Part shown: positions 1 to 64,000 of the stretch, piece after piece
Position numbering within the stretch: the stretch's first letter is position 1
How the letters are laid out: every line of letters starts with the position of its first letter
Source of the DNA: Gaiellaceae bacterium
Lineage (GTDB): Bacteria; Actinomycetota; Thermoleophilia; Gaiellales; Gaiellaceae
Reading direction: 5' to 3'
NCBI GenBank assembly: GCA_035546715.1
Contig: DASZWI010000131.1
Span: 35,465-99,464 of the forward strand
Length of the DNA stretch: 64,000 nucleotides
Translations under genes and position numbers: made by a program
Notes under the pieces: model-generated
What the model was told of the DNA's origin: nothing
Database searches by the model: none
The model's input: the letters and a program-made list of their open reading frames with translations, nothing else

Positions 1-141
1 GCCCGGGCGCTCTACCGCGACGTCGACCTCGGCGAGCTGATCCCCGAGGAGTTCTTCGGCGCCGTGGCCGAGGTGCTCGCCTTCGTCTACCGCACCGCCA
101 GGCGCCGCGGCCGGCGCCGTCTGAGCCCGGCGGCGGCCTAA
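1..141 (+). CDS. flhB: FlhB C-terminal end (5' part outside window)
   Basis: Frame 1 reads ARALYRDVDLGELIPEEFFGAVAEVLAFVYRTARRR..* and ends at TAA 139-141. This matches the conserved IPxELYxAVAEVLAxVY tail of FlhB and lies directly upstream of flhA. Confidence 0.6.
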   Translation, partial: ARALYRDVDLGELIPEEFFGAVAEVLAFVYRTARRRGRRRLSPAAA

Positions 142-235
142 ACCGGTGCGGGCCGCGGCCGATCACCTGAACGCAGTGGGCGCTCCCCTCGTCCGTGCGT
201 GCGACCGTGCCCTCGACCCCGAGGGCTGCTGACGC

Positions 236-2284
236 ATGGAAGGACTGCTGAAGAAGCTCCTCGCGAAGAGCGACATGGCAGCGGCCGTCGCGATCGTCGT
301 CGTGGTCGTGATGATGATCGTGCCGCTGCCGGCGGCGCTCCTCGACGTGATCATCGCCCTGAACATCTCGGGCGCGCTCGCGATCGTCATCAGCACGATG
401 TACATGCCGCGCGGCATCGACTTCGCGTCGTTCCCGTCGCTCCTGCTCTTCACGACGCTCCTCCGCCTCGCGATCAACGTCAGCGTCACCAGGCTGATCC
501 TCCTGCACGGAGACGCCGGCGGCGTGATCCGTGCGTTCGGAAACGTGGTCGTCGGCGGGAACCTCGTCGTCGGCCTCGTCGTGTTCTTCATCCTCATCGT
601 CATCCAGTTCGTGGTGATCACGAACGGCGCGGGACGCGTGGCCGAGGTGGCCGCCCGGTTCACCCTCGACGCGATGCCCGGCAAGCAGATGGCGATCGAC
701 GCCGACCTCAACGCCGGCCAGATCACCGACGAGGAGGCGCGCCAGCGCCGCGCCGAGATCCGGCGCGAGGCCGACTTCTACGGCGCGATGGACGGCGCCT
801 CGAAGTTCGTCAAGGGCGACGCGACCGCCGGCCTGCTCATCGTCTCGATCAACCTGATCGGCGGCATCGTGGTCGGCGTGATCGAGCGGCACATGTCGAT
901 CTCGGACGCGATGCACACCTTCTCGCTGCTCACCGTCGGCGACGGCCTCGCCGCCCAGATCCCGGCGCTCCTCATCTCCACCGCGACGGGCATCATCGTC
1001 ACCCGCTCGGGCAGCGACGGCCGCGATCTCGGCACCGAGATGACGAGCCAGCTCCTCGGTCAGCCGCGCGCCACCGCGCTCGCCGGCGGCGTCGTCTGCG
1101 CGATGGGCCTGGTGCCGGGCCTGCCGAAGCTGCCGTTCTTCGTCGTCGGCGGCATCCTCTTCATGCTCGGCCGGATGATGAAGAAGCAGAAGGCCTCCGA
1201 GGCCCTCATGGCCGCCAGCACGCCCGCCGAGAAGGCCGCGCCGAGCGATCCGCTGGCGGGCGCCCTCCAGGTCGATCCGCTCGAGCTCGCGATCGGCTTC
1301 GGCCTCGTCCCCATGGTCGACCAGCGCGCCGGCGGCGGCCTCCTCGCGCGCGTGGGGCTTGTGCGCAGGCAGATCGCTGCCGATCTGGGAATCGTGATCG
1401 CACCGGTCCGCATCCACGACGAGGCCGTCCTGGAGTCGCACGAGTACGTGATGAAGGTCCGCGGCGCCGAGGTGGCGCGCGGCAAGCTCATCCCCGGGCA
1501 CCGCCTGGCCATGAACCCGGGGGATGCGATCGAGGGCCTCGCCGGCATCCCGACCGTCGAGCCGGCCTTCGGGCTCCCCGCCGTCTGGATCGAGGAGCGC
1601 GTCCGCGCCGAGGCGGAGGCGCTCGGCTACACCGTCGTCGACGGCGAGTCGGTGATCGTCACGCACCTGACGGAGATCATCCGCCGGCACGCCGACGAGC
1701 TGCTGACGCGCCAGGAGACGAAGAAGCTGCTCGACGAGCTGAAGGACGAGAACGCGGCCGCGGTCGACGAGATCGTCCCCGAGAAGCTCAGCATCGGCGA
1801 GGTGCAGCGCGCGCTCCAGCACCTGCTGCGCGAGGGCGTCTCGATCCGCGACCTCGGCACCATCCTCGAGGCGATCGGCGACCGGGCCCTCATCACGCGC
1901 GACCCGGCCCAGCTCGCCGAGGCGGCGCGCCAGGCGCTTGGGCGTACGATTACCGCGTCGTTCCTCGACGAGGAGAAGACCTTGCGTGCGATCTCGCTCG
2001 ACGCCGCCCTCGAGCACGAGGTGGCGGACTCGCTGGCGCAGACTCCCGAGGGCGAGGTGCTCGGGCTCGATCCCGTGCGCGCCCGCGCGCTGCTCGCGTC
2101 CCTCGGGGAGCAGGTCGACCGCCTCACGGCGAGCGGCCGCCGCCCGGTCGTGCTCTGCTCGAGCCGCGTCCGCAGGCATCTGCGCCGCCTCGTCGAACAG
2201 GCATTCCCGCAGTTGGCCGTGGTGTCGTACAACGAGATCGTTCCGGGTATCAAGGTTGAGACCGCAGGGCTGGTGAGCGCATGA
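236..2284 (+). CDS. flhA: Flagellar export gate protein FlhA
   Basis: 682-aa ORF. N-terminal TM region carries FHIPEP-type motifs (GAGRVAEVAARFTLDAMPGKQMAIDADLNAG), followed by a large cytoplasmic C-domain. ATGA overlap with the next gene. Confidence 0.97.
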   Translation: MEGLLKKLLAKSDMAAAVAIVVVVVMMIVPLPAALLDVIIALNISGALAIVISTMYMPRGIDFASFPSLLLFTTLLRLAINVSVTRLILLHGDAGGVIRAFGNVVVGGNLVVGLVVFFILIVIQFVVITNGAGRVAEVAARFTLDAMPGKQMAIDADLNAGQITDEEARQRRAEIRREADFYGAMDGASKFVKGDATAGLLIVSINLIGGIVVGVIERHMSISDAMHTFSLLTVGDGLAAQIPALLISTATGIIVTRSGSDGRDLGTEMTSQLLGQPRATALAGGVVCAMGLVPGLPKLPFFVVGGILFMLGRMMKKQKASEALMAASTPAEKAAPSDPLAGALQVDPLELAIGFGLVPMVDQRAGGGLLARVGLVRRQIAADLGIVIAPVRIHDEAVLESHEYVMKVRGAEVARGKLIPGHRLAMNPGDAIEGLAGIPTVEPAFGLPAVWIEERVRAEAEALGYTVVDGESVIVTHLTEIIRRHADELLTRQETKKLLDELKDENAAAVDEIVPEKLSIGEVQRALQHLLREGVSIRDLGTILEAIGDRALITRDPAQLAEAARQALGRTITASFLDEEKTLRAISLDAALEHEVADSLAQTPEGEVLGLDPVRARALLASLGEQVDRLTASGRRPVVLCSSRVRRHLRRLVEQAFPQLAVVSYNEIVPGIKVETAGLVSA

Positions 2285-3648
2285 CGAACACAGAGACGGA
2301 GACGAGGACCTACTTCGGGGAGACGCTCGAGGAGCTGCTCCCGAAGATCCGCGAGGAGCTCGGCCCCGACGCCCTCATCGTGCGCCAGCGCGAGGGCATC
2401 GTCGGCGGCATCGGCGGGTTCTTCGGCCGCAAGTGCGTCGAGGTGGAAGCGCGGCCCAGCCTGGTGCGCAGCACGCTGCCGCCCCGCGCCGTCGTCGACG
2501 CCTACGACACCGGGAACGATCTCGACGCCGCCGAGCCGTGGATGGCGCCGCCGCCCGAACTCGACCTCGAGGACGAGCTCGGCTCCGTCGCCGCCGACCC
2601 GGACGCCGACCGGCCGGGCAGCAACCGGCTGCTCGAAACGTTGCTGGCGCAGACCTCGCCGTTCGCGGAGCAGCTCTCGTCGGCCATCCAGATGGACGGC
2701 GTCCAGGCGCCGCAGGCCTCGCCCCGTGCGGAGGCCGCCGGCGCGCCCGAGCCCGCTCCCGCCTCCGAGCCGGCCGTCGAGGCCGCGCCGGCGCCCGTCC
2801 GCGCGCCTCGCGCCGTGCAGCGGGTCGTCGAGCCCGCGCCCGCCGCGCCGGACCCGGTCTCCGCGGCCCCGTCGCTGCAGCCGATCTCGCTCGACGAGCT
2901 GGCCGCCGTCCGCCGCGAGCTCGTCGACGCCGCCGTGCCCGTGCGTCTCGCCGGCGAGGTGCTCGCCGAGGTGGAGCGTACGCTGCGCCCGTTCGAGCCG
3001 AGCGTCCCGGTCCGCGACCTCGCCCGCCGCGCGCTCGCCCACCACATCCCGGTCGCGAGCGGCTGGCGCTCGAAGCGCCGGACGATCGCCCTGGTCGGGC
3101 TGCGCCACTCCGGCCGCACGCTGGCCGCCGCCGGCCTCTGCGCGGCCTTCGTCCGCGACGGCCGGTCGGTCGCCGCCGTCAGCCTCGAGCCGGCCCGCGC
3201 TGCGATGCGGCTCGCCGAGCTCACGAGCGCCGCCGACGTGGATCTCCAGATCGCCGACGCCCCCGATCTCGCCGCGCGCGTCCGTGGCATCGTCCGCGAC
3301 GCCGACGTCGTCGTCGCCGACACGCCGCCGCTCGCCGATCCGATCGACGGGAACCGCCTCGCCGCGACCCTCGAGCTGCTCGGAGCGCTGAAGCCCGACG
3401 AGACCCATCTGGTCGTGCCGGCCACGATGAGCCTCGACGACGCGCGGACGCTGGTCGACTCGCTCGCGCGACACAAGCTGCCCTCGCGGATCATCGTCAC
3501 GCACGCCGACTCGGCTGCCGCGTCCGGCGCTCCCGTCGGCCTCGCCCTGACGAACCGCATCCCGATCTCGTTCGTCGCCGCCGGCCCCGTGCTGGGTGCG
3601 CTGCGCCCGGCCGCGCCGGAGGCTCTCGCCCGGATGGTGCTGCAGTGA
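2281..3648 (+). CDS. flhF: FlhF-like SRP-type protein with degenerate GTPase motifs
   Basis: N-terminus MTNTETETRTYFGETLEELLPKIREELGPDALIV is typical of FlhF, and the position after flhA fits. The C-terminal NG-like domain reads GLRHSGRT / DTPP / THAD instead of GxxGxGKT / DTAG / TKLD. Confidence 0.8.
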   Translation: MTNTETETRTYFGETLEELLPKIREELGPDALIVRQREGIVGGIGGFFGRKCVEVEARPSLVRSTLPPRAVVDAYDTGNDLDAAEPWMAPPPELDLEDELGSVAADPDADRPGSNRLLETLLAQTSPFAEQLSSAIQMDGVQAPQASPRAEAAGAPEPAPASEPAVEAAPAPVRAPRAVQRVVEPAPAAPDPVSAAPSLQPISLDELAAVRRELVDAAVPVRLAGEVLAEVERTLRPFEPSVPVRDLARRALAHHIPVASGWRSKRRTIALVGLRHSGRTLAAAGLCAAFVRDGRSVAAVSLEPARAAMRLAELTSAADVDLQIADAPDLAARVRGIVRDADVVVADTPPLADPIDGNRLAATLELLGALKPDETHLVVPATMSLDDARTLVDSLARHKLPSRIIVTHADSAAASGAPVGLALTNRIPISFVAAGPVLGALRPAAPEALARMVLQ

Positions 3649-4280
3649 TCGGCAAGAAGAAGAAGCCCCAGGGCCCCAGGCTCAAGCTGCCGGACGTCAA
3701 CGACCGGATCGGCGTCGTGCTCGCCGACGGCCGCATGCTCACGACGCGCGTCGAGGACGTCGAGGAGCCCGACCTGCTCGTGGCGCCGCCGTCCGACCAC
3801 GGCGTCACGTACCTCCTCGCCCTGAAGGAGGAGGTGACGCTCGAGTGGACGACCGAGCGCGGCCTCTTCCAGGCGAGCGGCTCCGTCACGGCGCGGGTCG
3901 AGGCGGGCGTCCCGTTCGTCCGGATCAAGGTCGACGAGAGCACCGTGATCCAGCGCCGCGAGTACGTCCGCGTCGAGTGCGCGCTCGCCGTCGACGTGCG
4001 CCGGAACGGCGAGCGCCACACCGGCCTCACCCTCGACCTCTCGGGCGCCGGCGTCCGCGCCAAGGTCCCGGTCGAGCTCCAGCTCGACGACAAGGCGACC
4101 CTCGTCGTCTACCTCGGCCACTCGCCGTTCGAGGCGCAGGGCGAGGTCGTGCGGATCGACGGCGACAACACGTATGCGTTCCGCTTCCTGGGGCTGGATC
4201 CGCGGGAGCAGGAGCGGCTCGTCCAGTACGTCTTCCAGACCCATCGCCGCCAGCACGCGCGCATGCGGAGGACCGCCTGA
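3645..4280 (+). CDS. PilZ-domain (YcgR-like) c-di-GMP receptor
   Basis: GTG 3645 overlaps the flhF stop (GTGA). 211 aa. Carries the RxxxR motif (QRREYVR) and the DxSxxG motif (DLSGAG) of PilZ domains. Confidence 0.8.
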   Translation: MIGKKKKPQGPRLKLPDVNDRIGVVLADGRMLTTRVEDVEEPDLLVAPPSDHGVTYLLALKEEVTLEWTTERGLFQASGSVTARVEAGVPFVRIKVDESTVIQRREYVRVECALAVDVRRNGERHTGLTLDLSGAGVRAKVPVELQLDDKATLVVYLGHSPFEAQGEVVRIDGDNTYAFRFLGLDPREQERLVQYVFQTHRRQHARMRRTA

Positions 4281-4609
4281 TGGCGACGTCGAACGAGCCG
4301 AAGCTCACGTCGCTGTCCGAGCATCCGACCGCCGGCCCGGCCATCCGGCGCGCGAAGGCGATCGGCGGTCTCGTCGGGTTCGGGATCGCCGTCCTCGTGG
4401 GCCTCCAGATCGGGCAGCCGTTCGCCCCGATGGCCCTGCGCGCCGTCGAGCTCGGCCTGGCGGGCAACCTCGTCGCCTGGGCCGTCTCGGTCGCGATCTG
4501 GCGGCGGCTGCTCGCCGCGCAGGCGACCGTCACCGTGCGCGAGGTCCAGGAAGAGCGGCGCCGGCGCCTCGCCGAGCTCGAGGCCGAGACGCAGACCCCG
4601 GCTGAATGA
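4280..4609 (+). CDS. Small two-TM membrane protein, function unknown
   Basis: ATG 4280 overlaps the pilZ stop (ATGA). 109 aa. Two hydrophobic segments (AIGGLVGFGIAVLVGLQIG, LGLAGNLVAWAVSVAIW) precede a charged helical tail. GC3-rich codons. Confidence 0.5.
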   Translation: MATSNEPKLTSLSEHPTAGPAIRRAKAIGGLVGFGIAVLVGLQIGQPFAPMALRAVELGLAGNLVAWAVSVAIWRRLLAAQATVTVREVQEERRRRLAELEAETQTPAE

Positions 4610-4791
4610 CGACGCCGATCGAGCCCATCCAGCCCCGCGTGACCCCGCCGACGCCGGCGCGGCGCGTCGACCGCACGAGCCGCGACCCGCAGCGCGACCG
4701 CGGCGGCCGGCACGACCTGCGCGACGAGCAGGCCGAGGACGAGCCGGCGGACGGCGAGGATCCGGGCGTGCACGTCGACGTCCTGGCGTAG
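4606..4791 (+). CDS. Small charged, probably disordered protein (61 aa), function unknown
   Basis: ATGA overlap with the previous ORF. Nearly every codon ends in G/C, which is consistent with coding. No recognisable motif. Confidence 0.35.
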   Translation: MTTPIEPIQPRVTPPTPARRVDRTSRDPQRDRGGRHDLRDEQAEDEPADGEDPGVHVDVLA

Positions 4792-4808
4792 CGCCGAGAA
4801 ACTCCCCC

Positions 4809-4835
4809 TAAAGTCGTCGGCCGCGTTGCCGATGA
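4809..4835 (+). promoter_or_regulatory. Sigma-28 (FliA/SigD)-type promoter of flagellin 1
   Basis: TAAA (4809-4812), then exactly 15 nt, then GCCGATGA (4828-4835). Consensus is TAAA-N15-GCCGATAA. Lies 102 nt upstream of the flagellin ATG. Confidence 0.7.
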
Positions 4836-4850
4836 TTGGTCTGCACCGCG

Positions 4851-4873
4851 CGACTCGCCAAGGAGGCGGGTCG
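4851..4873 (+). promoter_or_regulatory. Leader hairpin presenting AAGGA in its loop (candidate CsrA site 1)
   Basis: CGACTCGCC-AAGGA-GGCGGGTCG forms a 9-bp stem (one G-U pair) with a GGA loop near the predicted 5' end of the flagellin 1 mRNA. Confidence 0.45.
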
Positions 4874-4923
4874 ACGGAGCCGGTCCGCAGGACGCGGGCC
4901 GAGGGATTGCACAACACGTTCTT

Positions 4924-4934
4924 CAAGGAGGAAG
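4924..4934 (+). promoter_or_regulatory. Shine-Dalgarno / candidate CsrA site 2 of flagellin 1
   Basis: CAAGGAGGAAG lies 4 nt upstream of ATG 4938. The GGA motifs overlap the SD, as in the B. subtilis hag leader. Confidence 0.5.
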
Positions 4935-4937
4935 AGC

Positions 4938-5756
4938 ATGTCCCTGAGTGTTCAGACGAACATCGCTGCGATGGACGCCCACCGCAACCTGGTTGGGACG
5001 ACCAGCTCCCTGCAGCAGTCGATGGAGCGCCTCAGCTCCGGCTATCGCATCAACAAGGCGGCCGACGACGCCGCGGGCCTCGCCATCAGCCAGAAGCTGC
5101 AGGCGCAGGTCGGCGGTCTCGATCAGGCCCAGCGCAACGCGCAGGACGCGGTGTCGCTGGTCCAGACGGCCGACGGCTCGATGAACGAGGTACAGGCGAT
5201 GCTGCAGCGCGTTCGCGACCTCGCGGTCGAGTACAACAACGGCACCCTGTCCACCTCGGACAAGGCCTCGATCACGAACGAGGTCGCCCAGCTCTGCGCT
5301 GAGGTCAGCCGCATCGCGAGCCAGACCAAGTTCAACGGCATCGCCCTTCTCTCGGGTGGCGCTTCGATCACGTTCCAGGTCGGTGCCGACGACGGCGAGA
5401 CCATCGTCGTCAGCGCGCGCAGCCTCTTCGGCTCGGGCACGAGCTTCGACATCGACTCGGCGATCTTCTCGTTCGGCTCCGGCACGGTCACGCTGGCCTC
5501 CATCGACGCGGCGATCAACTCCGTCTCGACGGCCCGCTCGACCTTCGGCGCCGTGCAGAACCGCCTCCAGCACACGCTCAACAACCTCGCCACGTACGAG
5601 GAGAACCTGAGCGCGTCGAACAGCCAGATCCAGGACGTCGACATGGCGTCGGAGATGGTGAACTTCACCAAGCTGCAGGTCCTGCAGCAGGCCGGCACCT
5701 CGATGCTGGCCCAGGCCAACAGCCAGGCGCAGTCGGTGCTCCGCCTCCTCGGCTAA
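4938..5756 (+). CDS. fliC: Flagellin (272 aa, short type without large D2/D3 insert)
   Basis: Internal ATG of ORF 4836..5756. N-terminus MSLSVQTNIAAMDAHRNL..LSSGYRINKAADDAAGLAIS and C-terminus GAVQNRLQHT..MVNFTKLQVLQQAGTSMLAQAN are the canonical flagellin D0/D1 segments. Confidence 0.97.
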   Translation: MSLSVQTNIAAMDAHRNLVGTTSSLQQSMERLSSGYRINKAADDAAGLAISQKLQAQVGGLDQAQRNAQDAVSLVQTADGSMNEVQAMLQRVRDLAVEYNNGTLSTSDKASITNEVAQLCAEVSRIASQTKFNGIALLSGGASITFQVGADDGETIVVSARSLFGSGTSFDIDSAIFSFGSGTVTLASIDAAINSVSTARSTFGAVQNRLQHTLNNLATYEENLSASNSQIQDVDMASEMVNFTKLQVLQQAGTSMLAQANSQAQSVLRLLG

Positions 5757-5820
5757 GCAGCACAGCTTCACGGCACGACCACAAGCACCACCACATAAGC
5801 AGGTCACATATAGGGGACAG

Positions 5821-5847
5821 GGCAGGGCCGCGAAAGCGGCCCTTGCC
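5821..5847 (+). terminator. Stem-loop downstream of flagellin 1
   Basis: GGCAGGGCCGC-GAAA-GCGGCCCTTGCC (one bulge), 65 nt after the stop. The T-tail is weak (CTTGGG). Confidence 0.4.
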
Positions 5848-5850
5848 CTT

Positions 5851-6075
5851 GGGAGGGGCACCTACGGTTCCCCTCCCAAACCCTCCCCTCCGACACTGGC
5901 GGGCTCGGACGGCCGTCCGGACCCGGGCGCCACACGGGACGGCTTGCTGCGGCTCGCGCCCGAGCAGGCTCGGGCGCTCGCGTAGGCCGCTCGTCTCGTA
6001 CCTGGTACGTCGCTCGGCGCCGTCAGGAAGCGCGGATCGGTTCCGGGCGATGTACCAGGTACGCGGGGTCTCGGC
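5851..6075 (+). repeat. Intergenic repeat copy 1 (modules A + middle + C)
   Basis: Contains hairpin A (GGGAGGGG..CCCCTCCC) at 5851-5877 and a conserved middle with the CGGACGGCCGTCCG palindrome. GTACCTGGTAC (5998-6008) and GTACCAGGTAC (6052-6062) are also present. By eye it aligns at roughly 85% with 56558-56690. Confidence 0.8.
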
Positions 6076-6076
6076 C

Positions 6077-7255
6077 CTAGCCCGCCGCTCTGAGCTGGCT
6101 GGCGAGAACGGCCAGGACCAGGACGGTGACCGCGGCGCTGAAGCCGATGCCGGCCGTCTTCAGGCTCGTCTCCTCGATCGTGATGCCGGCGGCGATGACC
6201 GGGACCGAGAGGCCGACGTACGTCACGACGAAGAAGCTCGAGGCGCTCTCGCCTCGGCGTTCCGCCGGGGCTCGCTGGTTGATCGCGGCCAGCGCGGCGC
6301 CGAAGACCACGCCCTGGCCGAGGCCGGCGACGATCGCGCTCGCGAACAGGGCGGCCGACGACTCGACGCCGATCGCCACGCCGAGCAACGTGGCCCCGGC
6401 CGCGAGGAAGGCGCAGCCGGCGGCGAGGCCGTGGCGTTCCGGCAGCCGGCGCAGGATCAGCTGGCCGGCGAGCGACATCGACATGAAGAGGAAGATCAGC
6501 AGGCCGGCGAGCGCGGGACTCCCGTGGTGCAGCTCCGTGGCGAGGAAGCCGGGGCCGACCGAGCTCAGGATCCCCGCGACGGCCGAGGCGGCGAAGCCCG
6601 CCGTCGCGGCGCGGGCGAAGACCGAGCGGATCTCGGCCGGGACGCCGAGCCGCTGCGGGCGCCAGCGGAGCCCGGGCGCCCGCTCGACCGTCTCCGGCGC
6701 GGCGAGGAGGCCGGCGATCGCGACGGCGACGAGCGCCAGGTCGACGGCGAACGGCAGCCGGAGCGGATGTCCGACGTAGGCGGCGAGCAGGCCGGAGAGC
6801 AGCGTGCCGCAGCCGAGCCCGCCGAGGTTGACGACCACCGCGAGCTGGCTCGTCCGCCTTCTGCGTTCGCGTGGGGCGAGGTCGACGAGATACGCCGTCG
6901 CCGTGCCCGTGAAGATCCCGGCCGAGACGCCGGTCACGACGCGAGCGACGTAGATCGGGCCGAGCGACGACCCGAAGAGGAAGAGCAGACCGCTGACCGC
7001 CGCCAGCACGAGGCCGAGCTGCAGCATCGGCCGCCGGCCGACGTGGTCGGAGAGGTTCCCCAGCGCGACGAGCCCGGCGATCACGCCGAAGGCGTAGACG
7101 GCGTAGATCACCGTCACCTGGAGCTCGCCGAACGAGTACCGCTGCTCGAGGTGCGGGTACAGCGGCGTCGGCAGCGTCGTGCTGAGCATCGCGACGGCGA
7201 ACGCGTACGCCGCGAGACCGAACCCCACCGACCGAGACACGGCGAACCTGGGCAA
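6077..7255 (-). CDS. MFS transporter
   Basis: 392 aa with about 12 hydrophobic segments. Has the MFS loop motif GNLSDHVGRRP between TM2 and TM3. Confidence 0.85.
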   Translation of the reverse strand: MPRFAVSRSVGFGLAAYAFAVAMLSTTLPTPLYPHLEQRYSFGELQVTVIYAVYAFGVIAGLVALGNLSDHVGRRPMLQLGLVLAAVSGLLFLFGSSLGPIYVARVVTGVSAGIFTGTATAYLVDLAPRERRRRTSQLAVVVNLGGLGCGTLLSGLLAAYVGHPLRLPFAVDLALVAVAIAGLLAAPETVERAPGLRWRPQRLGVPAEIRSVFARAATAGFAASAVAGILSSVGPGFLATELHHGSPALAGLLIFLFMSMSLAGQLILRRLPERHGLAAGCAFLAAGATLLGVAIGVESSAALFASAIVAGLGQGVVFGAALAAINQRAPAERRGESASSFFVVTYVGLSVPVIAAGITIEETSLKTAGIGFSAAVTVLVLAVLASQLRAAG

Positions 7256-7269
7256 GGCCGAGAAAGCTA

Positions 7270-7438
7270 GCGGTGGTGCCGGGCCGTACCGGCAGGGTCA
7301 GACCCCGGTCTGACCCTGGGGTGCGCGAGCCGGAGCGGGACCATCTCGCGTGGGCGCCGTGTCGCGGCCCGGGGCGGACGAGCTGTCGGTGCCGGAGGGG
7401 TGGGGTCGGGAGGGAACCGGAGGGGGTTCCCTCCCCGA
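7270..7438 (-). repeat. Intergenic repeat copy 2 (diverged; A hairpin abuts the infA stop)
   Basis: TCGGGAGGGAACC..GGTTCCCTCCCCGA hairpin at 7406-7438. Also the GGTCAGACC-cc-GGTCTGACC palindrome at 7296-7315. The reverse complement aligns loosely with the other copies. Confidence 0.6.
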
Positions 7439-7648
7439 CTACCGCTCGTCGCCGGGCCGGAGGCGGTACACGATGCGGCCGCGGGTGAGGTCGTAGGCGG
7501 AGAGCTCGATCCGGACACGGTCGCCGGGGTTCATGCGGATGCGGAAGCGCCGCATCTTCCCGGCGGTGTACCCAAGCGTCTCGTGACCGTTGTCGAGCTG
7601 GATCCGGAACATCCCGTTCCGGAGCGCCTCGACGATCTCGCCGGTCAT
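7439..7648 (-). CDS. infA: Translation initiation factor IF-1 homologue (may extend to ATA at 7675)
   Basis: The sequence ..[56 protein letters not shown] matches IF-1 throughout. The in-frame upstream codons read IAEKEEKVE, matching the IF-1 N-terminus. Confidence 0.85.
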
Positions 7649-7746
7649 CTCGACCTTCTCTTCCTTCTCGGCTATTGCGTTGCTCCTGTCTCGAAAGGAC
7701 GGATCTCGAAAGATGGAACGGACGGCGGGCGGAGCCCGCCGTCACG

Positions 7747-7950
7747 TTACAGGGGAGTGACGTTGGCGGCCTGAGGGCCCTTGTCGCCCTGCTGCGCCTC
7801 GTACTCGACCTTTGCGCCTTCGTTCAGCGTCTTGTAGCCGCTGCCCTGAATCGCGCTGAAGTGGACGAACAGGTCCTTTCCCCCCTCATCCGGAGTGATG
7901 AACCCGAAGCCCTTGTCTGCGTTGAACCACTTGACGGTTCCGGTTGCCAT
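7747..7950 (-). CDS. cspA: Cold-shock protein (CspA family)
   Basis: 67 aa. [34 protein letters not shown] contains the RNP1 (KGFGFI) and RNP2 (VFVHF-like) motifs. Confidence 0.95.
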
Positions 7951-7989
7951 GCGTTGTCACCTCCTTGCCGTGTCGTGAACGCGCAAGAA

Positions 7990-8005
7990 GGTGCCTGCCG
8001 GCACC
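7990..8005 (-). terminator. Short GC hairpin downstream of the CHAP gene
   Basis: Minus strand reads GGTGCC-GGCA-GGCACC followed by TTCTTG. The stem is only 6 bp, so this is weak. Confidence 0.25.
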
Positions 8006-8077
8006 ACCGCACTCGCTCAACTGCGACTTCGCGCGGGATTGTACCGGGAGTCGCGAACTCGGCAAGGTGCAGCCGGC

Positions 8078-8905
8078 CTACATCTGCACGTAGCCGGTTG
8101 CCTCGGAAGGCGACCGCTGTACTCGCTGGACGGCGTTGCCGTAGTTGCCCTCGACGGTCGTGAGCGACCCGTCCGGGTTGACCGATTCGACGATTCCGAC
8201 GTGGCGATCGCCGTAGAGCACGAGGTCGCCCGGCGCCGGCGTGGCCGTTGCCGGCAACAGCCGGCCGGTGCGCGAGGCCCAGTCGGCGATGCCCGCCACG
8301 GAGCTGAGCCCTTGGCCGAGGTCGCCGATCGGCTCGCCCGCCTGCGCGGCGGCCCAGGAGACGAACTCGGCGCACCACGGCTGGCCGGGCTGCGAGCCTG
8401 CGACGGCGGCGCGGTACGCGTCGAGCGCCGGCCCGTCGTTGGAGCCGGGCGGGTCCTCGCCGACGCCGAGCTGGGTCTGCGCCGCGGCGAGCACCCGGGC
8501 GCCCGCCGTGCCGGGGTACGCGGTGAGCGACGGCAGCGAGCCGAGGCTCGTGCCGGTCGCCTGCGCGAGCGCGAGCCGCTCGAGGAGCGCCGACGCGGAG
8601 GCCGGCGTCGAGCCGAGCCCCGCGAGCGAGCCGCCCGGAGTGCCGAGCGCGCCCGGAGTGCCGAGCGCGCCCAGCGACGCCAGGGACGAGAGCGGGTCGG
8701 CCGACGCGTCCGTCTCGCCGTCCGGCGAGCTCAGCGCCGCGAGCGGCAGCGTCGCCGAGGCGAGGGCGTCCGCGAACGACGAGCCCGACCCGGACGCGGG
8801 CGTCGACGCCGCCGCGGAAGCGACGGGCGCGGCGGTCGGGCTCGCGGCCGCGCCGGCGAGCTGCTGAAGGGTCGCGACGCGGGACAGGACGTCGTCGATG
8901 CTCAT
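8078..8905 (-). CDS. CHAP-domain peptidoglycan hydrolase with Ala/Ser/Gly-rich linker
   Basis: The C-terminal domain carries the catalytic Cys motif (GQPWCAEFVSWA) and His motif (GDLVLYGDRHVGIVESV) typical of CHAP/NlpC-like amidases. Located inside the flagellar locus. Confidence 0.75.
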   Translation of the reverse strand: MSIDDVLSRVATLQQLAGAAASPTAAPVASAAASTPASGSGSSFADALASATLPLAALSSPDGETDASADPLSSLASLGALGTPGALGTPGGSLAGLGSTPASASALLERLALAQATGTSLGSLPSLTAYPGTAGARVLAAAQTQLGVGEDPPGSNDGPALDAYRAAVAGSQPGQPWCAEFVSWAAAQAGEPIGDLGQGLSSVAGIADWASRTGRLLPATATPAPGDLVLYGDRHVGIVESVNPDGSLTTVEGNYGNAVQRVQRSPSEATGYVQM

Positions 8906-8921
8906 CCCCCGAGGAATCGAC

Positions 8922-8950
8922 CGCTACGGGCTCGAGTTGAGCCCGTAGCG
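8922..8950 (-). promoter_or_regulatory. 12-bp stem-loop immediately upstream of the CHAP gene start
   Basis: Minus strand reads CGCTACGGGCTC-aactc-GAGCCCGTAGCG and ends 17 nt before ATG 8905. Its function is unknown (second terminator or leader structure). Confidence 0.3.
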
Positions 8951-8959
8951 GGGACTCCC

Positions 8960-8996
8960 GGAAACACCGAAGGCCCGACGGAAGACGGGCCTTCGG
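8960..8996 (-). terminator. Intrinsic terminator of flagellin 2
   Basis: Minus strand reads CCGAAGGCCCG-tcttccgt-CGGGCCTTCGG (11-bp stem) followed by TGTTTCC, about 20 nt after the flagellin 2 stop. Confidence 0.6.
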
Positions 8997-9016
8997 ACGC
9001 TCGATGCGGTGAGCGT

Positions 9017-9835
9017 TTACTGGAGCAGGCGCAGAACCGACTGCTGGGACTGGTTCGCCTGCGAGAGCATCGACGTGCCGGCCTGCTCGAGGACCTGGAG
9101 CTTGGTGAAGTTCACCATCTCCGCCGCCATGTCGACGTCCTTGATCTGGCTCGCGGACGCGCTCAGGTTCTCCTCGTACGTGGCGAGGTTGTTGAGCGTG
9201 TGCTGGAGGCGGTTCTGCACGGCGCCGAACGTGGAGCGGGCCGTGGAGACCGAGTCGATCGCGGCGTCGATCGACGCCAGGTTCACGGTCGAGCCGGTGA
9301 AGTTGAAGATCGACGAGTCGATGTCGAAGCTCGCGCCCGAGCCGAACAGCCTGAGCGCGGAGACGGTCACCGTCTCGCCGTCGTCGGCGCCCACCTGGAA
9401 GGTGATGGTGCCGCCGCCGGAGAGCAGCGCGATCCCGTTGAACTTCGTCTGGCTGGCGATCCGGTTGATCTCGGCGCAGAGCTGGGCGACCTCGTTCGTG
9501 ATCGAGGCCTTGTCCGAGGTCGACAGGGTGCCGTTGTTGTACTCGACCGCGAGGTCGCGAACGCGCTGCAGCATCGACTGCACCTCGTTCATCGAGCCGT
9601 CGGCCGTCTGGACCAGCGACACCGCGTCCTGCGCGTTGCGCTGACCCTGCTCGAGGCCGCTGACCTGCGCGGCGAGCTTCTCGCTGATGGCGAGACCCGC
9701 GGCGTCGTCGGCCGCCTTGTTGATGCGGTAGCCGGAGCTGAGGCGCTCCATCGACTGCGAGATCGCCTGCGAGGTACCCACCAGGTTCCGGTGGGCGTCC
9801 ATGGCTTCGATATTGGTCTGGATGCGAAGGCCCAT
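9017..9835 (-). CDS. fliC: Flagellin paralogue (272 aa)
   Basis: MGLRIQTNIEAMDAHRNLVG..LSSGYRINKAADDAAGLAIS..GAVQNRLQHT..MVNFTKLQVLEQAGTSMLSQAN. Roughly 85% identical by eye to flagellin 1, with the same length. Confidence 0.97.
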   Translation of the reverse strand: MGLRIQTNIEAMDAHRNLVGTSQAISQSMERLSSGYRINKAADDAAGLAISEKLAAQVSGLEQGQRNAQDAVSLVQTADGSMNEVQSMLQRVRDLAVEYNNGTLSTSDKASITNEVAQLCAEINRIASQTKFNGIALLSGGGTITFQVGADDGETVTVSALRLFGSGASFDIDSSIFNFTGSTVNLASIDAAIDSVSTARSTFGAVQNRLQHTLNNLATYEENLSASASQIKDVDMAAEMVNFTKLQVLEQAGTSMLSQANQSQQSVLRLLQ

Positions 9836-9841
9836 CTTGGT

Positions 9842-9855
9842 CGGATTCCTTTCCG
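9842..9855 (-). promoter_or_regulatory. Small hairpin CGGA-AAGGAA-TCCG overlapping the SD of flagellin 2 (candidate CsrA site)
   Basis: GGA lies in the loop of a 4-bp stem, 6 nt upstream of ATG 9835. It sits in the 58-nt csrA-flagellin spacer. Confidence 0.35.
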
Positions 9856-9893
9856 AAGGGGTAGAGCTGGGGACGGTGGCTCTCGGGGAGCCC

Positions 9894-10127
9894 TTACGGA
9901 GTGCTGCGGTTGTTCTTGTTGGAAGACGGCAGGTTGGCGATGCTCGCTCCGGCCGCGGCCCGGTTCTCCTCCTTGACGGCCTCCCAGATCTCGTGGCGGT
10001 ACACGGGGATCTCGGCGGGCGCCTCGATGCCGAGCCTCACCGTCTGGCCGACGACCTCGAGCACCGTGATGGTGACGTCGTCGCCCAGGCAGATCCGCTC
10101 GCCGGGCTTGCGGGTGATCACGAGCAT
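9894..10127 (-). CDS. csrA: Carbon storage regulator CsrA
   Basis: 77 aa. MLVITRKPGERICLGDDVTITVLEVVGQTVRLGIEAPAEIPVYRHEIWEAV is the CsrA signature. AGGAGG SD upstream. Lies between fliW and flagellin, as in Bacillus. Confidence 0.95.
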   Translation of the reverse strand: MLVITRKPGERICLGDDVTITVLEVVGQTVRLGIEAPAEIPVYRHEIWEAVKEENRAAAGASIANLPSSNKNNRSTP

Positions 10128-10138
10128 TCCATTGCCTC

Positions 10139-10621
10139 CTATCCGGCCGCCGCCGTCACGGGGACGGCAGAGCGCGTCGGCTGCACCTCGTTCAGCTCCA
10201 CCTCGGAAAAGAGGGGGTGCCGGACAGAGTACCCGCCGACGTCGTTCAGAACCTGCCGGCCCACGCGAGCGCCGGCGTTGATGATCACCGGACCTGCGAG
10301 GTTGATGGTGAAGTCGGCGATGTTCTCGGTGGCGCGGACGACGCACACGATGTACGCGTCGCTCGGGTCGTTGAGATCGAGGCGGCGTGCCTCCTCCTCG
10401 CTGACCCGCACCTCGTAGTCGCTGACGAAGAGCCACGGTGAGGTAACGGGCACCGCGACGTCGGGGTGCTCCACGGAGTGGAGCCAGAAGAAGGGCGAGT
10501 CGTCGCTTCCGGCGACGAACGCCCACCGCTCTCCCCGAAGGCCGGGGAGCCCATCCGGGAACTCGAGCACCGCGTCGTCGCGGATCTCGATCGTCCCGAA
10601 TCTTGTGCTTGCGATCTGCAT
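10139..10621 (-). CDS. fliW: Flagellar assembly factor FliW
   Basis: 160 aa. MQIASTRFGTIEIRDDAVLEFPDGLPGL..PFFWLHS..TINLAGPVIIN matches the FliW family. Confidence 0.93.
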   Translation of the reverse strand: MQIASTRFGTIEIRDDAVLEFPDGLPGLRGERWAFVAGSDDSPFFWLHSVEHPDVAVPVTSPWLFVSDYEVRVSEEEARRLDLNDPSDAYIVCVVRATENIADFTINLAGPVIINAGARVGRQVLNDVGGYSVRHPLFSEVELNEVQPTRSAVPVTAAAG

Positions 10622-10645
10622 CAGGTTTGGCCTCCTTTCGGCCTG

Positions 10646-11530
10646 TTAGGAGCTGAGGAAATCCATGAGCGAGGGCTGGATCAGGGTCGCGCCCGCCTTC
10701 AGCGCCGCCTGATAGACCGCTGACTGGGTCGAGAAGTCGATCATCGTCTGCGCCATGTCGGCGTCCTGCGTGTCGGACAGCTGCTGCGACTGCGCCTGCT
10801 CGAGCTGCTGGAGGCGGCTCGCGGCGGTGGTCAGCCGGTTCTCGCGCGCGCCGACCGTCGCCTGGGCGGACGAGAGCTGCGCGGTCGCCGCGTCGAGCGC
10901 GGCCAGGTCGGTCGTGCCGAGGTTGCCGGGCGTGCCGCCGGAGCGCAGGTCGATCGCGGCCTGCCGGATCGCCGCCAGGATCGGGGAGACGACCTGGTCG
11001 CCGGTGATGTTGACCTGCATCGTCACGCCCTGGCCGATCGACCGGTTGATCGCGGCGCTGTTGCCGGCGTAGGTGTCGACGGCGCCCATCGCGAACGGGG
11101 GGGTCTGCGTCACGGTGCCGCCGAAGACGTAGTTGCCGGCGTACTGGCTGTTCCCGGCCGTCTTGATCGAGTCCGCCAGCTGGTCGAGCTCGTCCGCGAT
11201 CGCGTCCCGGTCGTTCTGGTCGAAGCTGCCGTTGGCGCCCTCGAGGATCAGGTCGCGGGCGCGGCCGGCGTCGCTCGACATCGAGCTGAGCGCGGCGTCG
11301 GTGGTGGTGAGCCACGACGACGCGTCCTGGACGTTCGACTGGTACTGGGTGTTGGCCGAGATCTCGCTCGTGAAGAGCAACGCACGGCTGGTGCCGAACG
11401 GGTCGTCGGACGGCTTCGTGATCTCCTTGCCGGACGACAGCCGCTCCTGCGTGGAGGTGAGCTGGGCCTGGACGTTCTGGATGTCGGCCAGGACGGTCCG
11501 CGAGACCATCGAGTTCGTGATGCGCGTCAT
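10646..11530 (-). CDS. flgL: Hook-associated protein 3 FlgL
   Basis: 294 aa. Flagellin-like N-terminus MTRITNSMVSRTVLADIQNVQAQLTSTQERLSSGKEITKPSDDP. Position after flgK. Confidence 0.9.
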   Translation of the reverse strand: MTRITNSMVSRTVLADIQNVQAQLTSTQERLSSGKEITKPSDDPFGTSRALLFTSEISANTQYQSNVQDASSWLTTTDAALSSMSSDAGRARDLILEGANGSFDQNDRDAIADELDQLADSIKTAGNSQYAGNYVFGGTVTQTPPFAMGAVDTYAGNSAAINRSIGQGVTMQVNITGDQVVSPILAAIRQAAIDLRSGGTPGNLGTTDLAALDAATAQLSSAQATVGARENRLTTAASRLQQLEQAQSQQLSDTQDADMAQTMIDFSTQSAVYQAALKAGATLIQPSLMDFLSS

Positions 11531-12934
11531 CTACAGGCCCACCCTTCCGGTGCGGTCGATGAGGGTCGAGAGGAGGTCGTCGATCGCGTTCAGCGCGCGC
11601 GAGGCCGCCTGGTAGCCCTGCTGGAACTTGACGAGGTTCGTCATCTCCTCGTCCAGCGAGACGCCCGAGACGGAGTCGCGGCGGCTCGTCAGCGAGTCGA
11701 CCAGGACGCCGGCGTTCGTGTTGGCGCGCTGCGCGGACTGCGCGTCGGAGCCGATCGTCGTGACGAGCCGCGAGTAGGCGCCCGAGAGGGTCGCGCCGGC
11801 GAGCGGGGTGAGCGTCGCGTCGTCGGCCATCGCGACGATCTTCAGCGCGTTCGAGTTGTCGCCCGGCACGCCGGTTGCCGACGCGGCGGCGATCTGCGGC
11901 GCGGTGACGACGACGGCGATGTCCGACGCGTCCGTGCCGCTGAAGAACGGCTTGCCCGTCGAGCCGTCGAGGCCCACGCCGCCGGTCTGGGTGACGCCGT
12001 TGACGTCGGTGCCGCCGGCCTGAAGCGCGTTCGTCTGGACGATCAGCGTGTTCGCGATCGTGTCGAGCGTCGACGCGTAGCCCGGGATGGTGACGTCGCG
12101 GAGGTTGACCAGTCCGCCGATCTTCCCCTGCGTCGACGTGATCGTCGCCGTCTCGGGCGTCGTCATGTTGTTCGACAGCGTCCCGCCCGACTCGCTCAGG
12201 GTGTACGCGGTCTTGCCGGCGGTGAGCGTGACGCCGTCGAGCTTGACGGTGATCGTGCCGTCGCCGTTGTCGGTCGAGCTGAGGCTGCCGTACTGCGAGA
12301 GGTCGTCGAGCACCTGGTCGCGCTGGTCGAGCAGGTCGTTCGGGGTGTCGCCGACCGCCTGGGCGTTGTAGATCGCCGTGTTGAGCTGCTGCAGCGTCTT
12401 GCCGTCGGCGTTGACCTGGTCGAGCGCGAGGCTCAGGTCCTGGCTCGTCTGCGACGTGATCGTCGAGAGCTGGCTGGAGATGGTGTTGAAGCCGTCGGCG
12501 AGGCTGGTCGCCGACTCGACGAGCGCCTGGCGCGTGCCCGGGTCCTCGGGGTGGTCGGACAGGTCCTGCCACGACTGCCAGTAGGCGTCGAGCAGGCTGT
12601 TCAGACCGGTGTCGGACGGCTCGTTGATGACGCCCTCGATCTGGCCCAGGTAGTCCTCCTGCGTCTGCGCCGAGCCCTGGAGCATCGTCTGGGCGCGCAG
12701 CTGCGTGTCGAGGAACGAGTCGCGGATCCGCTGGTACCCCGTGACGTTGACGCCCGTGCCCATCTCCACGCCCGGGCCGATCTGGAGCTCGGGCGAGGTC
12801 GCGAGCGTCGCCGTCTGGCGCGTGTAGCCCTTGGTGTTGGCGTTCGTGATGTTGTGGCCGGTGATCTGAAGCTCGGCCTGCGCGGCGTTCAGCCCGCGGA
12901 GGGCGGTCTCGATCCCGACGAAGGTGGACGGCAT
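11531..12934 (-). CDS. flgK: Hook-associated protein 1 FlgK
   Basis: 467 aa. N-terminus MPSTFVGIETALRGLNAAQAELQITGHNITNANTKGYTRQ and C-terminus SGVSLDEEMTNLVKFQQGYQAASRAL. Confidence 0.93.
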   Translation of the reverse strand: MPSTFVGIETALRGLNAAQAELQITGHNITNANTKGYTRQTATLATSPELQIGPGVEMGTGVNVTGYQRIRDSFLDTQLRAQTMLQGSAQTQEDYLGQIEGVINEPSDTGLNSLLDAYWQSWQDLSDHPEDPGTRQALVESATSLADGFNTISSQLSTITSQTSQDLSLALDQVNADGKTLQQLNTAIYNAQAVGDTPNDLLDQRDQVLDDLSQYGSLSSTDNGDGTITVKLDGVTLTAGKTAYTLSESGGTLSNNMTTPETATITSTQGKIGGLVNLRDVTIPGYASTLDTIANTLIVQTNALQAGGTDVNGVTQTGGVGLDGSTGKPFFSGTDASDIAVVVTAPQIAAASATGVPGDNSNALKIVAMADDATLTPLAGATLSGAYSRLVTTIGSDAQSAQRANTNAGVLVDSLTSRRDSVSGVSLDEEMTNLVKFQQGYQAASRALNAIDDLLSTLIDRTGRVGL

Positions 12935-12937
12935 GGC

Positions 12938-13417
12938 TCAGACCCTCGCGTTCACGACGTTGTGGGCCTGGGGGACGCTCGCCCACCCGGTCGGCGAGTA
13001 GCCGGCCTGCGGCGTGTTGGACAGCACGCGCATGAGGTGGTCGAGGAAGGTGAGCTCCTGGCGGATCAGGATCCGGTTCTGGTCGTGGACGCGGCCGATC
13101 TCGAGCAGGAGGCCCATCAGCTCCGCCGACATCCGGCGCGCCTCGTCGGCCTCGGCGGGCGGTGCGCCGACCAGGAAGGTCTCGAGGTCGACCGACTCCG
13201 GCGCGATGCCGTGCAGCGCCGCCGCGGAGGCGAGGATCTGCTCGCGCTCCACCTCGAGGCGGGCGCGGTAGGCCATTTCCGCCTGCACGTCGGCGAGGCT
13301 GGCGAGGACGGTCTCGACGTCCTGCCGGCGGATCGCCCCGTTCTGCTGCAGGACGACCTCGAGCAGGCGGCGCGACGACTCGAGCTGCTTGCGCATGTGG
13401 TCGAGCAGCCGGTTCAC
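12938..13417 (-). CDS. FlgN-like export chaperone
   Basis: 159-aa helical protein (LLDHMRKQLESSRRLLEVVLQQNGAIRRQD..) directly upstream of flgK-flgL, as for flgN/yvyG. Confidence 0.6.
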   Translation of the reverse strand: MNRLLDHMRKQLESSRRLLEVVLQQNGAIRRQDVETVLASLADVQAEMAYRARLEVEREQILASAAALHGIAPESVDLETFLVGAPPAEADEARRMSAELMGLLLEIGRVHDQNRILIRQELTFLDHLMRVLSNTPQAGYSPTGWASVPQAHNVVNARV

Positions 13418-13770
13418 GACGCCCTCCTGGCGGTGTCGCCGGCCGGCGCGTCGAGCGTGCCGCCGAGGGCGGTGTAGAGCTGCGGCGCGAGGCCGAGCCC
13501 GCCGTTCGAGACGAGGCTCTGCGTGAGGGTCTGGGGCAGCATCTGCAAGGTCATGGACATGCTCGGATCGGACGAGCTCGAGCCGCCGTCCGCGTCGTCG
13601 CCGGCGTCGGCGGCGTCCTGGAGCGACTGCGCGAGCGCCTGGGTGAGCTGCTGGTCGAGCACGCCCTCGAAGGACAGCGCGGCCTCGTACTTCTGGACCG
13701 CGGCGGTGCCCTGGGCGCGCACGCCGGCCGGGACGGCCGAGAGATCGATGGGGGGCAGGCCGTCGCTCAT
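13414..13770 (-). CDS. Rod-binding protein (FlgJ N-terminal-domain-like, no hydrolase domain)
   Basis: 118 aa. KYEAALSFEGVLDQQLTQAL and the C-terminal NGGLGLAPQLYTAL resemble the Rod_binding domain (..GGGIGLA..L..QL). Confidence 0.55.
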   Translation of the reverse strand: MSDGLPPIDLSAVPAGVRAQGTAAVQKYEAALSFEGVLDQQLTQALAQSLQDAADAGDDADGGSSSSDPSMSMTLQMLPQTLTQSLVSNGGLGLAPQLYTALGGTLDAPAGDTARRAS

Positions 13771-14489
13771 GTGCTCGTGATCTGGTTGGCGATCTGGAGC
13801 ATCTGGTCCTCGGTCTGGATCGCCCGGCTCGAGAGGCTGTAGGTCTGCTGCGCGTCGAGCAGGTCGGTCATCGCCGACGCGGTGTCGACGTTCGACTCCT
13901 CGAGCGCGCTCTGCTGGATGCGCCCACCGCGGAGCGGCGCCGCCGCGCCGCTCGCGGTGGTGGCGACGAAGGTGCTGTCTCCGACCGCGAGCAGACCGCC
14001 CGGCGAGGGGACGTTCGCCAGGGCGATCTGGCCCACGATCCGACCAGCGACGGTGACCGTCCCGCTCTCCGAGACCGACACGTCCGACGGCTGCGCGCCC
14101 TTCGGGATCGTGACGGGGGGAACGAGGCGGTCACCCTGCGACGTGACCAGCGAGCCCGATGCGTCGAGCTTGAAGCTGCCGTCGCGAGTCAGTCCGACGG
14201 TGCCGTCGGGACGACGGATCTGGAAGAAGCCGGGGCCGTCGATGGCCAGCGACAGCGGGTCGCTGGCGTCGGTCACCGTACCCTGCGCGCTCGAGCGGCC
14301 CGCGTCGATCGCGGCGGCGCCGGCGCCGACGGCCACGTTGGCCTCACGGCTGTAGACGAGATCGTGGAAGGCGACGCGCTGGCTCTTGTAGCCGGGCGTA
14401 TCGGCGTTCGCCAGGTCGTTGGCGATCGCGTCCATCCTCGTCTGTTGAGCCGCCATTCCGGCGGCCGCGGCATAGATGCCGTCTGCCAT
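13767..14489 (-). CDS. flgG: Flagellar rod protein (FlgG-type)
   Basis: Internal ATG 14489 of ORF 13767..15992. 240 aa. MADGIYAAAAGMAAQQTRMDAIANDLANADTPGYK and C-terminus ESNVDTASAMTDLLDAQQTYSLSSRAIQTEDQML. Confidence 0.85.
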   Translation of the reverse strand: MADGIYAAAAGMAAQQTRMDAIANDLANADTPGYKSQRVAFHDLVYSREANVAVGAGAAAIDAGRSSAQGTVTDASDPLSLAIDGPGFFQIRRPDGTVGLTRDGSFKLDASGSLVTSQGDRLVPPVTIPKGAQPSDVSVSESGTVTVAGRIVGQIALANVPSPGGLLAVGDSTFVATTASGAAAPLRGGRIQQSALEESNVDTASAMTDLLDAQQTYSLSSRAIQTEDQMLQIANQITST

Positions 14490-14638
14490 GTGAAGCCTAG
14501 CCCTTCCGTTGTGCCGTTCGGTTTGGCGGAGGGGGTCGGGAGGCCGACTTCGGCGGTCTCCCAGGGCTTCTGCAAAGCAGTCCGGCCTGGGGCCCCTCCT
14601 ACTGACGGCCCGTGTGATCGGCCGAGGCCGGCCGATCT

Positions 14639-15361
14639 TTAGACGCCCCCTGCCTGGATGCCCTTCTGGAGGGTCTGGTCGATGCTCGAGATCGCCTTCT
14701 GGTCGGACTCGTAGGTCCGGAGGGAGGTGATCATGTCGACCATCGCCTTGGTCGGGTCCACGCCCGACCCTTCCAGGAAGCCTTGCCGCACGGTGGTGCC
14801 CGCGGGCTTCGCGCCCGGGGTGCCGGCGAAGAGGGTGTCGCCCTGCTTGAGGGGGTTCGTCAGCGACACGACCGCGACGGTGCCGAGGGCCCGGCCGCTG
14901 CGCGAGACGACGCCGTTCGCGTCGATCTCGAGGCCGTCGGAGCCGCCGACCGCGATCGTGCGGCCGTTCGTGTCGAGCACCGGGAAGCCGGTGGCGGTCG
15001 TGAGCCGGCCGGTGCCGTCCACGATCAGCTGGCCGTTCCGCGTGTAGCGCGTGCCGGCGGGCGTCTGGACGGCGAAGAACCCTTGACCGTCGAGCGCCAG
15101 GTCGAGCGGCTCGTCGGTCTCCTTCAGCGGCGCCGGCGACAGGTCGGTGTAGGTGCTCGTGATGCGAGCGCCCAGGCCGAGCGTGCCGATCGCCTGGTCG
15201 TTGGCCGTGTTCTCCAGCAGCATCGAGCCGAAGCTCGCCTGCATCGAGCGGTCCGCCTTGTAGCCAGGGGTCGACGAGTTCGCGAGATCGTTCGCGATCT
15301 GGTCTTGCCGGGTCTGCTCGGCGAGCATGCCCGACGCAGCGATGTAGAGGCCACGATCCAT
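14639..15361 (-). CDS. flgF: Flagellar rod protein (FlgF/FlgG-type)
   Basis: Internal ATG 15361. 240 aa. MDRGLYIAASGMLAEQTRQDQIANDLANSSTPGYK and C-terminus GSGVDPTKAMVDMITSLRTYESDQKAI. Confidence 0.85.
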   Translation of the reverse strand: MDRGLYIAASGMLAEQTRQDQIANDLANSSTPGYKADRSMQASFGSMLLENTANDQAIGTLGLGARITSTYTDLSPAPLKETDEPLDLALDGQGFFAVQTPAGTRYTRNGQLIVDGTGRLTTATGFPVLDTNGRTIAVGGSDGLEIDANGVVSRSGRALGTVAVVSLTNPLKQGDTLFAGTPGAKPAGTTVRQGFLEGSGVDPTKAMVDMITSLRTYESDQKAISSIDQTLQKGIQAGGV

Positions 15362-15371
15362 CGGTCGATAA
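15345..15371 (+). promoter_or_regulatory. Sigma-28-like promoter upstream of the fliK-like gene
   Basis: TAGA-N15-GTCGATAA, 6 of 8 plus 3 of 4 consensus positions, with an exact 15-nt spacer. Lies 73 nt before GTG 15445. Confidence 0.35.
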
Positions 15372-15444
15372 CGGGAGAGCGGGGACAGCCCTTCCGTGCC
15401 CCGGTCTTCGACCCCGATCGAGAGAACTTGAGCCCCGTCCGACC

Positions 15445-16179
15445 GTGAATCCCGCTGCAAACAGCCAGGTTGCGCGCCTCGCGAGCCTCCTGCTCGAGAG
15501 CGCCGCGGGGGATTCCGCGCTCGAGCTCGGCCTGCGGGCGGGCGCCGAGGCGGTCGTCCGCGTCGTCCAGGCGCCGCAGGACGGCGGCAAGGGCCTCGTC
15601 ACGCTGGCGGGCCGGCTGCTCGAGGCGCGCCTGCCGCCGGGGCTGGCTCCCGGCCAGACCGTGCCCGTGAAGGTCGTCGACGCGAACGCCGACCAGGTGC
15701 TCTTGCGCGTCCGCGACGATGCGCAGGCGCCTCCGCCCGAGCGCACGGCGCACGCGGCGGGCGCGCTTGCGGTCTCGGGGGACCCGGACCTGGTGAAGGC
15801 GGCCACGGTGCTCGCTCCGCCGGAGCTGGCGCTCCCGCTGCCGAACGGCGACGCGCTCGAGCTGGCCGTCCAGCCGGACGCCGAGGACGAGCAGGGCGGC
15901 GGGACGGGCGAGGGCGGCGCCGAGGCGGCGTTCGTGCTCCACTCCGCGGAGCTCGGGCCGATCGAGGTGCGCCTGCGCCTCGAGGGAGACACCGTCCTCG
16001 CCCGCGTCGCCGTCGACGCGGCCGCCCTCGCGGAGGCCCAGGCGGCCCTGCCGCAGCTCAGCGCGGGCCTCGAGCGGGCGACGGGATCGGCGCCGCGGGT
16101 GGGATTGCAGGCGCGGGCGCCGGACGCGCCGAAGCCTGCCCGGCCGCGCGTCGCCGAGGGGCTGGACGCCTATGCGTGA
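15445..16179 (+). CDS. FliK-like hook-length control protein (short, 244 aa)
   Basis: The C-terminal segment FVLHSAELGPIEVRLRLEGDTVLARVAVDAAALAEAQAALPQLSAGLERATG fits the Flg_hook (FliK C-terminal) pattern. Confidence 0.6.
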   Translation: MNPAANSQVARLASLLLESAAGDSALELGLRAGAEAVVRVVQAPQDGGKGLVTLAGRLLEARLPPGLAPGQTVPVKVVDANADQVLLRVRDDAQAPPPERTAHAAGALAVSGDPDLVKAATVLAPPELALPLPNGDALELAVQPDAEDEQGGGTGEGGAEAAFVLHSAELGPIEVRLRLEGDTVLARVAVDAAALAEAQAALPQLSAGLERATGSAPRVGLQARAPDAPKPARPRVAEGLDAYA

Positions 16180-16450
16180 GCGGCCGTTCGACCCGCGCCG
16201 CACGGCGGCGGCGCTGCGCTACGAGACCTACTCGACGGCTCCGGTCGTCGTCGCGTCCGGCCGCGGGCACATCGCCGACAAGATCCTCGAGGCGGCGCGG
16301 GCCTCCTCGGTGCCGGTGCGCGAGGACCGGCTCCTGGCCGAGGCGCTGGCCGCGCTCGAGGTCGGGACCGAGATTCCCGAGGCGCTGTACGCCGCGGTGG
16401 CCGAGGCCCTCGTGTGGGCCTACCGGCTCGCGCGCCGCCTGCCTGCGTAG
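16172..16450 (+). CDS. Stand-alone FlhB C-terminal-domain protein (YlqH/EscU-C-like)
   Basis: 92 aa. AAALRYETYSTAPVVVASGRGHIADKILEAARASSVPVREDRLLAEAL..EIPEALYAAVAEALVWAY aligns with the post-NPTH part of FlhB. Confidence 0.8.
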   Translation: MRERPFDPRRTAAALRYETYSTAPVVVASGRGHIADKILEAARASSVPVREDRLLAEALAALEVGTEIPEALYAAVAEALVWAYRLARRLPA

Positions 16451-16451
16451 C

Positions 16452-16552
16452 GAAGGGGTCGGAACCCTCCGTACCTGGTACATCACATGCGACCGATTCG
16501 CCCTTCGGGACGGCGTCGAGCGACGTACCAGGTACGCGAGTCTCGCAGCGCC
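16452..16552. repeat. Intergenic repeat copy 3 (module C only)
   Basis: GTACCTGGTAC (16471-16481) and GTACCAGGTAC (16525-16535) flank a GCCCTTCGGGAC mini-hairpin, followed by GCGAGTCTCGC. Located between two convergent stops. Confidence 0.7.
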
Positions 16553-16554
16553 GG

Positions 16555-19008
16555 TCAGGCCGCGGCGCGCTCGCGGAGCCGCTCGACGAGCCGCTTCGCC
16601 TCGCCCGACGACGGGTCGAGCGCGAGCGCGTGCTGGGCGAAGACGGCGGCGTCCTCCTCGAGCTCGCGGGCGACGGCGACCTGCGCCAGGCCGACGAACG
16701 CCCGGGCGGACGGCTGCTCGTTCGCCGAGGCGAGCCACTCGTCGGCGGCGGAGTCGATGTAGCCGCGGCGGAGGTACATGCGGGCGAGCACCTCGCGCCA
16801 GTCGTCGCGCGGGACGGCGATGGCGGCGGAGACGCGGGCGAGCAGCTCGAACGAGGCGAACTCCTGGACGCGCAGGAGCGCCTCGAGCGCCGTCGCCGCC
16901 GTCGAGGCGGCCGCTGCGGGCAGGGCGCCCGCCGTCTGGACGCCGTCGAGAGCGTCGGCCCACGCGGCGTAGAGCTGGCGGTCGGCGGGAGTCGCCGCGG
17001 CCGCCGTGCCGCTCGCGAGGGCGCTGCGCAGCGCCGCGGCGTCGCCCGCCGCGGCATGCGCGAAGAGGAGCTCGCCGGCGGCCGCCTGCGCGAGCGGCGA
17101 CTCGTCGGGGACGCGCGCCGCCGCCTCGGCGGCGTGCGCCCAGTCCTTGCCCAGCAGGTACGCCTCGGCGAGCCCGATGCGGGCGGCGTCGTTGCCCGGC
17201 TGGCGGTCGAGCACCTCGCCGAACAGCTCGACGGCGTCGGCGACGCGGCCCGCCTCCAGGCAGGCCGTCGCGGCGAGCAGGCCGGCGCTCGGCCGGTCGA
17301 GCTCGAGCGTCTCGCGCAGCTCGGCGAGGTCGGCGCCGCGGGCGACCATCAGGCCGACCGCATGCAGCACCGGTGCCACGTAGTCGGGGTGCTCGTCGAG
17401 CGCCCGCAGGTAGTAGCGCTCGGCCGCCTCGGCGTCGCCGCGCCGCTCGGCGAGCTCGCCGAGCAGGGTCAGCGCGAGGTACGTGCCCGAGCCGACGACC
17501 GACGCGTAGCGGGCCGGCGCGTCGCCCAGCTCGAGGCAGTGCAGCGCGAGGCGCTCCGCCTCGGCGAGGTCGCCCTCGTCGCGGGCGCACAGCGCCAGCT
17601 CGAAGTGGAGGTCGGTGTGGTCGGGCATCGCCGCGATGCCGATCGCGAGCGCCGCGCGGGCGTCGTCGATGCGGCCCGACTCGCGGCGGGCGAGGGCGAT
17701 GCGGCTGGCGAGGATCGGCGCATACCCGGCGGACGTCCAGTTGCCGCCCGCCTGGAGCTCGTCCCACGCGCGGTCGAAGTGCGTGGCCGCCGTCGCCGCG
17801 TCGCCGAGCATGAGGTACTCGGAGCCGAGGTTGAAGGCGTTGAACGGGCTCGGCGACTCCTGGGCCTCGAGCTCGAGCAGCTCGATGTTGCGGCGCGACT
17901 TCTCCTTCGCGCTGATGCGGTTCTTCAGGTAGCCGTAGTGGCGGATCCGGATCGTCGTCGCCTCGAAGCGCTCCGGCAGGAACGTCGGCATGTGCTGCGT
18001 CTTCTGCTCGTGGATCCGGCCCTCGAAGCGGTACGCGGGGCGGTTCCTGAAGATGCGCAGCGCGAGGTGCGTCACCGAGGTGCCCGCCTCCTCGCCGCCG
18101 GTGTAGTTCGTCTCGACGAGGTGGAAGCCCTCGCGCCAGGTGCGGCCGAGCAGCTGCCGGATCTTGGGCGCGTCCTCGGGGACGAGGTGCTCGTCGGCGT
18201 CCAGGTAGAAGAGCCAGTCGCCGGTCGCCGCGTCCAGCCCGGCGTTGCGCGCGTCCGAGAACGACCCGTTCCACGGGAAGTCGATCACCCGGGCGCCGAA
18301 GCTCTTCGCGATCTCGACCGTCCTGTCGGTGGAGCCGGTGTCGACGACGACGATCTCGTCGACGGAGTCCGCGACCGCCTCGAGGCAGCCCGGGAGCATC
18401 TCCTCCTCGTCCTTGACGATCATGCAGAGCGAGATCGTCAGGCCGGGGGTGGCCTTGGCGCCGGCGGCGACGCGGCGCGCCTTCAGGCCGAGCGCCTTCA
18501 CGCGCGGGACGAGCGGGCCGAGCAGGTGCGGGCGCACCTTCGCGCGCTTCTGCTCGCGCACGGCGGCGAGGTTCTCGCGCAGGTGCGGCAGGGTCGGGTC
18601 GAGCTTGTGGGCCGCGCGGAAGAGCGCCTCGGCGCCGCCGAGCTCGGCGAGCTCGTACACCAGGACGCCGGCGTAGTTGAGGAACACCGGCTCCGACGGC
18701 TCGGCGTCGAGCGCGGCCAGCAGCGCGTCGGCGGCGGTCGCGTAGAGGGTGGCCCAGCTGTCGCCGAACGCGTTGCGGTTCGCGTCCGCGAAGACGGCCT
18801 CGGTGATCTGCTTCCGCCCCTGGAAGACGCGCTGGGGGTCGCTCCACCCCGCCACCTCGCCGTAGAGCGCGGCGAGCGCGTCCGCGTCGCGGCGTGCGAC
18901 GGCCTGCTCGGCGTTCGCGATGGTGCGCGCGAGCAGGCGCTGCCACTCCCTCGGCGTGTTGGCGTCGCGGCGGGTTCCGGTCTCGAGGGTGGCGATGCGA
19001 AGGGCCAT
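16555..19008 (-). CDS. GT2 glycosyltransferase flanked by TPR repeats (817 aa)
   Basis: GT-A core ISLCMIVKDEEEMLPGCLEAV..VVVDTGSTDRT..YLDADEH. Long C-terminal TPR-like array. AGGAG SD upstream. Confidence 0.85.
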   Translation of the reverse strand: MALRIATLETGTRRDANTPREWQRLLARTIANAEQAVARRDADALAALYGEVAGWSDPQRVFQGRKQITEAVFADANRNAFGDSWATLYATAADALLAALDAEPSEPVFLNYAGVLVYELAELGGAEALFRAAHKLDPTLPHLRENLAAVREQKRAKVRPHLLGPLVPRVKALGLKARRVAAGAKATPGLTISLCMIVKDEEEMLPGCLEAVADSVDEIVVVDTGSTDRTVEIAKSFGARVIDFPWNGSFSDARNAGLDAATGDWLFYLDADEHLVPEDAPKIRQLLGRTWREGFHLVETNYTGGEEAGTSVTHLALRIFRNRPAYRFEGRIHEQKTQHMPTFLPERFEATTIRIRHYGYLKNRISAKEKSRRNIELLELEAQESPSPFNAFNLGSEYLMLGDAATAATHFDRAWDELQAGGNWTSAGYAPILASRIALARRESGRIDDARAALAIGIAAMPDHTDLHFELALCARDEGDLAEAERLALHCLELGDAPARYASVVGSGTYLALTLLGELAERRGDAEAAERYYLRALDEHPDYVAPVLHAVGLMVARGADLAELRETLELDRPSAGLLAATACLEAGRVADAVELFGEVLDRQPGNDAARIGLAEAYLLGKDWAHAAEAAARVPDESPLAQAAAGELLFAHAAAGDAAALRSALASGTAAAATPADRQLYAAWADALDGVQTAGALPAAAASTAATALEALLRVQEFASFELLARVSAAIAVPRDDWREVLARMYLRRGYIDSAADEWLASANEQPSARAFVGLAQVAVARELEEDAAVFAQHALALDPSSGEAKRLVERLRERAAA

Positions 19009-19015
19009 GGGTCTC

Positions 19016-20470
19016 CTAGGGGACGAGGAGGGAACGGAGGGCGGCCGGCTCGGGTGCGAGCACGCGGCGGGCGCGGAGCGGGCGGGTCGGGCCGGCGCAG
19101 ACGAACGCGTCGGCGGTCAGCTCGAGCGCGCCCGTCGCGAGCCCGGACGAGTCGGCGACGACGACGTCGGCGAGCCGGTCGGCGTCGATGTCGGACGTCT
19201 CGAGGAACGAGCCGATCGCGGCGACCGCGGCGGCCTCGTCCGAGGCGGGCAGGACGAGCGTGGTGTCGTCGTCGGGGCCGAAGGCGCCGGCGTACGCGGC
19301 GAGCGCGGGCGTCCACGTCTCGGGCCGCTCCCAGTCGGCGTCGACCGCGAGCACGACCTGGCGGGCGCCCGGGATGACCGCGGGCGCGGTGCGGCCGATC
19401 GGCGTGCGGCCGTCGAGGGCGGCGAGCCGGTCGGCGACGATCGCCGCTGCGGCAGGCCACGAGTAGCGCTCGGCGTGGGCGCGCGCGGTGGCGGCCTTGG
19501 CCGCACGCGCGTCGGGGTCGGCGGCGGCGCGGAGGGCGTCCACGAGGCCCTCGAGCTCGGGCTCGAGCAGGAACCCGCCGCCGGCGGGCTTCATCTCGCC
19601 GGGCAGGGCGCCCGGCGGCAGCGCGATGCGGCTGGACGGCAGCCGCCAGGCGCAGGCGTCCGAGGCGAACTCGTCGGTGGGGCCGCCCGCCGTCGCGATC
19701 AGCGGCTTGCCGCACGCCAGCGCCTCGAGCGCCGGGAGGCAGAAGCCCTCGCCGCGGTACGGCTGGACGACGACGTCCGCCGCGCGGTAGAGCGCGGGGA
19801 TCGCGTCGTAGTCGAGGTGCTCGTCCAGCGAGAGCAGCGCGGGCGCGTCCGGGTCGGCGCGGAGCTCGTCGATGAACGACTCCGCCGTCTGGCCGCGGTA
19901 CCACGTGCCCGAGCCGAAGCCCTTGACCACGAGGAGCACGTCGTCGTCCGCGTCGAACGCGGCGCGGTAGGCGCTGAGGAGGACGTCGATCCCCTTGCGG
20001 TAGGTCGTGCCGCCGACGAAGAGGAAGACGGTGCCGGCCCGCCGCTCGAGCGGGTGGGCGGAGCCGTCCGGCGAGAAGCGGTCGAGGTCGACCCCGTTCG
20101 GGACGACGTGGACGAGCTCCGGCGCCAGGCCGGCCGCGAGGTACGACTGCCGTGAGTACTCGGACGCCGTCCACACCTCGTCGACGCGCTCGCGGATGCG
20201 CTCGGCCCACAGGGCCGGGATCTCGCCGAACTCCCACGGCTGGTAGATCGCGAAGGGGCCGGCGGTCGGCGCCTCCCAGACGGGCGGCCAGTGCGCCGCG
20301 ACGCCCACGGCGTCGGTCGCGAGGGCGGGCGACTCCACCGGGATGCGCTCCACGGCGACGCCCAGCTGCTCGACCGCGCCGACGAGGCCGTCGTTGACGA
20401 CGGCGAGAGAATGGTCGGAGGCGAACTCGCCGCGCCACGCGCAGCGACTCGTGCCGGGGACGGCGGTCAC
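19016..20470 (-). CDS. GT4 (GT-B) glycosyltransferase with extra C-terminal module (484 aa)
   Basis: FVGGTTYRKGIDVLL..VQPYRGEGFCLPALEALACGKPLIAT is the GT4 EX7E region. The tail (aa 369-484) is shared with two other GTs. Confidence 0.85.
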   Translation of the reverse strand: MTAVPGTSRCAWRGEFASDHSLAVVNDGLVGAVEQLGVAVERIPVESPALATDAVGVAAHWPPVWEAPTAGPFAIYQPWEFGEIPALWAERIRERVDEVWTASEYSRQSYLAAGLAPELVHVVPNGVDLDRFSPDGSAHPLERRAGTVFLFVGGTTYRKGIDVLLSAYRAAFDADDDVLLVVKGFGSGTWYRGQTAESFIDELRADPDAPALLSLDEHLDYDAIPALYRAADVVVQPYRGEGFCLPALEALACGKPLIATAGGPTDEFASDACAWRLPSSRIALPPGALPGEMKPAGGGFLLEPELEGLVDALRAAADPDARAAKAATARAHAERYSWPAAAAIVADRLAALDGRTPIGRTAPAVIPGARQVVLAVDADWERPETWTPALAAYAGAFGPDDDTTLVLPASDEAAAVAAIGSFLETSDIDADRLADVVVADSSGLATGALELTADAFVCAGPTRPLRARRVLAPEPAALRSLLVP

Positions 20471-20515
20471 CCTCGGGTAGTCGACCTCCGGCGCTGCGCG
20501 TTTAGGCCCGTGCGC

Positions 20516-22870
20516 TCAGGCGGCCCAGCGAAGCTCGGCCTGGCGGCGCAGCTCGAGGGCATCGGAGCCCGGCGCGAGCACCGCGTCGACGCGACCGGCG
20601 AGATCCTCCGAGGCGTCGACGTCGAGCAACGCCATCATGTCGGGCGCATCCTCCCCGTCGAGCCCTGCGGAGGCGATCGCCGCTTCGAGCGCCGGCAGGA
20701 GCTCCGACGCGCCGTGGACGACCAGCGTCGCCTCGTCGTCCGCCGAGAAGGCGCTGCCGTACGCGCGCAGGAGCTCGGTGTCGGCGACGAGGTCGTCCGC
20801 CGCGGCGAGCACGGCGAAGCGGCGCGCGCCGGGCACGCGGTTCGCCCGCGCGCGGCGATCGGCCGTCGCGCCTGCGTAGTGGTCGAGCAGCTCGTCGAGG
20901 TAGGCGTCGAAGCCCTTCGGCGCCGGGATCGCGGCCTGCATGCGGCCGAGCAGGGCCGGCTCGTCCACGAACCTGCGCAGGGCCGCCGCCAGCTCGTCGG
21001 GACGGCCGTGCGGGACGAGGAACCCGGTCTCGCCCTCGGCGACGAAGTCCGGGATGCCGCCCATCCGGCTGCCCACCACGGGCGCGCGGGCGGCGAGCGC
21101 CTCGGCTACGACGAGCGGCGCGCAGTCCTCCCACACGGAGGGCACGCAGATCACGTCGACCTCGCCGAGCAGCCGCGGGAGCTCCCGCGGGTCGTAGCCG
21201 CCGTGGAAGGCGACGACCCGGTTCTCGTCCAGCTCGCGCAGCCGTTCGACGTACTGCGCCGCCCCGCCGCCGAAGAGGTGCCCCTCGACCTCGCCCGGCG
21301 CGAACGTCTGGAGCGCGCGGACGAGGACGTGGACGCCCTTGTGCGGGTAGAGGCTGCCGATGAAGCCGACGCGCAGCGGCCGATCGAGGCGCTCGACCGG
21401 GGCCCGCCGCTCGCCGACCTCCCGCCAGAGCCACTCGACGGTCTCGGGCTGCTGGTGCAGGACGTGGATGCGCGAGGGGTCGTGGCCGGCGCGCGCGAAC
21501 AGCTCGCGGACGCGACGGGAGACGGCCAGGTGCCGGTCGACGTGCTCGCCGAGCATCGTCCGGCCGGCCTCGAGCCGCTCCACGTACTCGGACTCGGCGC
21601 CGTGGCGGCCGAGGCACGGGGCGCAGTTGCCGCTCTCCTCCGGCCCGTCGCAGAGCGACAGGTCGTCGCGGAACAGGTACATCCGCGGGCAGATCGGCCA
21701 GTAGTTGTGCGACGTGTAGACGGTCGGGACGCCCGCCTCGTGCAGGGCGCGCGGGAGCGCCGTCGAGAACCCGAGCAGGCTGTGCAGGTGGGCGACGTCG
21801 GGCTGGAGCTCGTCGACGAGCTCCTCGACGATCCGCGCGACGCGCGCGTCCTCGATCTCGCGCAGCGGGTTCATCGGGTCGCTGAAGCGGCTCGGCCGGT
21901 TGTAGAGCGCGAGCAGCCGCACGCCGTCGTCGACGCTCGCCTCGAGCGCGTACGGCGGCAGGTCGGGGCGCTCGTCGACCGGCGCGTAGAGCACGGTCAC
22001 GCGGTGGCCGCGGCGGACGAGCGCCTTCGCGATCTGACGCGGCAGGATCGTCCCGCCTCCCTCGTCGGCCCAGCCGACCATCGTGAAGAGCACGTGGAGC
22101 GCGTCGGGCTTCGGCACGACGGCGAGCCCGGGGTCCTGCGCGAGCGCGACCGCGTCGCCGGCGAGGACGCCCCGCGCCCACTCCTGCTCGGCCGGCCCGT
22201 AGAGCGCCGGGTGGCGGAGCACGATCGCCGCCTTGGTCGCCGCGTCGCTGCGGGTGTCGGAGCGGTAGCGGCCCGTCGCGGTGACGCGGCGCAGGAGCAC
22301 CGCCTCGGGAACGTGGATGCCGTGGTGGCCGTGCTCGGAGCAGCCGAGCCAGAAGTCCCAGTCCTCGTAGCCGACGCCGGGCGCGTAGCCGCCGACGTCC
22401 GTCCAGGCCTGCCGGCGCGTGACCGCGGTGGCGAGGATGTAGTTGAAGCGCCGCAGGAGCGTCGCGTCGTAGGGCGGGTGCCGCTCGAAGGTCGTCGACT
22501 CGCCCGTGTTCTGCTGGTCGCAGTACGCGTACGACGCCCACGGGTGCCGGTCGAGCGCCTCGACGCACGCGCGCAGGAAGCCGGGCGCCAGCTCGTCGTC
22601 GGCGTCGAGGCAGAGGAAGAGATCGGCGTCGGACGCGGCGATCCCGACGTTGCGGGCCACCGCGACGCCCTGGTTGTCCTGGACGATCGCCTGCACGCGC
22701 GCGTCCGCGGCGGCGAGCGCTCGCGCGACGTCTGCGGAGCCGTCGGTGCTGCCGTCGTCGACGATCGTGACGCGGACGTCGACGCCGTCCTGGTCGAGGG
22801 CGCTCCGAACCGCGGCCTCGAGGAAGGCGCCGTGCTGGTAGCAGGTGACGACGACGTCGACGCGGGTCAT
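20516..22870 (-). CDS. Bifunctional GT2-GT4 glycosyltransferase (784 aa)
   Basis: Starts at internal ATG 22870 (ATGA overlap with the upstream stop). N-terminal GT2 (VVVTCYQHGAFLEAAVRSALDQ..IVDDGSTDGS..LDADD). C-terminal GT4 (VPSVWEDCAPLVVAEALAARAPVVGS) with a Cys-rich insert (CPRM..C..C..C). Confidence 0.8.
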   Translation of the reverse strand: MTRVDVVVTCYQHGAFLEAAVRSALDQDGVDVRVTIVDDGSTDGSADVARALAAADARVQAIVQDNQGVAVARNVGIAASDADLFLCLDADDELAPGFLRACVEALDRHPWASYAYCDQQNTGESTTFERHPPYDATLLRRFNYILATAVTRRQAWTDVGGYAPGVGYEDWDFWLGCSEHGHHGIHVPEAVLLRRVTATGRYRSDTRSDAATKAAIVLRHPALYGPAEQEWARGVLAGDAVALAQDPGLAVVPKPDALHVLFTMVGWADEGGGTILPRQIAKALVRRGHRVTVLYAPVDERPDLPPYALEASVDDGVRLLALYNRPSRFSDPMNPLREIEDARVARIVEELVDELQPDVAHLHSLLGFSTALPRALHEAGVPTVYTSHNYWPICPRMYLFRDDLSLCDGPEESGNCAPCLGRHGAESEYVERLEAGRTMLGEHVDRHLAVSRRVRELFARAGHDPSRIHVLHQQPETVEWLWREVGERRAPVERLDRPLRVGFIGSLYPHKGVHVLVRALQTFAPGEVEGHLFGGGAAQYVERLRELDENRVVAFHGGYDPRELPRLLGEVDVICVPSVWEDCAPLVVAEALAARAPVVGSRMGGIPDFVAEGETGFLVPHGRPDELAAALRRFVDEPALLGRMQAAIPAPKGFDAYLDELLDHYAGATADRRARANRVPGARRFAVLAAADDLVADTELLRAYGSAFSADDEATLVVHGASELLPALEAAIASAGLDGEDAPDMMALLDVDASEDLAGRVDAVLAPGSDALELRRQAELRWAA

Positions 22871-25608
22871 GCCGCGAGGCGCCGGTCGAGGATCGCGAGA
22901 TCGGGGTGCGCCGGCTCGCTCGTCAGCACGGCGTCGGCCGCGAGCGCGAGCGTCCGCAGCTCGGCGGGCGCGAGCGGCGCCGTGAGCAGGACGACGTCGA
23001 CGGCCTCGATGTCCACCTCGGCCCGCTGCGCCGCCTCGACGACCTGCGTCGTCGCGGCGTCGGCGTCGGCGCCGGGCGCGAGGAGCACGAGCGTCTCGTC
23101 CGGCGCGGCGACGCTCGACCACGCGGCGAACAGCTCGGGCTTCTCCACGACCGTCTCGGCCAGGGCGAGCGTGGTGCTCGTGCCGCTGACGGCGACGTTC
23201 GGCTTGGCGACAGCCGGGCGCGGCCGCAGGTCGGGCCGGTTCGGGTCGTTCGTGAACCGCGGGATGACGCCCGTCGGGCCGGCTGCGGCGAGCGCGTCGG
23301 GGTCCCCGGCGAGGATCATCTCGGCCCACTGCTGCTGGAGCGGCGTGTAGACGCCGGGGTTCGCGAGGACGATCCGCGCCTTGTGCGCTGCGTCGCGGTC
23401 GGTGCCGTGATCCGCCATCCCGCCGGGCTTGACGCGGTAGCGGAAGACTGCCTCGGGGACGTGGGCGGCGTAGTGGCCGTGCGCGCCGAGCGCGATCCAG
23501 AACGCCCAGTCCTCGTAGCCCGGCACATCGGTCGGGTAGCCGCCGACGGCCTCCCAGGCCTCGCGGCGGAACATCGAGGCCGTCCCGAGGAGGTTCGTGT
23601 GAGCGAGGGTCGCGAAGTCGTACGGGGGGTGCGGGTGCAGCGGCCATTCGCGGTCCTCGGAGAAGTCGCGCTGCCCGCCGTAGGCGATCGAGAGCTCGGG
23701 GTGCCGGTCGAGCGCGTCGACGCAGCGCTCGAGGAACTCGGGTTCGAGCAGGTCGTCGGCGTCGAGGCAGACGATGAGCTCGCCTCGCGCACGGGCGATG
23801 CCGGTGTTGCGCGCGACGGCGGGCTGCCCGGAGTTGGGGCGGCGCAGGAGCGAGATGCGGTGCTCGGGGTGCGCGGCGATCAGCGCCTCGGCGACCGCGG
23901 CCGTGTCGTCAGGACTGCCGTCGTCCACGACCACGATCTCGAAGTCGCGGTAGGTCTGCGCGAGGACGCTCTCGACGGCCTCGCCGAGCAGGTGGGCGTA
24001 GCCGTAGCAGGGGATGACGACCGAGACGCGCGGCCCGTCGCCCGCGGCGTGCCAGGCCGTCTCGTGCGCGTCGTCGCGGGCGCGCTCCGACTCGGTCGGC
24101 GGCGGGATGACGGGCTCCCCGTCGAGCACGACGCGGACGATCCGGTCGAGCTCCGGGCTGCGGCCCGGCGCGAGCTCCTCGACGCTCGTCCACTGGACGA
24201 CGCCCGTATGGGGGTCGGGCATGCGGACGTGCGGAAAGGGCAGGTTGTTGCAGAGCCAGTAGCGGTAGGCGAAGCGGTAGCCGAGCCGCCGGATCTCGAC
24301 GGGGTCGCGCCGGTCGGCGAGCAGCGCGTCCAGGTCGGAGGCGTACTCCTCGCGGGCCTCGACGGTTCGGACGAACGCCGTTTCGCCGACGAAGTTCGAC
24401 CCGGCGACGAGCACCTCCTTGCCCTTGCATGCCAGTTCGAGGGCGACGGTGCTGTGGTAGACGAGGCCCACCTCGGCGGCATCCATCAGCGAATAGGTGC
24501 TGACCTCGTCGTCGGGCCACACGAAGCGCACGTTCGTGGGCACGTCGGCGGCGAGGTCGCGGAGCTCCTGCAGCTGGCGCTCGTTGCGGCCGTTCGAGTT
24601 CCGGCCGGCGGTGTTCGGGTGGACGCGCACGACCAGGTCGAGCTCGGGATGGCGGCCGGCCCACGCGATCGAGTCGGCGATCCAGTCGACCTGGCGCTCG
24701 AACGGGCCGCGGTAGTCGACCTCGGCGGCGCTCTCGTCGTCGGACGACGTGTAGAGCCCCCAGACCGGCCGGCTCGGATCGAGCCCGACGCGGGCGTAGA
24801 GCTCCTCGCGCCGCTGTGGCGGCGGGTTGTAGCGCTTCCAGCCGAGATTGCGCCCGAGTGCGCGGTTGCGGAGGTAGTCCTGCGTCACGCGCAGCTCACG
24901 CTGGGAGAGCGGCACGTCCGCCCAGTCGCGCCAGAGTGCGCGCAGCGGCTCGAGCGCCGTGCACGTCGCGTTCTCGTGCAGGCGGATCGTCTCCTTCAGC
25001 TGGCCGCGCTCGTGGCAGACGACCCGGATGCCCTTGCGGCGGCCGAGCTCGTACGCGATCCGCGTCGACGACTGGCGGCCGTTGAAGAGGAAGAGCAGGT
25101 CCGGCTGCGCCGTGTCGAGGAGGCGCGAGAGCGCGAAGGCGGCGATGAGGCCGCTGGAGAGGTAGCTGCGCATCGCCCGCTCGACGGCGGGGTCGGAGAG
25201 GTCGAGGACGGAGCGCCGGAAGTGGCTGTGCACCGAGGAGGCGACCCAGTCGCCGATCGCCCAGTCGCCGTACGCGGCGTGGCGCAGCTCGTCGACGGCG
25301 AGCCCGCCGGCCCACGCGTGGGCCTCCGCTCGCTCTTCCGGCAGGAGGTTGCGGCCGAGCCACTCGTGCTCCATGCCGAGCTGGTTCACCAGGTGCGTGA
25401 CGTGAAAGCGGCAGAGCTCGCAGGCGTTCGCCGGGCGCGGCTCGGTCGCGTCCCAGTAGACGTCGCAGTCGCTGTAGAGACCGTCGCAGAGGACGTAGCG
25501 CACGTCGGCGCCGCGCTGGCGCGCGGCGTGGAGGATCGTCATCTCCCACTGGCCGTGGAGCGCCCACTTGTTGTAGGGCGCGTAGCAGAGGATCCGCTGC
25601 GCGGTCAT
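22867..25608 (-). CDS. 913-aa multidomain enzyme: unassigned Cys-cluster N-domain + GT2 + shared C-terminal module
   Basis: Starts at internal ATG 25608 (ATGA overlap). aa ~540-780 is GT2 (VSVVIPCYGYAHLLGEAVESVLAQ..VVDDGSPDDT..LDADD). aa 1-~520 has CDGLYSDC..CELC and LVVRVHPNT motifs, loosely reminiscent of capsule (KpsC/S-type) transferases. Confidence 0.75.
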   Translation of the reverse strand: MTAQRILCYAPYNKWALHGQWEMTILHAARQRGADVRYVLCDGLYSDCDVYWDATEPRPANACELCRFHVTHLVNQLGMEHEWLGRNLLPEERAEAHAWAGGLAVDELRHAAYGDWAIGDWVASSVHSHFRRSVLDLSDPAVERAMRSYLSSGLIAAFALSRLLDTAQPDLLFLFNGRQSSTRIAYELGRRKGIRVVCHERGQLKETIRLHENATCTALEPLRALWRDWADVPLSQRELRVTQDYLRNRALGRNLGWKRYNPPPQRREELYARVGLDPSRPVWGLYTSSDDESAAEVDYRGPFERQVDWIADSIAWAGRHPELDLVVRVHPNTAGRNSNGRNERQLQELRDLAADVPTNVRFVWPDDEVSTYSLMDAAEVGLVYHSTVALELACKGKEVLVAGSNFVGETAFVRTVEAREEYASDLDALLADRRDPVEIRRLGYRFAYRYWLCNNLPFPHVRMPDPHTGVVQWTSVEELAPGRSPELDRIVRVVLDGEPVIPPPTESERARDDAHETAWHAAGDGPRVSVVIPCYGYAHLLGEAVESVLAQTYRDFEIVVVDDGSPDDTAAVAEALIAAHPEHRISLLRRPNSGQPAVARNTGIARARGELIVCLDADDLLEPEFLERCVDALDRHPELSIAYGGQRDFSEDREWPLHPHPPYDFATLAHTNLLGTASMFRREAWEAVGGYPTDVPGYEDWAFWIALGAHGHYAAHVPEAVFRYRVKPGGMADHGTDRDAAHKARIVLANPGVYTPLQQQWAEMILAGDPDALAAAGPTGVIPRFTNDPNRPDLRPRPAVAKPNVAVSGTSTTLALAETVVEKPELFAAWSSVAAPDETLVLLAPGADADAATTQVVEAAQRAEVDIEAVDVVLLTAPLAPAELRTLALAADAVLTSEPAHPDLAILDRRLAA

Positions 25609-26384
25609 GCGCCGAGCGGTCTCCCGATCTGCGCGAACGAGATGGTGGACGCGAAGGGGAACCGCTCCAGGCGCAGGCGCGACAGCTCGACGGACTCGAG
25701 CAGCGCGACGGTCTCGCCCGGCCAGGCCTTCAGGTTCAGCTCGTCGAAGGCGATCACGGCGCCCTCGGGCATCCGCGGCAGGAAGGTCTCGAGCGCGACC
25801 TTCGTCGGGCCGTAGACGTCGAAGTCGAGGTAGAGGAGCGAGACGACCAGGTGCGGGTTGTCCTGGACGTACGCGGGGATGGTGGCGCAGGCGTCGCCGC
25901 GGACGAGCTCGACCTTCGGGATGTGGCCGACGAAGCGGTTGCGGTCGAACAGCTCGATGGCGCCGGAGATCTCGGCGTACGAGTCGATCGCGTAGCCGCC
26001 CTGGTGGGCGTGGCCGTTCTCGGCGCCTGCGTCGGCCGCGTCGAGCTCCTCGAAGCCCCCGAAGGTGTCGAAGCCGATGACGCGCCGGCTGTGGTTCGTC
26101 GGCTCGTAGATCGCCGACAGCTGCGCCCAGGTCAGGAGGCCGCCGCCGAAGAAGACGCCGCACTCCACCACCGAGCCGTGGACGGGCAGGACCCGCTTGA
26201 AGATCTCGTGCTTCGCGATGAACCGCGTCAAGTCCTGGCGCGGCGTGTAGAGCGCGAAGTTCATCATCTTCTCCGTCTCGGAGTAGGTGCTCTCGGCCAG
26301 CGCGCGCTCGAGGTCGCCCATGTAGGTCTGCTCGGACGTGCTGCGCGTCGCGGCTTCGAAGCGGTAGGCGTCGGTGGTGCTCAT
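25605..26384 (-). CDS. TylF/MycF-like sugar O-methyltransferase
   Basis: 259 aa. VECGVFFGGGLLTWA (SAM-binding glycine motif) and LLYLDFDVYGPTKVALE (metal-binding Asp pair) are typical of macrocin-O-methyltransferase-like enzymes. Confidence 0.75.
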   Translation of the reverse strand: MSTTDAYRFEAATRSTSEQTYMGDLERALAESTYSETEKMMNFALYTPRQDLTRFIAKHEIFKRVLPVHGSVVECGVFFGGGLLTWAQLSAIYEPTNHSRRVIGFDTFGGFEELDAADAGAENGHAHQGGYAIDSYAEISGAIELFDRNRFVGHIPKVELVRGDACATIPAYVQDNPHLVVSLLYLDFDVYGPTKVALETFLPRMPEGAVIAFDELNLKAWPGETVALLESVELSRLRLERFPFASTISFAQIGRPLGA

Positions 26385-26998
26385 CGATGGGCTCCCTTGA
26401 GGTAGAGGTAGGCGGCGACGTCGCCGGGGTGGTAGTCGTGTCGGATTGCGACGAACGGCGTCAGCGTGCGGCAGAGGTCGAGGAGCGAGACGGGGTCGAC
26501 GTAGTACTCGCCGGGCTCCGGCGAGGGCGTCCAGCTGCTCACGGCGGTGAACGCGACGGCCTCGTCGGCGAGCGCGGTCATCGCGCGGACGAGCTCCTGC
26601 ATCTTCGCCTCGGCGTCGCCCTCGAGGAGGTAGAAGATCCCTTGGGCGAGGACGACGTCGTAGCGCTCCACGGCCGGGTCGAGATCGAGCACGTTGGAGA
26701 CGCGCAGGTCGAGACCGTGCGTCGCACGGCCCGCCTCGACCATCCGAGGTGAGAGGTCGACACCGCGGTAGACCACGCCGTCGTAGCGACGGTGGAGGTG
26801 CGCGCCGAGGTCGCCGAAGCCGCAGCCGACCTCGAGCACCCGCTTGCCGGACAGGTCCATGACGTCGCCGAGCACGCGGTAGCGGCGCTCGAGGGACTCG
26901 ACGCCCGAGGCGTCGCAGGCCCGCGGGTCGTGCCCGTAGCGGTCGACCAGTTCGTCGTAGTACGAGGCGATGCGGCCGGAGTCGGCGACGGCGCTCAT
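26381..26998 (-). CDS. Class I SAM-dependent methyltransferase (205 aa)
   Basis: Internal ATG 26998 (ATGA overlap). Motif I is VLEVGCGFGDL. ATGA overlap downstream as well. Confidence 0.75.
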   Translation of the reverse strand: MSAVADSGRIASYYDELVDRYGHDPRACDASGVESLERRYRVLGDVMDLSGKRVLEVGCGFGDLGAHLHRRYDGVVYRGVDLSPRMVEAGRATHGLDLRVSNVLDLDPAVERYDVVLAQGIFYLLEGDAEAKMQELVRAMTALADEAVAFTAVSSWTPSPEPGEYYVDPVSLLDLCRTLTPFVAIRHDYHPGDVAAYLYLKGAHR

Positions 26999-28512
26999 GC
27001 CACGACCGCCTCGAAGGCGGAGCAGACGCGATCCTGCTCGTCCGGGGTCAGGTCGGGGTAGATGGGCAGCGACACGACGGCGTCGAATGCCTCGGCTGTC
27101 GTGGCCAGGTCGTCGCGCCACTGGGCGGCGGCGCGCAGATCCCAGACGGGCTGCTCGGCCCGCACCCCGCGATCGGCCAGGGCGCGGCAGACGCGCTCGG
27201 CCGAATCGGACGTCAGCCGGACGGCGTACCGGTACCAGAGGCGGTCGGGGTGCCGACGCGGCAGCACGACGATCCCGCGCTGCTCGAGGGAGGCGAGGGC
27301 AGCGTCGTAGGTCGACGCACGGGCTGCCCTGCGCGCCACGATCTCGTCCAGCCGGTCGAGCTGACAGAGGACGATGGCAGCCTCGACGTCGGTCATCTTG
27401 TCGTTCAGGTGCAGCCCGCTCGGAAGCCGGTCGCCGTAGTCGCGAGCGGAGCGGACGCGATCCAGGAGGTCGGGATCGTGGGCCGCGACGATGCCGCCCT
27501 CGCCTCCGGCGACCAGCTTGGTGGGGTAGAAGGAGCCGATCGACACGGCGCCTCCGCCGCCGAAGCGGCCGGCGTCGGTGCGGCCGCCGATGCCGTGGGC
27601 GCAGTCCTCCAGCACGGGGACACCGAGTGTCGCGAGCTCGGCGATCCGCGCGGGAGCGCCGAAGAGGTTGACTGCCACGATCGCGCGGGTGCGGCTGCTC
27701 AGGCGCTCCGAGACGGACGCGGGGTCGAGCGTCCAGTCGTCTCTCAGGACGTCGGCGAGGACCGGCTCGGCGCCGAGTGCGAGCGCGGCGTTGAGCAGGG
27801 CGACGCAGCTATAGGCGGGCACGACGACCTCGTCGCCCGGCCCGACGCCGAGCGCGAGGAGTCCGAGGCGCAGGCCGGCGAGGCCGCTGCCGACGCAGGC
27901 CGCGGCTGCCGTGCCGGTCAGCTCGCACCAGCGCCGCTCCAGCTCCGCGCCGCGCGCGCCGAGCGCGAGCCGGCCCGACCGCACGACCGCGGCGGCGGCC
28001 TCGGCCTCGGCCTCACCGAGCCACGGGCGGGAGTGCGGCACGTCGGGCGGCGTCCACGTCAAAACGACGGGGTCGGACCCCGTCTCGGACGCCTCGGCGA
28101 AGCCGGCTGCCCGGAAGGCGCGGAGCGAGGAGACGTTCGCGCGCTTGACGCGCGCGGTGACTCGGTCGACGCCGAGCTCGGAGCTGCCGGCGGCCGCGGC
28201 GAGCGCGATCAGCGTCCTGCCGTAGCCGCGGCCGCGGCACGACTCGTCCACGGAGACGGCGAGCTCGCCCGTGCGCGCGTCGCGGCGCTCGACGCGCGCA
28301 TAGCCGACCGGCCGGGTGCGATCCTCGCAGATGAAGAAGGCGGTCTCGCCGCCGGCGAGCTTGCCGGCGAGCCAGCGAACGTGCGTGTCGAACGGGATCG
28401 GCGCCGAGTCGAACGACGCCGCCCGCACGGCCGGATCGTTCGCCCAGTCGAGCAGCAGCTGCGCGTCGTCGAGCGAGGCGGGCCGCAGGGTGAGAGGAGC
28501 GGTCGGCTGCAT
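26995..28512 (-). CDS. Fusion of a GNAT N-acetyltransferase (PseH-like) with a DegT/DnrJ/EryC1-type PLP aminotransferase
   Basis: aa 1-~160 is GNAT (..VDESCRGRGYGRTLI..). aa ~170-505 is aminotransferase with the Schiff-base lysine context SFYPTKLVAGGEGG. Confidence 0.8.
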   Translation of the reverse strand: MQPTAPLTLRPASLDDAQLLLDWANDPAVRAASFDSAPIPFDTHVRWLAGKLAGGETAFFICEDRTRPVGYARVERRDARTGELAVSVDESCRGRGYGRTLIALAAAAGSSELGVDRVTARVKRANVSSLRAFRAAGFAEASETGSDPVVLTWTPPDVPHSRPWLGEAEAEAAAAVVRSGRLALGARGAELERRWCELTGTAAAACVGSGLAGLRLGLLALGVGPGDEVVVPAYSCVALLNAALALGAEPVLADVLRDDWTLDPASVSERLSSRTRAIVAVNLFGAPARIAELATLGVPVLEDCAHGIGGRTDAGRFGGGGAVSIGSFYPTKLVAGGEGGIVAAHDPDLLDRVRSARDYGDRLPSGLHLNDKMTDVEAAIVLCQLDRLDEIVARRAARASTYDAALASLEQRGIVVLPRRHPDRLWYRYAVRLTSDSAERVCRALADRGVRAEQPVWDLRAAAQWRDDLATTAEAFDAVVSLPIYPDLTPDEQDRVCSAFEAVVA

Positions 28513-28513
28513 C

Positions 28514-29578
28514 TCAGCAGACGTCCGCCGGCTCGAGCGGCTTCCCCGCAGCGACCCGGCGCGTGACGGGGCGGCCTAGGATCCAGTCGAGCGCCGCGGG
28601 CGGCAAGCCGGTCGCCGGCCGCCGGAAAGCGATGTCGGCCTCCGTCAGCGACTCGCCCGCCTCGAGCGTCCGAGCCGCGACGCACGACAGGCGGTAGTCG
28701 CGGCGTCCGATGCTCTCGGAGGCGGTCGGGCCGACGACGCTCGATCCGAGGCAGGCCTCCATCGTCCGCACGGAGTCGACGAGCTCGCGCAGCTCCGCCG
28801 GATCCGCCGAGAAGCGATGGTCGGGGCCGGGCAGGCCCTTGTCGAGCGTGAAGTGCTTCTCGACGAAGCATCCGCCCACGGCGACCGACCCCGCCGCGGC
28901 GACGGAGCCCCACGAGTGGTCGCTCAGGCCGACCGGGACGCCGAACGCGGCCGCGAGCGCCGGGAGGCGACGGAGGTTCACGTCCTCGGGAGGCGTCGGG
29001 TAGGAGGAGGTGCAGTGAAGGAGCAGGAGCTCGGTGCCGCCCGCCTCCCGGAAGGCGCGGACCGCGTCGTCGATCTCGGCCAGCGTCGACATCCCGGAGG
29101 AGAGGACCGTCGGGATGCCCGTGCGCGCCATTGCGCGCACCATCGGCAGGTGGACGAGGTAGTCGGAGCCGTTCTTCAGCAGGGGCGACGAGAGACGAAC
29201 AAGCTGGTCGATCCCGGCCTCGCTCGTCGGCGTGCTGAAGAAAACGACGCCGCGCTCGTCGCAGTGCCGCTTCAGCTCGACCCACGCATCGTCGGGCAGC
29301 TCGTAGCGCTTGAACATGTCGTACTGCGCCTCGAGGACCGTCTCGCCCTGCGAGACGTACTCGTAGGTCAGCGAACGGTCGCTGAGGAAGTCCTCGGTGC
29401 GGAAGTTCTGGAACTTCACGCCGTCCGCGCCCGCGTCGGCCGCGGCGTCGATCGAGCGGTGCGCGAGGTCGAGGTCGCCGTTGTGGTTGAGCCCGACTTC
29501 GGCGGCGACGAAGCATGGCTGGCCCGGGCCGATCAGGCGGCCGGCGACCTCGAGGGGCCGGATCTCAGGCAGCTGCAC
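28514..29578 (-). CDS. pseI: Pseudaminic/sialic acid synthase (NeuB family, canonical motifs)
   Basis: GTG 29578 with a GGAGG SD 6 nt upstream. 354 aa. Motifs AAEVGLNHNGDLDLA, GLSDHSWG and VEKHFTLD, plus a C-terminal SAF domain. Confidence 0.85.
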   Translation of the reverse strand: MQLPEIRPLEVAGRLIGPGQPCFVAAEVGLNHNGDLDLAHRSIDAAADAGADGVKFQNFRTEDFLSDRSLTYEYVSQGETVLEAQYDMFKRYELPDDAWVELKRHCDERGVVFFSTPTSEAGIDQLVRLSSPLLKNGSDYLVHLPMVRAMARTGIPTVLSSGMSTLAEIDDAVRAFREAGGTELLLLHCTSSYPTPPEDVNLRRLPALAAAFGVPVGLSDHSWGSVAAAGSVAVGGCFVEKHFTLDKGLPGPDHRFSADPAELRELVDSVRTMEACLGSSVVGPTASESIGRRDYRLSCVAARTLEAGESLTEADIAFRRPATGLPPAALDWILGRPVTRRVAAGKPLEPADVC

Positions 29579-30644
29579 GGTGAACCTCCGAGTCGATCGA
29601 GGAGAGGAGAGCGGCAGCGGCGCGGTCCGCACCGCGGCCGTCGACGAGGGCCTGCCCGCGTGCGGACATGTCGCGGCGGCGCGCGGGGTCGGCGAGCAGC
29701 GCACCGACGGCGCCCGCGGCGTCGTGGAGGCCGTCGCCGAGCGCGACGCCGAGATCGTGGTCGGCGAGGGCGGCCACGTTCGGGAGCTGGTCGCGCGAGA
29801 GCGGGACGACCGCTGCAGGGGTGCCGAGCGCGAGCAACTCCCAGCAGGTGGAGCCGCCGGCGGTCACGGCGACGTCCGCCCAGGCGATCTCGTCGGACAT
29901 GCGGTCGACCCGTCCCAGGACCTCGGTGTCGTGGTGCGACGTCCCGGCTGCGGCGACGAGGCCCGGATCGGGTGCGCCGGACGCGCCGGTGACGACGCGG
30001 ACCGAGAGGGGCCGCTCGACACCGTCGAGCGCGGCCAGGGCATCGCAGTAGAGCGCGGCGGGCGCGTTGCCGCCGAGGGTCACGAGGACGCGGCGGTCGG
30101 AGGCCGAGAACGTGCGGGCGAGGCTGTCGTGCGCCTCGGCGAACTGGGGGCGGAGGAGCGCGTAGCCGGGGCCGAGCAGCAGCCTGCGGCCGCGTGCCCC
30201 GCCGTAGAGGACGTCCCTGGCGCCGAGGTTCTGGTTGAGGATCCAGCGGACCTGGCGCAAGTCGCGATCCCCGAGGTCGTCGATCGCGCCGAGCACGAGG
30301 CCCTGAGCCGCGAGCCGCTCGAAGTAGGCGGCATCGGCGCCGTAGTGGTCGACGACGAGCGCGGAGGCGCGCCAGGCGGCGCAGGCCCCGGCCGTGGCAG
30401 CGGCGTCGGCCGCGTCGAGGGCGGCGGGCGAGGCGCATGGGACGATCGCCACGGCGAACCCCTCGTCGGCCAGAGAAGCCGCCGCCGCGGTGGACGGCTC
30501 CCCGAGGACGAACCCGATTCTCATCCCCGCGCGGCGGAGCCCTTCGGCGAGCGAGCGGCAGCGCGTGAGATGCCCCGCGCCGACGGCTTCGTTGCCGTCG
30601 ACGCGGAAGGCGACGGTCGTGGCGTTCGAACCCCTAGACGGCAT
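29565..30644 (-). CDS. pseG: UDP-2,4-diacetamido-2,4,6-trideoxy-beta-L-altropyranose hydrolase-like (PseG)
   Basis: 359 aa. FRVDGNEAVGAGHLTRCRSLAEGL is the PseG N-terminal signature. GT28-like C-domain. Confidence 0.8.
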   Translation of the reverse strand: MPSRGSNATTVAFRVDGNEAVGAGHLTRCRSLAEGLRRAGMRIGFVLGEPSTAAAASLADEGFAVAIVPCASPAALDAADAAATAGACAAWRASALVVDHYGADAAYFERLAAQGLVLGAIDDLGDRDLRQVRWILNQNLGARDVLYGGARGRRLLLGPGYALLRPQFAEAHDSLARTFSASDRRVLVTLGGNAPAALYCDALAALDGVERPLSVRVVTGASGAPDPGLVAAAGTSHHDTEVLGRVDRMSDEIAWADVAVTAGGSTCWELLALGTPAAVVPLSRDQLPNVAALADHDLGVALGDGLHDAAGAVGALLADPARRRDMSARGQALVDGRGADRAAAALLSSIDSEVHRAAA

Positions 30645-31674
30645 CCCAGCTGAGGAGCTCGTCGCGCTGGATGTCGCGCTGGGCCACGCGGCCGACGAGG
30701 ACGTCGATCAGGTCGGGGGAGATGCCCGAGCCCGGACGCTTGCAGGCGAGCATGTCGCGCTCGATGCGCGTGCCGGCGGGGATCTCGGTGCCGGCGACGA
30801 CGCTCACGAAGTACAGCTCCTTCTGGCGCAGGTCCTCGGCCGACGGAACGACGGCGTGCTTGCCGAGGACGGCCTCCGCGCGGCGGATGGTGGTCACCCA
30901 CTCCTTGAACTCGTCCGGCTCGACCGCCTTCACGTGGTGGTGGCCGGGATGCGAGCCGTCGAGCGTGAGCCGCTTCTCGAGCAGCCTGGCGCCGAGCGCG
31001 ACCGCGGTGATGTCGGGGACGACGTCGCGGCTGTCGCACGAGTACCCGGTGGGCAGGCCGAAGACCTGCTCGAGGTAGGGGACGCTCCGCACGTTGATGC
31101 CGGCGTCCTCCTTCGCATGGCTGCAGTGGACGAGGACGATCTGCTCGTTGCCCTCGCTGCGGATCGCGTCGATGGCCTTCTCGATGTCGGAGAGGCGCGT
31201 CGGGCCGAGGTCGACCTGCACCGGCTTGCCGGTGCGCGCCATGTGGCGGATCAGCGGCAGGTTGCCGACGTCCCAGGAGCTGAGCTTGAAGGCTGCGAGG
31301 CCCAGCTCGACGCCCATGTCGACGCCGTCGGCGTAGTCGATCGACGCGTAGAAGATGATGTCGCGCCGGGCGCAATGGTCGCGGATCTGCTTCCACTCCT
31401 CGAGCGAGAACTCGAGGCCCTTGAACATCTCGTACATGTTCTCGGACTTCGTGCCTCCCGCCCACTCGTAGTCGTACGACACGCTCTTGTCGCTCATGAA
31501 GTGGTCGGCGCCGATGATCTGGAACTTGATCGCGTCGGCGCCGCCGTCCTTCGCGGCGTCGATCATCGCGAGCGCCGTGGCGATGTCGCCGTTCGCGGTG
31601 GTTCCCGTCTCGACGACGATGAAGACCGGATTACCGGGGCCGAGCACCCGGTCTGCGATCTGAACGTGCTGCAT
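30634..31674 (-). CDS. Divergent NeuB-family paralogue lacking the conserved metal-binding histidines
   Basis: ATG 31674 with a GGAGG SD. 346 aa. TIM barrel plus SAF domain are intact, but the motifs read ETGTTANGD, GYSCDSRD and LEKRLTLD. Confidence 0.75.
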   Translation of the reverse strand: MQHVQIADRVLGPGNPVFIVVETGTTANGDIATALAMIDAAKDGGADAIKFQIIGADHFMSDKSVSYDYEWAGGTKSENMYEMFKGLEFSLEEWKQIRDHCARRDIIFYASIDYADGVDMGVELGLAAFKLSSWDVGNLPLIRHMARTGKPVQVDLGPTRLSDIEKAIDAIRSEGNEQIVLVHCSHAKEDAGINVRSVPYLEQVFGLPTGYSCDSRDVVPDITAVALGARLLEKRLTLDGSHPGHHHVKAVEPDEFKEWVTTIRRAEAVLGKHAVVPSAEDLRQKELYFVSVVAGTEIPAGTRIERDMLACKRPGSGISPDLIDVLVGRVAQRDIQRDELLSWDAV

Positions 31675-31796
31675 CTGCGGCGCCTCCAAGGGGTGTGGGT
31701 GCGTCACCCCGCACGGACGGCAGCGATCCGTGGCCGCACGAGGGGACATCGTGCAAGCCGGGTGTTCGTCCGACGGGCGTTAGTCTTGAGCGCGCC

Positions 31797-32534
31797 GTGA
31801 CGACCGAGCCGCTGCCCGCCGACGCACGTCGGCACGTCCTTACGGCCCACCAGCCCGTGTACCTGCCGTGGCTGGGGCTCCTGCACAAGATCTGGCTTGC
31901 GCAGACATTCGTCTCGTTCGACGACGTCCAGTACCTGCCGAAGGACTGGAACAACCGGAACAAGATCAAGTCCGCGTCTGGGCCGATCTGGCTGACGGTG
32001 CCGGTGCTGCGCAAGGGATATCTCGAGAAGCCGATCCGCGAGATCGAGATCAACAACGCTGAGCCGTGGCGCCGGAAGCACTGGCGCTCGCTGGAGGGCG
32101 CCTACGCAAAGGCGCCCTACTGGGACGACTACGCGGAGTTCTTCCGCGACCTGTACGAGCGGGAGTGGCGCACGCTCGCCGAGCTGAACGAGCACGTGCT
32201 GCGCTGGCTCCTCGAGACGCTGGGGATCTCGGTGCGCTTCGAGCGCGCTTCGGAGCTCGGCCTCGAAGGGGCGAAGTCGGCGCTCGTCCTCGACATGTGC
32301 GTCAAGCTCGGGGCCGACGTCTACGTGTTCGGGGCCCTCGGACGCGACTACGCCGATGTCGAGGCGTTCCGGGCGGCGGGCGTCGAGCCGGTCTTCCAGG
32401 AGTATCGCCACCCGGAGTACCCGCAGCTGCACGGCGCGTTCGAGCCGTATCTGTCCGTGGTCGACCTGCTGTTCAACTGCGGGCCCGAAAGTCTCGACGT
32501 GATCGTCTCCGGCCAGGAGCGCACGATCCCGTGA
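31797..32534 (+). CDS. WbqC-like family protein
   Basis: GTG 31797 is chosen to leave a 122-nt divergent spacer. HQPVYLPWLGLLHKI..FDDVQYLPKDWNNRNKIK..WRRKHWRSLEGAYAKAPYW fits the WbqC-like family. Confidence 0.7.
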   Translation: MTTEPLPADARRHVLTAHQPVYLPWLGLLHKIWLAQTFVSFDDVQYLPKDWNNRNKIKSASGPIWLTVPVLRKGYLEKPIREIEINNAEPWRRKHWRSLEGAYAKAPYWDDYAEFFRDLYEREWRTLAELNEHVLRWLLETLGISVRFERASELGLEGAKSALVLDMCVKLGADVYVFGALGRDYADVEAFRAAGVEPVFQEYRHPEYPQLHGAFEPYLSVVDLLFNCGPESLDVIVSGQERTIP

Positions 32535-33208
32535 AGCCGATCTGCGTCGTCCCCGCCCGCGGAGGCTCGAAGCGGTTCCCGCGCAAGAACGTGGCGCCGC
32601 TCGCCGGCAAGCCGCTCCTCGCCTGGACGGTTGAGCCCGCGGTGGCATCCGGGCTCTTCGACGCCGTGTGGGTCTCGTCGGAGGACGAGGCGATCCTGGA
32701 GGAGGCCGAGCGCTGGGGCGGCGAGCCGTTGCGGCGCGCCGGCGACCTGGGGGGCGACCTCGTGAGCGTCGTCGACGTCGCGCTCGACGCGCTCGACCGT
32801 GTCGGAGACGGCGCCGACGCGGTCTACCTCATGCTGCCGACCTCGCCGCTCCGCTCGCCGGAGACCATCCGCCGGGCTTGGGCCCGGTTCGAGGAGAGCG
32901 GGGCGGACGCGCTGCTGAGCGTCGTGCCGCTCGACTACCCGTGCGCCTGGGGGCTCGGCCTGGATGCGGAGGGCGCGCTGCGACCCCTCGACCCCGTGGG
33001 CTACGACACGCCGCGCCAGCAGCTGACGCCCGCCTACCGTCACGACGGAGGCCACGCGATCGTCGCCGCGGAGCCCTTCCGTGTCCGGCGGGCGCTGCTC
33101 GCCGAGCGCACGGTCGCGTTCGAGGCACCGGAAGAGGAGACTGTCGACGTGGATCGCGAGATCGACCTCGCCTGGGCCGAGTTCCTGCTCGAACGGAGGG
33201 CGCGCTGA
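32531..33208 (+). CDS. pseF: CMP-nonulosonate (pseudaminic acid) cytidylyltransferase
   Basis: GTG 32531 overlaps the upstream stop (GTGA). 225 aa. ICVVPARGGSKRFPRKNVAPLAGKPLLAWT is the CTP_transf_3 signature. Confidence 0.85.
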   Translation: MKPICVVPARGGSKRFPRKNVAPLAGKPLLAWTVEPAVASGLFDAVWVSSEDEAILEEAERWGGEPLRRAGDLGGDLVSVVDVALDALDRVGDGADAVYLMLPTSPLRSPETIRRAWARFEESGADALLSVVPLDYPCAWGLGLDAEGALRPLDPVGYDTPRQQLTPAYRHDGGHAIVAAEPFRVRRALLAERTVAFEAPEEETVDVDREIDLAWAEFLLERRAR

Positions 33209-33897
33209 CCGCCGGGTCCGTTCTGGTCGTCGCCGCGCACCCGGACGACGAGGTCCTCGGCTGCGGCGGCACGATCCCGCAGCTCGTCGCGGCGGGGCGT
33301 GCCGTGCACGTCGCGATCCTCGGCGAGGGCGTCACATCCCGCTACGCCGAGCGTGAGGGCGCCGACGTTGCGCTGCTCGACGACCTCCGGGCGGACAGCC
33401 GGCGCGCGGGCGAGACGATGGGCGCCGCCGAGGTACACCTGTTCGGCCTGCCGGACAACCGGTTCGACACCGTTGCGGCCCTCGACGTGGTCAAGGTGGT
33501 CGAGGGGCTGATCGAGGAGCTCGAGCCCGAGCTCGTCTTCACCCAGCACGGCGGAGACCTCAACGTCGACCACGGCGTCGTGTTCAGAGCCGTCCTCGCC
33601 GCCACCCGGCCGATGGCCGGCCATCCGGTCAAACGGGTCTACGGCTACGAGGTCGCCTCGTCGACCGAGTGGGCGTTCGGGCAGTTCGAACCCGTGTTCC
33701 GGCCGAACACCTTCGTCGACGTGAGCCAGACCCTCGAGACGAAGGTGGCCGCGATGGAGTGCTACCGCAGCGAGCGCCGCGCCTTTCCTCACCCGCGCTC
33801 GCCCGACGCCCTGCGGGCGGCGGCTCGCCGGTGGGGCACGACGGTCGGGCTGGAGGCCGCGGAGGCCTTCCAGCTCGTTCGCTCGATCGGTCTCTAG
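33205..33897 (+). CDS. PIG-L/LmbE-family deacetylase (proposed CTG start)
   Basis: Motifs VLVVAAHPDDEVLGCGG and HGGDLNVDH. No in-frame ATG/GTG/TTG lies before the HPDDE motif. GGAGG sits 5 nt upstream of CTG 33205, which overlaps the pseF stop. Confidence 0.7.
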   Translation: MTAGSVLVVAAHPDDEVLGCGGTIPQLVAAGRAVHVAILGEGVTSRYAEREGADVALLDDLRADSRRAGETMGAAEVHLFGLPDNRFDTVAALDVVKVVEGLIEELEPELVFTQHGGDLNVDHGVVFRAVLAATRPMAGHPVKRVYGYEVASSTEWAFGQFEPVFRPNTFVDVSQTLETKVAAMECYRSERRAFPHPRSPDALRAAARRWGTTVGLEAAEAFQLVRSIGL

Positions 33898-35034
33898 CTA
33901 GAGCGCCGCGGCGAGCGCGTCGACGACGCGGTCGACGTCGGCGTCGTCCATGGCCGGGAAGAGCGGCAGCGACAGCAGGCGCGTGTAGGCGTTCTCGGCG
34001 ACCGGGAACTGGCCGGCCCGCGTCCCGAGGCGCTCGCGGTAATAGGGATGCAGGTGCACCGGGACGTAGTGCACGTTGGCGCCGATGCCGTCTGCGCGCA
34101 GCGCCGAGAAGACCGCGTCGCGTTGGCCGTCGACCTGCACGACGTAGAGGTGGTAGGCGTGGCCGACGCCGGGGCGGACGGCCAGCGGCTCGACCCCGTC
34201 CAACTCGGTCAGCAGCTCGTCGTAGCGGGCCGCGAGCGCGCGCCGACGCTCGATCCAGGCCGGGAGGCGGCGCAGCTGGCTCGTGCCCAGCGCGCACTGG
34301 AGATCGGAGAGCCGGTAGTTGAAGCCGAGCTCGACCTGCTCGTAGAACCAGGCGCCGGCGGCGGCGCGCGACCGGTGGTCGCTGTCGATGCCGTGGTTGC
34401 GGAAGCGCCTGGCGCGGGCGGCGATCTCGGGATCGGCGGTGACGACGGCGCCGCCCTCGCCGGTCGTGACGTGCTTCACCGGGTGGAAGCTGAAGCACGA
34501 GGCGTCGGCGAGCGAGCCGACCGGCGCGCCGTCCAGGTCGCCACCGATCGAGTGACAGGCATCGGAGACGAGCAGCACGCCCGCACGATCGCAGAGCTCG
34601 CGCAGCGCGCCGTACTCCGCGGGTTGGCCGGCGTAGTCGACGGCGACGACCGCGGCAGTCCGCTTGGTGATCGCGGCCGCCGCGGCGGCGGGATCCAGCA
34701 GGAGCGTGTCGGGGTCGACGTCCGCGAACACAGGCGTCGCGCCGACGTAGAGGACGGCGTTCGCGGTCGCCGCGAAGGTGATCGGCGGCAGGACGACCTC
34801 GTCGCCGGGGCCGATCCCCAGGGCGTGGTAGGCGGCGTGCAGGGCCGCGGTGCCGTTCGAGACGGCCACGGCCTCGGCGGCGCCGGCGACCTCCGCCAGA
34901 GCGCGCTCGAACTCGTCGACCCTGGGGCCGGTGGTCAGCCAGTCCGAGCGCAGCGCCTCGACGACGGCGGCGACGTCGTCGTCGTCGATCTCCTGGCGCC
35001 CGTAGGGCAGGTGACGCTGCGGCGCGACGGCCAC
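33898..35034 (-). CDS. pseC: UDP-4-amino-4,6-dideoxy-N-acetyl-beta-L-altrosamine transaminase-like (PseC)
   Basis: GTG 35034, 2 nt after the pseB stop. 378 aa. LPYGRQEIDDDDVAAVVEALRSDWLTTGP and FSFHPVKHVTTGEGG. Confidence 0.9.
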   Translation of the reverse strand: MAVAPQRHLPYGRQEIDDDDVAAVVEALRSDWLTTGPRVDEFERALAEVAGAAEAVAVSNGTAALHAAYHALGIGPGDEVVLPPITFAATANAVLYVGATPVFADVDPDTLLLDPAAAAAAITKRTAAVVAVDYAGQPAEYGALRELCDRAGVLLVSDACHSIGGDLDGAPVGSLADASCFSFHPVKHVTTGEGGAVVTADPEIAARARRFRNHGIDSDHRSRAAAGAWFYEQVELGFNYRLSDLQCALGTSQLRRLPAWIERRRALAARYDELLTELDGVEPLAVRPGVGHAYHLYVVQVDGQRDAVFSALRADGIGANVHYVPVHLHPYYRERLGTRAGQFPVAENAYTRLLSLPLFPAMDDADVDRVVDALAAAL

Positions 35035-35036
35035 GG

Positions 35037-36005
35037 CTACGCGGCCTTGGCGAGGCGCAGCGCGTCGAGCTCGGTCAGCCAGCGGTCGTTCGTGTTGCTG
35101 GAGAACTCGAAGCCGGCGGGCAGGGGCTCGCCGTCCTTCCAGTTCGCCTCGCCCCACCACTGGTGCTCGGGCTTGATCACGAACATGTCGTCGAGCTTCA
35201 CCGCATGGCGTGCCTCGTCGCTCGAGATCAGGCACTCGTGGAGCTTCTCGCCTGGCCGGATCCCCGTAACCACGATCTCGCAGCCCGGCGCGATCGCCTT
35301 CGCGAGGTCGATGACCGACATGCTCGGGATACGGGGGACGAAGACCTCGCCGCCGTGCATCGACTCGATCGCCTTGAGGACGATGTCGACCCCCTGCGGC
35401 AGGGTCAGCCAGAACCGGGTCATGCGCTCGTCGGTGACGGTCACCTTCCCGGTCTTCTTCTGCTCCTGGAAGATCGGCACGACGCTGCCGCGGCTGCCGA
35501 CGACGTTGCCGTACCGGACGCACGCCAGGCGGGTGTCCCGGCCGCCGGCGTAGGCATTGCCCTGCACGATGATCTTTTCGGCGCACAGCTTCGTGGCGCC
35601 GTAGAGGTTGACCGGGTTGACGGCCTTGTCCGTCGAGAGCGCGAGGACGCGCTCGACCCCGCAGTCGATCGCCGCGTCGACGATGTTCTGCGAGCCCTGG
35701 ATGTTCGTCTTGACGGCCTCGGACGGGTTGTACTCGCACGCCGGAACCTGCTTGAGGGCGGCTGCGTGGACGACGATGTCGACATCCTGGAACGCGCGGC
35801 GCAGGCGCTCGACGTCGCGGACGTCGCCGAGGAAGAAGCGGAGGCGCGGGTCCGAGTGGGAGCGCTGCATCTCGTGCTGCTTCAGCTCGTCGCGGCTGAA
35901 GACGATCAGGCGCCGCGGGTCGTAGCGGTCCAGCACCGTCTCCACGAATGCCTTGCCGAACGAGCCGGTGCCGCCGGTGACGAGGATGGTCTTGCCGTCG
36001 AGCAT
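35037..36005 (-). CDS. pseB: UDP-N-acetylglucosamine 4,6-dehydratase (inverting) PseB
   Basis: ATG 36005. 322 aa. MLDGKTILVTGGTGSFGKAFV..STDKAVNPVNLYGATKLCAEK is the PseB/FlaA1 signature. Confidence 0.93.
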   Translation of the reverse strand: MLDGKTILVTGGTGSFGKAFVETVLDRYDPRRLIVFSRDELKQHEMQRSHSDPRLRFFLGDVRDVERLRRAFQDVDIVVHAAALKQVPACEYNPSEAVKTNIQGSQNIVDAAIDCGVERVLALSTDKAVNPVNLYGATKLCAEKIIVQGNAYAGGRDTRLACVRYGNVVGSRGSVVPIFQEQKKTGKVTVTDERMTRFWLTLPQGVDIVLKAIESMHGGEVFVPRIPSMSVIDLAKAIAPGCEIVVTGIRPGEKLHECLISSDEARHAVKLDDMFVIKPEHQWWGEANWKDGEPLPAGFEFSSNTNDRWLTELDALRLAKAA

Positions 36006-36152
36006 GGTCACACACACCTCGGGGGTCTGTTGGGGCGCGCACGAGCCGCGCAAGGGACGCTCGCGTCATCGACCGCCTCCCGATCTTCTTGAACCGGCCG
36101 CGGCTGTGCCCCTCAAGCGAGGGCCGGCGCGGCCGACGACGGAGTCGTCCCC

Positions 36153-37937
36153 ATGTCCGGCCCCGACTCCCCGACCGAGTATCGCGCCGTCCGGCGCCGG
36201 TGGGAGCAAGCGCTGGCCGCGTCGGGCCCCGGCAGGGCCGCGGCCCGCGACGATGCGGCGGCGGCCGTCCTCGCCTACCTCGAGCGCGAGCCCGCCGAGC
36301 CGCTTCTGCTCAACGTGCTGGGCGTGCTCCTGCACGAGGCCGGCCGCAGCGACCTCGCCGTGCCGCTCTTCGGCGCTGCGCTCGAGCTCGATCCCGCGCT
36401 GCCCGCGGCCGAGGCGAACCTCGCGGCGGCCCGTGCCGCCGGTGTCGCGCCGCAGGACGACACGCTCGCCGCTCGGGTCGCCGCAGTCGTCGGCCGCGCG
36501 CGCCCGGCGACCGGGTTGACCCTCTCCGTCTGCCTGATCGTGCGCGACGAGGAGCAGCGGCTCGAGGCTTGCCTCAGGGGCGTCGCGCCCGCCGCCGACG
36601 AGATCGTCGTCGTCGACACGGGCTCGACCGACCGCACCACCGACATCGCGAGGAGATTCGGCGCGCGCCTCCTGCACGTCCCGTGGAACGACAGCTTCTC
36701 GGAGCCGCGCAACGTCGCGCTTGCGGCAGCCCGCGGGGACTGGGTGCTGTTCCCGGACGCCGACGAGCACTTCGAGCCGGCGGCTGCTCCGGCCCTGCGC
36801 GGCCTGCTCGGCCGCACCTGGCGGGCGGGCTTCCTCTTCCCGATGACGAGCCGCACCGGCGACGGCTCCACGGCGACGGTCCATCCGGCCCTGCGGCTGT
36901 GGCGGAACCGGCCGGACGTCCGCTACGCCGGGCGCGTCCACGAAAGCGTCCTCGGCAGCCTGCCGGTCGACCTCCCGGAGCGCTTCGAGCTGGTCGACGT
37001 GCCGATCGTCCACCACGGGTACGTCGAACGGACGATCGCCGAAAAGGACAAGGCACGGCGGAACCTGACGCTGCTGGCGCTCGAGCCGCCCGGGCCCGAG
37101 ACCTCCTTCAACCTCGGCAGCGAGCACCTGCGGCTCGGCGACTGGGAGCGCGCGGCCGAGCACCTCGACGCGGCGTGGCTCGCGATCTGCGGCCGCCCGG
37201 ACTGGGCTGGCGCCGGCTTCGGCTCGCTCCTCGCGCTGCGCACGGCGCGCGCCCGCCGCGAGCTGGGCCGTCTCCAGGCGGCGCGCGACCTGCTCCGGCT
37301 CGCCCTCGAGCGCTATCCGGACTACACCGACCTCGTCTACGAGCTCGCCGCCTGCGCCGCCGCGGCCGGCGAGCGCAAGGAGGCGGAGGCGCTGCTGGAG
37401 ATCTGCCTCGCGCTCGGCGACGCTCCGCCGACCTATGCGTCGACGGTCGGGGCGGGCTCCCACCTCGCCGAGGCGTTCCTGGCCGACCTGAGACGCCAAG
37501 CCGCCCGAACGAGGGATGTTCCCCCCATAAAGAGTGAGGGGGGACGGCCGATAACGGTCGAAGACGACGACGCCCGCACGGACGGGAGGGACATGCTCGA
37601 CGGTATTCAACCCAGCTCTGGCGACATCTCGACCTATGGCGCCGCGCAGCGGCTCCAGGCGACCGAGAAGGGCGCGGTCGACTTTCGCCTGGCGACCGTC
37701 CACGGCGTTCCCGCCTCGCCGCCGCCCGAGGTGCTCCGCGCGCTCGACAGCGCCGCCCGGGTCGACGACGAGCTCCGCTCGCGCGGCCTGCGCGTGTCGT
37801 TCGACGCGCAGCACGACGGCAGCGTGCACGTCGGCGTGGTCGACGAGGGCGGCGCTCTCGTCGGGGCCGCGGCCTCGCCGTCGCACGCGCTCGACGTGTT
37901 CAGCGGCGAGGTGCCGCTGGCCGACCTGTTCGCCTAG
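36153..37937 (+). CDS. GT2-TPR glycosyltransferase ORF that continues in frame into flaG (594 aa, no intervening stop)
   Basis: aa 1-~450 are paralogous to the 817-aa GT2-TPR protein (LSVCLIVRDEEQRLEACL..VVVDTGSTDRT..FPDADEH..GDAPPTYASTVGAGSHL). aa 481-594 are FlaG-like. Confidence 0.75.
   Translation: MSGPDSPTEYRAVRRRWEQALAASGPGRAAARDDAAAAVLAYLEREPAEPLLLNVLGVLLHEAGRSDLAVPLFGAALELDPALPAAEANLAAARAAGVAPQDDTLAARVAAVVGRARPATGLTLSVCLIVRDEEQRLEACLRGVAPAADEIVVVDTGSTDRTTDIARRFGARLLHVPWNDSFSEPRNVALAAARGDWVLFPDADEHFEPAAAPALRGLLGRTWRAGFLFPMTSRTGDGSTATVHPALRLWRNRPDVRYAGRVHESVLGSLPVDLPERFELVDVPIVHHGYVERTIAEKDKARRNLTLLALEPPGPETSFNLGSEHLRLGDWERAAEHLDAAWLAICGRPDWAGAGFGSLLALRTARARRELGRLQAARDLLRLALERYPDYTDLVYELAACAAAAGERKEAEALLEICLALGDAPPTYASTVGAGSHLAEAFLADLRRQAARTRDVPPIKSEGGRPITVEDDDARTDGRDMLDGIQPSSGDISTYGAAQRLQATEKGAVDFRLATVHGVPASPPPEVLRALDSAARVDDELRSRGLRVSFDAQHDGSVHVGVVDEGGALVGAAASPSHALDVFSGEVPLADLFA
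37528..37554 (+). promoter_or_regulatory. Sigma-28 promoter (exact consensus) for flaG-fliD-fliS-fliT-like
   Basis: TAAA (37528-37531), exactly 15 nt, GCCGATAA (37547-37554). Lies in a local GC dip with rare codons. GGGAGGG SD and ATG 37593 follow. Confidence 0.7.
37593..37937 (+). CDS. flaG: FlaG-like protein (114 aa, nested in the frame of the upstream ORF)
   Basis: ATG 37593 follows an SD. LRVSFDAQHDGSVHVGVVDEGGALVG..ALDVFSGE resembles FlaG. Position directly upstream of fliD, as in Bacillus. Confidence 0.6.
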   Translation: MLDGIQPSSGDISTYGAAQRLQATEKGAVDFRLATVHGVPASPPPEVLRALDSAARVDDELRSRGLRVSFDAQHDGSVHVGVVDEGGALVGAAASPSHALDVFSGEVPLADLFA

Positions 37938-37946
37938 CGGCTGCCC

Positions 37947-39359
37947 ATGTCGTCGACCGGCGCCTTCCAGCAGATCACCGGGCTCGCGTCGGGCATCGAC
38001 ACGGCCGCGATCGTCAGCGCGATGATGGCGGTCGCGAAGCAGCCCGAGGTCGCGATCCAGAACCAGATCACGGTCGAGACGGCGCGCCAGAACGCCTACC
38101 AGGCGGTGCTCGCCGAGCTGAACGACCTCACGACGTCGTACCAGGCGCTCACGGACGTGGGCACCTGGGCGGCGGTGCAGCAGGTGAGCTCGAGCGACAC
38201 CTCCGCCTTCACCGCGCAGGCGACGGGCGGCGCCGCGGCCGGTTCCTACTCCCTCTCGATCCAGAACCTGGCGCAGGCGAACCAGTACACGAGCAGCGGC
38301 GCGACCACTGCGACCGCCGACGACACGCTCAGCCTCACCGTCGGCTCCAACACGACGAACATCGACATCAAGTCGGGCGACAGCCTCGACACGATCGCCG
38401 CGCGGATCAACAACACCACCGGCGCCCCGGTCTACGCGACGATGTTCAACGGCAAGCTCGTCCTCTCGAACAAGCAGACGGGCACGGCCAACGCCGTCAC
38501 CGTCTCGACCACCGGCACGTCCGGCATCTCGTTCGCCCAGAACCAGGCGGCGCTGGACGCCAACTACACCTTCGCCGGCCAGGCGCTGACCAGCGCGACG
38601 AACGTCGTCACGAACGCGATCCCGGGCGTCACCCTCACGCTGCAGTCGGCGACGACGGGCAACGTGACGCTCAACGTCGGCGCGCCGGCCCCGGACACCG
38701 CCGGGATCACCGCGAAGCTCAACGCGTTCGTCAGCAAGTACAACTCGGTCGTCACCGACATCCAGAACCGGCTGAGCGAGCAGCCCGTCGCGATGCCGAA
38801 GTCGGACGCCGACCGGACGAAGGGTGTGCTGTACGGGGACCAGGGCCTCCAGCGCCTGCTCTCGCAGCTGCGGAACGCGTTCTCGGACACGATCACGAGC
38901 ACGACGAATCCGCCGAGCAGCTACTCGAGCCTCGCGCAGGTCGGCCTCTCCACCGGCGCGGCGGTCGGCACCGGCCAGCTGAGCGACGCGTCGATCAACG
39001 GCATGCTCACGGTCGACTCGACGAAGTTCTCGCAGGCGCTCGCCGCGAACTTCGACCAGGTGAAGGCGCTGTTCACGAACTCGACGGGCAGCTACTCGAC
39101 CGAGGGTCTCGGCCAGCGCCTGAGCGGCATCCTGAAGCCGTACACGTCGGACTCCGCCCTCGGCGGCTACCTCGACACGTCGATCGACGGCGAGACGGCG
39201 AAGATCAAGTCCCTCCAGGCCCAGGTCGCCGACTGGGACACGCGGCTGGCCCTGAAGCAGCAGACGCTCCAGGCGCAGTTCACGGCGATGGAGACCGCCC
39301 TCTCGCAGGTGCAGTCCGAGTCGTCGTCGCTCAGCTCCTCGATCGCGCAGCTCGGCTAG
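37947..39359 (+). CDS. fliD: Filament cap protein FliD
   Basis: 470 aa. MSSTGAFQQITGLASGIDTAAIVSAMMAVAKQPE and C-terminus DWDTRLALKQQTLQAQFTAMETALSQVQ. Confidence 0.95.
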   Translation: MSSTGAFQQITGLASGIDTAAIVSAMMAVAKQPEVAIQNQITVETARQNAYQAVLAELNDLTTSYQALTDVGTWAAVQQVSSSDTSAFTAQATGGAAAGSYSLSIQNLAQANQYTSSGATTATADDTLSLTVGSNTTNIDIKSGDSLDTIAARINNTTGAPVYATMFNGKLVLSNKQTGTANAVTVSTTGTSGISFAQNQAALDANYTFAGQALTSATNVVTNAIPGVTLTLQSATTGNVTLNVGAPAPDTAGITAKLNAFVSKYNSVVTDIQNRLSEQPVAMPKSDADRTKGVLYGDQGLQRLLSQLRNAFSDTITSTTNPPSSYSSLAQVGLSTGAAVGTGQLSDASINGMLTVDSTKFSQALAANFDQVKALFTNSTGSYSTEGLGQRLSGILKPYTSDSALGGYLDTSIDGETAKIKSLQAQVADWDTRLALKQQTLQAQFTAMETALSQVQSESSSLSSSIAQLG

Positions 39360-39533
39360 GCGGCCGGCCCGGTGCCCGGCCGTTCCGGCGGGCCCCGGTC
39401 GAACCGTGTGTCGACTCGACCCACGGTGGGTCCGGCCCGCGGGGACGGCGTCGCCGGGAGGGGCCTCCGCTCAAGGCGCGCGGCGCTCTGCCGACTACCG
39501 GGGGGTCTCCATCCACGGCCAAACCGAGGTGTG

Positions 39534-39929
39534 ATGAACCCCTATGTGAACGCCCGCCAGGCGTATGCCGAGTCGTCGGTCATGACGGCTTCGCGCGAGC
39601 AGCTCGTCGTCATGCTGTACGACGGCGCCATCCGCTTCCTGCGGCAGTCCGCCGAGGCGATGCGCGTCGGGAGCCGTGAGCGGAGTCGCAACCGCATGCG
39701 GCGCGCCGAGATGATCATCGACGAGCTCAACATGACGCTCGACATGAGCCACGGCGAGATTCCCGCGCGCCTGCGCTCCATCTACCTCTTCTGCAAGCGC
39801 CAGCTCATCCAGGCGAACATCGAGAGCGACCCGTCGAAGATCGACGGCGTCGTGGGCCTCCTCGCCGAGCTCCGCGAGGCGTGGGACCAGATCGCCGGCT
39901 CGAGCAGCGAGCTCGTCGCCACCGCGTGA
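39534..39929 (+). CDS. fliS: Flagellin chaperone FliS
   Basis: Internal ATG 39534. 131 aa. MNPYVNARQAYAESSVMTASREQLVVMLYDGAIRFL is the FliS signature. Confidence 0.93.
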   Translation: MNPYVNARQAYAESSVMTASREQLVVMLYDGAIRFLRQSAEAMRVGSRERSRNRMRRAEMIIDELNMTLDMSHGEIPARLRSIYLFCKRQLIQANIESDPSKIDGVVGLLAELREAWDQIAGSSSELVATA

Positions 39930-39930
39930 C

Positions 39931-40221
39931 ATGAGCTGGGAGCTGTTCGACGAGCTGGCCGCCCGCGAGGAGACCGCCGTGGCGGGCCGCCGCTGGGACG
40001 AGCTGCTCGAGATCCAGGCCGAGCGCCGCCGGGTCCTCGACGCCCTGCCGGCCGACCTCCCGCAGGAGGCGAAGCCGACCCTCGAGCGCGCGCTGGCCCG
40101 CTCCCAGGAGACCGCCGCCGTCCTGGTCGCAGCGATGGCGGAGACGAAGGGCACGATCGAGCGCCTGAGAGGCGGCCGCAGAGTCGTCGGCGCCTACCAA
40201 CGCTCGGGCCGAGCCGCGTAG
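39931..40221 (+). CDS. FliT-like small helical protein
   Basis: 96 aa. AGRRWDELLEIQAERRRVLDAL resembles the FliT ..WD.L..L...R..L.. pattern. Position after fliS. Confidence 0.5.
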   Translation: MSWELFDELAAREETAVAGRRWDELLEIQAERRRVLDALPADLPQEAKPTLERALARSQETAAVLVAAMAETKGTIERLRGGRRVVGAYQRSGRAA

Positions 40222-40418
40222 CGAGGGCCGAAACTCCCGTACCTGGTACATCGCCGATGCCCTCGCGAAGGGCGGAGCGGTCCGTGCGATGTACCAGGTA
40301 CGAGGGTCTCGCGAGCCGCAGCAAGCCGTCTCGTGTGGCGCCCCGGTCCGGACGGTCGTCCGAGCCCGACAGTGTCGGAGGGGAGGGCTCGGGAGGGGAA
40401 CTGGAGGTTCCTCTCTCG
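40222..40418 (-). repeat. Intergenic repeat copy 4 (C + shortened middle + A, reverse orientation)
   Basis: Perfect 16-nt arms CGTACCTGGTACATCG (40238-40253) and CGATGTACCAGGTACG (40287-40302). A hairpin GGGAGGGGAACTGGAGGTTCCTCTC at 40391-40416. Confidence 0.8.
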
Positions 40419-40423
40419 ACTGC

Positions 40424-40450
40424 TCAAGTTGGCCCCGTCGCTGCCGACAA
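40424..40450 (+). promoter_or_regulatory. Sigma-28-like promoter upstream of flgB
   Basis: TCAA-N15-GCCGACAA with an exact 15-nt spacer, 77 nt before the proposed flgB start. Confidence 0.35.
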
Positions 40451-40527
40451 AGAGCCTAGGCCTCAGGGACGGAGGTCGAGTTCAGCCCACGGACGGGCGC
40501 CAATCCGATTTCAGGAGCGACGCCGAC

Positions 40528-40887
40528 TTGGGACTCTTCGACCTCACCGACCTCGTCGTCCAGCGCGGCCTCCAGGGCTCGGCGCTGCGGCAGCAGGTGC
40601 TCGCCAACAATCTCGCCAACGCCAACACGGCCGGCTTCAAGCGCTCGGACGTCGACTTCCAGTCGAGCCTTGCCTCGGCGCTCGGGACGAACGATCCGGA
40701 GCAGGCGGTCCAGAGCCTGGCCTTCGCGCCGCAGACCGACAACGCCACCGCGATGACGGCCGACGGCAACAACGTCGACACCGACACCGAGATGGCCGCT
40801 CTCACCCAGAACGCGGTCGAGTACGAGACGCTCGCCGCCGTCGAGCAGCAGCGCTTCGCGACGCTCAAGTCCGCGATGGGGTCGTGA
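40528..40887 (+). CDS. flgB: Proximal rod protein FlgB
   Basis: Proposed TTG 40528, with AGGAG 10 nt upstream. LGLFDLTDLVVQRGLQGSALRQQVLANNLANANTAGFKR. Confidence 0.8.
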   Translation: MGLFDLTDLVVQRGLQGSALRQQVLANNLANANTAGFKRSDVDFQSSLASALGTNDPEQAVQSLAFAPQTDNATAMTADGNNVDTDTEMAALTQNAVEYETLAAVEQQRFATLKSAMGS

Positions 40888-41309
40888 TGGGCAACCTCTT
40901 CGGCGCACTCGGCATCTCCGCGTCGGGCATGACGGCCGAGCGGCTGCGCATGGACGTCACCTCGGACAACCTCGCGAACGCCGACTCGACCAGGGGCCCG
41001 GACGGCCAGCCGTACCGGCGGCAGGAGGTCGTCCTCCAGACCGGCGGCCAGAGCTTCTCGGACGCCCTCGGCAACGCGCAGGCGGGCGTGCAGGTCGCCG
41101 GCATCGTCGACGACCCGACTCCCGGGCAGCAGGTCTACGACCCGGGCAACCCGGACGCGAACGCGCAGGGCTACGTGACCATGCCGAACGTCAACACGGT
41201 CACCGAGATGACCGACCTGATCACCGAGAGCCGCAGCTACGAGGCCAACACGCAGGCGATGACCACGGCCAAGGAGCTGTACCTCAAGACCATCGACCTC
41301 CTGCGCTGA
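40887..41309 (+). CDS. flgC: Proximal rod protein FlgC
   Basis: ATG 40887 overlaps the flgB stop by 1 nt. 140 aa. ISASGMTAERLRMDVTSDNLANADSTR..YVTMPNVNTVTEMTDLITESRSYEAN. Confidence 0.93.
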   Translation: MGNLFGALGISASGMTAERLRMDVTSDNLANADSTRGPDGQPYRRQEVVLQTGGQSFSDALGNAQAGVQVAGIVDDPTPGQQVYDPGNPDANAQGYVTMPNVNTVTEMTDLITESRSYEANTQAMTTAKELYLKTIDLLR

Positions 41310-41626
41310 TGGCACTCCCGGTCGGCGCAGTCTCCAACCCGTTCAAGGTCGGCCCGCTCGTCGAGAACGGCGCGGCGGGCGGCAGCGCGTCGTCGGCGTC
41401 GCCGGGCGGCGCGTTCGGCAAGGCGCTCGCCAAGTCGATCGACGCGCTCGACCAGTCGCAGGCCGAGGCGGCGCAGCAGACGCAGGCGCTCGCGACCGGC
41501 CAGGCGACCGACCTGTCGGCCGTCGTCATGTCGGTCGAGAAGGCCAGCCTCGAGGTGCAGCTCGCCACGCAGGTGCGCACCAAGGCGACGGACGCGTTCC
41601 AGCAGATCATGCAGATGCAGGTCTGA
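41309..41626 (+). CDS. fliE: Hook-basal body protein FliE
   Basis: 105 aa. C-terminus DLSAVVMSVEKASLEVQLATQVRTKATDAFQQIMQMQV is typical of FliE. Confidence 0.9.
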   Translation: MALPVGAVSNPFKVGPLVENGAAGGSASSASPGGAFGKALAKSIDALDQSQAEAAQQTQALATGQATDLSAVVMSVEKASLEVQLATQVRTKATDAFQQIMQMQV

Positions 41627-41648
41627 CGAGGCCGGAGGGGACGGACGG

Positions 41649-43190
41649 ATGAACATCGCACGCCTCAGGGAAGGCTGGTCCAGCCTCGAGACTCGGAGCC
41701 AGATCACCCTCGTCGGGGCGGTCCTCGGGGTGCTGGTCACGCTCTACTTCCTCTACAGCTACGCGGGGAAGACGAGCTACTCGACCCTGGCGACCGGGCT
41801 CGACCCGGCGCAGACGGCCAACTGGGAGAAGACGCTCTCGGGCGCCGGCATCGCCTACAAGGTCGGCACCGGCGGGACCGAGCTCGACGTCCCCGCGAGC
41901 CAGGTCTCGAACGCGCGCATCGCGCTCGCCTCGAAGGGCATGCTCGACAGCGGCCAGAGCGCCTTCCAGGACTTCAACAAGTCGAGCCTCGGCACCACCG
42001 ACTTCCAGCAGCAGGTCCAGTACCAGCAGGCGCTCCAGACCGAGATCGCGTCGACGATCGAGCAGATCCAGGGTGTGAACAGCGCGACCGTCGCGCTCGT
42101 CATGCCGCAGGACACCCTGTTCGCCGACCAGTCGGCGAAGGCGTCGGCGTCGGTGCTCGTCAACGGCGGCGGCACACTCGACGCGAGCACGGTCGCCGGG
42201 ATCGCCCACCTGGTCTCGTCGGCCGTCAAGGGCCTCGACACGCAGAACGTCACGATCACCGACGAGACGGGCGCCCTGCTGTGGCCGAACGGCGCGTCGG
42301 GCGGCGGCTCCGGCAACGCGTCGAGCAAGCTCCAGGCCGACAACCTGTACGCCTCCCAGCTCACGTCGCAGATCAACGCGCTGCTCGCCTCGACCCTCGG
42401 GCCGAACAAGGCGCTCGCGCAGGTGCACGCCGACCTGAACGTCGACCAGACGACCCTCGACAAGGTCACGTACGCCAAGAAGGGCGTGCCGCTGACGACG
42501 CAGACGCAGAACGAGACGCTCGCCAGCAAGGGCGGCGGCTCCGCGCAGCTCCCGTCCGGCACGACGACGAACACCCAGTCGCCGCCGAGCTACGCCGGAA
42601 CGACCAGCGGCGCGAACGGCTCGTCGAACTACAGGAACACGACCGCCACGACGACGTACGGCGTCGACAAGACGATCCAACACAGCGTCGTCGCGCCGGG
42701 CGCCGTCAACAAGCTCGACGTCGCGCTGATGGTCGACCAGAGCGTCCCGGCCGCGCAGGTGACGTCGCTCCAGAAGTCCGTCGCGAGCCTCGTCGGGCTC
42801 GACACGAAGCGCGGCGACACGATGGCGGTCACGCGGCTCGCGTTCGCCAAGCCCGCGACGACGACGACGAAGGGCGGCCCGCTGGGCTCGATCGACGCGG
42901 TCGGCATCGCCAAGGACGTCGGGGTCGGCGCGCTCGCCCTGCTCTTCCTCTTCGCGATGCGCCGCGCCCTGAAGCGCCGCGAGGGCGAGGCCAGCGTGCC
43001 GTCGCCGACGTGGCTCCGCGAGCTCGAGAGCGGCGTCACGGTCGCCCAGCTCGAGGCGTCCCAGCAGGTGCCGCAGCTGCCGGCGGCCGTGGTCGAGCGC
43101 CGCGCAGCCGTGCGTGAGCAGGTCGAGGAGATCGCGAACAACTCGCCCGAGGCGATCGCAGCGCAGGTGGCCCAGTGGATGAAGGAGTAG
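41649..43190 (+). CDS. fliF: MS-ring protein FliF
   Basis: 513 aa. N-terminal TM segment, then YSTLATGLDPAQTANWEKTLSGAGIAYKV..IEQIQGVNSATVALVMPQ. Confidence 0.95.
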   Translation: MNIARLREGWSSLETRSQITLVGAVLGVLVTLYFLYSYAGKTSYSTLATGLDPAQTANWEKTLSGAGIAYKVGTGGTELDVPASQVSNARIALASKGMLDSGQSAFQDFNKSSLGTTDFQQQVQYQQALQTEIASTIEQIQGVNSATVALVMPQDTLFADQSAKASASVLVNGGGTLDASTVAGIAHLVSSAVKGLDTQNVTITDETGALLWPNGASGGGSGNASSKLQADNLYASQLTSQINALLASTLGPNKALAQVHADLNVDQTTLDKVTYAKKGVPLTTQTQNETLASKGGGSAQLPSGTTTNTQSPPSYAGTTSGANGSSNYRNTTATTTYGVDKTIQHSVVAPGAVNKLDVALMVDQSVPAAQVTSLQKSVASLVGLDTKRGDTMAVTRLAFAKPATTTTKGGPLGSIDAVGIAKDVGVGALALLFLFAMRRALKRREGEASVPSPTWLRELESGVTVAQLEASQQVPQLPAAVVERRAAVREQVEEIANNSPEAIAAQVAQWMKE

Positions 43191-44215
43191 CGACCGCCAC
43201 CGCGCCGCCGCTGACGCCGCGGCGCAAGGCCGCCATCCTCTGCGTGGCGCTCGGGCCCGAGGGCGCGTCGAAGATCTTCCGGCACCTGCCCGAGGACGTC
43301 GTCGAGAAGCTGACGGTCGAGATGGTGAAGACGCAGGACGTCGCCCCCGAGGAGGCGGAGGCGGTCCAGCGCGAGGTCGTCGAGAACGCGATCGCCCGCG
43401 GCTACCTGGCCGAGGGCGGTCTCCGCTACGCCCGCGACGTCCTCGAGCGGGCGGTCGGCCCGGACCGCGCCGGCGAGATCCTCGACCGGCTCGCCTCCTT
43501 CTACGAGGCGACGCCGTTCGAGTTCCTGCGCATGACGCCGCCCGACCAGATCTACACGTTCCTGCGCAGCGAGCATCCGCAGACCACGGCGCTCGTGATC
43601 GCCAACCTGCCCACCCGCGAGCTCGCCGCCAAGGTGCTCGAGCTGGCGCCGCCGGAGGAGCAGGCCGAGATCGCCTACCGGATCGCGCTGATGGGGCAGA
43701 CCCAGCCGGACGTGATCAAGGACGTCGCGCACGTCATGCAGACGAAGCTCGACATGGTCATGCAGTCCGAGTACTCGGCCGCCGGCGGCGTCGGGTCGCT
43801 CGCCGACATCCTCAACAAGTCCGATCGGGCGACCGAGCGGAACATCCTCAACTACCTCGCCGACGCGAACCCCGAGCTCGCCGACGAGGTCCGCTCGATG
43901 CTCTTCGTCTTCGAGGATCTGCTCAAGCTCGACGACCGCACGATCCAGCTCGTGCTCAAGGAGACCGACTCCAAGGATCTCGCCCTCGCCCTCCGCGGCT
44001 CGAGCGACGACGTCAAGGAGCGGATCCTGGCCAACATGTCGCAGCGCGCCGGCGAGACCCTGCGCGAGGAGATGGAGTTCATGCCGCCGCAGCGGAGGCG
44101 CGTCATCGAGGAGGCGCAGACGAAGATCGTCGCGATCGTGCGCCGCCTCGAGGACTCGGGCGCCATCTACATCGCCCGCGCCGGCGGCGACTCCGAGGAC
44201 GAGATGGTCGTATGA
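43175..44215 (+). CDS. fliG: Rotor/switch protein FliG
   Basis: 346 aa. RRKAAILCVALGPEGASKIFRHLPEDVVEKLTVEM..MLFVFEDLLKLDDRTIQLVLKE. Confidence 0.96.
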   Translation: MDEGVATATAPPLTPRRKAAILCVALGPEGASKIFRHLPEDVVEKLTVEMVKTQDVAPEEAEAVQREVVENAIARGYLAEGGLRYARDVLERAVGPDRAGEILDRLASFYEATPFEFLRMTPPDQIYTFLRSEHPQTTALVIANLPTRELAAKVLELAPPEEQAEIAYRIALMGQTQPDVIKDVAHVMQTKLDMVMQSEYSAAGGVGSLADILNKSDRATERNILNYLADANPELADEVRSMLFVFEDLLKLDDRTIQLVLKETDSKDLALALRGSSDDVKERILANMSQRAGETLREEMEFMPPQRRRVIEEAQTKIVAIVRRLEDSGAIYIARAGGDSEDEMVV

Positions 44216-44832
44216 GCTCGTTTGTGTTCGAAGAGCTCGAGGCCCATGGGGAGATCGTGGGCCTCGGGAACACGCCGGCCGAGCGTGCGGCGCGCATCGT
44301 GGCCGAGGCCGAGGCGCACGCCGCCGAGATCGAGACCGAGGCCCGCCGGGCCGGCTACGAGGCGGGCTACGCCGAGGGCCTGGCCCAGGCCGCACGCGAG
44401 CTCGAGATCCCTCGCGCGACCTTCGCGGCGGCGGTCGACGCCATCCAGGCCGCCCGTGACGACGTCTGCGCGGCGGTCGAGCAGCACGCCGTCGAGCTCG
44501 CGGTCGCGATCGCCGAGCGCGTGGTCGGCGCGGCGCTCGACGTCCGCCCGGAGCTCGTCTGCGACGTCGTCGCGAGCGCGTTGCGCCGCGTCGTCGAGCG
44601 CGACCGCCTGGCGATCGACGTGAACCCCGAGGACGTCCCGCTCGTCCGCGCCTGGCTCGAGTCGCAGTCCGAGATCGCCGTGGCGACCGTCGAGGTGCGC
44701 GGCGAGCGGCGCGTGCCGCGCGGCGGCTGCGTCGTCCGGACGTCGGAGGGCGAGGTCGACGCGCGCGTCGGCGAGCAGCTCGCGCGGGCCCGCGAGGTGC
44801 TGCGCGAGGCGTTCGCGGAGCGCACCGCATGA
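44212..44832 (+). CDS. fliH: Export ATPase regulator FliH
   Basis: 206 aa. Glu/Ala-rich coiled N-terminal part plus C-terminus GGCVVRTSEGEVDARVGEQL. ATGA overlaps on both sides. Confidence 0.8.
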   Translation: MSSFVFEELEAHGEIVGLGNTPAERAARIVAEAEAHAAEIETEARRAGYEAGYAEGLAQAARELEIPRATFAAAVDAIQAARDDVCAAVEQHAVELAVAIAERVVGAALDVRPELVCDVVASALRRVVERDRLAIDVNPEDVPLVRAWLESQSEIAVATVEVRGERRVPRGGCVVRTSEGEVDARVGEQLARAREVLREAFAERTA

Positions 44833-46154
44833 CGCGGGTCCTCGACAGGGCCGTCTTCGAGTCATACGCCGAGTCGATCCGGGTCGCCGACCTCCATCCG
44901 AGGCGCGGCCGGGTGCGCAGCCTGATCGGCCTCGTGATCGAGGCGACCGGCCTGCGGGCCGAGGTCGGCGAGCTCTGCACGATCTCCGCCGGCCGCAACG
45001 GCGACGAGGTCGCCGCCGAGGTCGTCGGCTTCCGCGACGGCGCGACACTCCTCATGCCGCTCGGCGAGATGCACGGCATCGGGCCGGGCAACCTCGTCTC
45101 GGCGACCGGGAAGCCGTTCCGGCTGCCGGTGGGGGAGGAGCTGCTGGGTCGCGTCCTCGACGGGCTCGGCCGCCCGATCGACGACCTGCCCGCGCCCGAC
45201 ACCGCGGAGTTCCGCTCCACGTTCGCCGCGCCGCCGTCGCCGCTCCAGCGCGCCCGCATCTCGCAGCGGCTGTCGCTCGGCGTCCGCGCGCTCGACGGCT
45301 TCGTCCCGTGCGGCACCGGCCAGCGGCTCGGCATCTTCGCCGGGTCGGGCGTCGGCAAGTCGTCGCTGCTCGGCATGATCGCCCGCTCGACGTCGGCCGA
45401 CATCAACGTGATCTGCCTCGTCGGCGAGCGGGGCCGCGAGGTGCGCGAGTTCGTCGAGCGCGACCTCGGCGACGCACTCGAGCGCTCCGTCGTGATCGTC
45501 GCCACCTCCGACGAGCCCGCGCTCGTGCGGATCAAGGCCGCCTTCGCGGCCACCACGATCGCCGAGTGGTTCCGCGACCGGGGCCAGGACGTCGTCCTGA
45601 TGATGGACTCGGTCACGCGCCTCGCGCTCGCCCAGCGCGAGCTCGGGCTCGCGATCGGCGAGCCGCCGGCCGCCCGCGGCTTCACCCCGAGCGTCTTCGC
45701 CCTGCTGCCGCGGCTCCTGGAGCGGGCCGGGACGTCCGACGTCGGCTCGATCACCGGCCTCTACACCGTCCTCGTCGAGGGCGACGACATGAACGACCCG
45801 ATCGCCGACGCCGTCCGCGGCATCCTCGACGGCCACTGCGTGCTGACGCGCGAGCTCGCGCATCGCAGCCACTACCCGGCGGTCGACGTGCTCCAGTCGG
45901 TCTCCCGCCTCCAGGGCGACGTGACCGAGCCGGACGTCCGCCAGGCGGCGGCGTCGCTCCGCGAGCTGCTGGCCCTGCATCGCGAGAAGGAGGACCTGAT
46001 CGCGATCGGCGCGTACGCCGCCGGCAGCGACCCGCGCATCGACCGGGCGATCGAGCTGCTGCCCTCGATCGAGGGCTTCCTGAAGCAGTCCGTCGACGAG
46101 CCGACCCCGTCGGAGGAGACGGATCGCCTGATCCTCGAGCTCGCCGAGTCCTAG
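44829..46154 (+). CDS. fliI: Flagellum-specific ATPase FliI
   Basis: 441 aa. Walker A GIFAGSGVGKSSLL and Walker B VVLMMDSVTR. Confidence 0.97.
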   Translation: MTRVLDRAVFESYAESIRVADLHPRRGRVRSLIGLVIEATGLRAEVGELCTISAGRNGDEVAAEVVGFRDGATLLMPLGEMHGIGPGNLVSATGKPFRLPVGEELLGRVLDGLGRPIDDLPAPDTAEFRSTFAAPPSPLQRARISQRLSLGVRALDGFVPCGTGQRLGIFAGSGVGKSSLLGMIARSTSADINVICLVGERGREVREFVERDLGDALERSVVIVATSDEPALVRIKAAFAATTIAEWFRDRGQDVVLMMDSVTRLALAQRELGLAIGEPPAARGFTPSVFALLPRLLERAGTSDVGSITGLYTVLVEGDDMNDPIADAVRGILDGHCVLTRELAHRSHYPAVDVLQSVSRLQGDVTEPDVRQAAASLRELLALHREKEDLIAIGAYAAGSDPRIDRAIELLPSIEGFLKQSVDEPTPSEETDRLILELAES

Positions 46155-46164
46155 CCAGGCGCCC

Positions 46165-46356
46165 GCCCCTGACCTTGTGTTGAGTCAACACAAGGTCGGT
46201 TCGGCCCGGCCCGACGCCGGACGAAGGGGCCGCCTTCGCGCGTGCCCGAGCGTGAGCCGCACGACGCGTGACGTCTCGAGCGGCAGTCCGAACGGCGGTC
46301 CGAGTTGACCGATGTCGGAGGGGGGTTGGGAGGGGAACCGGAGGTTCCTCTCCACG
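46165..46356 (-). repeat. Intergenic repeat copy 5 (B palindrome + middle + A)
   Basis: Perfect 27-bp palindrome GACCTTGTGTTGAGTCAACACAAGGTC (46171-46197). A hairpin GGGAGGGGAACCGGAGGTTCCTCTCC (46328-46353) abuts the stop of the next gene. Confidence 0.8.
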
Positions 46357-46358
46357 AG

Positions 46359-46826
46359 CTAGGCGGCTGCGCGCTCGGGGCGGGCGCCGAGGCCGATGGC
46401 GAGGCCGAGCTCGAAGAGCTGGAGCGTGCTCGGGGCCGGGGCCCGGCCCTCGGCGACGACGCGGCCGAGCTCGGTCTCGGCGTCCGCGATCGCGTTGAGG
46501 TCGCACTGGCGCGCGATCACCGCATGCCGGCCGAAGCTCCGCACGGTCGCGACGCCGTCGAGCAGGTGCCGCGGCACGGCGGGCTCGGCGGGTGGCAGCC
46601 ACGCGCTGACGAGCATGCCGCAGAGGCAGGCGGTCGCCCCCTCGGCGACGTCGCGCTCCCACGTCGGGGCGGCCCGGCCGACCGTCGTCCGGGCGAGCTC
46701 GAGCGCGATCTGCGTCGCGAGCCCGTCGGGAGCCTGGAGCTCGCGCGCGATCGGATCGTCCCCGAGCCCGGTCCCCAGCGCAGCGGTGAACGCGGCGCGG
46801 ATGTCGTCTTCGTCGTACTCCCGCAC
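46359..46826 (-). CDS. Hypothetical protein (about 155 aa; start uncertain)
   Basis: GC3-rich frame of ORF 46359..47372. The first canonical start outside the repeat is GTG 46826. No motif recognised. Confidence 0.45.
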   Translation of the reverse strand: MREYDEDDIRAAFTAALGTGLGDDPIARELQAPDGLATQIALELARTTVGRAAPTWERDVAEGATACLCGMLVSAWLPPAEPAVPRHLLDGVATVRSFGRHAVIARQCDLNAIADAETELGRVVAEGRAPAPSTLQLFELGLAIGLGARPERAAA

Positions 46827-46879
46827 GCCCTCAACGTAGTCGGCGCCGGCCGACGTGTCATTAGGCGAAAGCGCAGCGC

Positions 46880-47086
46880 AGGACCAGACCTTGTGTTGAC
46901 TCAACACAAAGTCGAGACCGGCCCGGCACCCACGCCCGCCGAAGGGCCCCCTACGCGAGCGCCCGGGCTTGCTCGGGCGTGAGCCGCAGCAGACCGTCTC
47001 GGGTGGCGTCCCGGTCCGTACGGCCGTCCGAGCTGCACGTGTCGGAGGGGAGGGTTCGGGAGGGGAACCGGAGGTTCCTCTCCCAA
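46880..47086 (-). repeat. Intergenic repeat copy 6 (B palindrome + middle + A)
   Basis: GACCTTGTGTTGACTCAACACAAAGTC (46887-46913). A hairpin at 47058-47084 abuts the J-domain gene stop. It is the reverse complement of 56558-56756. Confidence 0.8.
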
Positions 47087-47089
47087 CTG

Positions 47090-47353
47090 TCAGGCGTAGA
47101 GGTCGACGAGCTGCGGCCGGCTCGGTGCTCGGCCGTAGCCGTACGTGCCGGGCACGACAGTGCCCGGGACCGTGCGCGGGGCGCTCACGAGGAGCTCGCG
47201 GTACGCGCTCTGGATCGACTCGATCGACCGGCCGTTGCCGGCGCCGGTGTCGGGGTGGTGCGCCCGCAGGGCGCGCCGGTAGGCGCGGCGGACCTCCTCG
47301 TAGGAGGCGCCGCTGCCGACGCCGAGCATCGCGTGCGCACGTGAGACATCCAT
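47090..47353 (-). CDS. Small J-domain (DnaJ-like) protein
   Basis: 87 aa. AHAMLGVGSGASYEEVRRAYRRALRAHHPDTG contains the HPD motif. Confidence 0.75.
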   Translation of the reverse strand: MDVSRAHAMLGVGSGASYEEVRRAYRRALRAHHPDTGAGNGRSIESIQSAYRELLVSAPRTVPGTVVPGTYGYGRAPSRPQLVDLYA

Positions 47354-47421
47354 GTCCCGTCCACGGTATCACCCGAAAGGGTGGTGTCCAGTCCTACGGA
47401 GAGGTGAGATCCGGGGCGGAA

Positions 47422-48267
47422 TCAGGCGTTGACCGCGTCGAAGCGATCCTGCGCCGCGACGAGGTCGGCGACCCGCTCGGCGGCGGCGTCGAGGTCGACG
47501 CCCGGCAGCAGGACACGCCGTGGCAGCTCGCGGGCCGGCTCGATCCCGACGTCGAGGCGGCGGACGAGCACGTCGGCGATCTGCACGAGCGCGCCGAGCG
47601 GCGTCTGCGGCGCGGGCGCGTCGTGGTCGCGGATCGCGACGACGAGGTCGAGCGGGTACGACCAGCGCTCGGCCAGCAGCGCACCGAGCTCGGCGTGCGA
47701 GAACCCGAAGATCCAGTCCTCCGCCTCCCAGAACTGCTCTCCGCGCGACTCGGCCTCGAGCAGGTAGCGGAACTCGTCCGGCGCGTTCGCCGCGATCACG
47801 TTCAGCCCCAGGTTGTGCAGCAGACCGGCCGCGAGCGCGCGCTCGTGGTCGATCCCGGCCGGCGCCAGGGCGCGGGCGGCGAGTCCGACGCGGATGGCGT
47901 GGCGGTGCAGCTCGTGGCGCGCCCATTCGAGCCCGTCGGGCGGCCCCTGGAGCATCCGCAGGCCGGGTGAGGCCAGCGCGAGCGCCGCGACGCGCTCGTA
48001 GCCGAGCCGCGTGATGGCGGTGGGCAGGTCGGCGACGCGCGTCGCGCTGTACGACGCCGCGCTGTTCGCGACGCGCAGCAGGAGCGCCGAGAAGGCCTCG
48101 TCGTGGCTCGCCTCGAGGGCCAGCAGCTGCGGCGTCGACGAGGTGAGCTCGCAGAGCTCCGCGACGCGGAGGAGCGAGGCGGGGTCGCCCACCGGCAGCG
48201 CGAGGGCGCGCTCGACCAGCTCCTCGATGAAGTGGGAGTCGCGGGCGACCGGCTCGGGAGAGGCCAT
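47422..48267 (-). CDS. HDOD-domain signalling protein
   Basis: 281 aa. SALLLRVANSAASYSATRVADLPTAITRLGYERV..HAIRVG..LLHNLG fits the HDOD pattern. Confidence 0.8.
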   Translation of the reverse strand: MASPEPVARDSHFIEELVERALALPVGDPASLLRVAELCELTSSTPQLLALEASHDEAFSALLLRVANSAASYSATRVADLPTAITRLGYERVAALALASPGLRMLQGPPDGLEWARHELHRHAIRVGLAARALAPAGIDHERALAAGLLHNLGLNVIAANAPDEFRYLLEAESRGEQFWEAEDWIFGFSHAELGALLAERWSYPLDLVVAIRDHDAPAPQTPLGALVQIADVLVRRLDVGIEPARELPRRVLLPGVDLDAAAERVADLVAAQDRFDAVNA

Positions 48268-48372
48268 CGGAGACGTGATCGGCCGGGCGGACCGAGGTCT
48301 GAGCGAAACACGCCCGGAACGCCCCTGGAACGGGGGATTCCGCCAGGTCGCGGCCGGGTCCCGTGCCGAGGC

Positions 48373-48399
48373 TCACATACGGGCCCGGACGGCCGATTA
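48373..48399 (+). promoter_or_regulatory. Sigma-28-like promoter upstream of cheW
   Basis: TCAC-N15-GCCGATTA with an exact 15-nt spacer, 35 nt before ATG 48435. The -35 element is weak. Confidence 0.3.
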
Positions 48400-48434
48400 A
48401 CCGAACCGCTCGTCATTCCAAGGAGGAGTTCCAG

Positions 48435-48884
48435 ATGGCCGTTTCAGATGGTGCGCAGCAGCTCGTGGTGTTCTCGCTCGGCGACGAGGAGTACGCGCTG
48501 CCGATCACGCAGGTGCAGGAGATCATCCGGTACACGGAGCCTCGCGCGGTTGCGTCCGAGGAGTCGTGGATCGAGGGCGTCATCAGCCTGCGCGGGAAGA
48601 TCATCCCGGTGTGCAACCTCGCGGGCCGGCTCGGTCTCGGGACCGAGCGGGTCGACCACGCGAAGATCGTCATCGTCGAGACGGCCGGCGGTACCGCGGG
48701 CGTCACGGTCGACGAGGTCGAGGAAGTGCTCACGCTCGACGAGGAGCAGCTCGACGCGGTTCCCGGTGCGGGCACCGAGTGCATCGAGGCGGTCGCCAAG
48801 ATCGACGACCGGCTCGTCGTCCTGCTCAACTCCGACGGCATCTTCGCCGGCGCCAGCCTCGGCGCGGCGGCAGCGGCGGCGTAG
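48435..48884 (+). CDS. cheW: Chemotaxis coupling protein CheW
   Basis: Internal ATG 48435 preceded by AAGGAGG. QLVVFSLGDEEYALPITQVQEIIRY..ISLRGKIIPV. Confidence 0.93.
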   Translation: MAVSDGAQQLVVFSLGDEEYALPITQVQEIIRYTEPRAVASEESWIEGVISLRGKIIPVCNLAGRLGLGTERVDHAKIVIVETAGGTAGVTVDEVEEVLTLDEEQLDAVPGAGTECIEAVAKIDDRLVVLLNSDGIFAGASLGAAAAAA

Positions 48885-49906
48885 TGGGTCGGACCCCTGC
48901 ACGCGTCGTCGTCGTCGACGACTCCGCCCTCATGCGCCGTCTCCTCGCCTCGGCTCTGACCGAGGCGGGGTTCGACGTCGTCGCCGTCGCAGCCGACGGC
49001 GACGAGGCCTTGGCGGCCTGCGCGCAGCACCGCCCGGACGTGCTCAGCCTCGACCTGGCGATGCCCGGCCTCCACGGCCTGGACGTGCTGCGGGCGTTGA
49101 ACAAGACCGGGTCGACGGCCCGGGTGGTCGTCGTGTCGGCGTTCTCGCCGGCGTACGGCGCGCGTGCAGTGGACGCCCTCGCCGAGGGCGCCTTCGAGCT
49201 GGTCGAGAAGCCGAGCGCGGGCACCCCGCCCACGGCCTTCCTCGCCGAGCTCTGCGACAAGGTCGAGCTCGCTGCCCGCTCGAGCCCGACGAACCGGACC
49301 GCCGCGACGCCTGCGCGTGCGGTGAAGCGGGCCGTCGGCCGGCTGGGCAAGCGGGCCGTCCTGATCGCCTGCTCCACGGGCGGCCCGAAGGCGCTGGCCG
49401 ACCTGATCCCGAGGCTGCCCGCCCCGCTCGGGCACGGCGGCGTGATCGTGCAGCACATGCCGCCCGGGTTCACGCACTCCCTCGCCGACCGGCTCGACCG
49501 CAAGTCGCGGCTGACGGTGAAGGAGGCCTCGGGCGGCGAGCGGCTCGATCCGTCGACGCTGTACCTGGCGCCGGGCGGCAGCCACCTGCGGCTCGTGCAC
49601 GACGCCTGCCAGCTGAGCGACGACCCCGCAATCGGCGGTCTGCGCCCGCGCGCCGACCTCACGATCGAGGACGCCGCCAAGGCCTACGGACAGGACCTCG
49701 TCCTCGTCGTCCTCACCGGCATGGGCCGGGACGGCCTGGAGGGCGCCAAGGTCGTGAAGCGCTACGGCGGCCGGATCCTGGCCGAGGCCGAGGAGACCTG
49801 CACCGTCTACGGCATGCCGCGCGCGGTCGTCGAGGCCCGCCTGGCCGACGACGTCCTGCCGCTCGGCGACCTGCCGGCGGCGATCGCGGCGGAGGCGGGC
49901 GCATGA
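48884..49906 (+). CDS. cheB: Chemotaxis methylesterase CheB
   Basis: GTG 48884 overlaps the cheW stop by 1 nt. REC domain (VVVVDDSALMRR..DLAMP) plus esterase (IACSTGGPKAL..GMGRDG). Confidence 0.93.
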   Translation: MGRTPARVVVVDDSALMRRLLASALTEAGFDVVAVAADGDEALAACAQHRPDVLSLDLAMPGLHGLDVLRALNKTGSTARVVVVSAFSPAYGARAVDALAEGAFELVEKPSAGTPPTAFLAELCDKVELAARSSPTNRTAATPARAVKRAVGRLGKRAVLIACSTGGPKALADLIPRLPAPLGHGGVIVQHMPPGFTHSLADRLDRKSRLTVKEASGGERLDPSTLYLAPGGSHLRLVHDACQLSDDPAIGGLRPRADLTIEDAAKAYGQDLVLVVLTGMGRDGLEGAKVVKRYGGRILAEAEETCTVYGMPRAVVEARLADDVLPLGDLPAAIAAEAGA

Positions 49907-50715
49907 GCGTCCTCCTCGCCACCCGCCCGCACCCCGGGCGCGACGACGACTACGTCACCTTCTGCGAGGGCGTGCGCCGCATCTGCGGCATCGACCTCCT
50001 CCAGTACAAGCGCGGCCAGATGGAGCGCCGCATCCGGACGTTCGCCTCGAACCGCGGCGTCACGGACCTCGGCGCGTACCTGAGGCGCCTGCACGGCGAC
50101 CGCGCCGAGCTCGAGGCCTTCCTCGACCGCGTGACGATCAACGTCTCGCAGCTCTGGCGGAACCCGCAGGAGTGGGTCTCGCTCGCCCGCGACGTGCTGC
50201 CCGAGCTCGCGAAGGCGGGCCGGATCCGCGCCTGGAGCGCCGGGTCGTCGTACGGCGCCGAGGCCTACACGCTCGCGGCGCTCATGCTCGACACGGTTCG
50301 AGGCTCGGCCGGCGAGATCCTCGGCACCGACATCGACCCGCGGATGGTCGCCCGCGCCCGCGAGGGCCGGTTCTCGGCCGAGGACGCGCGCAGCGCGCCG
50401 CCCGAGGCCCTCACGCGGTGGTTCGAGCAGGACGGCGGCGAGTTCGTGGCCCGGCGCGAGCTGAAGGCGCTCGTGCGCTTCGAGACCGGCGATCTGCTCC
50501 GCATGCCGTTCCCCGAGGGCCGCTACGACCTCGTGCTCTGCCGCAACACCGTCATCTACTTCACCGAGGACGTCCGCGACGCCCTCCACGAGCGTCTCGC
50601 GCGCTCGATCCGCCCCGGGGGCTACCTCCTGATCGGCTCGACGGAGCGTGTGTCGAACACCGCCGCCGTCGGCCTCGAGGTCGTCCGCCCGTTCCTCTAT
50701 CGCAAGGTCGCCTAA
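49903..50715 (+). CDS. cheR: Chemotaxis methyltransferase CheR
   Basis: ATGA overlap with cheB. 270 aa. IRAWSAGSSYGAEAYTLA..VLCRNTVIYF. Confidence 0.93.
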   Translation: MSVLLATRPHPGRDDDYVTFCEGVRRICGIDLLQYKRGQMERRIRTFASNRGVTDLGAYLRRLHGDRAELEAFLDRVTINVSQLWRNPQEWVSLARDVLPELAKAGRIRAWSAGSSYGAEAYTLAALMLDTVRGSAGEILGTDIDPRMVARAREGRFSAEDARSAPPEALTRWFEQDGGEFVARRELKALVRFETGDLLRMPFPEGRYDLVLCRNTVIYFTEDVRDALHERLARSIRPGGYLLIGSTERVSNTAAVGLEVVRPFLYRKVA

Positions 50716-50723
50716 GGAGCCGC

Positions 50724-52691
50724 ATGGACATCTCCGAGTACCTGCCGATGTTCCTCGCGGAGGCGCGCGAGCACCTCCAGGGGCTGAACCTGGCGGTCGT
50801 GCGCGTCGAGGAGGACCCCGCCGACCGCGAGACGGTCGACGAGATCTTCCGCGCCGCGCACTCGCTGAAGGGCATGTCGGCGACGATGGGCTTCGCCGGC
50901 GTCGCCGCGCTGACGCACGAGATGGAGAACGTCTTCGAGCTGCTGCGGCAGCGCAAGGGCGGGCTCGAACGCGAGGCGATCGACGTGCTGCTCGAGTGCC
51001 TCGACGCGCTCGAGGCGGCGGTCGACGCGATCGACGCCGAGGGCTCCGAGAACCTCGACCCGGCGGCCCTGATCGCGAAGCTGCAGCGGCTGATCCGCGA
51101 CCGGGACGCCGAGGAGGACGAGGCGCCGGCCGAGACCGCCGCGGGCTCCGCCGCTCCGGACATCGAGGTCGACGGCCCGGTCGTCGTCGTCAGGGCGACG
51201 CTCGCGGAGGACGCGATGATGCCGGCCGTCCGCGCCTTCCAGGTGCTGGCCGCGCTCGGCGAGCACGGGCGCGTGCTGCGCTCCACGCCCGCCGAGGACG
51301 CGCTCGACGACTTCTCCGGGTCCGTGGTCGAGGCGTGGCTCGAGACCGAGCTCGAGGCGGAGGCGATCATCGCCGCCGTCTCAGCCGTCCCCGACGTCGC
51401 CTCGGCGACCGCCGAGGACGCCTCGGTCGCGGCCGAGGCCGAGGCCGACGCGGCCGAGCCCGAGCAGGCGGGCGACGGCCAGGAGCGCGCCGGCACGCAC
51501 GCGAAGAAGTCCGCGTCCAGCACGGTTCGCGTCGACGCCGACCGCCTGGACGTCCTGATGCACCTGATGGGCGAGCTCGTCGTCCACCGCACCCAGGTCG
51601 AGTCGCTCGTCTCGCAGGCGAACGTGCCCGGCCTGGCGCAGGCGGTGCAGGACCTGACCCGCAGCTCCCAGGCGCTCCAGGCGATGGTCATGCAGGTGCG
51701 GATGATCCCGGTCGACGCCGTGTTCCTCCGCTTCCCGCGGCTCGTCCGCGACCTGTCGTCGAAGCTCGACAAGAAGGTCGAGCTCGTCCTGACGGGCCGC
51801 GACACGGAGCTCGATCGCACCGTGGTCGACGCGCTCGGCGATCCGCTCGTCCACCTCGTCCGCAACTCGCTCGACCACGGCATCGAGCCTCCCGAGGTCC
51901 GCGCCGCCGCCGGCAAGCCGGAGACGGCGACGCTCGAGATCGCGGCCCGCCACGCCGGCGGCAACGTCGAGATCAGCGTCTCGGACGACGGGCGGGGCAT
52001 CGACCCGGCCGCCGTTGCCCGCAAGGCGCTCGACCGCGGTCTGATCGGCCCCGAGCAGCTCGAGGGCTTCGACATGCGCGCCGCGATCGAGACGCTGTTC
52101 GCACCGGGCTTCTCCACCGCCGAGGTGACGAGCGACATCTCCGGTCGCGGCGTCGGCATGGACGCCGTCCGGACGACGATCCGCGAGCTCGGCGGCGAGG
52201 TCGTCCTCAACTCGACCCCCGGCCAGGGCACCGTCGCCCTGATCCGGCTGCCGCTCACCCTGGCGATCATGTCGACGCTGCTCGTCGACGCGGCCGGCCG
52301 GCCGTTCGCGATCCCGCTCGACCGCGTCGAGCGCACCCTGCGCATCGCCGACCACGTCGTCCGCTCCGTCGCCGGTCGCGCGATGCTCGTCGAGCGCGAC
52401 AACGTCTTCCCGCTCCTCGACGCCGCGGCCGCCCTCGGCCACCAGGCGGCGACCCCGCCGACGCACGCCGTCCTGGTGCGGTCGGGCGACGCGCGGATCG
52501 CGCTCGCCGTGGAGCAGCTCGTCGGGCAGCGCGAGCTCGTCACGCGCCCGCTGCCGCCGGAGGTCGCCGACTCGGCGGCCGTCTCGGGCGGCGCCGTCCT
52601 CTCCGACGGGTCGATCGCCCTGATCGTCGACTGCGACGCCCTCTCCCAGCCCCCCGTCAGCCGTCACGAGACCATGGCCCGCGCCGCGTAA
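50724..52691 (+). CDS. cheA: Chemotaxis histidine kinase CheA
   Basis: ATG 50724 after AAGGAG. 655 aa. HPt motif FRAAHSLKGMSATMG, N-box HLVRNSLDHGIE, G-boxes DDGRGID / GRGVGMD, and a CheW-like C-terminal domain. Confidence 0.96.
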   Translation: MDISEYLPMFLAEAREHLQGLNLAVVRVEEDPADRETVDEIFRAAHSLKGMSATMGFAGVAALTHEMENVFELLRQRKGGLEREAIDVLLECLDALEAAVDAIDAEGSENLDPAALIAKLQRLIRDRDAEEDEAPAETAAGSAAPDIEVDGPVVVVRATLAEDAMMPAVRAFQVLAALGEHGRVLRSTPAEDALDDFSGSVVEAWLETELEAEAIIAAVSAVPDVASATAEDASVAAEAEADAAEPEQAGDGQERAGTHAKKSASSTVRVDADRLDVLMHLMGELVVHRTQVESLVSQANVPGLAQAVQDLTRSSQALQAMVMQVRMIPVDAVFLRFPRLVRDLSSKLDKKVELVLTGRDTELDRTVVDALGDPLVHLVRNSLDHGIEPPEVRAAAGKPETATLEIAARHAGGNVEISVSDDGRGIDPAAVARKALDRGLIGPEQLEGFDMRAAIETLFAPGFSTAEVTSDISGRGVGMDAVRTTIRELGGEVVLNSTPGQGTVALIRLPLTLAIMSTLLVDAAGRPFAIPLDRVERTLRIADHVVRSVAGRAMLVERDNVFPLLDAAAALGHQAATPPTHAVLVRSGDARIALAVEQLVGQRELVTRPLPPEVADSAAVSGGAVLSDGSIALIVDCDALSQPPVSRHETMARAA

Positions 52692-52736
52692 GGCGCTCGC
52701 CGATCGAGCCGACCACTCATTCGAAAGGACCAGAAG

Positions 52737-53327
52737 GTGAAGATCTACTCCGAACTCGAGCTCGACGCCCTCCGGGAGCTCGCCAACATCGGCTCGGGCA
52801 CCGCCGCGACCGCCCTGTCGCAGATGCTCGCCCGCACCATCGACGTGTCGGTCCCGACGGCGCTCGCCCTGCCGCTCAACGAGGCGGTCGAGACGGTCGG
52901 CGACGCGGAGCTCGTGGTCACGGGCGTCGTCCTGCCGGTGTTCGGAGATCTCGACGGCCTGACCGTCCTCCTGTTCGAAGAGCACGACGCGAACCGCGTC
53001 TGCGAGCTCCTCGGGGTCGAGCCCGAGTCCGAGTTCGCCGTCTCCGCGCTCGCCGAGATCGGCAACATCCTCTGCTCCTCGTACCTCGGGGCGATCGTCT
53101 CGATGACCGGCCTGCGGATCGAGCCCGGCCCGCCGCAGACCGCGTGCGACATGCTCGGCGCGATCGTCGAGTCGGTGCTCGCGATCGGCGCCCAGTCCAA
53201 CGACGTCGCCCTGCTGCTCGACTCCGACATCCGGATCGAAGGCGAGGAGTCGTCCTTCACGTTCATGCTCGTTCCCAGTACGGCCGGCGTCGCCGAACTG
53301 CTCGCCCGGCTGGGACTCGGCGCGTGA
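52737..53327 (+). CDS. cheC: CheY-P phosphatase CheC
   Basis: 196 aa. Two D/S-x3-E-x2-N sites (DALRELAN, SALAEIGN). Confidence 0.85.
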   Translation: MKIYSELELDALRELANIGSGTAATALSQMLARTIDVSVPTALALPLNEAVETVGDAELVVTGVVLPVFGDLDGLTVLLFEEHDANRVCELLGVEPESEFAVSALAEIGNILCSSYLGAIVSMTGLRIEPGPPQTACDMLGAIVESVLAIGAQSNDVALLLDSDIRIEGEESSFTFMLVPSTAGVAELLARLGLGA

Positions 53328-53827
53328 CGGTGGCCACGGAGACCATGGTGAGGATGGGCGAGCTTGCGGCATCTCGCTCGGCGGGCGACACGCTCGTCGC
53401 GATCGGCCTCGGGTCGTGCATCGGCCTGGCGCTGGTCGACCGCGCGCGGTGCGTCGCGGGGCTCGCCCACGTGATGCTGCCCGAGTCGTCCGGCGCCCCC
53501 GACGCCTCGGCCCGCTGCAAGTTCGCGGACATCGCCGTGCCGGCGCTGATCGACAAGGTCGTCGGGCTCGGCGCGGCGCCGAGCAAGCTCGAGGCCGTGC
53601 TCGTCGGCGGCGCCCGCATGTTCGCGTTCGGCGGCTCGTCCCTCGACATCGGCGCCCGCAACGAGGAGGCCACGCTGGCCCAGCTCGCCGACCGTCGCAT
53701 CAAGGTCGTCGCCAGCGCCACCGCCGGCACCAAGGGCCGTACCGTCCGCGTCCACGTCGACGGCTGCCGTGTGGTCTCGAAGGAGGCCGGCGGCGTCGAG
53801 GAGCTCCTCTTCGGAGAGGCCGCGTGA
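53324..53827 (+). CDS. cheD: Chemoreceptor deamidase CheD
   Basis: GTG 53324 (GTGA overlap). 167 aa. LVAIGLGSCIGLAL..GLAHVMLP. Confidence 0.9.
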   Translation: MTVATETMVRMGELAASRSAGDTLVAIGLGSCIGLALVDRARCVAGLAHVMLPESSGAPDASARCKFADIAVPALIDKVVGLGAAPSKLEAVLVGGARMFAFGGSSLDIGARNEEATLAQLADRRIKVVASATAGTKGRTVRVHVDGCRVVSKEAGGVEELLFGEAA

Positions 53828-54801
53828 GCGAGGTCCTGTCCAACGACCAGATCGCGGCGCTCGTCGAGGCGGCGCGCGGCGGTCAGATCCCCGAGTCGAA
53901 GGCGCAGACCTCGGCCCGGCGGCCGAAGCGCGTCCGCGAGGTGGACTTCACGCGTCCGACGAAGTTCACCCAGGACCAGCAGCGGCGGATCAGCCGCGGT
54001 CACGAGGGCTTCTGCCGGGCTGCGACGACGCAGCTCTCGGCGGAGTTCCGCACCACGGTGCAGCTCGAGGTGATCAACGTGGACCAGCAGACCTGGTCGG
54101 CGGCCCTGAACGAGATCCCGCAGCCTTCGCTGTTCGGCATCGTCTCGACGGCGACGGGCGGCCCGCTCCTGCTCAGCATCGAGCAGCCCGTCGTCGCGAC
54201 GATGATCGAGTGGCTGCTCGGCGGCGAGCAGGACGGCAAGGCGTTCGACCGCGACCTCACCGAGATCGAGCTGACGATCGCGACGCGCATCTTCTCGACG
54301 GTCGTCAGCCAGCTCTCCCGGGTGTGGCAGGAGCTCCTGTCCACCGACCTGGCGCTCGGCCGCGTCGAGACGCAGGCGTCGAACGTCCAGCTCGCGCCGA
54401 CGAGCGAGCCCACGCTCGCGATCACGATCGAGATGCAGGTCAACAAGCAGTCGGCGACGATGTCGCTGCTCCTGCCGCACCGCTCGGTCGAGGCGTACCT
54501 GACCGAGCTCTCCACCGGCCACTTCGGCGACCCGACCGACCACGGCGCCGACGCCGAGGTCGAGCAGATGGTGCGCGCCGCCCTCCGCGGCATCGACGTC
54601 GAGGTGCGCGCCGAGGTCGGCTCGACCGAGCTCACCGTCGACGAGGTGCTCGCGCTCCAGGTCGGCGATCTCGTCAAGCTCGGGCCCGCGGCGTCCGGCA
54701 GCACGCTCTACGCCGACTCCGTGCCCATCCATCGTGCGCGCCCCGGCCGCAGCGGCACCCGCCGCGCGGTCGAGGTCCTCGAGAGGATCGATCCCGAATG
54801 A
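53824..54801 (+). CDS. fliM: Switch protein FliM
   Basis: GTG 53824 (GTGA overlap). 325 aa. N-terminus SEVLSNDQIAALV (the LSQxEIDALL-like CheY-P binding peptide). Confidence 0.93.
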   Translation: MSEVLSNDQIAALVEAARGGQIPESKAQTSARRPKRVREVDFTRPTKFTQDQQRRISRGHEGFCRAATTQLSAEFRTTVQLEVINVDQQTWSAALNEIPQPSLFGIVSTATGGPLLLSIEQPVVATMIEWLLGGEQDGKAFDRDLTEIELTIATRIFSTVVSQLSRVWQELLSTDLALGRVETQASNVQLAPTSEPTLAITIEMQVNKQSATMSLLLPHRSVEAYLTELSTGHFGDPTDHGADAEVEQMVRAALRGIDVEVRAEVGSTELTVDEVLALQVGDLVKLGPAASGSTLYADSVPIHRARPGRSGTRRAVEVLERIDPE

Positions 54802-55697
54802 GCGCCGCCCTCAGGCAGCTGGGCGAGTCGACGGCCGAGGCCGTCGCCGGCGTGCTCGGCGCGCTGGCGCCCGGCGAGGTCGAGCGCGGCGCGGTCACCG
54901 TCGCCGGCGCGGACACGGATCCGCTCGCGGGCATCCGCGCGCCGGTCGTCGTCGCGAGCGTCTCGTACGTCGACGGCGTCACCGGCGGCAACCTGTTCGT
55001 CATCGGCATCGCCGGGGCCAAGCGGCTCGCCGCCTCGATGATGGGCCTGTCCGAGCCCGAGGACATCGAGGGCGAGCTCAGCGAGCTCGAGCTCTCGGCC
55101 GTGTCCGAGGCTGCGAACCAGATGATGGCGGTCGCCGCCGGCGCCACGAGCAAGGTCCTCGGCGAGGAGGTCGAGATCGGGGTCCCGCAGACGCAGCTGC
55201 TGGCGTCGGTCGAGGAGGTCGAGGCGCTCTACGAGAAGACGCCGCACCAGGCGCACGTCGCCTTCACGATCTTCGGCGAGTCGTGCCGGCTCGTCCAGCT
55301 CGTCCCGAACGCGTTCGTCGTCCGCATGGGCCGCGCGTTCGACCAGCAGGCCGGGGCGCTGCTCGTCGACCACGACGTGCCCGGCCCGGCCGTCGACGGC
55401 GGCGGCGGCGATGTCCTGCGGGGCGTCTCGCTGCGCGTCTGGGCCGAGCTCGGCCGGGCGACCCTGCCCGTCGGGCGGGCGGTCGGCCTCGCGTCGGGCT
55501 CGATCGTCGAGCTCGACCGCGCCGTCGACGATCCCGTCGATCTCTTCGTCAACGGACGGCGCTTCGCGTCGGGCCGCCTCATGCTCGCCGACGACGGCGA
55601 GTGGGCGGTCCAGATCGACGAGATCGCCGACCCCGCTGACGCTTCTGCTCCTGCTTCAGCTTCAGCTGGTCCACCCATCCAGGAAGGAGTTCGCTAG
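54798..55697 (+). CDS. fliY: Switch protein FliY (CheC-like domain + FliN C-terminal domain)
   Basis: ATGA overlap. 299 aa. SAVSEAAN site and C-terminal SpoA/FliN domain LRVWAELGRATLPVGRAVGLASGSIVELD. Confidence 0.9.
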   Translation: MSAALRQLGESTAEAVAGVLGALAPGEVERGAVTVAGADTDPLAGIRAPVVVASVSYVDGVTGGNLFVIGIAGAKRLAASMMGLSEPEDIEGELSELELSAVSEAANQMMAVAAGATSKVLGEEVEIGVPQTQLLASVEEVEALYEKTPHQAHVAFTIFGESCRLVQLVPNAFVVRMGRAFDQQAGALLVDHDVPGPAVDGGGGDVLRGVSLRVWAELGRATLPVGRAVGLASGSIVELDRAVDDPVDLFVNGRRFASGRLMLADDGEWAVQIDEIADPADASAPASASAGPPIQEGVR

Positions 55698-56057
55698 ATG
55701 GCCCGCGTTCTCGTCGTCGACGACGCCGCGTTCATGCGCAAGATGGTCAGCGACGCACTCGCCGGAGGCGGCCACGAGGTCGTCGGCGAGGCGTCGAACG
55801 GTGTGGAGGCGTACGACCGCTTCCAGGAGCTTCGTCCCGATGTGACGACGCTCGACATCACCATGCCGGAGAAGGACGGCCTGGCGGCCCTGAAGGACAT
55901 CCTGTCCTTCGACCCGACCGCCAAGGTCGTGATGTGCTCGGCACTCGGCCAGGAGGCCAAGGTGCTCGAGGCGATCAAGGGCGGGGCGAAGGACTTCGTG
56001 GTGAAGCCCTTCCAGGCCGACCGCGTCCTCGACGCGGTCTCGAAGGCGCTCGCCTAG
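55698..56057 (+). CDS. cheY: Response regulator CheY
   Basis: 119 aa. VLVVDDAAFMRK..DVTTLDITMPEKDG..KPF. Confidence 0.95.
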   Translation: MARVLVVDDAAFMRKMVSDALAGGGHEVVGEASNGVEAYDRFQELRPDVTTLDITMPEKDGLAALKDILSFDPTAKVVMCSALGQEAKVLEAIKGGAKDFVVKPFQADRVLDAVSKALA

Positions 56058-56131
56058 ATCGTTCGCCCGAGACGGGGCGCCGCATCGCACCGCAACGCGG
56101 GCGGAGCGGCGCCCCAACGGCTCACGAGCTC

Positions 56132-56149
56132 GACGGGACGGCTCCCGTC
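56132..56149 (+). terminator. Stem-loop after cheY
   Basis: GACGGGA-cggc-TCCCGTC followed by TCT. Preceded by a longer GGGGCGCCGC..GCGGCGCCCC hairpin (56074-56115). The T-tail is weak. Confidence 0.3.
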
Positions 56150-56190
56150 TCTAAGGTGGAGATGCCCTCCGCCGAAGAGAAGGAGCCTCG

Positions 56191-56553
56191 ATGACCCGCC
56201 GCCTCGTCCCGCTGCTCGCCGCCGCCTGCGCGGCCTCCGCCCTCGCCGTCGCCGCCTCCGCGGAGGCGCCGCCGATCGGCCCGCTCCCCGAGCCGGCCGT
56301 GACCCACGTGACGACGACCAGGGGCTCGCTCGTCTCGATCGCGCTCCCGCGCCGGGCCGGCTACGACTGGCGCATCGCCGGTGCGCTGAAGGCGTCGGTC
56401 GTGCAGGAGCAGACCGAGGGCGACGTCGGCCCCGACGTCGTGCTCGTCTTCCGCACGGTCGGCAAGGGCACCGCGACGATCACCGTCGCCCAGACGAGAG
56501 GCGAGCGCCCGAAGGCCTACCGCGCGGTGCGGTACGTGATCGTCGTTCGATAG
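56191..56553 (+). CDS. Secreted small beta-rich protein, possibly chagasin/I42-like protease inhibitor
   Basis: Signal peptide (LVPLLAAACAASALAVAASAEA). The GYDW and FRTVGKGTATITV..RGERP motifs are loosely I42-like. Confidence 0.45.
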   Translation: MTRRLVPLLAAACAASALAVAASAEAPPIGPLPEPAVTHVTTTRGSLVSIALPRRAGYDWRIAGALKASVVQEQTEGDVGPDVVLVFRTVGKGTATITVAQTRGERPKAYRAVRYVIVVR

Positions 56554-56925
56554 TCGAGAGAGGGGCACCTTCGGTTCCCCTCCCAAACCCTCCCCTTCGA
56601 CACGTGCAGCTCGGACGGCCGTACGGACCGGGACGCCACACGAGACGGTCTGCTGCGGCTCACGCCCGAGCAAGCCCGGGCGCTCGCGCAGGGGAGTCCC
56701 TTCGGTGGGCGTGGGTGCCGGGCCGGTCTTGACTTTGTGTTGACTCAACACAAGGTGGCTCGGGTTCGGCCCTCGCGGGCGCGTCGGGGGTCTGCGCGAG
56801 GCGGTTTGGTGTGGCTCGGGGTGGTCTCGGAATGGGCTCGCGCCGGCTCTTGGCGGCTCGCTCGACCCTCGTACCTGGTACAGCGCTCGCCGGGGGCCTG
56901 CCGGACGCCGGGGTCTCGCGGAGCG
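56554..56925 (+). repeat. Intergenic repeat copy 7 (most complete: A + middle + B + extension + half C)
   Basis: A hairpin at 56558-56584, B palindrome GACTTTGTGTTGACTCAACACAAGGT at 56731-56756, GTACCTGGTAC at 56871-56881, then GGGGTCTCGCGGAGC. Confidence 0.8.
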
Positions 56926-56940
56926 CTACCGTCCCCGGCC

Positions 56941-57333
56941 GTGTCTTGGGAAGCCGTTTCGCTCGCGTTCCTCGGCTCGCATCTGGCGGGGGACTTCCTG
57001 TTCCAGACGGACTGGCAGGCGCGCCGCAAGCACGCCGGGCTCGGACGCGACTCCGTCGCGCGGCGCGCGCTCGGGACGCACGTGCTGACCTATCTCGTCG
57101 CGTTCGTCCCGGCGCTCGTCTGGCTGGCGTCCGGCCTCGGCGCGTGGAAGGCGGTCGGCGTCGCGGCGCTCGTCGCCGTGCCGCACCTCGCGGTCGACGA
57201 CCGGCGCGTCGTCGAGCTCTGGGTGCGCCGCGTCAAGCGGGCGCCCGAGCTCGCGCCCGAGGTGCAGATCGCGGTCGACCAGTCCTTCCACGTGCTCTGC
57301 CTGATCGCCGTGGCCCTGCTGGTCTCGCTCTGA
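56941..57333 (+). CDS. DUF3307-like membrane protein
   Basis: GTG 56941. 130 aa. SHLAGDFLFQTDWQARRKH matches the H..DF.LQ....K motif. Hydrophobic segments present. Confidence 0.6.
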   Translation: MSWEAVSLAFLGSHLAGDFLFQTDWQARRKHAGLGRDSVARRALGTHVLTYLVAFVPALVWLASGLGAWKAVGVAALVAVPHLAVDDRRVVELWVRRVKRAPELAPEVQIAVDQSFHVLCLIAVALLVSL

Positions 57334-57365
57334 CGGCGCGCTCTCTGGCATATGATCGGCACTCC

Positions 57366-57779
57366 ATGAGCGCACCCGTCGACTTCCTCCGGCACGTGCC
57401 CCTGTTCCGGGGCCTCACCGACAAGCAGCTCGAGATGCTCGCGCGCAGCTTCACGGAGCGGACGTTCGCGGCCGGCCGCGAGCTGACCACCGAGGGCGCC
57501 GGCGGCGTCGGGTTCTTCGTCATCGAGAGCGGCGAGGCCGTGGTGACCGTCGACGGCGAGGAGCGCCGGACGCTCGGCGCCGGCGACTACTTCGGCGAGC
57601 TCGCCCTGCTCGACGGCGGCTCTCGCACCGCGACCATCACCGCGACCTCCGACGGCCGCGCCTGGGGGCTCGCCGCCTGGGAGTTCCGGCCGCTCGTCGA
57701 GCAGAACGGCGCGCTCGCGTGGCCGCTGCTCGAGCAGCTCGCGAGCCGCATCCGCGAGCTCGAGAGCCGGCTCCGCTAG
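57366..57779 (+). CDS. Cyclic-nucleotide-binding domain protein (no HTH)
   Basis: 137 aa. FLRHVPLFRGLTDKQLEMLA..GDYFGELALLDGGSRTATITA. Confidence 0.85.
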   Translation: MSAPVDFLRHVPLFRGLTDKQLEMLARSFTERTFAAGRELTTEGAGGVGFFVIESGEAVVTVDGEERRTLGAGDYFGELALLDGGSRTATITATSDGRAWGLAAWEFRPLVEQNGALAWPLLEQLASRIRELESRLR

Positions 57780-57789
57780 CCGGGTCCGG

Positions 57790-58065
57790 TCAGGCGAGCC
57801 CCGCCGACGCCTCGGCGAGCGCGCGGTCGCGATCGGTGATCCCGCCTGCCGAGTGGGTCGACCAGCGCAGCGTCACCTTCTTGTAGGCGATCCGGATGTC
57901 CGGATGATGGTCTTCGGCCTCGGCCAGGTCGGCGACCCGCCCGACGAACGCGATCGCCTCGCGGAACGACGGCAGCTCGAACGTCTGCTCCAGCGCGCCG
58001 TCGACCTCGTCCCAGCCGGCCATCCCGATCCGAGTATGCACCCGATCGGTAAGGACCTGCGGCAC
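57790..58065 (-). CDS. Pterin-4-alpha-carbinolamine dehydratase (start may be ATG 58023)
   Basis: FREAIAFVGRVADLAEAEDHHPDIRIAYKKVTLRWSTHSAGGITDRD is the PCD/DCoH signature. Confidence 0.85.
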   Translation of the reverse strand: MPQVLTDRVHTRIGMAGWDEVDGALEQTFELPSFREAIAFVGRVADLAEAEDHHPDIRIAYKKVTLRWSTHSAGGITDRDRALAEASAGLA

Positions 58066-58082
58066 TGCGACACGAATGAGAT

Positions 58083-58760
58083 GTGAACGAGTTGCTGCTC
58101 CCGTCCGCGAAGATGCCCGCCATGACGAAGCCGTCCTCCACCGACGCCTCCTCCCGCGACTGGCTGCGCGACCTGCGCGCCGACGACCCGGTGCGGGAGG
58201 AGGCGGTGGCCCGGCTGCGCAGCCTGCTGCTGCGCGCGGCCCGGTTCGAGGTCGCGCGGCGGCGGCCGGCGCTGCCCCAGCTCGGGGGCGCGGAGCTCGA
58301 CGACCTGGCGCAGGAGGCCGCCGACGACGCGACCGTCTCGGTGCTGCGCCGGCTCGACGACTTCCGCGGCGAGAGCCGCTTCACGACCTGGGCGTACAAG
58401 TTCGCGTTGCTCGAGGCGGCCGTGAAGGTGCGCAGGCGCGCCTGGCGCGGGCGTGAGCTGCCCGTCGAGCCGGACACGTGGGGCAGCTTCGAGGACCCCG
58501 GCGCCGGGCCGGAGGAGCGGGCCGAGCGGGCGCTGCTGCTGGCGGCGATCCGCGAGGGGATCGCGACGGCGCTGACGCCGCGCCAGCGCCGCGTGCTCGT
58601 CGCGCTGGCCCTCGACGGCGTGCCCATCGACGTGCTCGCCGAGCGGCTCGGGACCAGCCGCAACGCGCTCTACAAGTCCCTCCACGACGCGCGCCGGTCG
58701 CTGCGCGCCCACCTGGAGGGAAACGGATTCACACGCGACGGATCCACGGGAGGCTGGTGA
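58083..58760 (+). CDS. ECF-type sigma-70 family factor (start uncertain)
   Basis: Region 2 (..DDLAQEAADDATVSVLRRLDDFRGESRFTTWAYKFAL) and region 4 (LTPRQRRVLVALALDGVPIDVLAERLGTSRNALYKSLHDAR). Confidence 0.85.
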   Translation: MNELLLPSAKMPAMTKPSSTDASSRDWLRDLRADDPVREEAVARLRSLLLRAARFEVARRRPALPQLGGAELDDLAQEAADDATVSVLRRLDDFRGESRFTTWAYKFALLEAAVKVRRRAWRGRELPVEPDTWGSFEDPGAGPEERAERALLLAAIREGIATALTPRQRRVLVALALDGVPIDVLAERLGTSRNALYKSLHDARRSLRAHLEGNGFTRDGSTGGW

Positions 58761-59005
58761 TGGGATCGTCCGACCTGAGCCTGACGCTGCTCCGCCTGCT
58801 CGGCCCGGCGGAGTCCGAGCTCGACTGCGACGAGTGCTTCGCGGTGCTCGACCGCTACGTCGAGCTGCAGCTCGGCGGCGTGGACGCCGACCGCGCCGTC
58901 CCCGGCATGCACGCGCACCTCGCCGGCTGCCCGGCGTGCGCCGAGGAGCACGAGAGCCTGCGCGCCCTGCTCGAGCTCGACTCGATGGAACCCGGCGCGT
59001 CCTGA
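58760..59005 (+). CDS. Anti-sigma factor with zf-HC2 motif
   Basis: ATG overlaps the sigma stop by 1 nt. 81 aa. HAHLAGCPACAEEHE fits H-x3-C-x2-C. Confidence 0.7.
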   Translation: MGSSDLSLTLLRLLGPAESELDCDECFAVLDRYVELQLGGVDADRAVPGMHAHLAGCPACAEEHESLRALLELDSMEPGAS

Positions 59006-59057
59006 CCGGCAGCCCGACCAGCAGCGCATCCCGAGACAGCGAGGAGGAGACCGACCA

Positions 59058-60218
59058 GTGCAGACGACCCGGTACCTGATCGTGGGCGGCGGCATGACCG
59101 CCGACGCCGCAGCCAAGGGGATCCGCGAGCGCGATCCCGACGGCCCGATCCTCCTCGTGTCCGCCGAGCCCGACCCGCCGTACGCCCGCCCGCCGCTGAC
59201 GAAGGATCTCTGGAAGGGCAAGGACGAGGCGAAGATCTGGCGCGGGACCGACGCGCTCGAGGGCGTCGAGCTGCGCCTCGGCCGCCGGATCGAGTCGCTC
59301 GACCTCGCCGCCCGGCGCGCGACGGACGACGCCGGCGAGGAGATCGCGTGGGAGAAGCTCCTGCTCGCCACCGGCGGGAGGCCCCGCACGCTCCCCGGCG
59401 CCGGCGAGGGGATCGTCTACTTCCGCACGCTCGCCGACTACCGCCTGCTCCGCGAGCGGGCGCGCGAGGGTGCGCGCGCCGTCGTGATCGGCGGCGGGTT
59501 CATCGGCTCCGAGCTGGCCGCCGCGCTGTCGTCCGCCGGCTGCCGGGTGACGATGGTGTTCCCGGAGGACGGGATCGCCGCCCGGATCCTGCCGGCGGGG
59601 CTCTCGGCCTTCGTCAACGACGTCTACCGCGAGCACGGGGTGGAGGTGCTGGCGGGCGAGCTGGTCTCGGCCGCGGACGGCGGCTCCGTCACGCTCGGCG
59701 ACGGGCGGCGGCTCGAGGCCGACATCGTCGTGGCCGGCCTCGGGATCGTCCCGGACGCCGGGCTCGCGCAGGCTGCGGGCCTGGCCGTGGACGACGGGAT
59801 CCTCGTCGACGAGCTCGGCCGGGTCGAAGGACACGACGACGTCTTCGCCGCGGGAGACGTGGCGCGGTTCCCGAGCCCGGTGCTCGGCGGCACGTTCCGC
59901 GTCGAGCACGAGGACCACGCGAAGTCGCATGGGAAGCTGGTCGGCCAGAACATGGCCGGCGCGGGCATGCCGTACGACCACCTGCCGTTCTTCTACTCCG
60001 ACATGTTCGAGCTGGGCTACGAAGCGGTCGGCGAGGTCGACTCGCGGCTCGCGACGCGCGAGCGGTGGGACGAGCCGAACCGCAAGGGCGTCGTCGCCTA
60101 CGTCGACGAGGGCGACCGTCCACGCGGCTTCCTCTTCTGGAACGTCTGGGACAAGGTCGACGCCGGCCGCGAGCTCATCCAGGGCGGCAAGCCGATCGGC
60201 GAGGAGCTGGTTGTCTAG
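59058..60218 (+). CDS. FAD-dependent pyridine nucleotide-disulfide oxidoreductase (ferredoxin-reductase/AIF-like)
   Basis: 386 aa. YLIVGGGMTADAAA, VVIGGGFIGSELAA and FAAGDVA motifs. Confidence 0.85.
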   Translation: MQTTRYLIVGGGMTADAAAKGIRERDPDGPILLVSAEPDPPYARPPLTKDLWKGKDEAKIWRGTDALEGVELRLGRRIESLDLAARRATDDAGEEIAWEKLLLATGGRPRTLPGAGEGIVYFRTLADYRLLRERAREGARAVVIGGGFIGSELAAALSSAGCRVTMVFPEDGIAARILPAGLSAFVNDVYREHGVEVLAGELVSAADGGSVTLGDGRRLEADIVVAGLGIVPDAGLAQAAGLAVDDGILVDELGRVEGHDDVFAAGDVARFPSPVLGGTFRVEHEDHAKSHGKLVGQNMAGAGMPYDHLPFFYSDMFELGYEAVGEVDSRLATRERWDEPNRKGVVAYVDEGDRPRGFLFWNVWDKVDAGRELIQGGKPIGEELVV

Positions 60219-61014
60219 CGCGCTTGCCCGCTCGCGGAAGGCGCGTGCGGTTCAGGAGACGCTCTGCGAGTGGGTCTACCGCCCGCTCGCGCACGTGGTC
60301 GTGACGGCGCTCGCGCCGTTGCGGGTTCCCCCACCCGTCGTCGCCGCCTCCGCCGGCACGACCGGCCTGGTCGCGGCGGCGCTGCTCGGGCGCGGGCACC
60401 TCGCCGCGGCCGGGCTCGTCGTGCAGGTGAAGACGGTGCTCGACAACGCCGACGGCCAGCTCGCCCGGCTCACGGGCCGCGTGACGCCCTTCGGCCGGTA
60501 CCTCGACTCCGAGCTGGACCTGTTCGTGGACGCGGCGCTGTTCGCCGGCGTGGGGTGGGCCACCGGCCGGGTGCTCCTCCCGCTGCTCGGGTTCCTCGCC
60601 CTGACGGCCGTGCTCAGCGTCAACTTCAACGCCGAGCGGCTCTACCGGGCCGAGCGGGAGGGCGCGGCGCCGGCGATGCCGGAGGCGCTCACGCGTCCGG
60701 CCGCCGTGCTGCGCCGGGTCTACGCCCTGCTCTACGCGCCGCAGGACCGGGTCGTCGAGGGCTTCGTCGAGCGGCGCCTGCGCGGCGCGTCGCCGGCAGC
60801 CCGGCTCGCCTACCACGACCGTGGAACGGTCCGCGTGCTCGCCAACCTCGGCATGTCCACGCAGCTCGCGGCGTTCGGCGTGTGCCTCGTCGCCGGGCGC
60901 CCGCTGGCCTACGCATGGCTCTGCCTCGCGGAGCTGGGCCTCGTCGCCCTGCTGGCGCTGCGCCGCGAGCTGCTCGTCCGCACCATCCCCCAACTGAAGG
61001 AGGAAGCTCTGTGA
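60211..61014 (+). CDS. CDP-alcohol phosphatidyltransferase family protein
   Basis: TTG 60211 overlaps the upstream gene by 8 nt. DNADGQLARLTGRVTPFGRYLDSELDLFVD fits D-G-x2-A-R-x8-G-x3-D-x3-D. Confidence 0.75.
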   Translation: MSSALARSRKARAVQETLCEWVYRPLAHVVVTALAPLRVPPPVVAASAGTTGLVAAALLGRGHLAAAGLVVQVKTVLDNADGQLARLTGRVTPFGRYLDSELDLFVDAALFAGVGWATGRVLLPLLGFLALTAVLSVNFNAERLYRAEREGAAPAMPEALTRPAAVLRRVYALLYAPQDRVVEGFVERRLRGASPAARLAYHDRGTVRVLANLGMSTQLAAFGVCLVAGRPLAYAWLCLAELGLVALLALRRELLVRTIPQLKEEAL

Positions 61015-61652
61015 GACCCGTCGTCGAGCTCACGCCCCGGCTCGAAGAGATCGAGACGAGGGAGTTCGACCCCGGCCAGAGGGAGCGCTTCGAGCGGCAT
61101 CTCGCGGAGATCCTCTCTGCGCTGGGGATGGACCTGCACACGCCCGGCACGCGCGACACGCCGCGACGGCTGCTCCAGGCGCTGATCGACTCGACCGCCG
61201 GCTACGACGGCGACGAGAAGCTCCTGACCGCGTTCCCGTCCGAGCGCCCAGCGGGCGTCGACGGGTCACACGGGCAGATCGTCGAGGGCCCGATCGCGTT
61301 CCACGCGCTCTGCGAGCACCACGCGCTGCCGTTCCACGGGGTCGCGCACGTCGCGTACGTGGCCGGCGACGAGATCCTCGGGATCTCGAAGCTGACCCGC
61401 CTCGTCCGCCTCTACGCGCGCCGCTTCACCGTGCAGGAGCGCCTCGGGGAGCAGATCGCCGACACGCTCGTCGAGCTCGTGCGCCCGCGCGGCGTCGCGG
61501 TGCGGCTCGAGGCGGCGCATCTCTGCACGCAGATGCGCGGCGTCGCCGAGGAGTCGTCGCGCACCGTGACGACGTTCTGGCGCGGCCTCTACGACGAGGA
61601 CGCCGACCTGCGGCGGGAGTTCCTCGACGAGGTGCGGAGGTCGCGGGCCTGA
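61011..61652 (+). CDS. folE: GTP cyclohydrolase I
   Basis: GTG 61011 (GTGA overlap). 213 aa. FHALCEHHALPFHGVAHVAYV..ISKLTRLVRLYARRFTVQERL. Confidence 0.93.
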   Translation: MRPVVELTPRLEEIETREFDPGQRERFERHLAEILSALGMDLHTPGTRDTPRRLLQALIDSTAGYDGDEKLLTAFPSERPAGVDGSHGQIVEGPIAFHALCEHHALPFHGVAHVAYVAGDEILGISKLTRLVRLYARRFTVQERLGEQIADTLVELVRPRGVAVRLEAAHLCTQMRGVAEESSRTVTTFWRGLYDEDADLRREFLDEVRRSRA

Positions 61653-62455
61653 GCCTCGCGCCGCTCGAGCTGCTCGACGAGCGGCCCGGACTGCCCGAGC
61701 TCGACCTGCCGGACGAGCTGCGGCGGCTGTACGGGGGCGGGCTCGGCTTCCGCGAGCCTGCCCTCGTCGCCAACTTCGTCCAGACGGTCGACGGCGTCGT
61801 CGCGATCCCCGACGCCGCGCGGTCGAACGCCCTCATCGCCGGCGGCAGCGAGGCCGACCGGTTCGTCATGGGGCTGCTGCGCGCGTGCGCGGACGCCGTG
61901 CTCGTCGGGTCGGGGACGATGCTCGGCTCGCCGAAGGGGACGTGGCGCGCCGACCGCGCCTTCCCGGACGCCGCCGATGCGTTCGCCGAGCTGCGCCGCC
62001 GCCTCGGCAAGCCCGAGCAGCCGGCGGTGGCGCTCGTGACGGGCGGAGGCTCGTTCGACCCGACCCACCCGCTCCTCGAGACCGGGGCGCTCGTGCTGAC
62101 GACGGAGGCCGCGGCGCCGCAGCTCGCGGCGGCCGTGCCCGCGTCCTCCGAGATCGTCGCGGTGTGCTCCGGCGACCGCGTCGACGCCGCCGCTGCGGTC
62201 GCGGAGCTCCGCCGGCGCGGGAACGCGCTGATCCTCTCCGAGGGCGGCCCGACGCTCTTCGCGTCGCTCCTGGCGGCGGGCCTTGTCGACGAGCTCTTCC
62301 TCACCGTCTCCCCGCTGCTCGCGGGTCGCGGCACGCGGCCGCGCCTCGGGCTGGTCGAGGGCGTCGAGCTGCTGCCGGACGCGACGGCGCCGTGGAGCGT
62401 CCGCTCCGTGCGGCGTCACGGCGACCACCTGTACGTCCGCTACTCCGCCGGCTGA
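61649..62455 (+). CDS. RibD C-terminal-domain (DHFR-like) reductase, proposed CTG start
   Basis: Homology (LRRLYGGGLGF..VANFVQTVDGVVA..ADRFVMGLLRACADAVLVGSGT) begins about 70 codons upstream of the first ATG (61868). The frame has no canonical start there. GGAGG lies 8 nt before CTG 61649. Confidence 0.65.
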   Translation: MSLAPLELLDERPGLPELDLPDELRRLYGGGLGFREPALVANFVQTVDGVVAIPDAARSNALIAGGSEADRFVMGLLRACADAVLVGSGTMLGSPKGTWRADRAFPDAADAFAELRRRLGKPEQPAVALVTGGGSFDPTHPLLETGALVLTTEAAAPQLAAAVPASSEIVAVCSGDRVDAAAAVAELRRRGNALILSEGGPTLFASLLAAGLVDELFLTVSPLLAGRGTRPRLGLVEGVELLPDATAPWSVRSVRRHGDHLYVRYSAG

Positions 62456-64000
62456 TCGGCGTCGAGCAGCTCGCGCACGGCGCGGGCGAGCTCGTCCGGC
62501 CCGAACGGCTTCTCGATGAAGGCCGTCGTGGCGTCGCCGATGCCGCTGCGCAGGGCGTTGTCGGCGGGGTAGCCCGAGGTGAAGAGCACGCGCAGCGTGG
62601 GGGTCGACGCCTGGAGCCGCTCGGCGAGCTCCCGGCCGTTGCGTCCGGGCATGACGACGTCGGTGATCAGCAGGTCGATTCCGTCCGCCTCGGCGGCGAG
62701 CGCCTCCGCGCGGTCGGCCCGGTCGGCCTCGAGCACGCGGTAGCCGTGCCCGCGCAGGATCGTCGCGACGAACGTGCGGACGCCCTCCTCGTCCTCCACG
62801 AGCAGGATCGTCTCGGTGCCGTCGAGCACCGCGACCTCGGGCTGGCGGGCGCGCTCGACGCGCCGCCCTTCCGTGCGCTTGAAGTAGAGCTTGAACGTCG
62901 TGCCGAGCCCGGGCTCGGAGTAGAGCCAGATGTGGCCGCCGGTCTGGCTGACGATGCCGTGCACCGTCGCCAGCCCGAGGCCCGTGCCCTCCGCCTTCGT
63001 GGTGAAGAACGGCTCGAAGACGTGCTCCTGCGTCTCCCGGTCCATGCCGACGCCGGTGTCGGTCATCTGGAGCAGCAGGTACTTGCCCGGCTCCACGCCG
63101 ACGTGGCTCGCGGCGTAGTCGGCGTCGAGCTCGACGTTGTCCGTCTTGATCGACAGGCGGCCGCCGTCGGGCATCGCGTCGCGGGCGTTCACGACGAGGT
63201 TCAGGACGACCTGCGTGAGCTGGCCGGGATCCGCCAGCACGAGCCACGGGTCGTCGACGAGGTCGACGGTCATCTCGACGTCCTCGCCGATCAGCCGGTC
63301 GAGCAGCGACTGCGTCTCGCGCACCACCTCGTTCACGTCGACGACCGAGGGTCGGAGGACCTGCTGCCGGCTGAACGCGAGCAGGTGACGCGTCAGCGTC
63401 GCCGCCCGCTCGCCCGCGTGGTCGATCGCGAGCGCCTGCTCCTGGAGCTCGACGTCCGTCAGCGCCTTCGCGAGGGTCGCGCTGTAGCCCCGGATCACGA
63501 CGAGGAGGTTGTTGAAGTCGTGCGCGACCCCGCCCGCGAGCCTGCCGATCGCCTCGAGCTTCTGCGTCTGGCGCAGCTGCTCCTCGAGCCGCCGCTGCTC
63601 GGTGACGTCCTGCGCGAGGACGACGCGCGCGGGGCGACCGGCGAACTCGACGAGGTTCGACGAGATGGCGACGTCGATGCGCGAGCCGTCCTTGCGCACA
63701 TGCCGCCAGACGCCTGTGTGCGTGACGCCGTCGTCGATGGCGTCGAGGGTGCGGCGCAGGGTCGGGACGTCCTCCTGCGGGCGGATGTCCTCGATCGTCA
63801 GCCCGAGGAACTCGTCCCGGGACCAGCCGTACGCCGCCACCGCGGCCTCGTTCACGTCGAGGAACCGGTGCGTCTCGGTGTCGAAGATCCACATCGGGTT
63901 CGGGTGCCGCTGGAAGAGCAGGCGGTAGCTCTCCTCCGAGGAGCGCAGCGACTCCTCGGCCCGCCGACGCTCGCCCAGCTCGGCCCTGACCGACGCGATC
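62440..64000 (-). CDS. Hybrid sensor histidine kinase (PAS-HisKA-HATPase-REC), 5' end outside window
   Basis: H-box LAGGVAHDFNNLL, N-box LNLVVNARDAM, G-boxes DTGVGMD / GTGLGLA, REC domain ILLVEDEE..DVVMPG. The frame stays open upstream of ATG 63894 to the window edge (..SEESYRLLFQRHPNPMWIFD). Confidence 0.85.
   Translation of the reverse strand, partial: IASVRAELGERRRAEESLRSSEESYRLLFQRHPNPMWIFDTETHRFLDVNEAAVAAYGWSRDEFLGLTIEDIRPQEDVPTLRRTLDAIDDGVTHTGVWRHVRKDGSRIDVAISSNLVEFAGRPARVVLAQDVTEQRRLEEQLRQTQKLEAIGRLAGGVAHDFNNLLVVIRGYSATLAKALTDVELQEQALAIDHAGERAATLTRHLLAFSRQQVLRPSVVDVNEVVRETQSLLDRLIGEDVEMTVDLVDDPWLVLADPGQLTQVVLNLVVNARDAMPDGGRLSIKTDNVELDADYAASHVGVEPGKYLLLQMTDTGVGMDRETQEHVFEPFFTTKAEGTGLGLATVHGIVSQTGGHIWLYSEPGLGTTFKLYFKRTEGRRVERARQPEVAVLDGTETILLVEDEEGVRTFVATILRGHGYRVLEADRADRAEALAAEADGIDLLITDVVMPGRNGRELAERLQASTPTLRVLFTSGYPADNALRSGIGDATTAFIEKPFGPDELARAVRELLDADQPAE

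Follow-up and report, generated by a model that had tools for sequence, protein, structure and literature searches.

The window considered here is a stretch of 64,000 nucleotides from the genome of a Gaiellaceae bacterium. On its forward strand lies an open reading frame of 594 codons (36153..37937) which, as an initial reading of the letters had claimed, contains no stop codon inside. The frame begins with the gene of a GT2-TPR glycosyltransferase, the ancestral extent of which is 451 codons (36153..37505), continues through a CGA codon (37506..37508) and an 84-nt former intergenic spacer that is now read as 28 linker codons (37509..37592), and ends with flaG (37593..37937), the predicted gene of a divergent FlaG family member of 114 aa. 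All of these features, and those that follow unless stated otherwise, are on the forward strand. Downstream of the frame are fliD (37947..39359), which encodes the filament cap and matches the Pfam families FliD_N, Flagellin_IN and FliD_C; fliS (39534..39929, the start being that of the gene call in the same-species contig L004, with the longest ORF running from 39372), which matches Pfam FliS at E 2.3e-37; and fliT (39931..40221), which scores 29.4 bits against Pfam FliT, just below the cut-off of 29.5, and is called as FliT in the related locus L002 and in L004. The flaG-fliD-fliS-fliT order known from Bacillus, which had been proposed from the letters alone, is therefore verified downstream of flaG, and a small gene directly upstream of fliD is also present in L001-L004.

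The upstream part of the frame encodes a GmaR/SunS-like glycosyltransferase according to Pfam, PDB sequence matches and the existence of a 451-aa protein of the same sequence (P0282). Pfam places the GT2 domain, flanked by TPRs, at residues 125-243, and the top PDB sequence match is the glycosyltransferase domain of GmaR (E 2.9e-28, residues 123-308). The predicted GT2 and TPR paralogy within the window is borne out, in that residues 46-446 share 48% identity with the product of the minus-strand ORF 16555..19116, which has extra TPRs; the homology stops at residue 446, and a DADE motif of the DxD type is common to both proteins. The gene sits between flagellar blocks in a nonulosonic-acid sugar island, where two NeuB genes, DegT aminotransferases and a cytidylyltransferase accompany further sugar genes, and a role of its product in flagellin glycosylation is plausible. 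GmaR of Listeria monocytogenes is a flagellin glycosyltransferase that also acts as the anti-repressor of MogR (PMC9638930). The likeness to GmaR lies in the combination of a GT2 domain with TPR repeats, with the flagellin activity only predicted here, whereas nothing at this locus points to anti-repression of the MogR type. FlmG of Caulobacter is described as a modular flagellin glycosyltransferase (PMC7591256), and the present enzyme resembles it by description, as a TPR-bearing flagellin glycosyltransferase, rather than by a comparison of catalytic domains. Flagellin genes are found near the glycosyltransferase gene.

The 114-aa protein at the end of the frame is accepted as a divergent FlaG. 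The earlier proposal of a FlaG-like C-terminus holds as far as profile search and gene order before fliD-fliS-fliT are concerned, but not by any direct match to Pfam, NCBIfam or the PDB. Neither the protein nor any of its ten close homologues matched Pfam FlaG even at E<=10, no NCBIfam match was found for the 114-aa protein, a profile search of PDB sequences was likewise empty, and a Foldseek comparison of its AF2 model with the PDB returned nothing at E<=0.001. With a limit of E<=0.001, a profile built from the alignment of the homologues (A2) collected 337 proteins; of these hits, 63 were scanned against Pfam and 32 match FlaG (PF03646), the best at 1.5e-11. Scans of genomes and metagenomes with the FlaG alignment returned merely two and three loci, respectively. 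In the AF2 model (mean pLDDT 71), residues 45-103 make up a confidently predicted alpha-beta3-alpha core, and confidence is low for the 35 residues at the N-terminus. In Campylobacter jejuni, FlaG vies with FliS-flagellin for FlhA and restricts filament length, and the FlaG role so described belongs to polar flagellates (PMC11536152). The likeness to C. jejuni FlaG consists of the size of about 114 aa, the place before fliD and the profile-search link to PF03646, while a similar function of the present protein would be a prediction from sequence.

Ten homologues of the 114-aa protein are free-standing (110-134 aa). Nine of them begin at a methionine aligned with ATG 37593, the tenth (P0124) having a 19-residue upstream extension, and this shared start identifies ATG 37593 as the conserved start of flaG. 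It is preceded by a Shine-Dalgarno sequence, GGGAGGG (37584..37590), read directly in the sequence and invariant in an alignment of the related loci (A1); both elements had been noted in the sequence-only reading downstream of the promoter motif described below, and both are present. The distance from the end of GGGAGGG to the ATG is just 2-3 nt, which is tight.

The joint between the two coding parts differs in composition from its surroundings. Local GC content falls to about 0.65, and GC3 over 37488-37562 is ~0.6, compared with ~0.95 beforehand. The codon ATA occurs twice in the joint and in none of the 5,444 codons of 12 confident genes. The mean log codon frequency of the joint is -4.49, whereas the minimum among 28-codon windows is -3.86 in the glycosyltransferase gene and -4.08 in flaG, so that the codon usage of the linker falls outside the range of real genes. 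The GC dip and the rare codons noticed in the sequence-only reading are thus real, and so is its view of the joint as former intergenic DNA, since the composition is that of non-coding sequence and the stretch homologous to 37509..37592 lies between genes in the related locus L002 as well as in L013-L015, contigs of the same species.

Within this spacer lies a sigma-28 (FliA/SigD-type) promoter motif (37528..37554), made up of a -35 box TAAA (37528-31), a spacer of 15 nt and a -10 box GCCGATAA (37547-54). The claimed match to the FliA/SigD consensus at all 12 of 12 positions is exact, and the exact motif is the sole copy in 64 kb; none of 100 shuffles gave one. The more relaxed pattern TAAA-N15-GCCGAT occurs at four sites in the window compared with 0.08 expected, the other three being located before flhA (139), before a flagellin gene (4809) and, on the minus strand, before a rod gene (14617). 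In L001-L003 and L010, loci from other species, the stretches CATAAAGAGTGA and GGCCGATAACGGTCG are unchanged and the bases between them vary. Fixed boxes with a drifting spacer are what a working promoter should show, and this pattern is seen in alignment A1 and, altogether, in eight loci. Three distant relatives also have TAAA-N15-GCCGAT(A/T)N ahead of flaG: L009, labelled Gaiellaceae, carries TAAA-N15-GCCGATAC, L011 carries TAAA-N15-GCCGATAT, and L012 carries the variant GCCGATTA, located further upstream of flaG. In L009 the stop codon TAA of the glycosyltransferase gene falls within the -35 TAAA, apparently likewise in L011, and in both loci an ATG lies 7 nt downstream of the -10 box.

The consensus of the SigD promoter is TAAA-N15-GCCGATAT (PMC5200910), and in Bacillus subtilis the yvyC(flaG)-fliD-fliS-fliT operon is under SigD control (PMC5540618). 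The present locus resembles the B. subtilis SigD-dependent operon in gene order (PMC5540618), and the SigD promoter class (TAAA-N15-GCCGATAT/A) in the 15-nt spacer and the site directly upstream of flaG (PMC5200910). It differs in that the host is an uncultured high-GC soil member of the Thermoleophilia (metagenome-assembled genomes labelled Solirubrobacteraceae or Gaiellaceae), that FlaG is too divergent for Pfam, and that one of the two alleles has the promoter enclosed in a lengthened upstream ORF. The site at 37528..37554 combines a -10 box of the form GCCGATAA/T, the N15 spacer, the -35 TAAA, a late-flagellar position, similar sites elsewhere and conservation of the boxes, and is very probably a working late promoter of flaG-fliD-fliS-fliT. 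The promoter function for flaG-fliD-fliS that had been suggested from the motif itself is supported to the same degree by the invariant boxes and variable spacer in L001-L003 and L010.

Among the window ORFs scanned there was no fliA/sigD gene, the only sigma factor seen there being of the ECF type (58083-58760). The region 35900-38100 contains no terminator-like or sigma-70-like sites, and Rfam gave no matches. Ahead of the glycosyltransferase gene there is a candidate for a weak sigma-28-type promoter, TCAA-N15-GCCGACGA (36113..36139), with three mismatches to the consensus and GC-rich surroundings. Its boxes are kept and its spacer is variable in the window and L001-L003, and it is possibly the promoter of the glycosyltransferase gene.

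The origin of the continuous frame is revealed by comparison with related loci. A stop codon terminates the GT2-TPR gene in five loci of related species, four of which (L001-L003 and L010) were aligned to the window. The sequence-only reading had itself named an in-frame stop in orthologues between about 37500 and 37592 as evidence against its proposal, and three of the four aligned relatives (L002, L003 and L010) carry TGA at window positions 37506-37508. Aligned as DNA, L002 and L003 have GCCGCC-TGA-AAGAGGGAT in place of the GCCGCC-CGA-ACGAGGGAT of the window. In L001, where the copy of the shared TGA is out of frame, the glycosyltransferase gene ends at an earlier TGA within a 35-nt insertion. 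L001-L003 have the glycosyltransferase, a 113-114-aa gene and fliD as three distinct genes, and among the relatives generally the glycosyltransferase (451-466 aa) and flaG (110-114 aa) are encoded as separate genes before fliD. The nearest relatives outside the 90% cluster of the 594-aa protein are 451-461 aa long, with coverage of that protein of just 76%. From the TGA in the related loci, window positions 37506-37508 are identified as the ancestral stop codon, and the CGA found there as the product of a T>C change at 37506.

The same stop codon is still present within the species. Within the 90% cluster is a 451-aa protein (P0282) with 100% identity to the first 451 residues of the window ORF; it is carried by three contigs, L013 (SRR12170518), L014 (SRR12170515) and L015 (JGI 3300049586). 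Their DNA is 99.8-99.96% identical to the window, all three have T at 37506 and hence TGA, and in L014 base 37506 is the single difference from the window in 2,279 bp. The open CGA allele is present in the window and in four further contigs, L004-L007, obtained from the NCBI assemblies GCA_964455845.1 and GCA_035547175.1 and from JGI 3300049581 and 3300049580. The C allele thus occurs in five of the eight same-species contigs seen, although these derive from few related sampling projects and the counts are not frequencies. It is found on both backgrounds at 37561. Since TGA and CGA contigs occur in one species, T/C at 37506 is a within-species polymorphism in which TGA is ancestral.

A one-base difference in a metagenome-assembled genome, together with near-identical contigs that have TGA, could also arise if positions 37506-37508 truly read TGA and sequencing or assembly had produced the open frame as an artefact. 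This is extremely unlikely, as CGA is read in the window and in four contigs that differ from it by other SNPs (17 in L004, 11 in L005, 34 in L006 and 1 in L007), and a fivefold identical random error is not expected. The recurrence of the C allele in contigs with different linked SNPs indicates that it is not an error. By sequence comparison, the fusion ORF is a stop-loss allele that is still segregating in the species, and not a conserved architecture.

A single base is sufficient to join the two genes because of the properties of the spacer. At a GC content of ~75%, few stop codons occur in whichever frame is read. The lineage of the window and L002 share a spacer of 84 nt that is in frame with flaG and free of stops; given a length that is a multiple of three and no in-frame stop, the change from TGA to CGA lets the ORF run into flaG. 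The frame of flaG matches that of the glycosyltransferase gene in one of four relatives tested (L002, but not L001, L003 or L009), and this variation indicates that the in-frame position of flaG is accidental. Searches with homologues and profiles found no further GT-TPR-FlaG fusions, and this architecture is confined to a single 90% cluster, the only one to span the full length, which also holds the unfused 451-aa form. Two candidates for a second fusion were set aside. P0043, with 95% query coverage, is without the FlaG part, and in P0146 (455 aa) in-frame GT-TPR and FlaG stretches are mixed with arginine-rich out-of-frame ones, which suggests either a frameshifted assembly or over-calling of the ORF.

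Loss of a stop codon may alternatively be regarded as an early sign of decay in a gene that has become dispensable. The larger paralogue (16555..19116), with its extra TPRs and 48% identity, could in principle make the GT2-TPR gene redundant, and stop-loss alleles are as a rule mildly deleterious. The coding sequence itself argues against such pseudogenisation and makes it very unlikely: 451 codons are maintained with neither a frameshift nor an internal stop, the three within-species SNPs of the glycosyltransferase part are each at a third codon position, and the differences from L002 are mostly at third positions (47/30/120 by codon position), with 98 synonymous and 69 non-synonymous codon changes. 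The concentration of both the SNPs and the divergence from L002 at third positions makes the gene unlike a decaying pseudogene.

A different possibility is that the stop-loss allele has been retained since a GT-TPR-FlaG protein is useful. In a more specific form of this idea, selection would keep the 594-aa protein as its FlaG module docks the glycosyltransferase at the FlhA export gate, with glycosylation and flagellin export coupled in this way; the internal promoter would continue to supply free FlaG, and the locus, with its nested start sites, would yield two products. Consistent with retention are the presence of the C allele in five of the eight contigs seen from the species and with either variant at 37561, the intact glycosyltransferase part with its third-position SNPs, and the observation that C. 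jejuni FlaG binds to FlhA in competition with FliS-flagellin (PMC11536152). In addition, the low-confidence N-terminal 35 residues of FlaG and the 29-residue linker would, if both are flexible, form a long tether of ~65-70 residues. These points are countered by the absence of the architecture from every other lineage, the varying frame relation among relatives, a linker that still resembles raw intergenic DNA with its two ATA codons, a sole linker SNP (37561) that is non-synonymous, and the stop allele still present in the same species. An adaptive fusion is accordingly unlikely, and docking at FlhA under selection quite unlikely. The physical link by design between the flagellin-modifying enzyme and a filament-associated protein, as put forward in the sequence-only reading, is unsupported given TGA in relatives and same-species contigs, a frame match in only one of four relatives and no other fusion.

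It is highly likely that the motif is the native sigma-28 promoter of flaG-fliD-fliS-fliT, ancestrally intergenic, which has been enclosed by the upstream ORF through loss of a stop codon. In the ancestral state, the promoter would have been located inside the 84-nt spacer downstream of the GmaR-like GT2-TPR gene. A T to C transition at 37506 in part of the population has converted TGA to CGA, and the reading frame now crosses the promoter, the Shine-Dalgarno sequence and the flaG start to end at the flaG stop. Sigma-28 RNA polymerase would still initiate a few bases past 37554, presumably near 37561, and ribosomes would still initiate at ATG 37593, yielding free FlaG, FliD, FliS and FliT as in stop-bearing strains. 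Transcripts of the C allele begun upstream of the glycosyltransferase gene would give a GT-TPR protein with a 143-residue tail, consisting of 29 linker residues and FlaG, and read-through into flaG is predicted in carriers of this allele. Most likely, the 594-aa fusion is a tolerated by-product, and FlaG is most likely still produced separately from its own promoter, Shine-Dalgarno sequence and ATG. We infer that the promoter is active, where transcription starts, that a sigma-28 gene exists, that the fusion protein is made and that it is nearly neutral; the C allele being common is compatible with neutrality, and a benefit is also possible.

Read-through stop-loss alleles that join adjacent genes on the same strand provide a parallel, as one base of a stop codon merges in-frame neighbours. 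Unlike in other stop-loss chimeras, the absorbed spacer here holds a complete promoter, Shine-Dalgarno sequence and start codon, so that the downstream flaG should stay independently expressed, and both alleles have been caught segregating within one species. The coexisting alleles therefore amount to a small natural experiment on the effect of a FlaG tail on a flagellin-modifying enzyme, and nothing so far suggests any effect.

In public annotation, the joined frame is recorded as a 594-aa "glycosyltransferase" (HVV58515.1 and HVW18238.1) from a metagenome-assembled genome, and as a result these genomes are annotated without flaG. Where the GC content is very high, loss of a single stop can absorb an entire adjoining gene together with its promoter. 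A divergent family of small proteins can now be tied to FlaG by profile search and gene order. The sigma-28 flaG-fliD-fliS-fliT arrangement known from Bacillus would extend to uncultured Thermoleophilia, with a predicted promoter that is conserved as far as Gaiellaceae-labelled relatives.

Two polymorphic positions lie at the junction of the GT2-TPR glycosyltransferase gene (GT gene) and flaG. At the stop-loss site, 37506, T completes the TGA stop of the GT gene and C leaves the reading frame open into flaG. Position 37561, only 55 nt away, carries A or G within the species, with C as a further state in related species; it coincides roughly with the predicted start of the flaG transcript. All four combinations of the two sites are present among the same-species contigs, a pattern that could have arisen through recurrent mutation or recombination.

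The open frame is also represented in public databases. The NCBI entries HVV58515.1 and HVW18238.1 (594 aa each) differ at one residue but carry different family labels, Gaiellaceae and Solirubrobacteraceae. Because near-identical proteins appear under two family labels, the MAG classification is unreliable for at least one of the source genomes. The profile search with the FlaG alignment recovered a further predicted protein, P0146 (455 aa), from another assembly. In-frame pieces of GT-TPR and of the FlaG C-terminus alternate in it with arginine-rich, out-of-frame stretches, and its 'RPIT' is the -10 box in translation. Judged by these features, P0146 evidently derives from a frameshifted locus of the same type, GT-TPR followed by flaG; it would be the product of a misassembly or else a genuine pseudogene.

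The flaG promoter is arranged differently in two more distant relatives. In the Gaiellaceae-labelled locus L009 (2467-2503), the GT-TPR gene ends in a TAA that forms part of the -35 TAAA, and the layout of L011 (447-483) is apparently the same. Only 7 nt separate the -10 box from the flaG ATG in both loci, so the flaG mRNA is predicted to be leaderless or nearly so.

Upstream of the GT gene, the window contains a sugar-biosynthesis island (26995-36065) whose content is typical of nonulosonic-acid (pseudaminic/legionaminic-type) flagellin glycosylation: two NeuB genes, a GNAT-DegT fusion, WbqC, PIG-L, a cytidylyltransferase, DegT, and a dehydratase/epimerase. A 723-aa ORF at 33898-36069 on the minus strand was rejected as a fusion, its frame being over-extended; the gene calls of the same-species contig L004 place a 322-aa epimerase/dehydratase and a 378-aa DegT there in different frames. 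At this GC content, spurious ORFs can reach great length. In the very long minus-strand ORF at 22867-26460 (1,197 codons), the GT2 domain is confined to residues 810-1017, with no Pfam match in the N-terminal 800 residues at the threshold used.

On the minus strand, the window also carries the gene order fliW (10139-10645), csrA (9894-10127; CsrA Pfam E 2.1e-23) and flagellin (ORF 9017-10036, start ATG near 9834). A second flagellin gene (ATG 4939) has a leader of ~100 nt (4840-4938) in which an AAGGAGG-like motif occurs twice, once at the SD. This gene order and the leader motifs are reminiscent of the way CsrA and FliW control hag in Bacillus.

Besides the flaG promoter, three sigma-28-like sites of the form CTAAA-N15-GCCGAT[CG]A lie 5' of flhA (139-166, plus strand; ATG 237), the second flagellin gene (4809-4836, plus) and a rod gene (14617-14641, minus; ATG 14489). 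Their positions suggest that this promoter type is used beyond late operons, serving several flagellar operons of the organism, late and not late. Upstream of the GT gene, TCAA-N15-GCCGACGA (36113-36139, plus strand) may be a weak sigma-28-type promoter; sequence comparison with three loci of related species (L001-L003) finds both boxes kept and the spacer variable. If it is such a promoter, the GT gene would belong to the flagellar regulon.

Follow-up and report, generated by a model that had tools for sequence, protein, structure and literature searches.

A probable family of mosaic, palindrome-built intergenic repeats, often placed directly behind stop codons, in Gaiellaceae

Seven intergenic segments within one stretch of high-GC DNA are built from the same hairpin-forming modules, and several of them begin within a few nucleotides of a stop codon, which raises the question of whether they are repeats that have spread from place to place or 3′ regulatory structures that belong to the genes they follow. 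The stretch analyzed here (the window; 64,000 nucleotides, G+C 70–76%) carries a flagellar/chemotaxis gene region that includes a flagellin-glycosylation island, and its FliI is 90% identical to a protein assigned to a Gaiellaceae MAG. We refer to the seven element copies in this 64-kb window, in coordinate order, as c1 to c7, and to the loci and contigs of sister genomes and metagenomes that were compared with the window by labels from L003 to L065.

All seven segments and the four modules (hairpin A, the middle, and modules B and C) described in the initial annotation were recovered at their places, and none of them is expected by chance. With up to three mismatches, hairpin A was found at 5851, 40391, 46328 and 47058, where shuffled sequences give an expectation of 0. 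A covariance model (R1), built from 44 A modules and covering hairpin A and its tail, matched the window at exactly six positions (5847, 7384, 40367, 46307, 47034 and 56554), all other matches lying at noise level. Palindrome B occurs three times (Table 1), and the GTACCWGGTAC palindrome of module C seven times, as three pairs and one single, against 0 expected. The middle (~90 nt) is 88% identical between c1 and c7, c6 and c7 share 93.9% identity across 197 nt, and the paralogous copies of the window together span identities from 69% to 94%. Some details had to be amended: the stem of hairpin A comprises 14 bp rather than 12 bp, with an outer flanking pair (TC/GA, TT/AA or AT/AT) that covaries, and c7 ends at ~56917 rather than 56925, as judged from the comparison with an empty site. 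The diverged A reported for c2 is present, and the description had lacked a further palindrome in this copy, named D.

Table 1 Positions of the seven element copies and their modules in the window
Feature	Position	Strand	Remarks
c1 (A + middle + C)	5847..6076	+	module matches, R1
c1 hairpin A	5849-5879
c1 C-rich tail	5880-5896
c1 middle	5897-5989
c1 module C	5990-6076		GTACCTGGTAC at 5998, GTACCAGGTAC at 6052
c2 (diverged A + middle remnant + palindrome D)	7256..7438	-	R1 match at 7384
c2 hairpin A	~7406-7438		1 nt after infA stop codon (TAG, 7439-7441)
c2 tail	~7384-7405
c2 palindrome D	7293-7318		CAGGGTCAGACC-CC-GGTCTGACCCTG
c3 (module C alone)	16451..16554	.	palindromes at 16471 and 16525
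c4 (reversed: C + shortened middle + A)	40222..40421	-	C palindromes at 40239 and 40291
c4 tail	40370-40388
c4 hairpin A	40389-40419		A end toward flgB
c5 (older A + diverged middle + B)	46155..46358	-
c5 hairpin A	~46328-46354		4-5 nt after stop codon of 155-aa gene (TAG, 46359-46361)
c5 palindrome B	46171-46197		16 nt from fliI stop codon
c6 (A + middle + B)	46862..47089	-
c6 hairpin A	47056-47086		5 nt after stop codon of J-domain gene (TGA, 47090-47092)
c6 tail	47039-47055
c6 palindrome B	46887-46913
c7 (A + middle + B + 160-nt distal part)	56554..56917	+
c7 hairpin A	56558-56584
c7 tail	56585-56603
c7 palindrome B	56731-56757

The A end of c1 adjoins the flagellin terminator hairpin (5820–5848) and its C end the stop codon of an MFS gene (6077–6079, minus strand), and the distal end of c2 is the start of the MFS gene. 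Between two convergent stop codons, c3 occupies the whole gap; its neighbors are a small FlhB-family (Bac_export_2) gene (TAG, 16448–16450) and a convergent TPR-glycosyltransferase gene (stop codon 16555–16557), and at the same site the sister genome L010 carries diverged palindromes of equal symmetry (TGAACCTGGTTCA). The reversed orientation of c4 was confirmed, with the insertion point 0–3 nt after the fliT stop codon (TAG, 40219–40221), the C end adjoining fliT and the A end facing flgB. Copy c6 is located upstream of the 155-aa gene, and the distal part of c7 contains one GTACCTGGTAC at 56871 and a C-type end motif, CGGGGTCTCG.

Read in the direction of the upstream gene, a unit follows the order stop codon, 1–12-nt spacer, hairpin A, tail, middle hairpins and terminal palindrome, with a length of 200–360 nt and a fixed polarity (A first). 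Module A is a GC-rich 14-bp hairpin, (T)CGGGAGGGGMACC-loop-GGTTCCCCTCCCG(A), with a variable loop of 3–4 nt, and is followed by the tail CCCTCCCCTCCGACAC, which reads (G/A)AACCCTCCCCTCCGACAC from the end of the stem; the tail could instead pair with the left arm over 7 bp, as had been proposed. Beyond the tail lie a small helix (UCCGA...UCGGA), the middle palindrome CGGACGGCCGTCCG on its 3′ side, then a 7–10-bp hairpin (CCCGAGC-AA-GCTCGGG) and another variable hairpin. The ends of the units are interchangeable: a unit may close with B, which is preceded by GTGCCGGGSCGAAC, with C, which consists of two mutually complementary 11-mers ~54 nt apart and ends in ...GGGGTCTCGG, with D, or with a second, inverted A module (A′). 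B, C and D are perfect palindromes apart from a centre of 1–2 nt. In a second subfamily from metagenomes (subfamily II), the middle is swapped for GGCGGGCGCGGGC-AAA-GCCCGTGCCCGC, and the unit often terminates in A′; the resulting A...A′ element spans ~270 nt and lies between convergent genes. Inverted A...A′ pairs were seen in L006, L028 and L030.

The helices of the unit are maintained by paired substitutions. For module A, 85.9% of the cells of the alignment are paired, a value reached by 0 of 500 shuffles, and the pair at the foot of the stem covaries. Every helix of the unit shows a compensatory change in some copy, such as CCCGAGC/GCTCGGG to CCCGAAC/GTTCGGG or GCCGGGC/GCCCGGC in the middle hairpin, the change of palindrome B to CTTGTGCTCAGTGAGCACAAG in L041, and G-C to A-T in A′ copies. 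The metagenome copies were gathered with an exact pattern of the right arm plus tail, and therefore the conservation of both parts looks inflated. An apparent inequality between the arms of A (6 changes in the left versus 1 in the right arm in the window) was rejected as not robust, the counts being 11 versus 7 in the wider, unbiased set.

Comparison with sister genomes indicates a repeat family that has spread, and not a set of fixed regulatory sites. In L059 and L061, which encode an identical CheY protein, the TAG codon of a 120-aa gene is followed by 30 nt and then by the GTG start of a DUF3307 gene; relative to these loci, c7 represents 364 extra nt in the window, placed directly after the TAG codon at 56551–56553, and both flanks align. 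The same site is filled with A + middle + C in L033, versus A + middle + B + distal part in the window. Copy c4 is absent from L063 and L064, and the sequence TAG-ACG-CTCAAGT of L063 corresponds to TAG, an element of ~195 nt and ACTG-CTCAAGT in the window. L010, which is 81–87% identical to the window, lacks the whole block of A (c2), MFS gene and A′ (c1), and 3 nt separate its infA stop codon from the flagellin terminator; the MFS gene is inserted between the inverted A modules of c2 and c1. R1 searches found no A copy in L009, L010, L011, L059, L060, L063, L064 or L065, and the ~100 kb of six sister genomes that is syntenic with the window contains 0 A modules, versus six in the 64-kb window.

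Copies at orthologous sites also differ by entire modules. L013 (85–89% identical) has B where c1 of the window has C, module D is tandemly duplicated in a strain that matches the window at 99.6% identity, and head-to-tail tandem arrays are present in L003 (three units), L029/L037, L040 and L014. In L063 and L064, the 155-aa gene points the other way while both neighboring genes are collinear, and the junctions of this inversion coincide with c5 and c6. Identities of up to 94% between paralogues imply recent copying. Approximately 30 further copies, falling into two subfamilies, were found in metagenomes and in Gaiellaceae/Thermoleophilia MAGs, and many of them sit at contig ends, like repeats generally. 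Among species-representative genomes, the genuine matches were restricted to a Gaiellaceae MAG, a Thermoleophilia MAG and a 3.9-kb contig binned as Amnibacterium. These matches and the identity of FliI place the source DNA presumably within Gaiellaceae (class Thermoleophilia). The window is possibly denser in copies than the rest of the genome. On contig L058, c7 is joined to c6; this junction is due either to a genuine inversion or to chimeric assembly across the repeat.

The means of spread are constrained by several searches. Neither of the two empty/filled pairs (c7 and c4) has a target-site duplication, one of the marks proposed at the outset, and a 28-nt flank repeat in L029 that resembled one was in fact the following unit in a tandem array. 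Terminal inverted repeats are lacking in single-A elements, and no more than 6 nt is common to the ends of c1, c3, c4 and c7. Consistent with the earlier statement that no transposase is nearby, no transposase domain was found among the window genes annotated directly or read from syntenic annotated loci. A cognate TnpA-REP gene was not detected either, since a tblastn search with E. coli RayT against the 453 kb of the window and loci gave no match, which is weak evidence in so small a search space. The absence of target duplications and, in single-A elements, of terminal inverted repeats implies that the spread could be due to recombination rather than transposition; likewise, the lack of target duplications would be better accommodated by a hairpin- or single-strand-DNA-dependent enzyme acting in trans, or by recombination, than by a cut-and-paste DDE transposase.

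We therefore consider that these sequences probably constitute a family of non-autonomous, mosaic, palindrome-built repeats of Gaiellaceae/Thermoleophilia, similar in kind to REP, BIME, BOX and MITE elements. The earlier classification as REP/MITE-like holds as far as lineage-specific insertions, clean empty sites, module swaps, tandem arrays, rearrangements and further copies are concerned; it does not hold as strict membership, because the single-A elements have no terminal inverted repeats, no target-site duplication was found and there is no constant GT(A/G)G head. The family appears to be new, as judged from the databases and literature searched: Rfam gave no gathering-score match in the window and only chance-level hits in E-value scans of L003 and of positions 46100–47150; plasmid, phage and viral-contig collections contained no match to the element; and the literature on repeats of Thermoleophilia or Gaiella yielded no description of such a family.

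The position behind stop codons is the most regular property of the A modules, all copies of which are intergenic. In the window, five of the six A copies follow a stop codon, a statement of the initial annotation that the measured distances bear out (2–5 nt for c2, c5, c6 and c7, and 94 nt for c1, which sits behind the flagellin gene's own hairpin). Across the set, at least 26 of the 44 unique A copies start within 15 nt of a validated stop codon, that is, one ending a long ORF with high third-position GC. In 14 of the 26 stop-adjacent copies the codon is TAG, versus a background of 30% (p = 0.009), and it lies 2–7 nt from A; the other copies follow TGA or TAA with 1–12-nt spacers. Thus, all three kinds of stop codon are found upstream of A, and the reading frame of A varies. 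Both documented empty sites already carry the TAG, and the C end also adjoins TAG in c1, c3 and c4. The adjacency is, however, partly trivial because the intergenic spacers are very short (30 nt at the empty c7 site), and unrelated hairpins in this clade also begin 1–3 nt after stop codons; both facts weaken stop adjacency as a proof of a translation-linked role. The pattern probably reflects insertion into the sole neutral nucleotides available, together with a possible preference for TAG. In the mechanism that we propose, copies would settle in the short neutral stretch immediately 3′ of a stop codon, preferably TAG, without leaving a target duplication; module swaps, internal deletions and tandem duplication would then make them diverge, and they would act as substrates for rearrangements.

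The most serious alternative is that the element is a vertically inherited, selected cis-regulatory RNA of the 3′ UTR, which is not mobile and is repeated because many genes need it, whether as a dedicated terminator, as a Rho-loading or anti-Shine-Dalgarno element, or as an element coupled to translation termination. The start of A 1–12 nt after stop codons and the conservation of the C-rich tail, with its CCUCC repeats, would suit such roles. So would the retention of A across lineages, by compensatory changes or above the conservation of synonymous sites, behind two genes. At infA, IF-1 is identical in five lineages and an A-type hairpin is kept behind the gene despite sequence drift; two other lineages have different hairpins there, and IF-1 ends at the identical residue with or without the element. 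Behind a rpoD-like gene, the hairpin is identical at 26–27 of 27 positions in three lineages, versus just 74–85% identity at third-codon positions, a comparison subject to ascertainment since the copies were found by the exact right-arm and tail pattern; the DNA past the tail is unalignable among the three. In E. coli, translation is affected by REP hairpins closer than 16 nt to a stop codon (PMC12306157, citing its reference 17). Against vertical inheritance, close relatives with the same genes are without the element, c4 points the other way, orthologous sites differ by module swaps, tandem arrays occur, paralogues up to 94% identical point to recent copying, and Rfam has no match. On balance, we regard a non-mobile RNA element as unlikely. 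Selection for a role at 3′ ends would, in a spreading repeat family, also explain why hairpins are kept in old copies through compensatory changes.

We next consider what the hairpins of the probable repeat family could do at these ends. A scan of 17 kb for U-tract terminators found such sites to be no commoner than in shuffled sequence and none at the element, which leaves hairpins without a U-tract as the only visible candidates for transcript ends. Hairpin A has the GC-rich hairpin at the end of a unit that is one criterion of an intrinsic terminator, lies 1–12 nt after the stop codon and has a folding energy of −13 to −27 kcal/mol; its stem is followed by (G/A)AACCCUCCCC and not by a U-tract. 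A sigma-70-like promoter scan of the 17 kb found none, and palindrome B was rejected as a promoter, since it contains TTGACT/TTGAGT and no correctly spaced −10 box. From these sequence features, the hairpins are probably terminators without a U-tract or protectors of 3′ ends, and at the ends of transcription units they would most likely act as hairpin-only terminators or insulators between genes and as barriers to 3′-exonucleases.

Which strand would function is ambiguous in the predicted folds. The G-rich strand, opposite to the upstream gene, gives the more stable RNA hairpin A in six of the six window copies, because the substitutions in the arms of A give G.U pairs there and A.C mismatches on the sense strand; such A.C mismatches weaken the sense-strand hairpin in four of the six. 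The non-Watson-Crick pairs of A on the sense strand comprise 15 A.C versus 4 G.U, a count biased by the search pattern. The middle helix P2, in contrast, favors the sense strand (23 G.U versus 1 A.C), and the whole element folds alike on both strands (z-scores −2.55 and −1.98). On the G-rich strand, the tail and the adjacent arm form a canonical G-quadruplex motif, GGGGAGGG-TTY-GGGAGGGG, which is present in c1, c2, c4, c6 and c7; these are five of the only seven motifs of the type G3+ N1–7 with four tracts in the whole window, both strands considered. The candidate G-quadruplex sequence of the element is GGGGAGGGTTCGGGAGGGG. These properties would fit a bidirectional barrier between neighboring transcription units, a fit that falls short of proof.

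A bolder and rather improbable extension of the repeat hypothesis is that module A is itself a self-propagating "mobile terminator", placed 3′ of stop codons, with TAG preferred, by an enzyme specific for hairpins or single-stranded DNA, and stopping transcription with the aid of a quadruplex. Such a terminator would work without a U-tract, through an RNA hairpin combined with a template-strand G-quadruplex, or, where polymerases come from the convergent gene, through an RNA quadruplex. It would explain why the G-/C-rich 19-mer and the overlapping arm appear better conserved in the window copies, and why the stronger hairpin lies on the G-rich strand in all six.

The symmetry of the modules might instead reflect double-stranded DNA sites for dimeric proteins, with the repeats organizing the chromosome or forming a regulon; such sites might be bound by a nucleoid protein, by gyrase or IHF (the case of BIMEs) or, for B, by a regulator of the CRP/FNR or Rex type. 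B, C and D are indeed operator-like in being perfect up to the 1–2-nt centre, the outer half-sites of B read TGTG...CACA, and the arms changed symmetrically in the B of L041 and in the C-like sites of L010. Hairpin pairing explains the symmetric changes equally well, however, and A has a real variable loop of 3–4 nt, as a folded hairpin does. Moreover, B is always embedded in the same repeat context downstream of genes and not in promoters, the promoter scan was empty, and no binding protein is known for the palindromes, which makes a role as dimer sites quite improbable. Even less probable are attC-like recombination sites bounding gene cassettes, which the MFS gene between two inverted A modules (a block absent as a whole from L010) and the hairpins directly after stop codons bring to mind: the arm reads GTTCCCC and a GTTRRRY/RYYYAAC core is lacking, the copies, which face either way, are spread over core flagellar operons, most bound no cassette, and no integrase occurs among the annotated neighbors, so that this reading was rejected. 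DNA uptake sequences in inverted pairs, which make terminator-like hairpins in Neisseria and Haemophilus, and a stop-codon recoding signal, for which a hairpin directly after the stop codon is typical (SECIS-/PYLIS-like signals), are contradicted by the observed distribution and can practically be discounted, as the 12-mer arm of A (0–1 mismatch) was found only within A hairpins and never singly in genes, and A follows three stop codons with spacers of 1–12 nt in varying frame and leaves the end of IF-1 unchanged.

Within the reading as non-autonomous repeats, the closest known systems can be compared in turn. REPs are short imperfect palindromes with a conserved GT(A/G)G head directly 5′ (PMC2817692), and stabilization of mRNA 3′ ends and transcription termination have been proposed as their roles (PMC2817692; PMC12306157). 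The present family resembles REPs and BIMEs in its extragenic, GC-rich imperfect palindromes, often just past stop codons or between convergent genes, in forming mosaics with other motifs and tandem clusters, in palindromy kept by compensatory mutation, and in lacking terminal inverted repeats and target duplications. It differs in having no constant GT(A/G)G head (GTAG or GTGG precedes only a few copies, and the TAG found 1–5 nt upstream of only about half of the copies is the stop codon of the gene), in arrays that are direct tandems whereas REP clusters alternate in orientation, in a much longer unit with a fixed polarity, and in a host from a deep actinobacterial lineage, without a RAYT match in the 453 kb. 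A genome with REPs typically has more than ~100 copies and a cognate RAYT (Y1 transposase) gene between two inverted REPs; the 64-kb window contains six A copies (seven elements).

The BOX elements of Streptococcus pneumoniae (boxA-boxB(n)-boxC) are intergenic, structured and non-coding, consist of modules of ~50 nt and are presumed to be mobilized in trans. The mix-and-match use of modules, variable in number and choice, is common to both; the sequences are unrelated, each module of the present family is itself palindromic, and insertion is tied to stop codons. With MITEs (Correia/NEMIS, ERIC, RUP), the family shares small, non-autonomous and strain-variable insertions that can supply terminators or processing sites and promote rearrangements. 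Presence/absence polymorphism is documented for c7, c4 and the c2-MFS-c1 block, and subfamily II, with its A and inverted A′, looks MITE-like. Terminal inverted repeats, a mark of MITEs, are missing from the A + middle + B and A + middle + C elements of the window, neither empty/filled pair carries a target-site duplication, and a parent insertion sequence is not known. TRIT of Mycobacterium tuberculosis, reportedly described by Arnvig et al. in 2011, is said to be a conserved, repeated terminator-like hairpin between convergent genes. The two have in common that many gene ends share one hairpin sequence, in a high-GC actinobacterium poor in canonical terminators; however, TRIT is a single hairpin with a U-rich tail, whereas the present family is mosaic, without a U-tract, and combines a G-quadruplex/C-rich motif with clear insertion polymorphism.

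Thermoleophilia and Gaiellales are abundant soil actinobacteria with almost no genetics, and this would be the first intergenic repeat family for them, as far as the literature searched shows. The family can serve as a strain-typing marker, and a repeat of this kind explains contig breaks and possible wrong joins in metagenome assemblies. Gene inversion, gene insertion and module exchange are among the local rearrangements that it drives, and it offers a tractable case of how high-GC bacteria without U-tract terminators end their transcripts. If the docking at stop codons truly reflects the specificity of an enzyme, it would indicate a new mobilization system.

A gene encoding a 155-aa protein is flipped relative to its orientation in the sister genomes L063 and L064, and the flanking fliI and J-domain/HDOD genes are collinear with those in both genomes. 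Copies of the repeat family (c5 and c6) are located at both junctions of this inversion. A possible second rearrangement is seen in the metagenomic contig L058, in which module A (the hairpin with its C-rich tail) and the middle segment of copy c7 are fused to the middle segment and palindrome B of copy c6, and the sequence then runs on through the 155-aa gene into fliI. Either window 47086-56554 has been inverted between oppositely oriented copies, or the contig is an assembly chimera generated via the 94%-identical repeat. In addition, the MFS transporter gene lies between inverted A modules, and the block comprising c2, this gene and c1 (window 5847-7438) looks like a gene insertion bounded by repeats; the sister genome L010, in which infA directly faces the flagellin gene in convergent orientation, lacks the entire block. 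The window also contains two flagellin genes, fliW-csrA, and a large flagellin-glycosylation island (17000-37000), which separates two flagellar gene blocks and encodes two NeuB homologues, a DegT-type aminotransferase/GNAT, WbqC, methyltransferases and several large glycosyltransferases.

Positions of the genes, junctions and sequence motifs associated with the repeat family
Feature	Location	Description
155-aa gene	46378-46846	minus strand; between c5 and c6
c7/c6 fusion	L058 (JGI 3300049823 contig, 3335 nt), 888-1100	A+middle joined to middle+B
MFS transporter gene	6077-7255	flanked by A modules of c2 and c1
Module A G-quadruplex motifs	5870-5888, 7397-7414, 40380-40398, 47047-47065, 56577-56595	
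Tandem array	L003 (JAICSU010000228.1, 3.9-kb contig)	three A+middle+B units, then an HNH endonuclease gene
Palindrome B	46171-46197, 46887-46913, 56731-56757	core TTGTGTTGASTCAACACAA
Module D palindromes	7293-7318; L012 9729-9859; L063 11415-11438; L065 5519-5597	core GGGTCWGACCC
C-like palindromes	L010 1174-1263	orthologous to c3 site; TGAACCTGGTTCA and GCACCTGGTTCAGC/GCTGAACCAGGTGC

The tandem units on L003, labelled as an Amnibacterium sp. MAG, belong to the Gaiellaceae repeat family, and the contig was probably mis-binned into a Microbacteriaceae MAG.

Seven canonical G-quadruplex motifs occur on the two strands of the 64-kb window; five of them are built from the tail and one arm of module A, and these always lie on the strand opposite to that of the upstream gene. 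Palindrome B has a core whose AT content is unusually high for this genome, and the outer half-sites of this core, TGTG...CACA, resemble operators of the CRP/FNR or Rex type; a gene for a cNMP-binding protein is present at about 57360-57779. A consensus scan of window 40000-57100 detected no sigma-70-like promoter, and only two weak U-tract terminator-like sites were found in these 17 kb, a number not exceeding that in shuffled sequences. This region is essentially without canonical promoter or terminator signals.

At the c3-orthologous site of L010, a sister species, the C-like palindromes replace GTACCWGGTAC, sharing its ACCWGGT core with symmetric changes in the arms. Module D constitutes a separate small palindrome family, and a strain sharing 99.6% identity with the window carries a tandem duplication of it. 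Module D also occurs in sister genomes lacking A, B and C, among them L065, which has three copies in its fliT-flgB spacer. Thus, the same intergenic positions are colonised by different palindrome families depending on the species.
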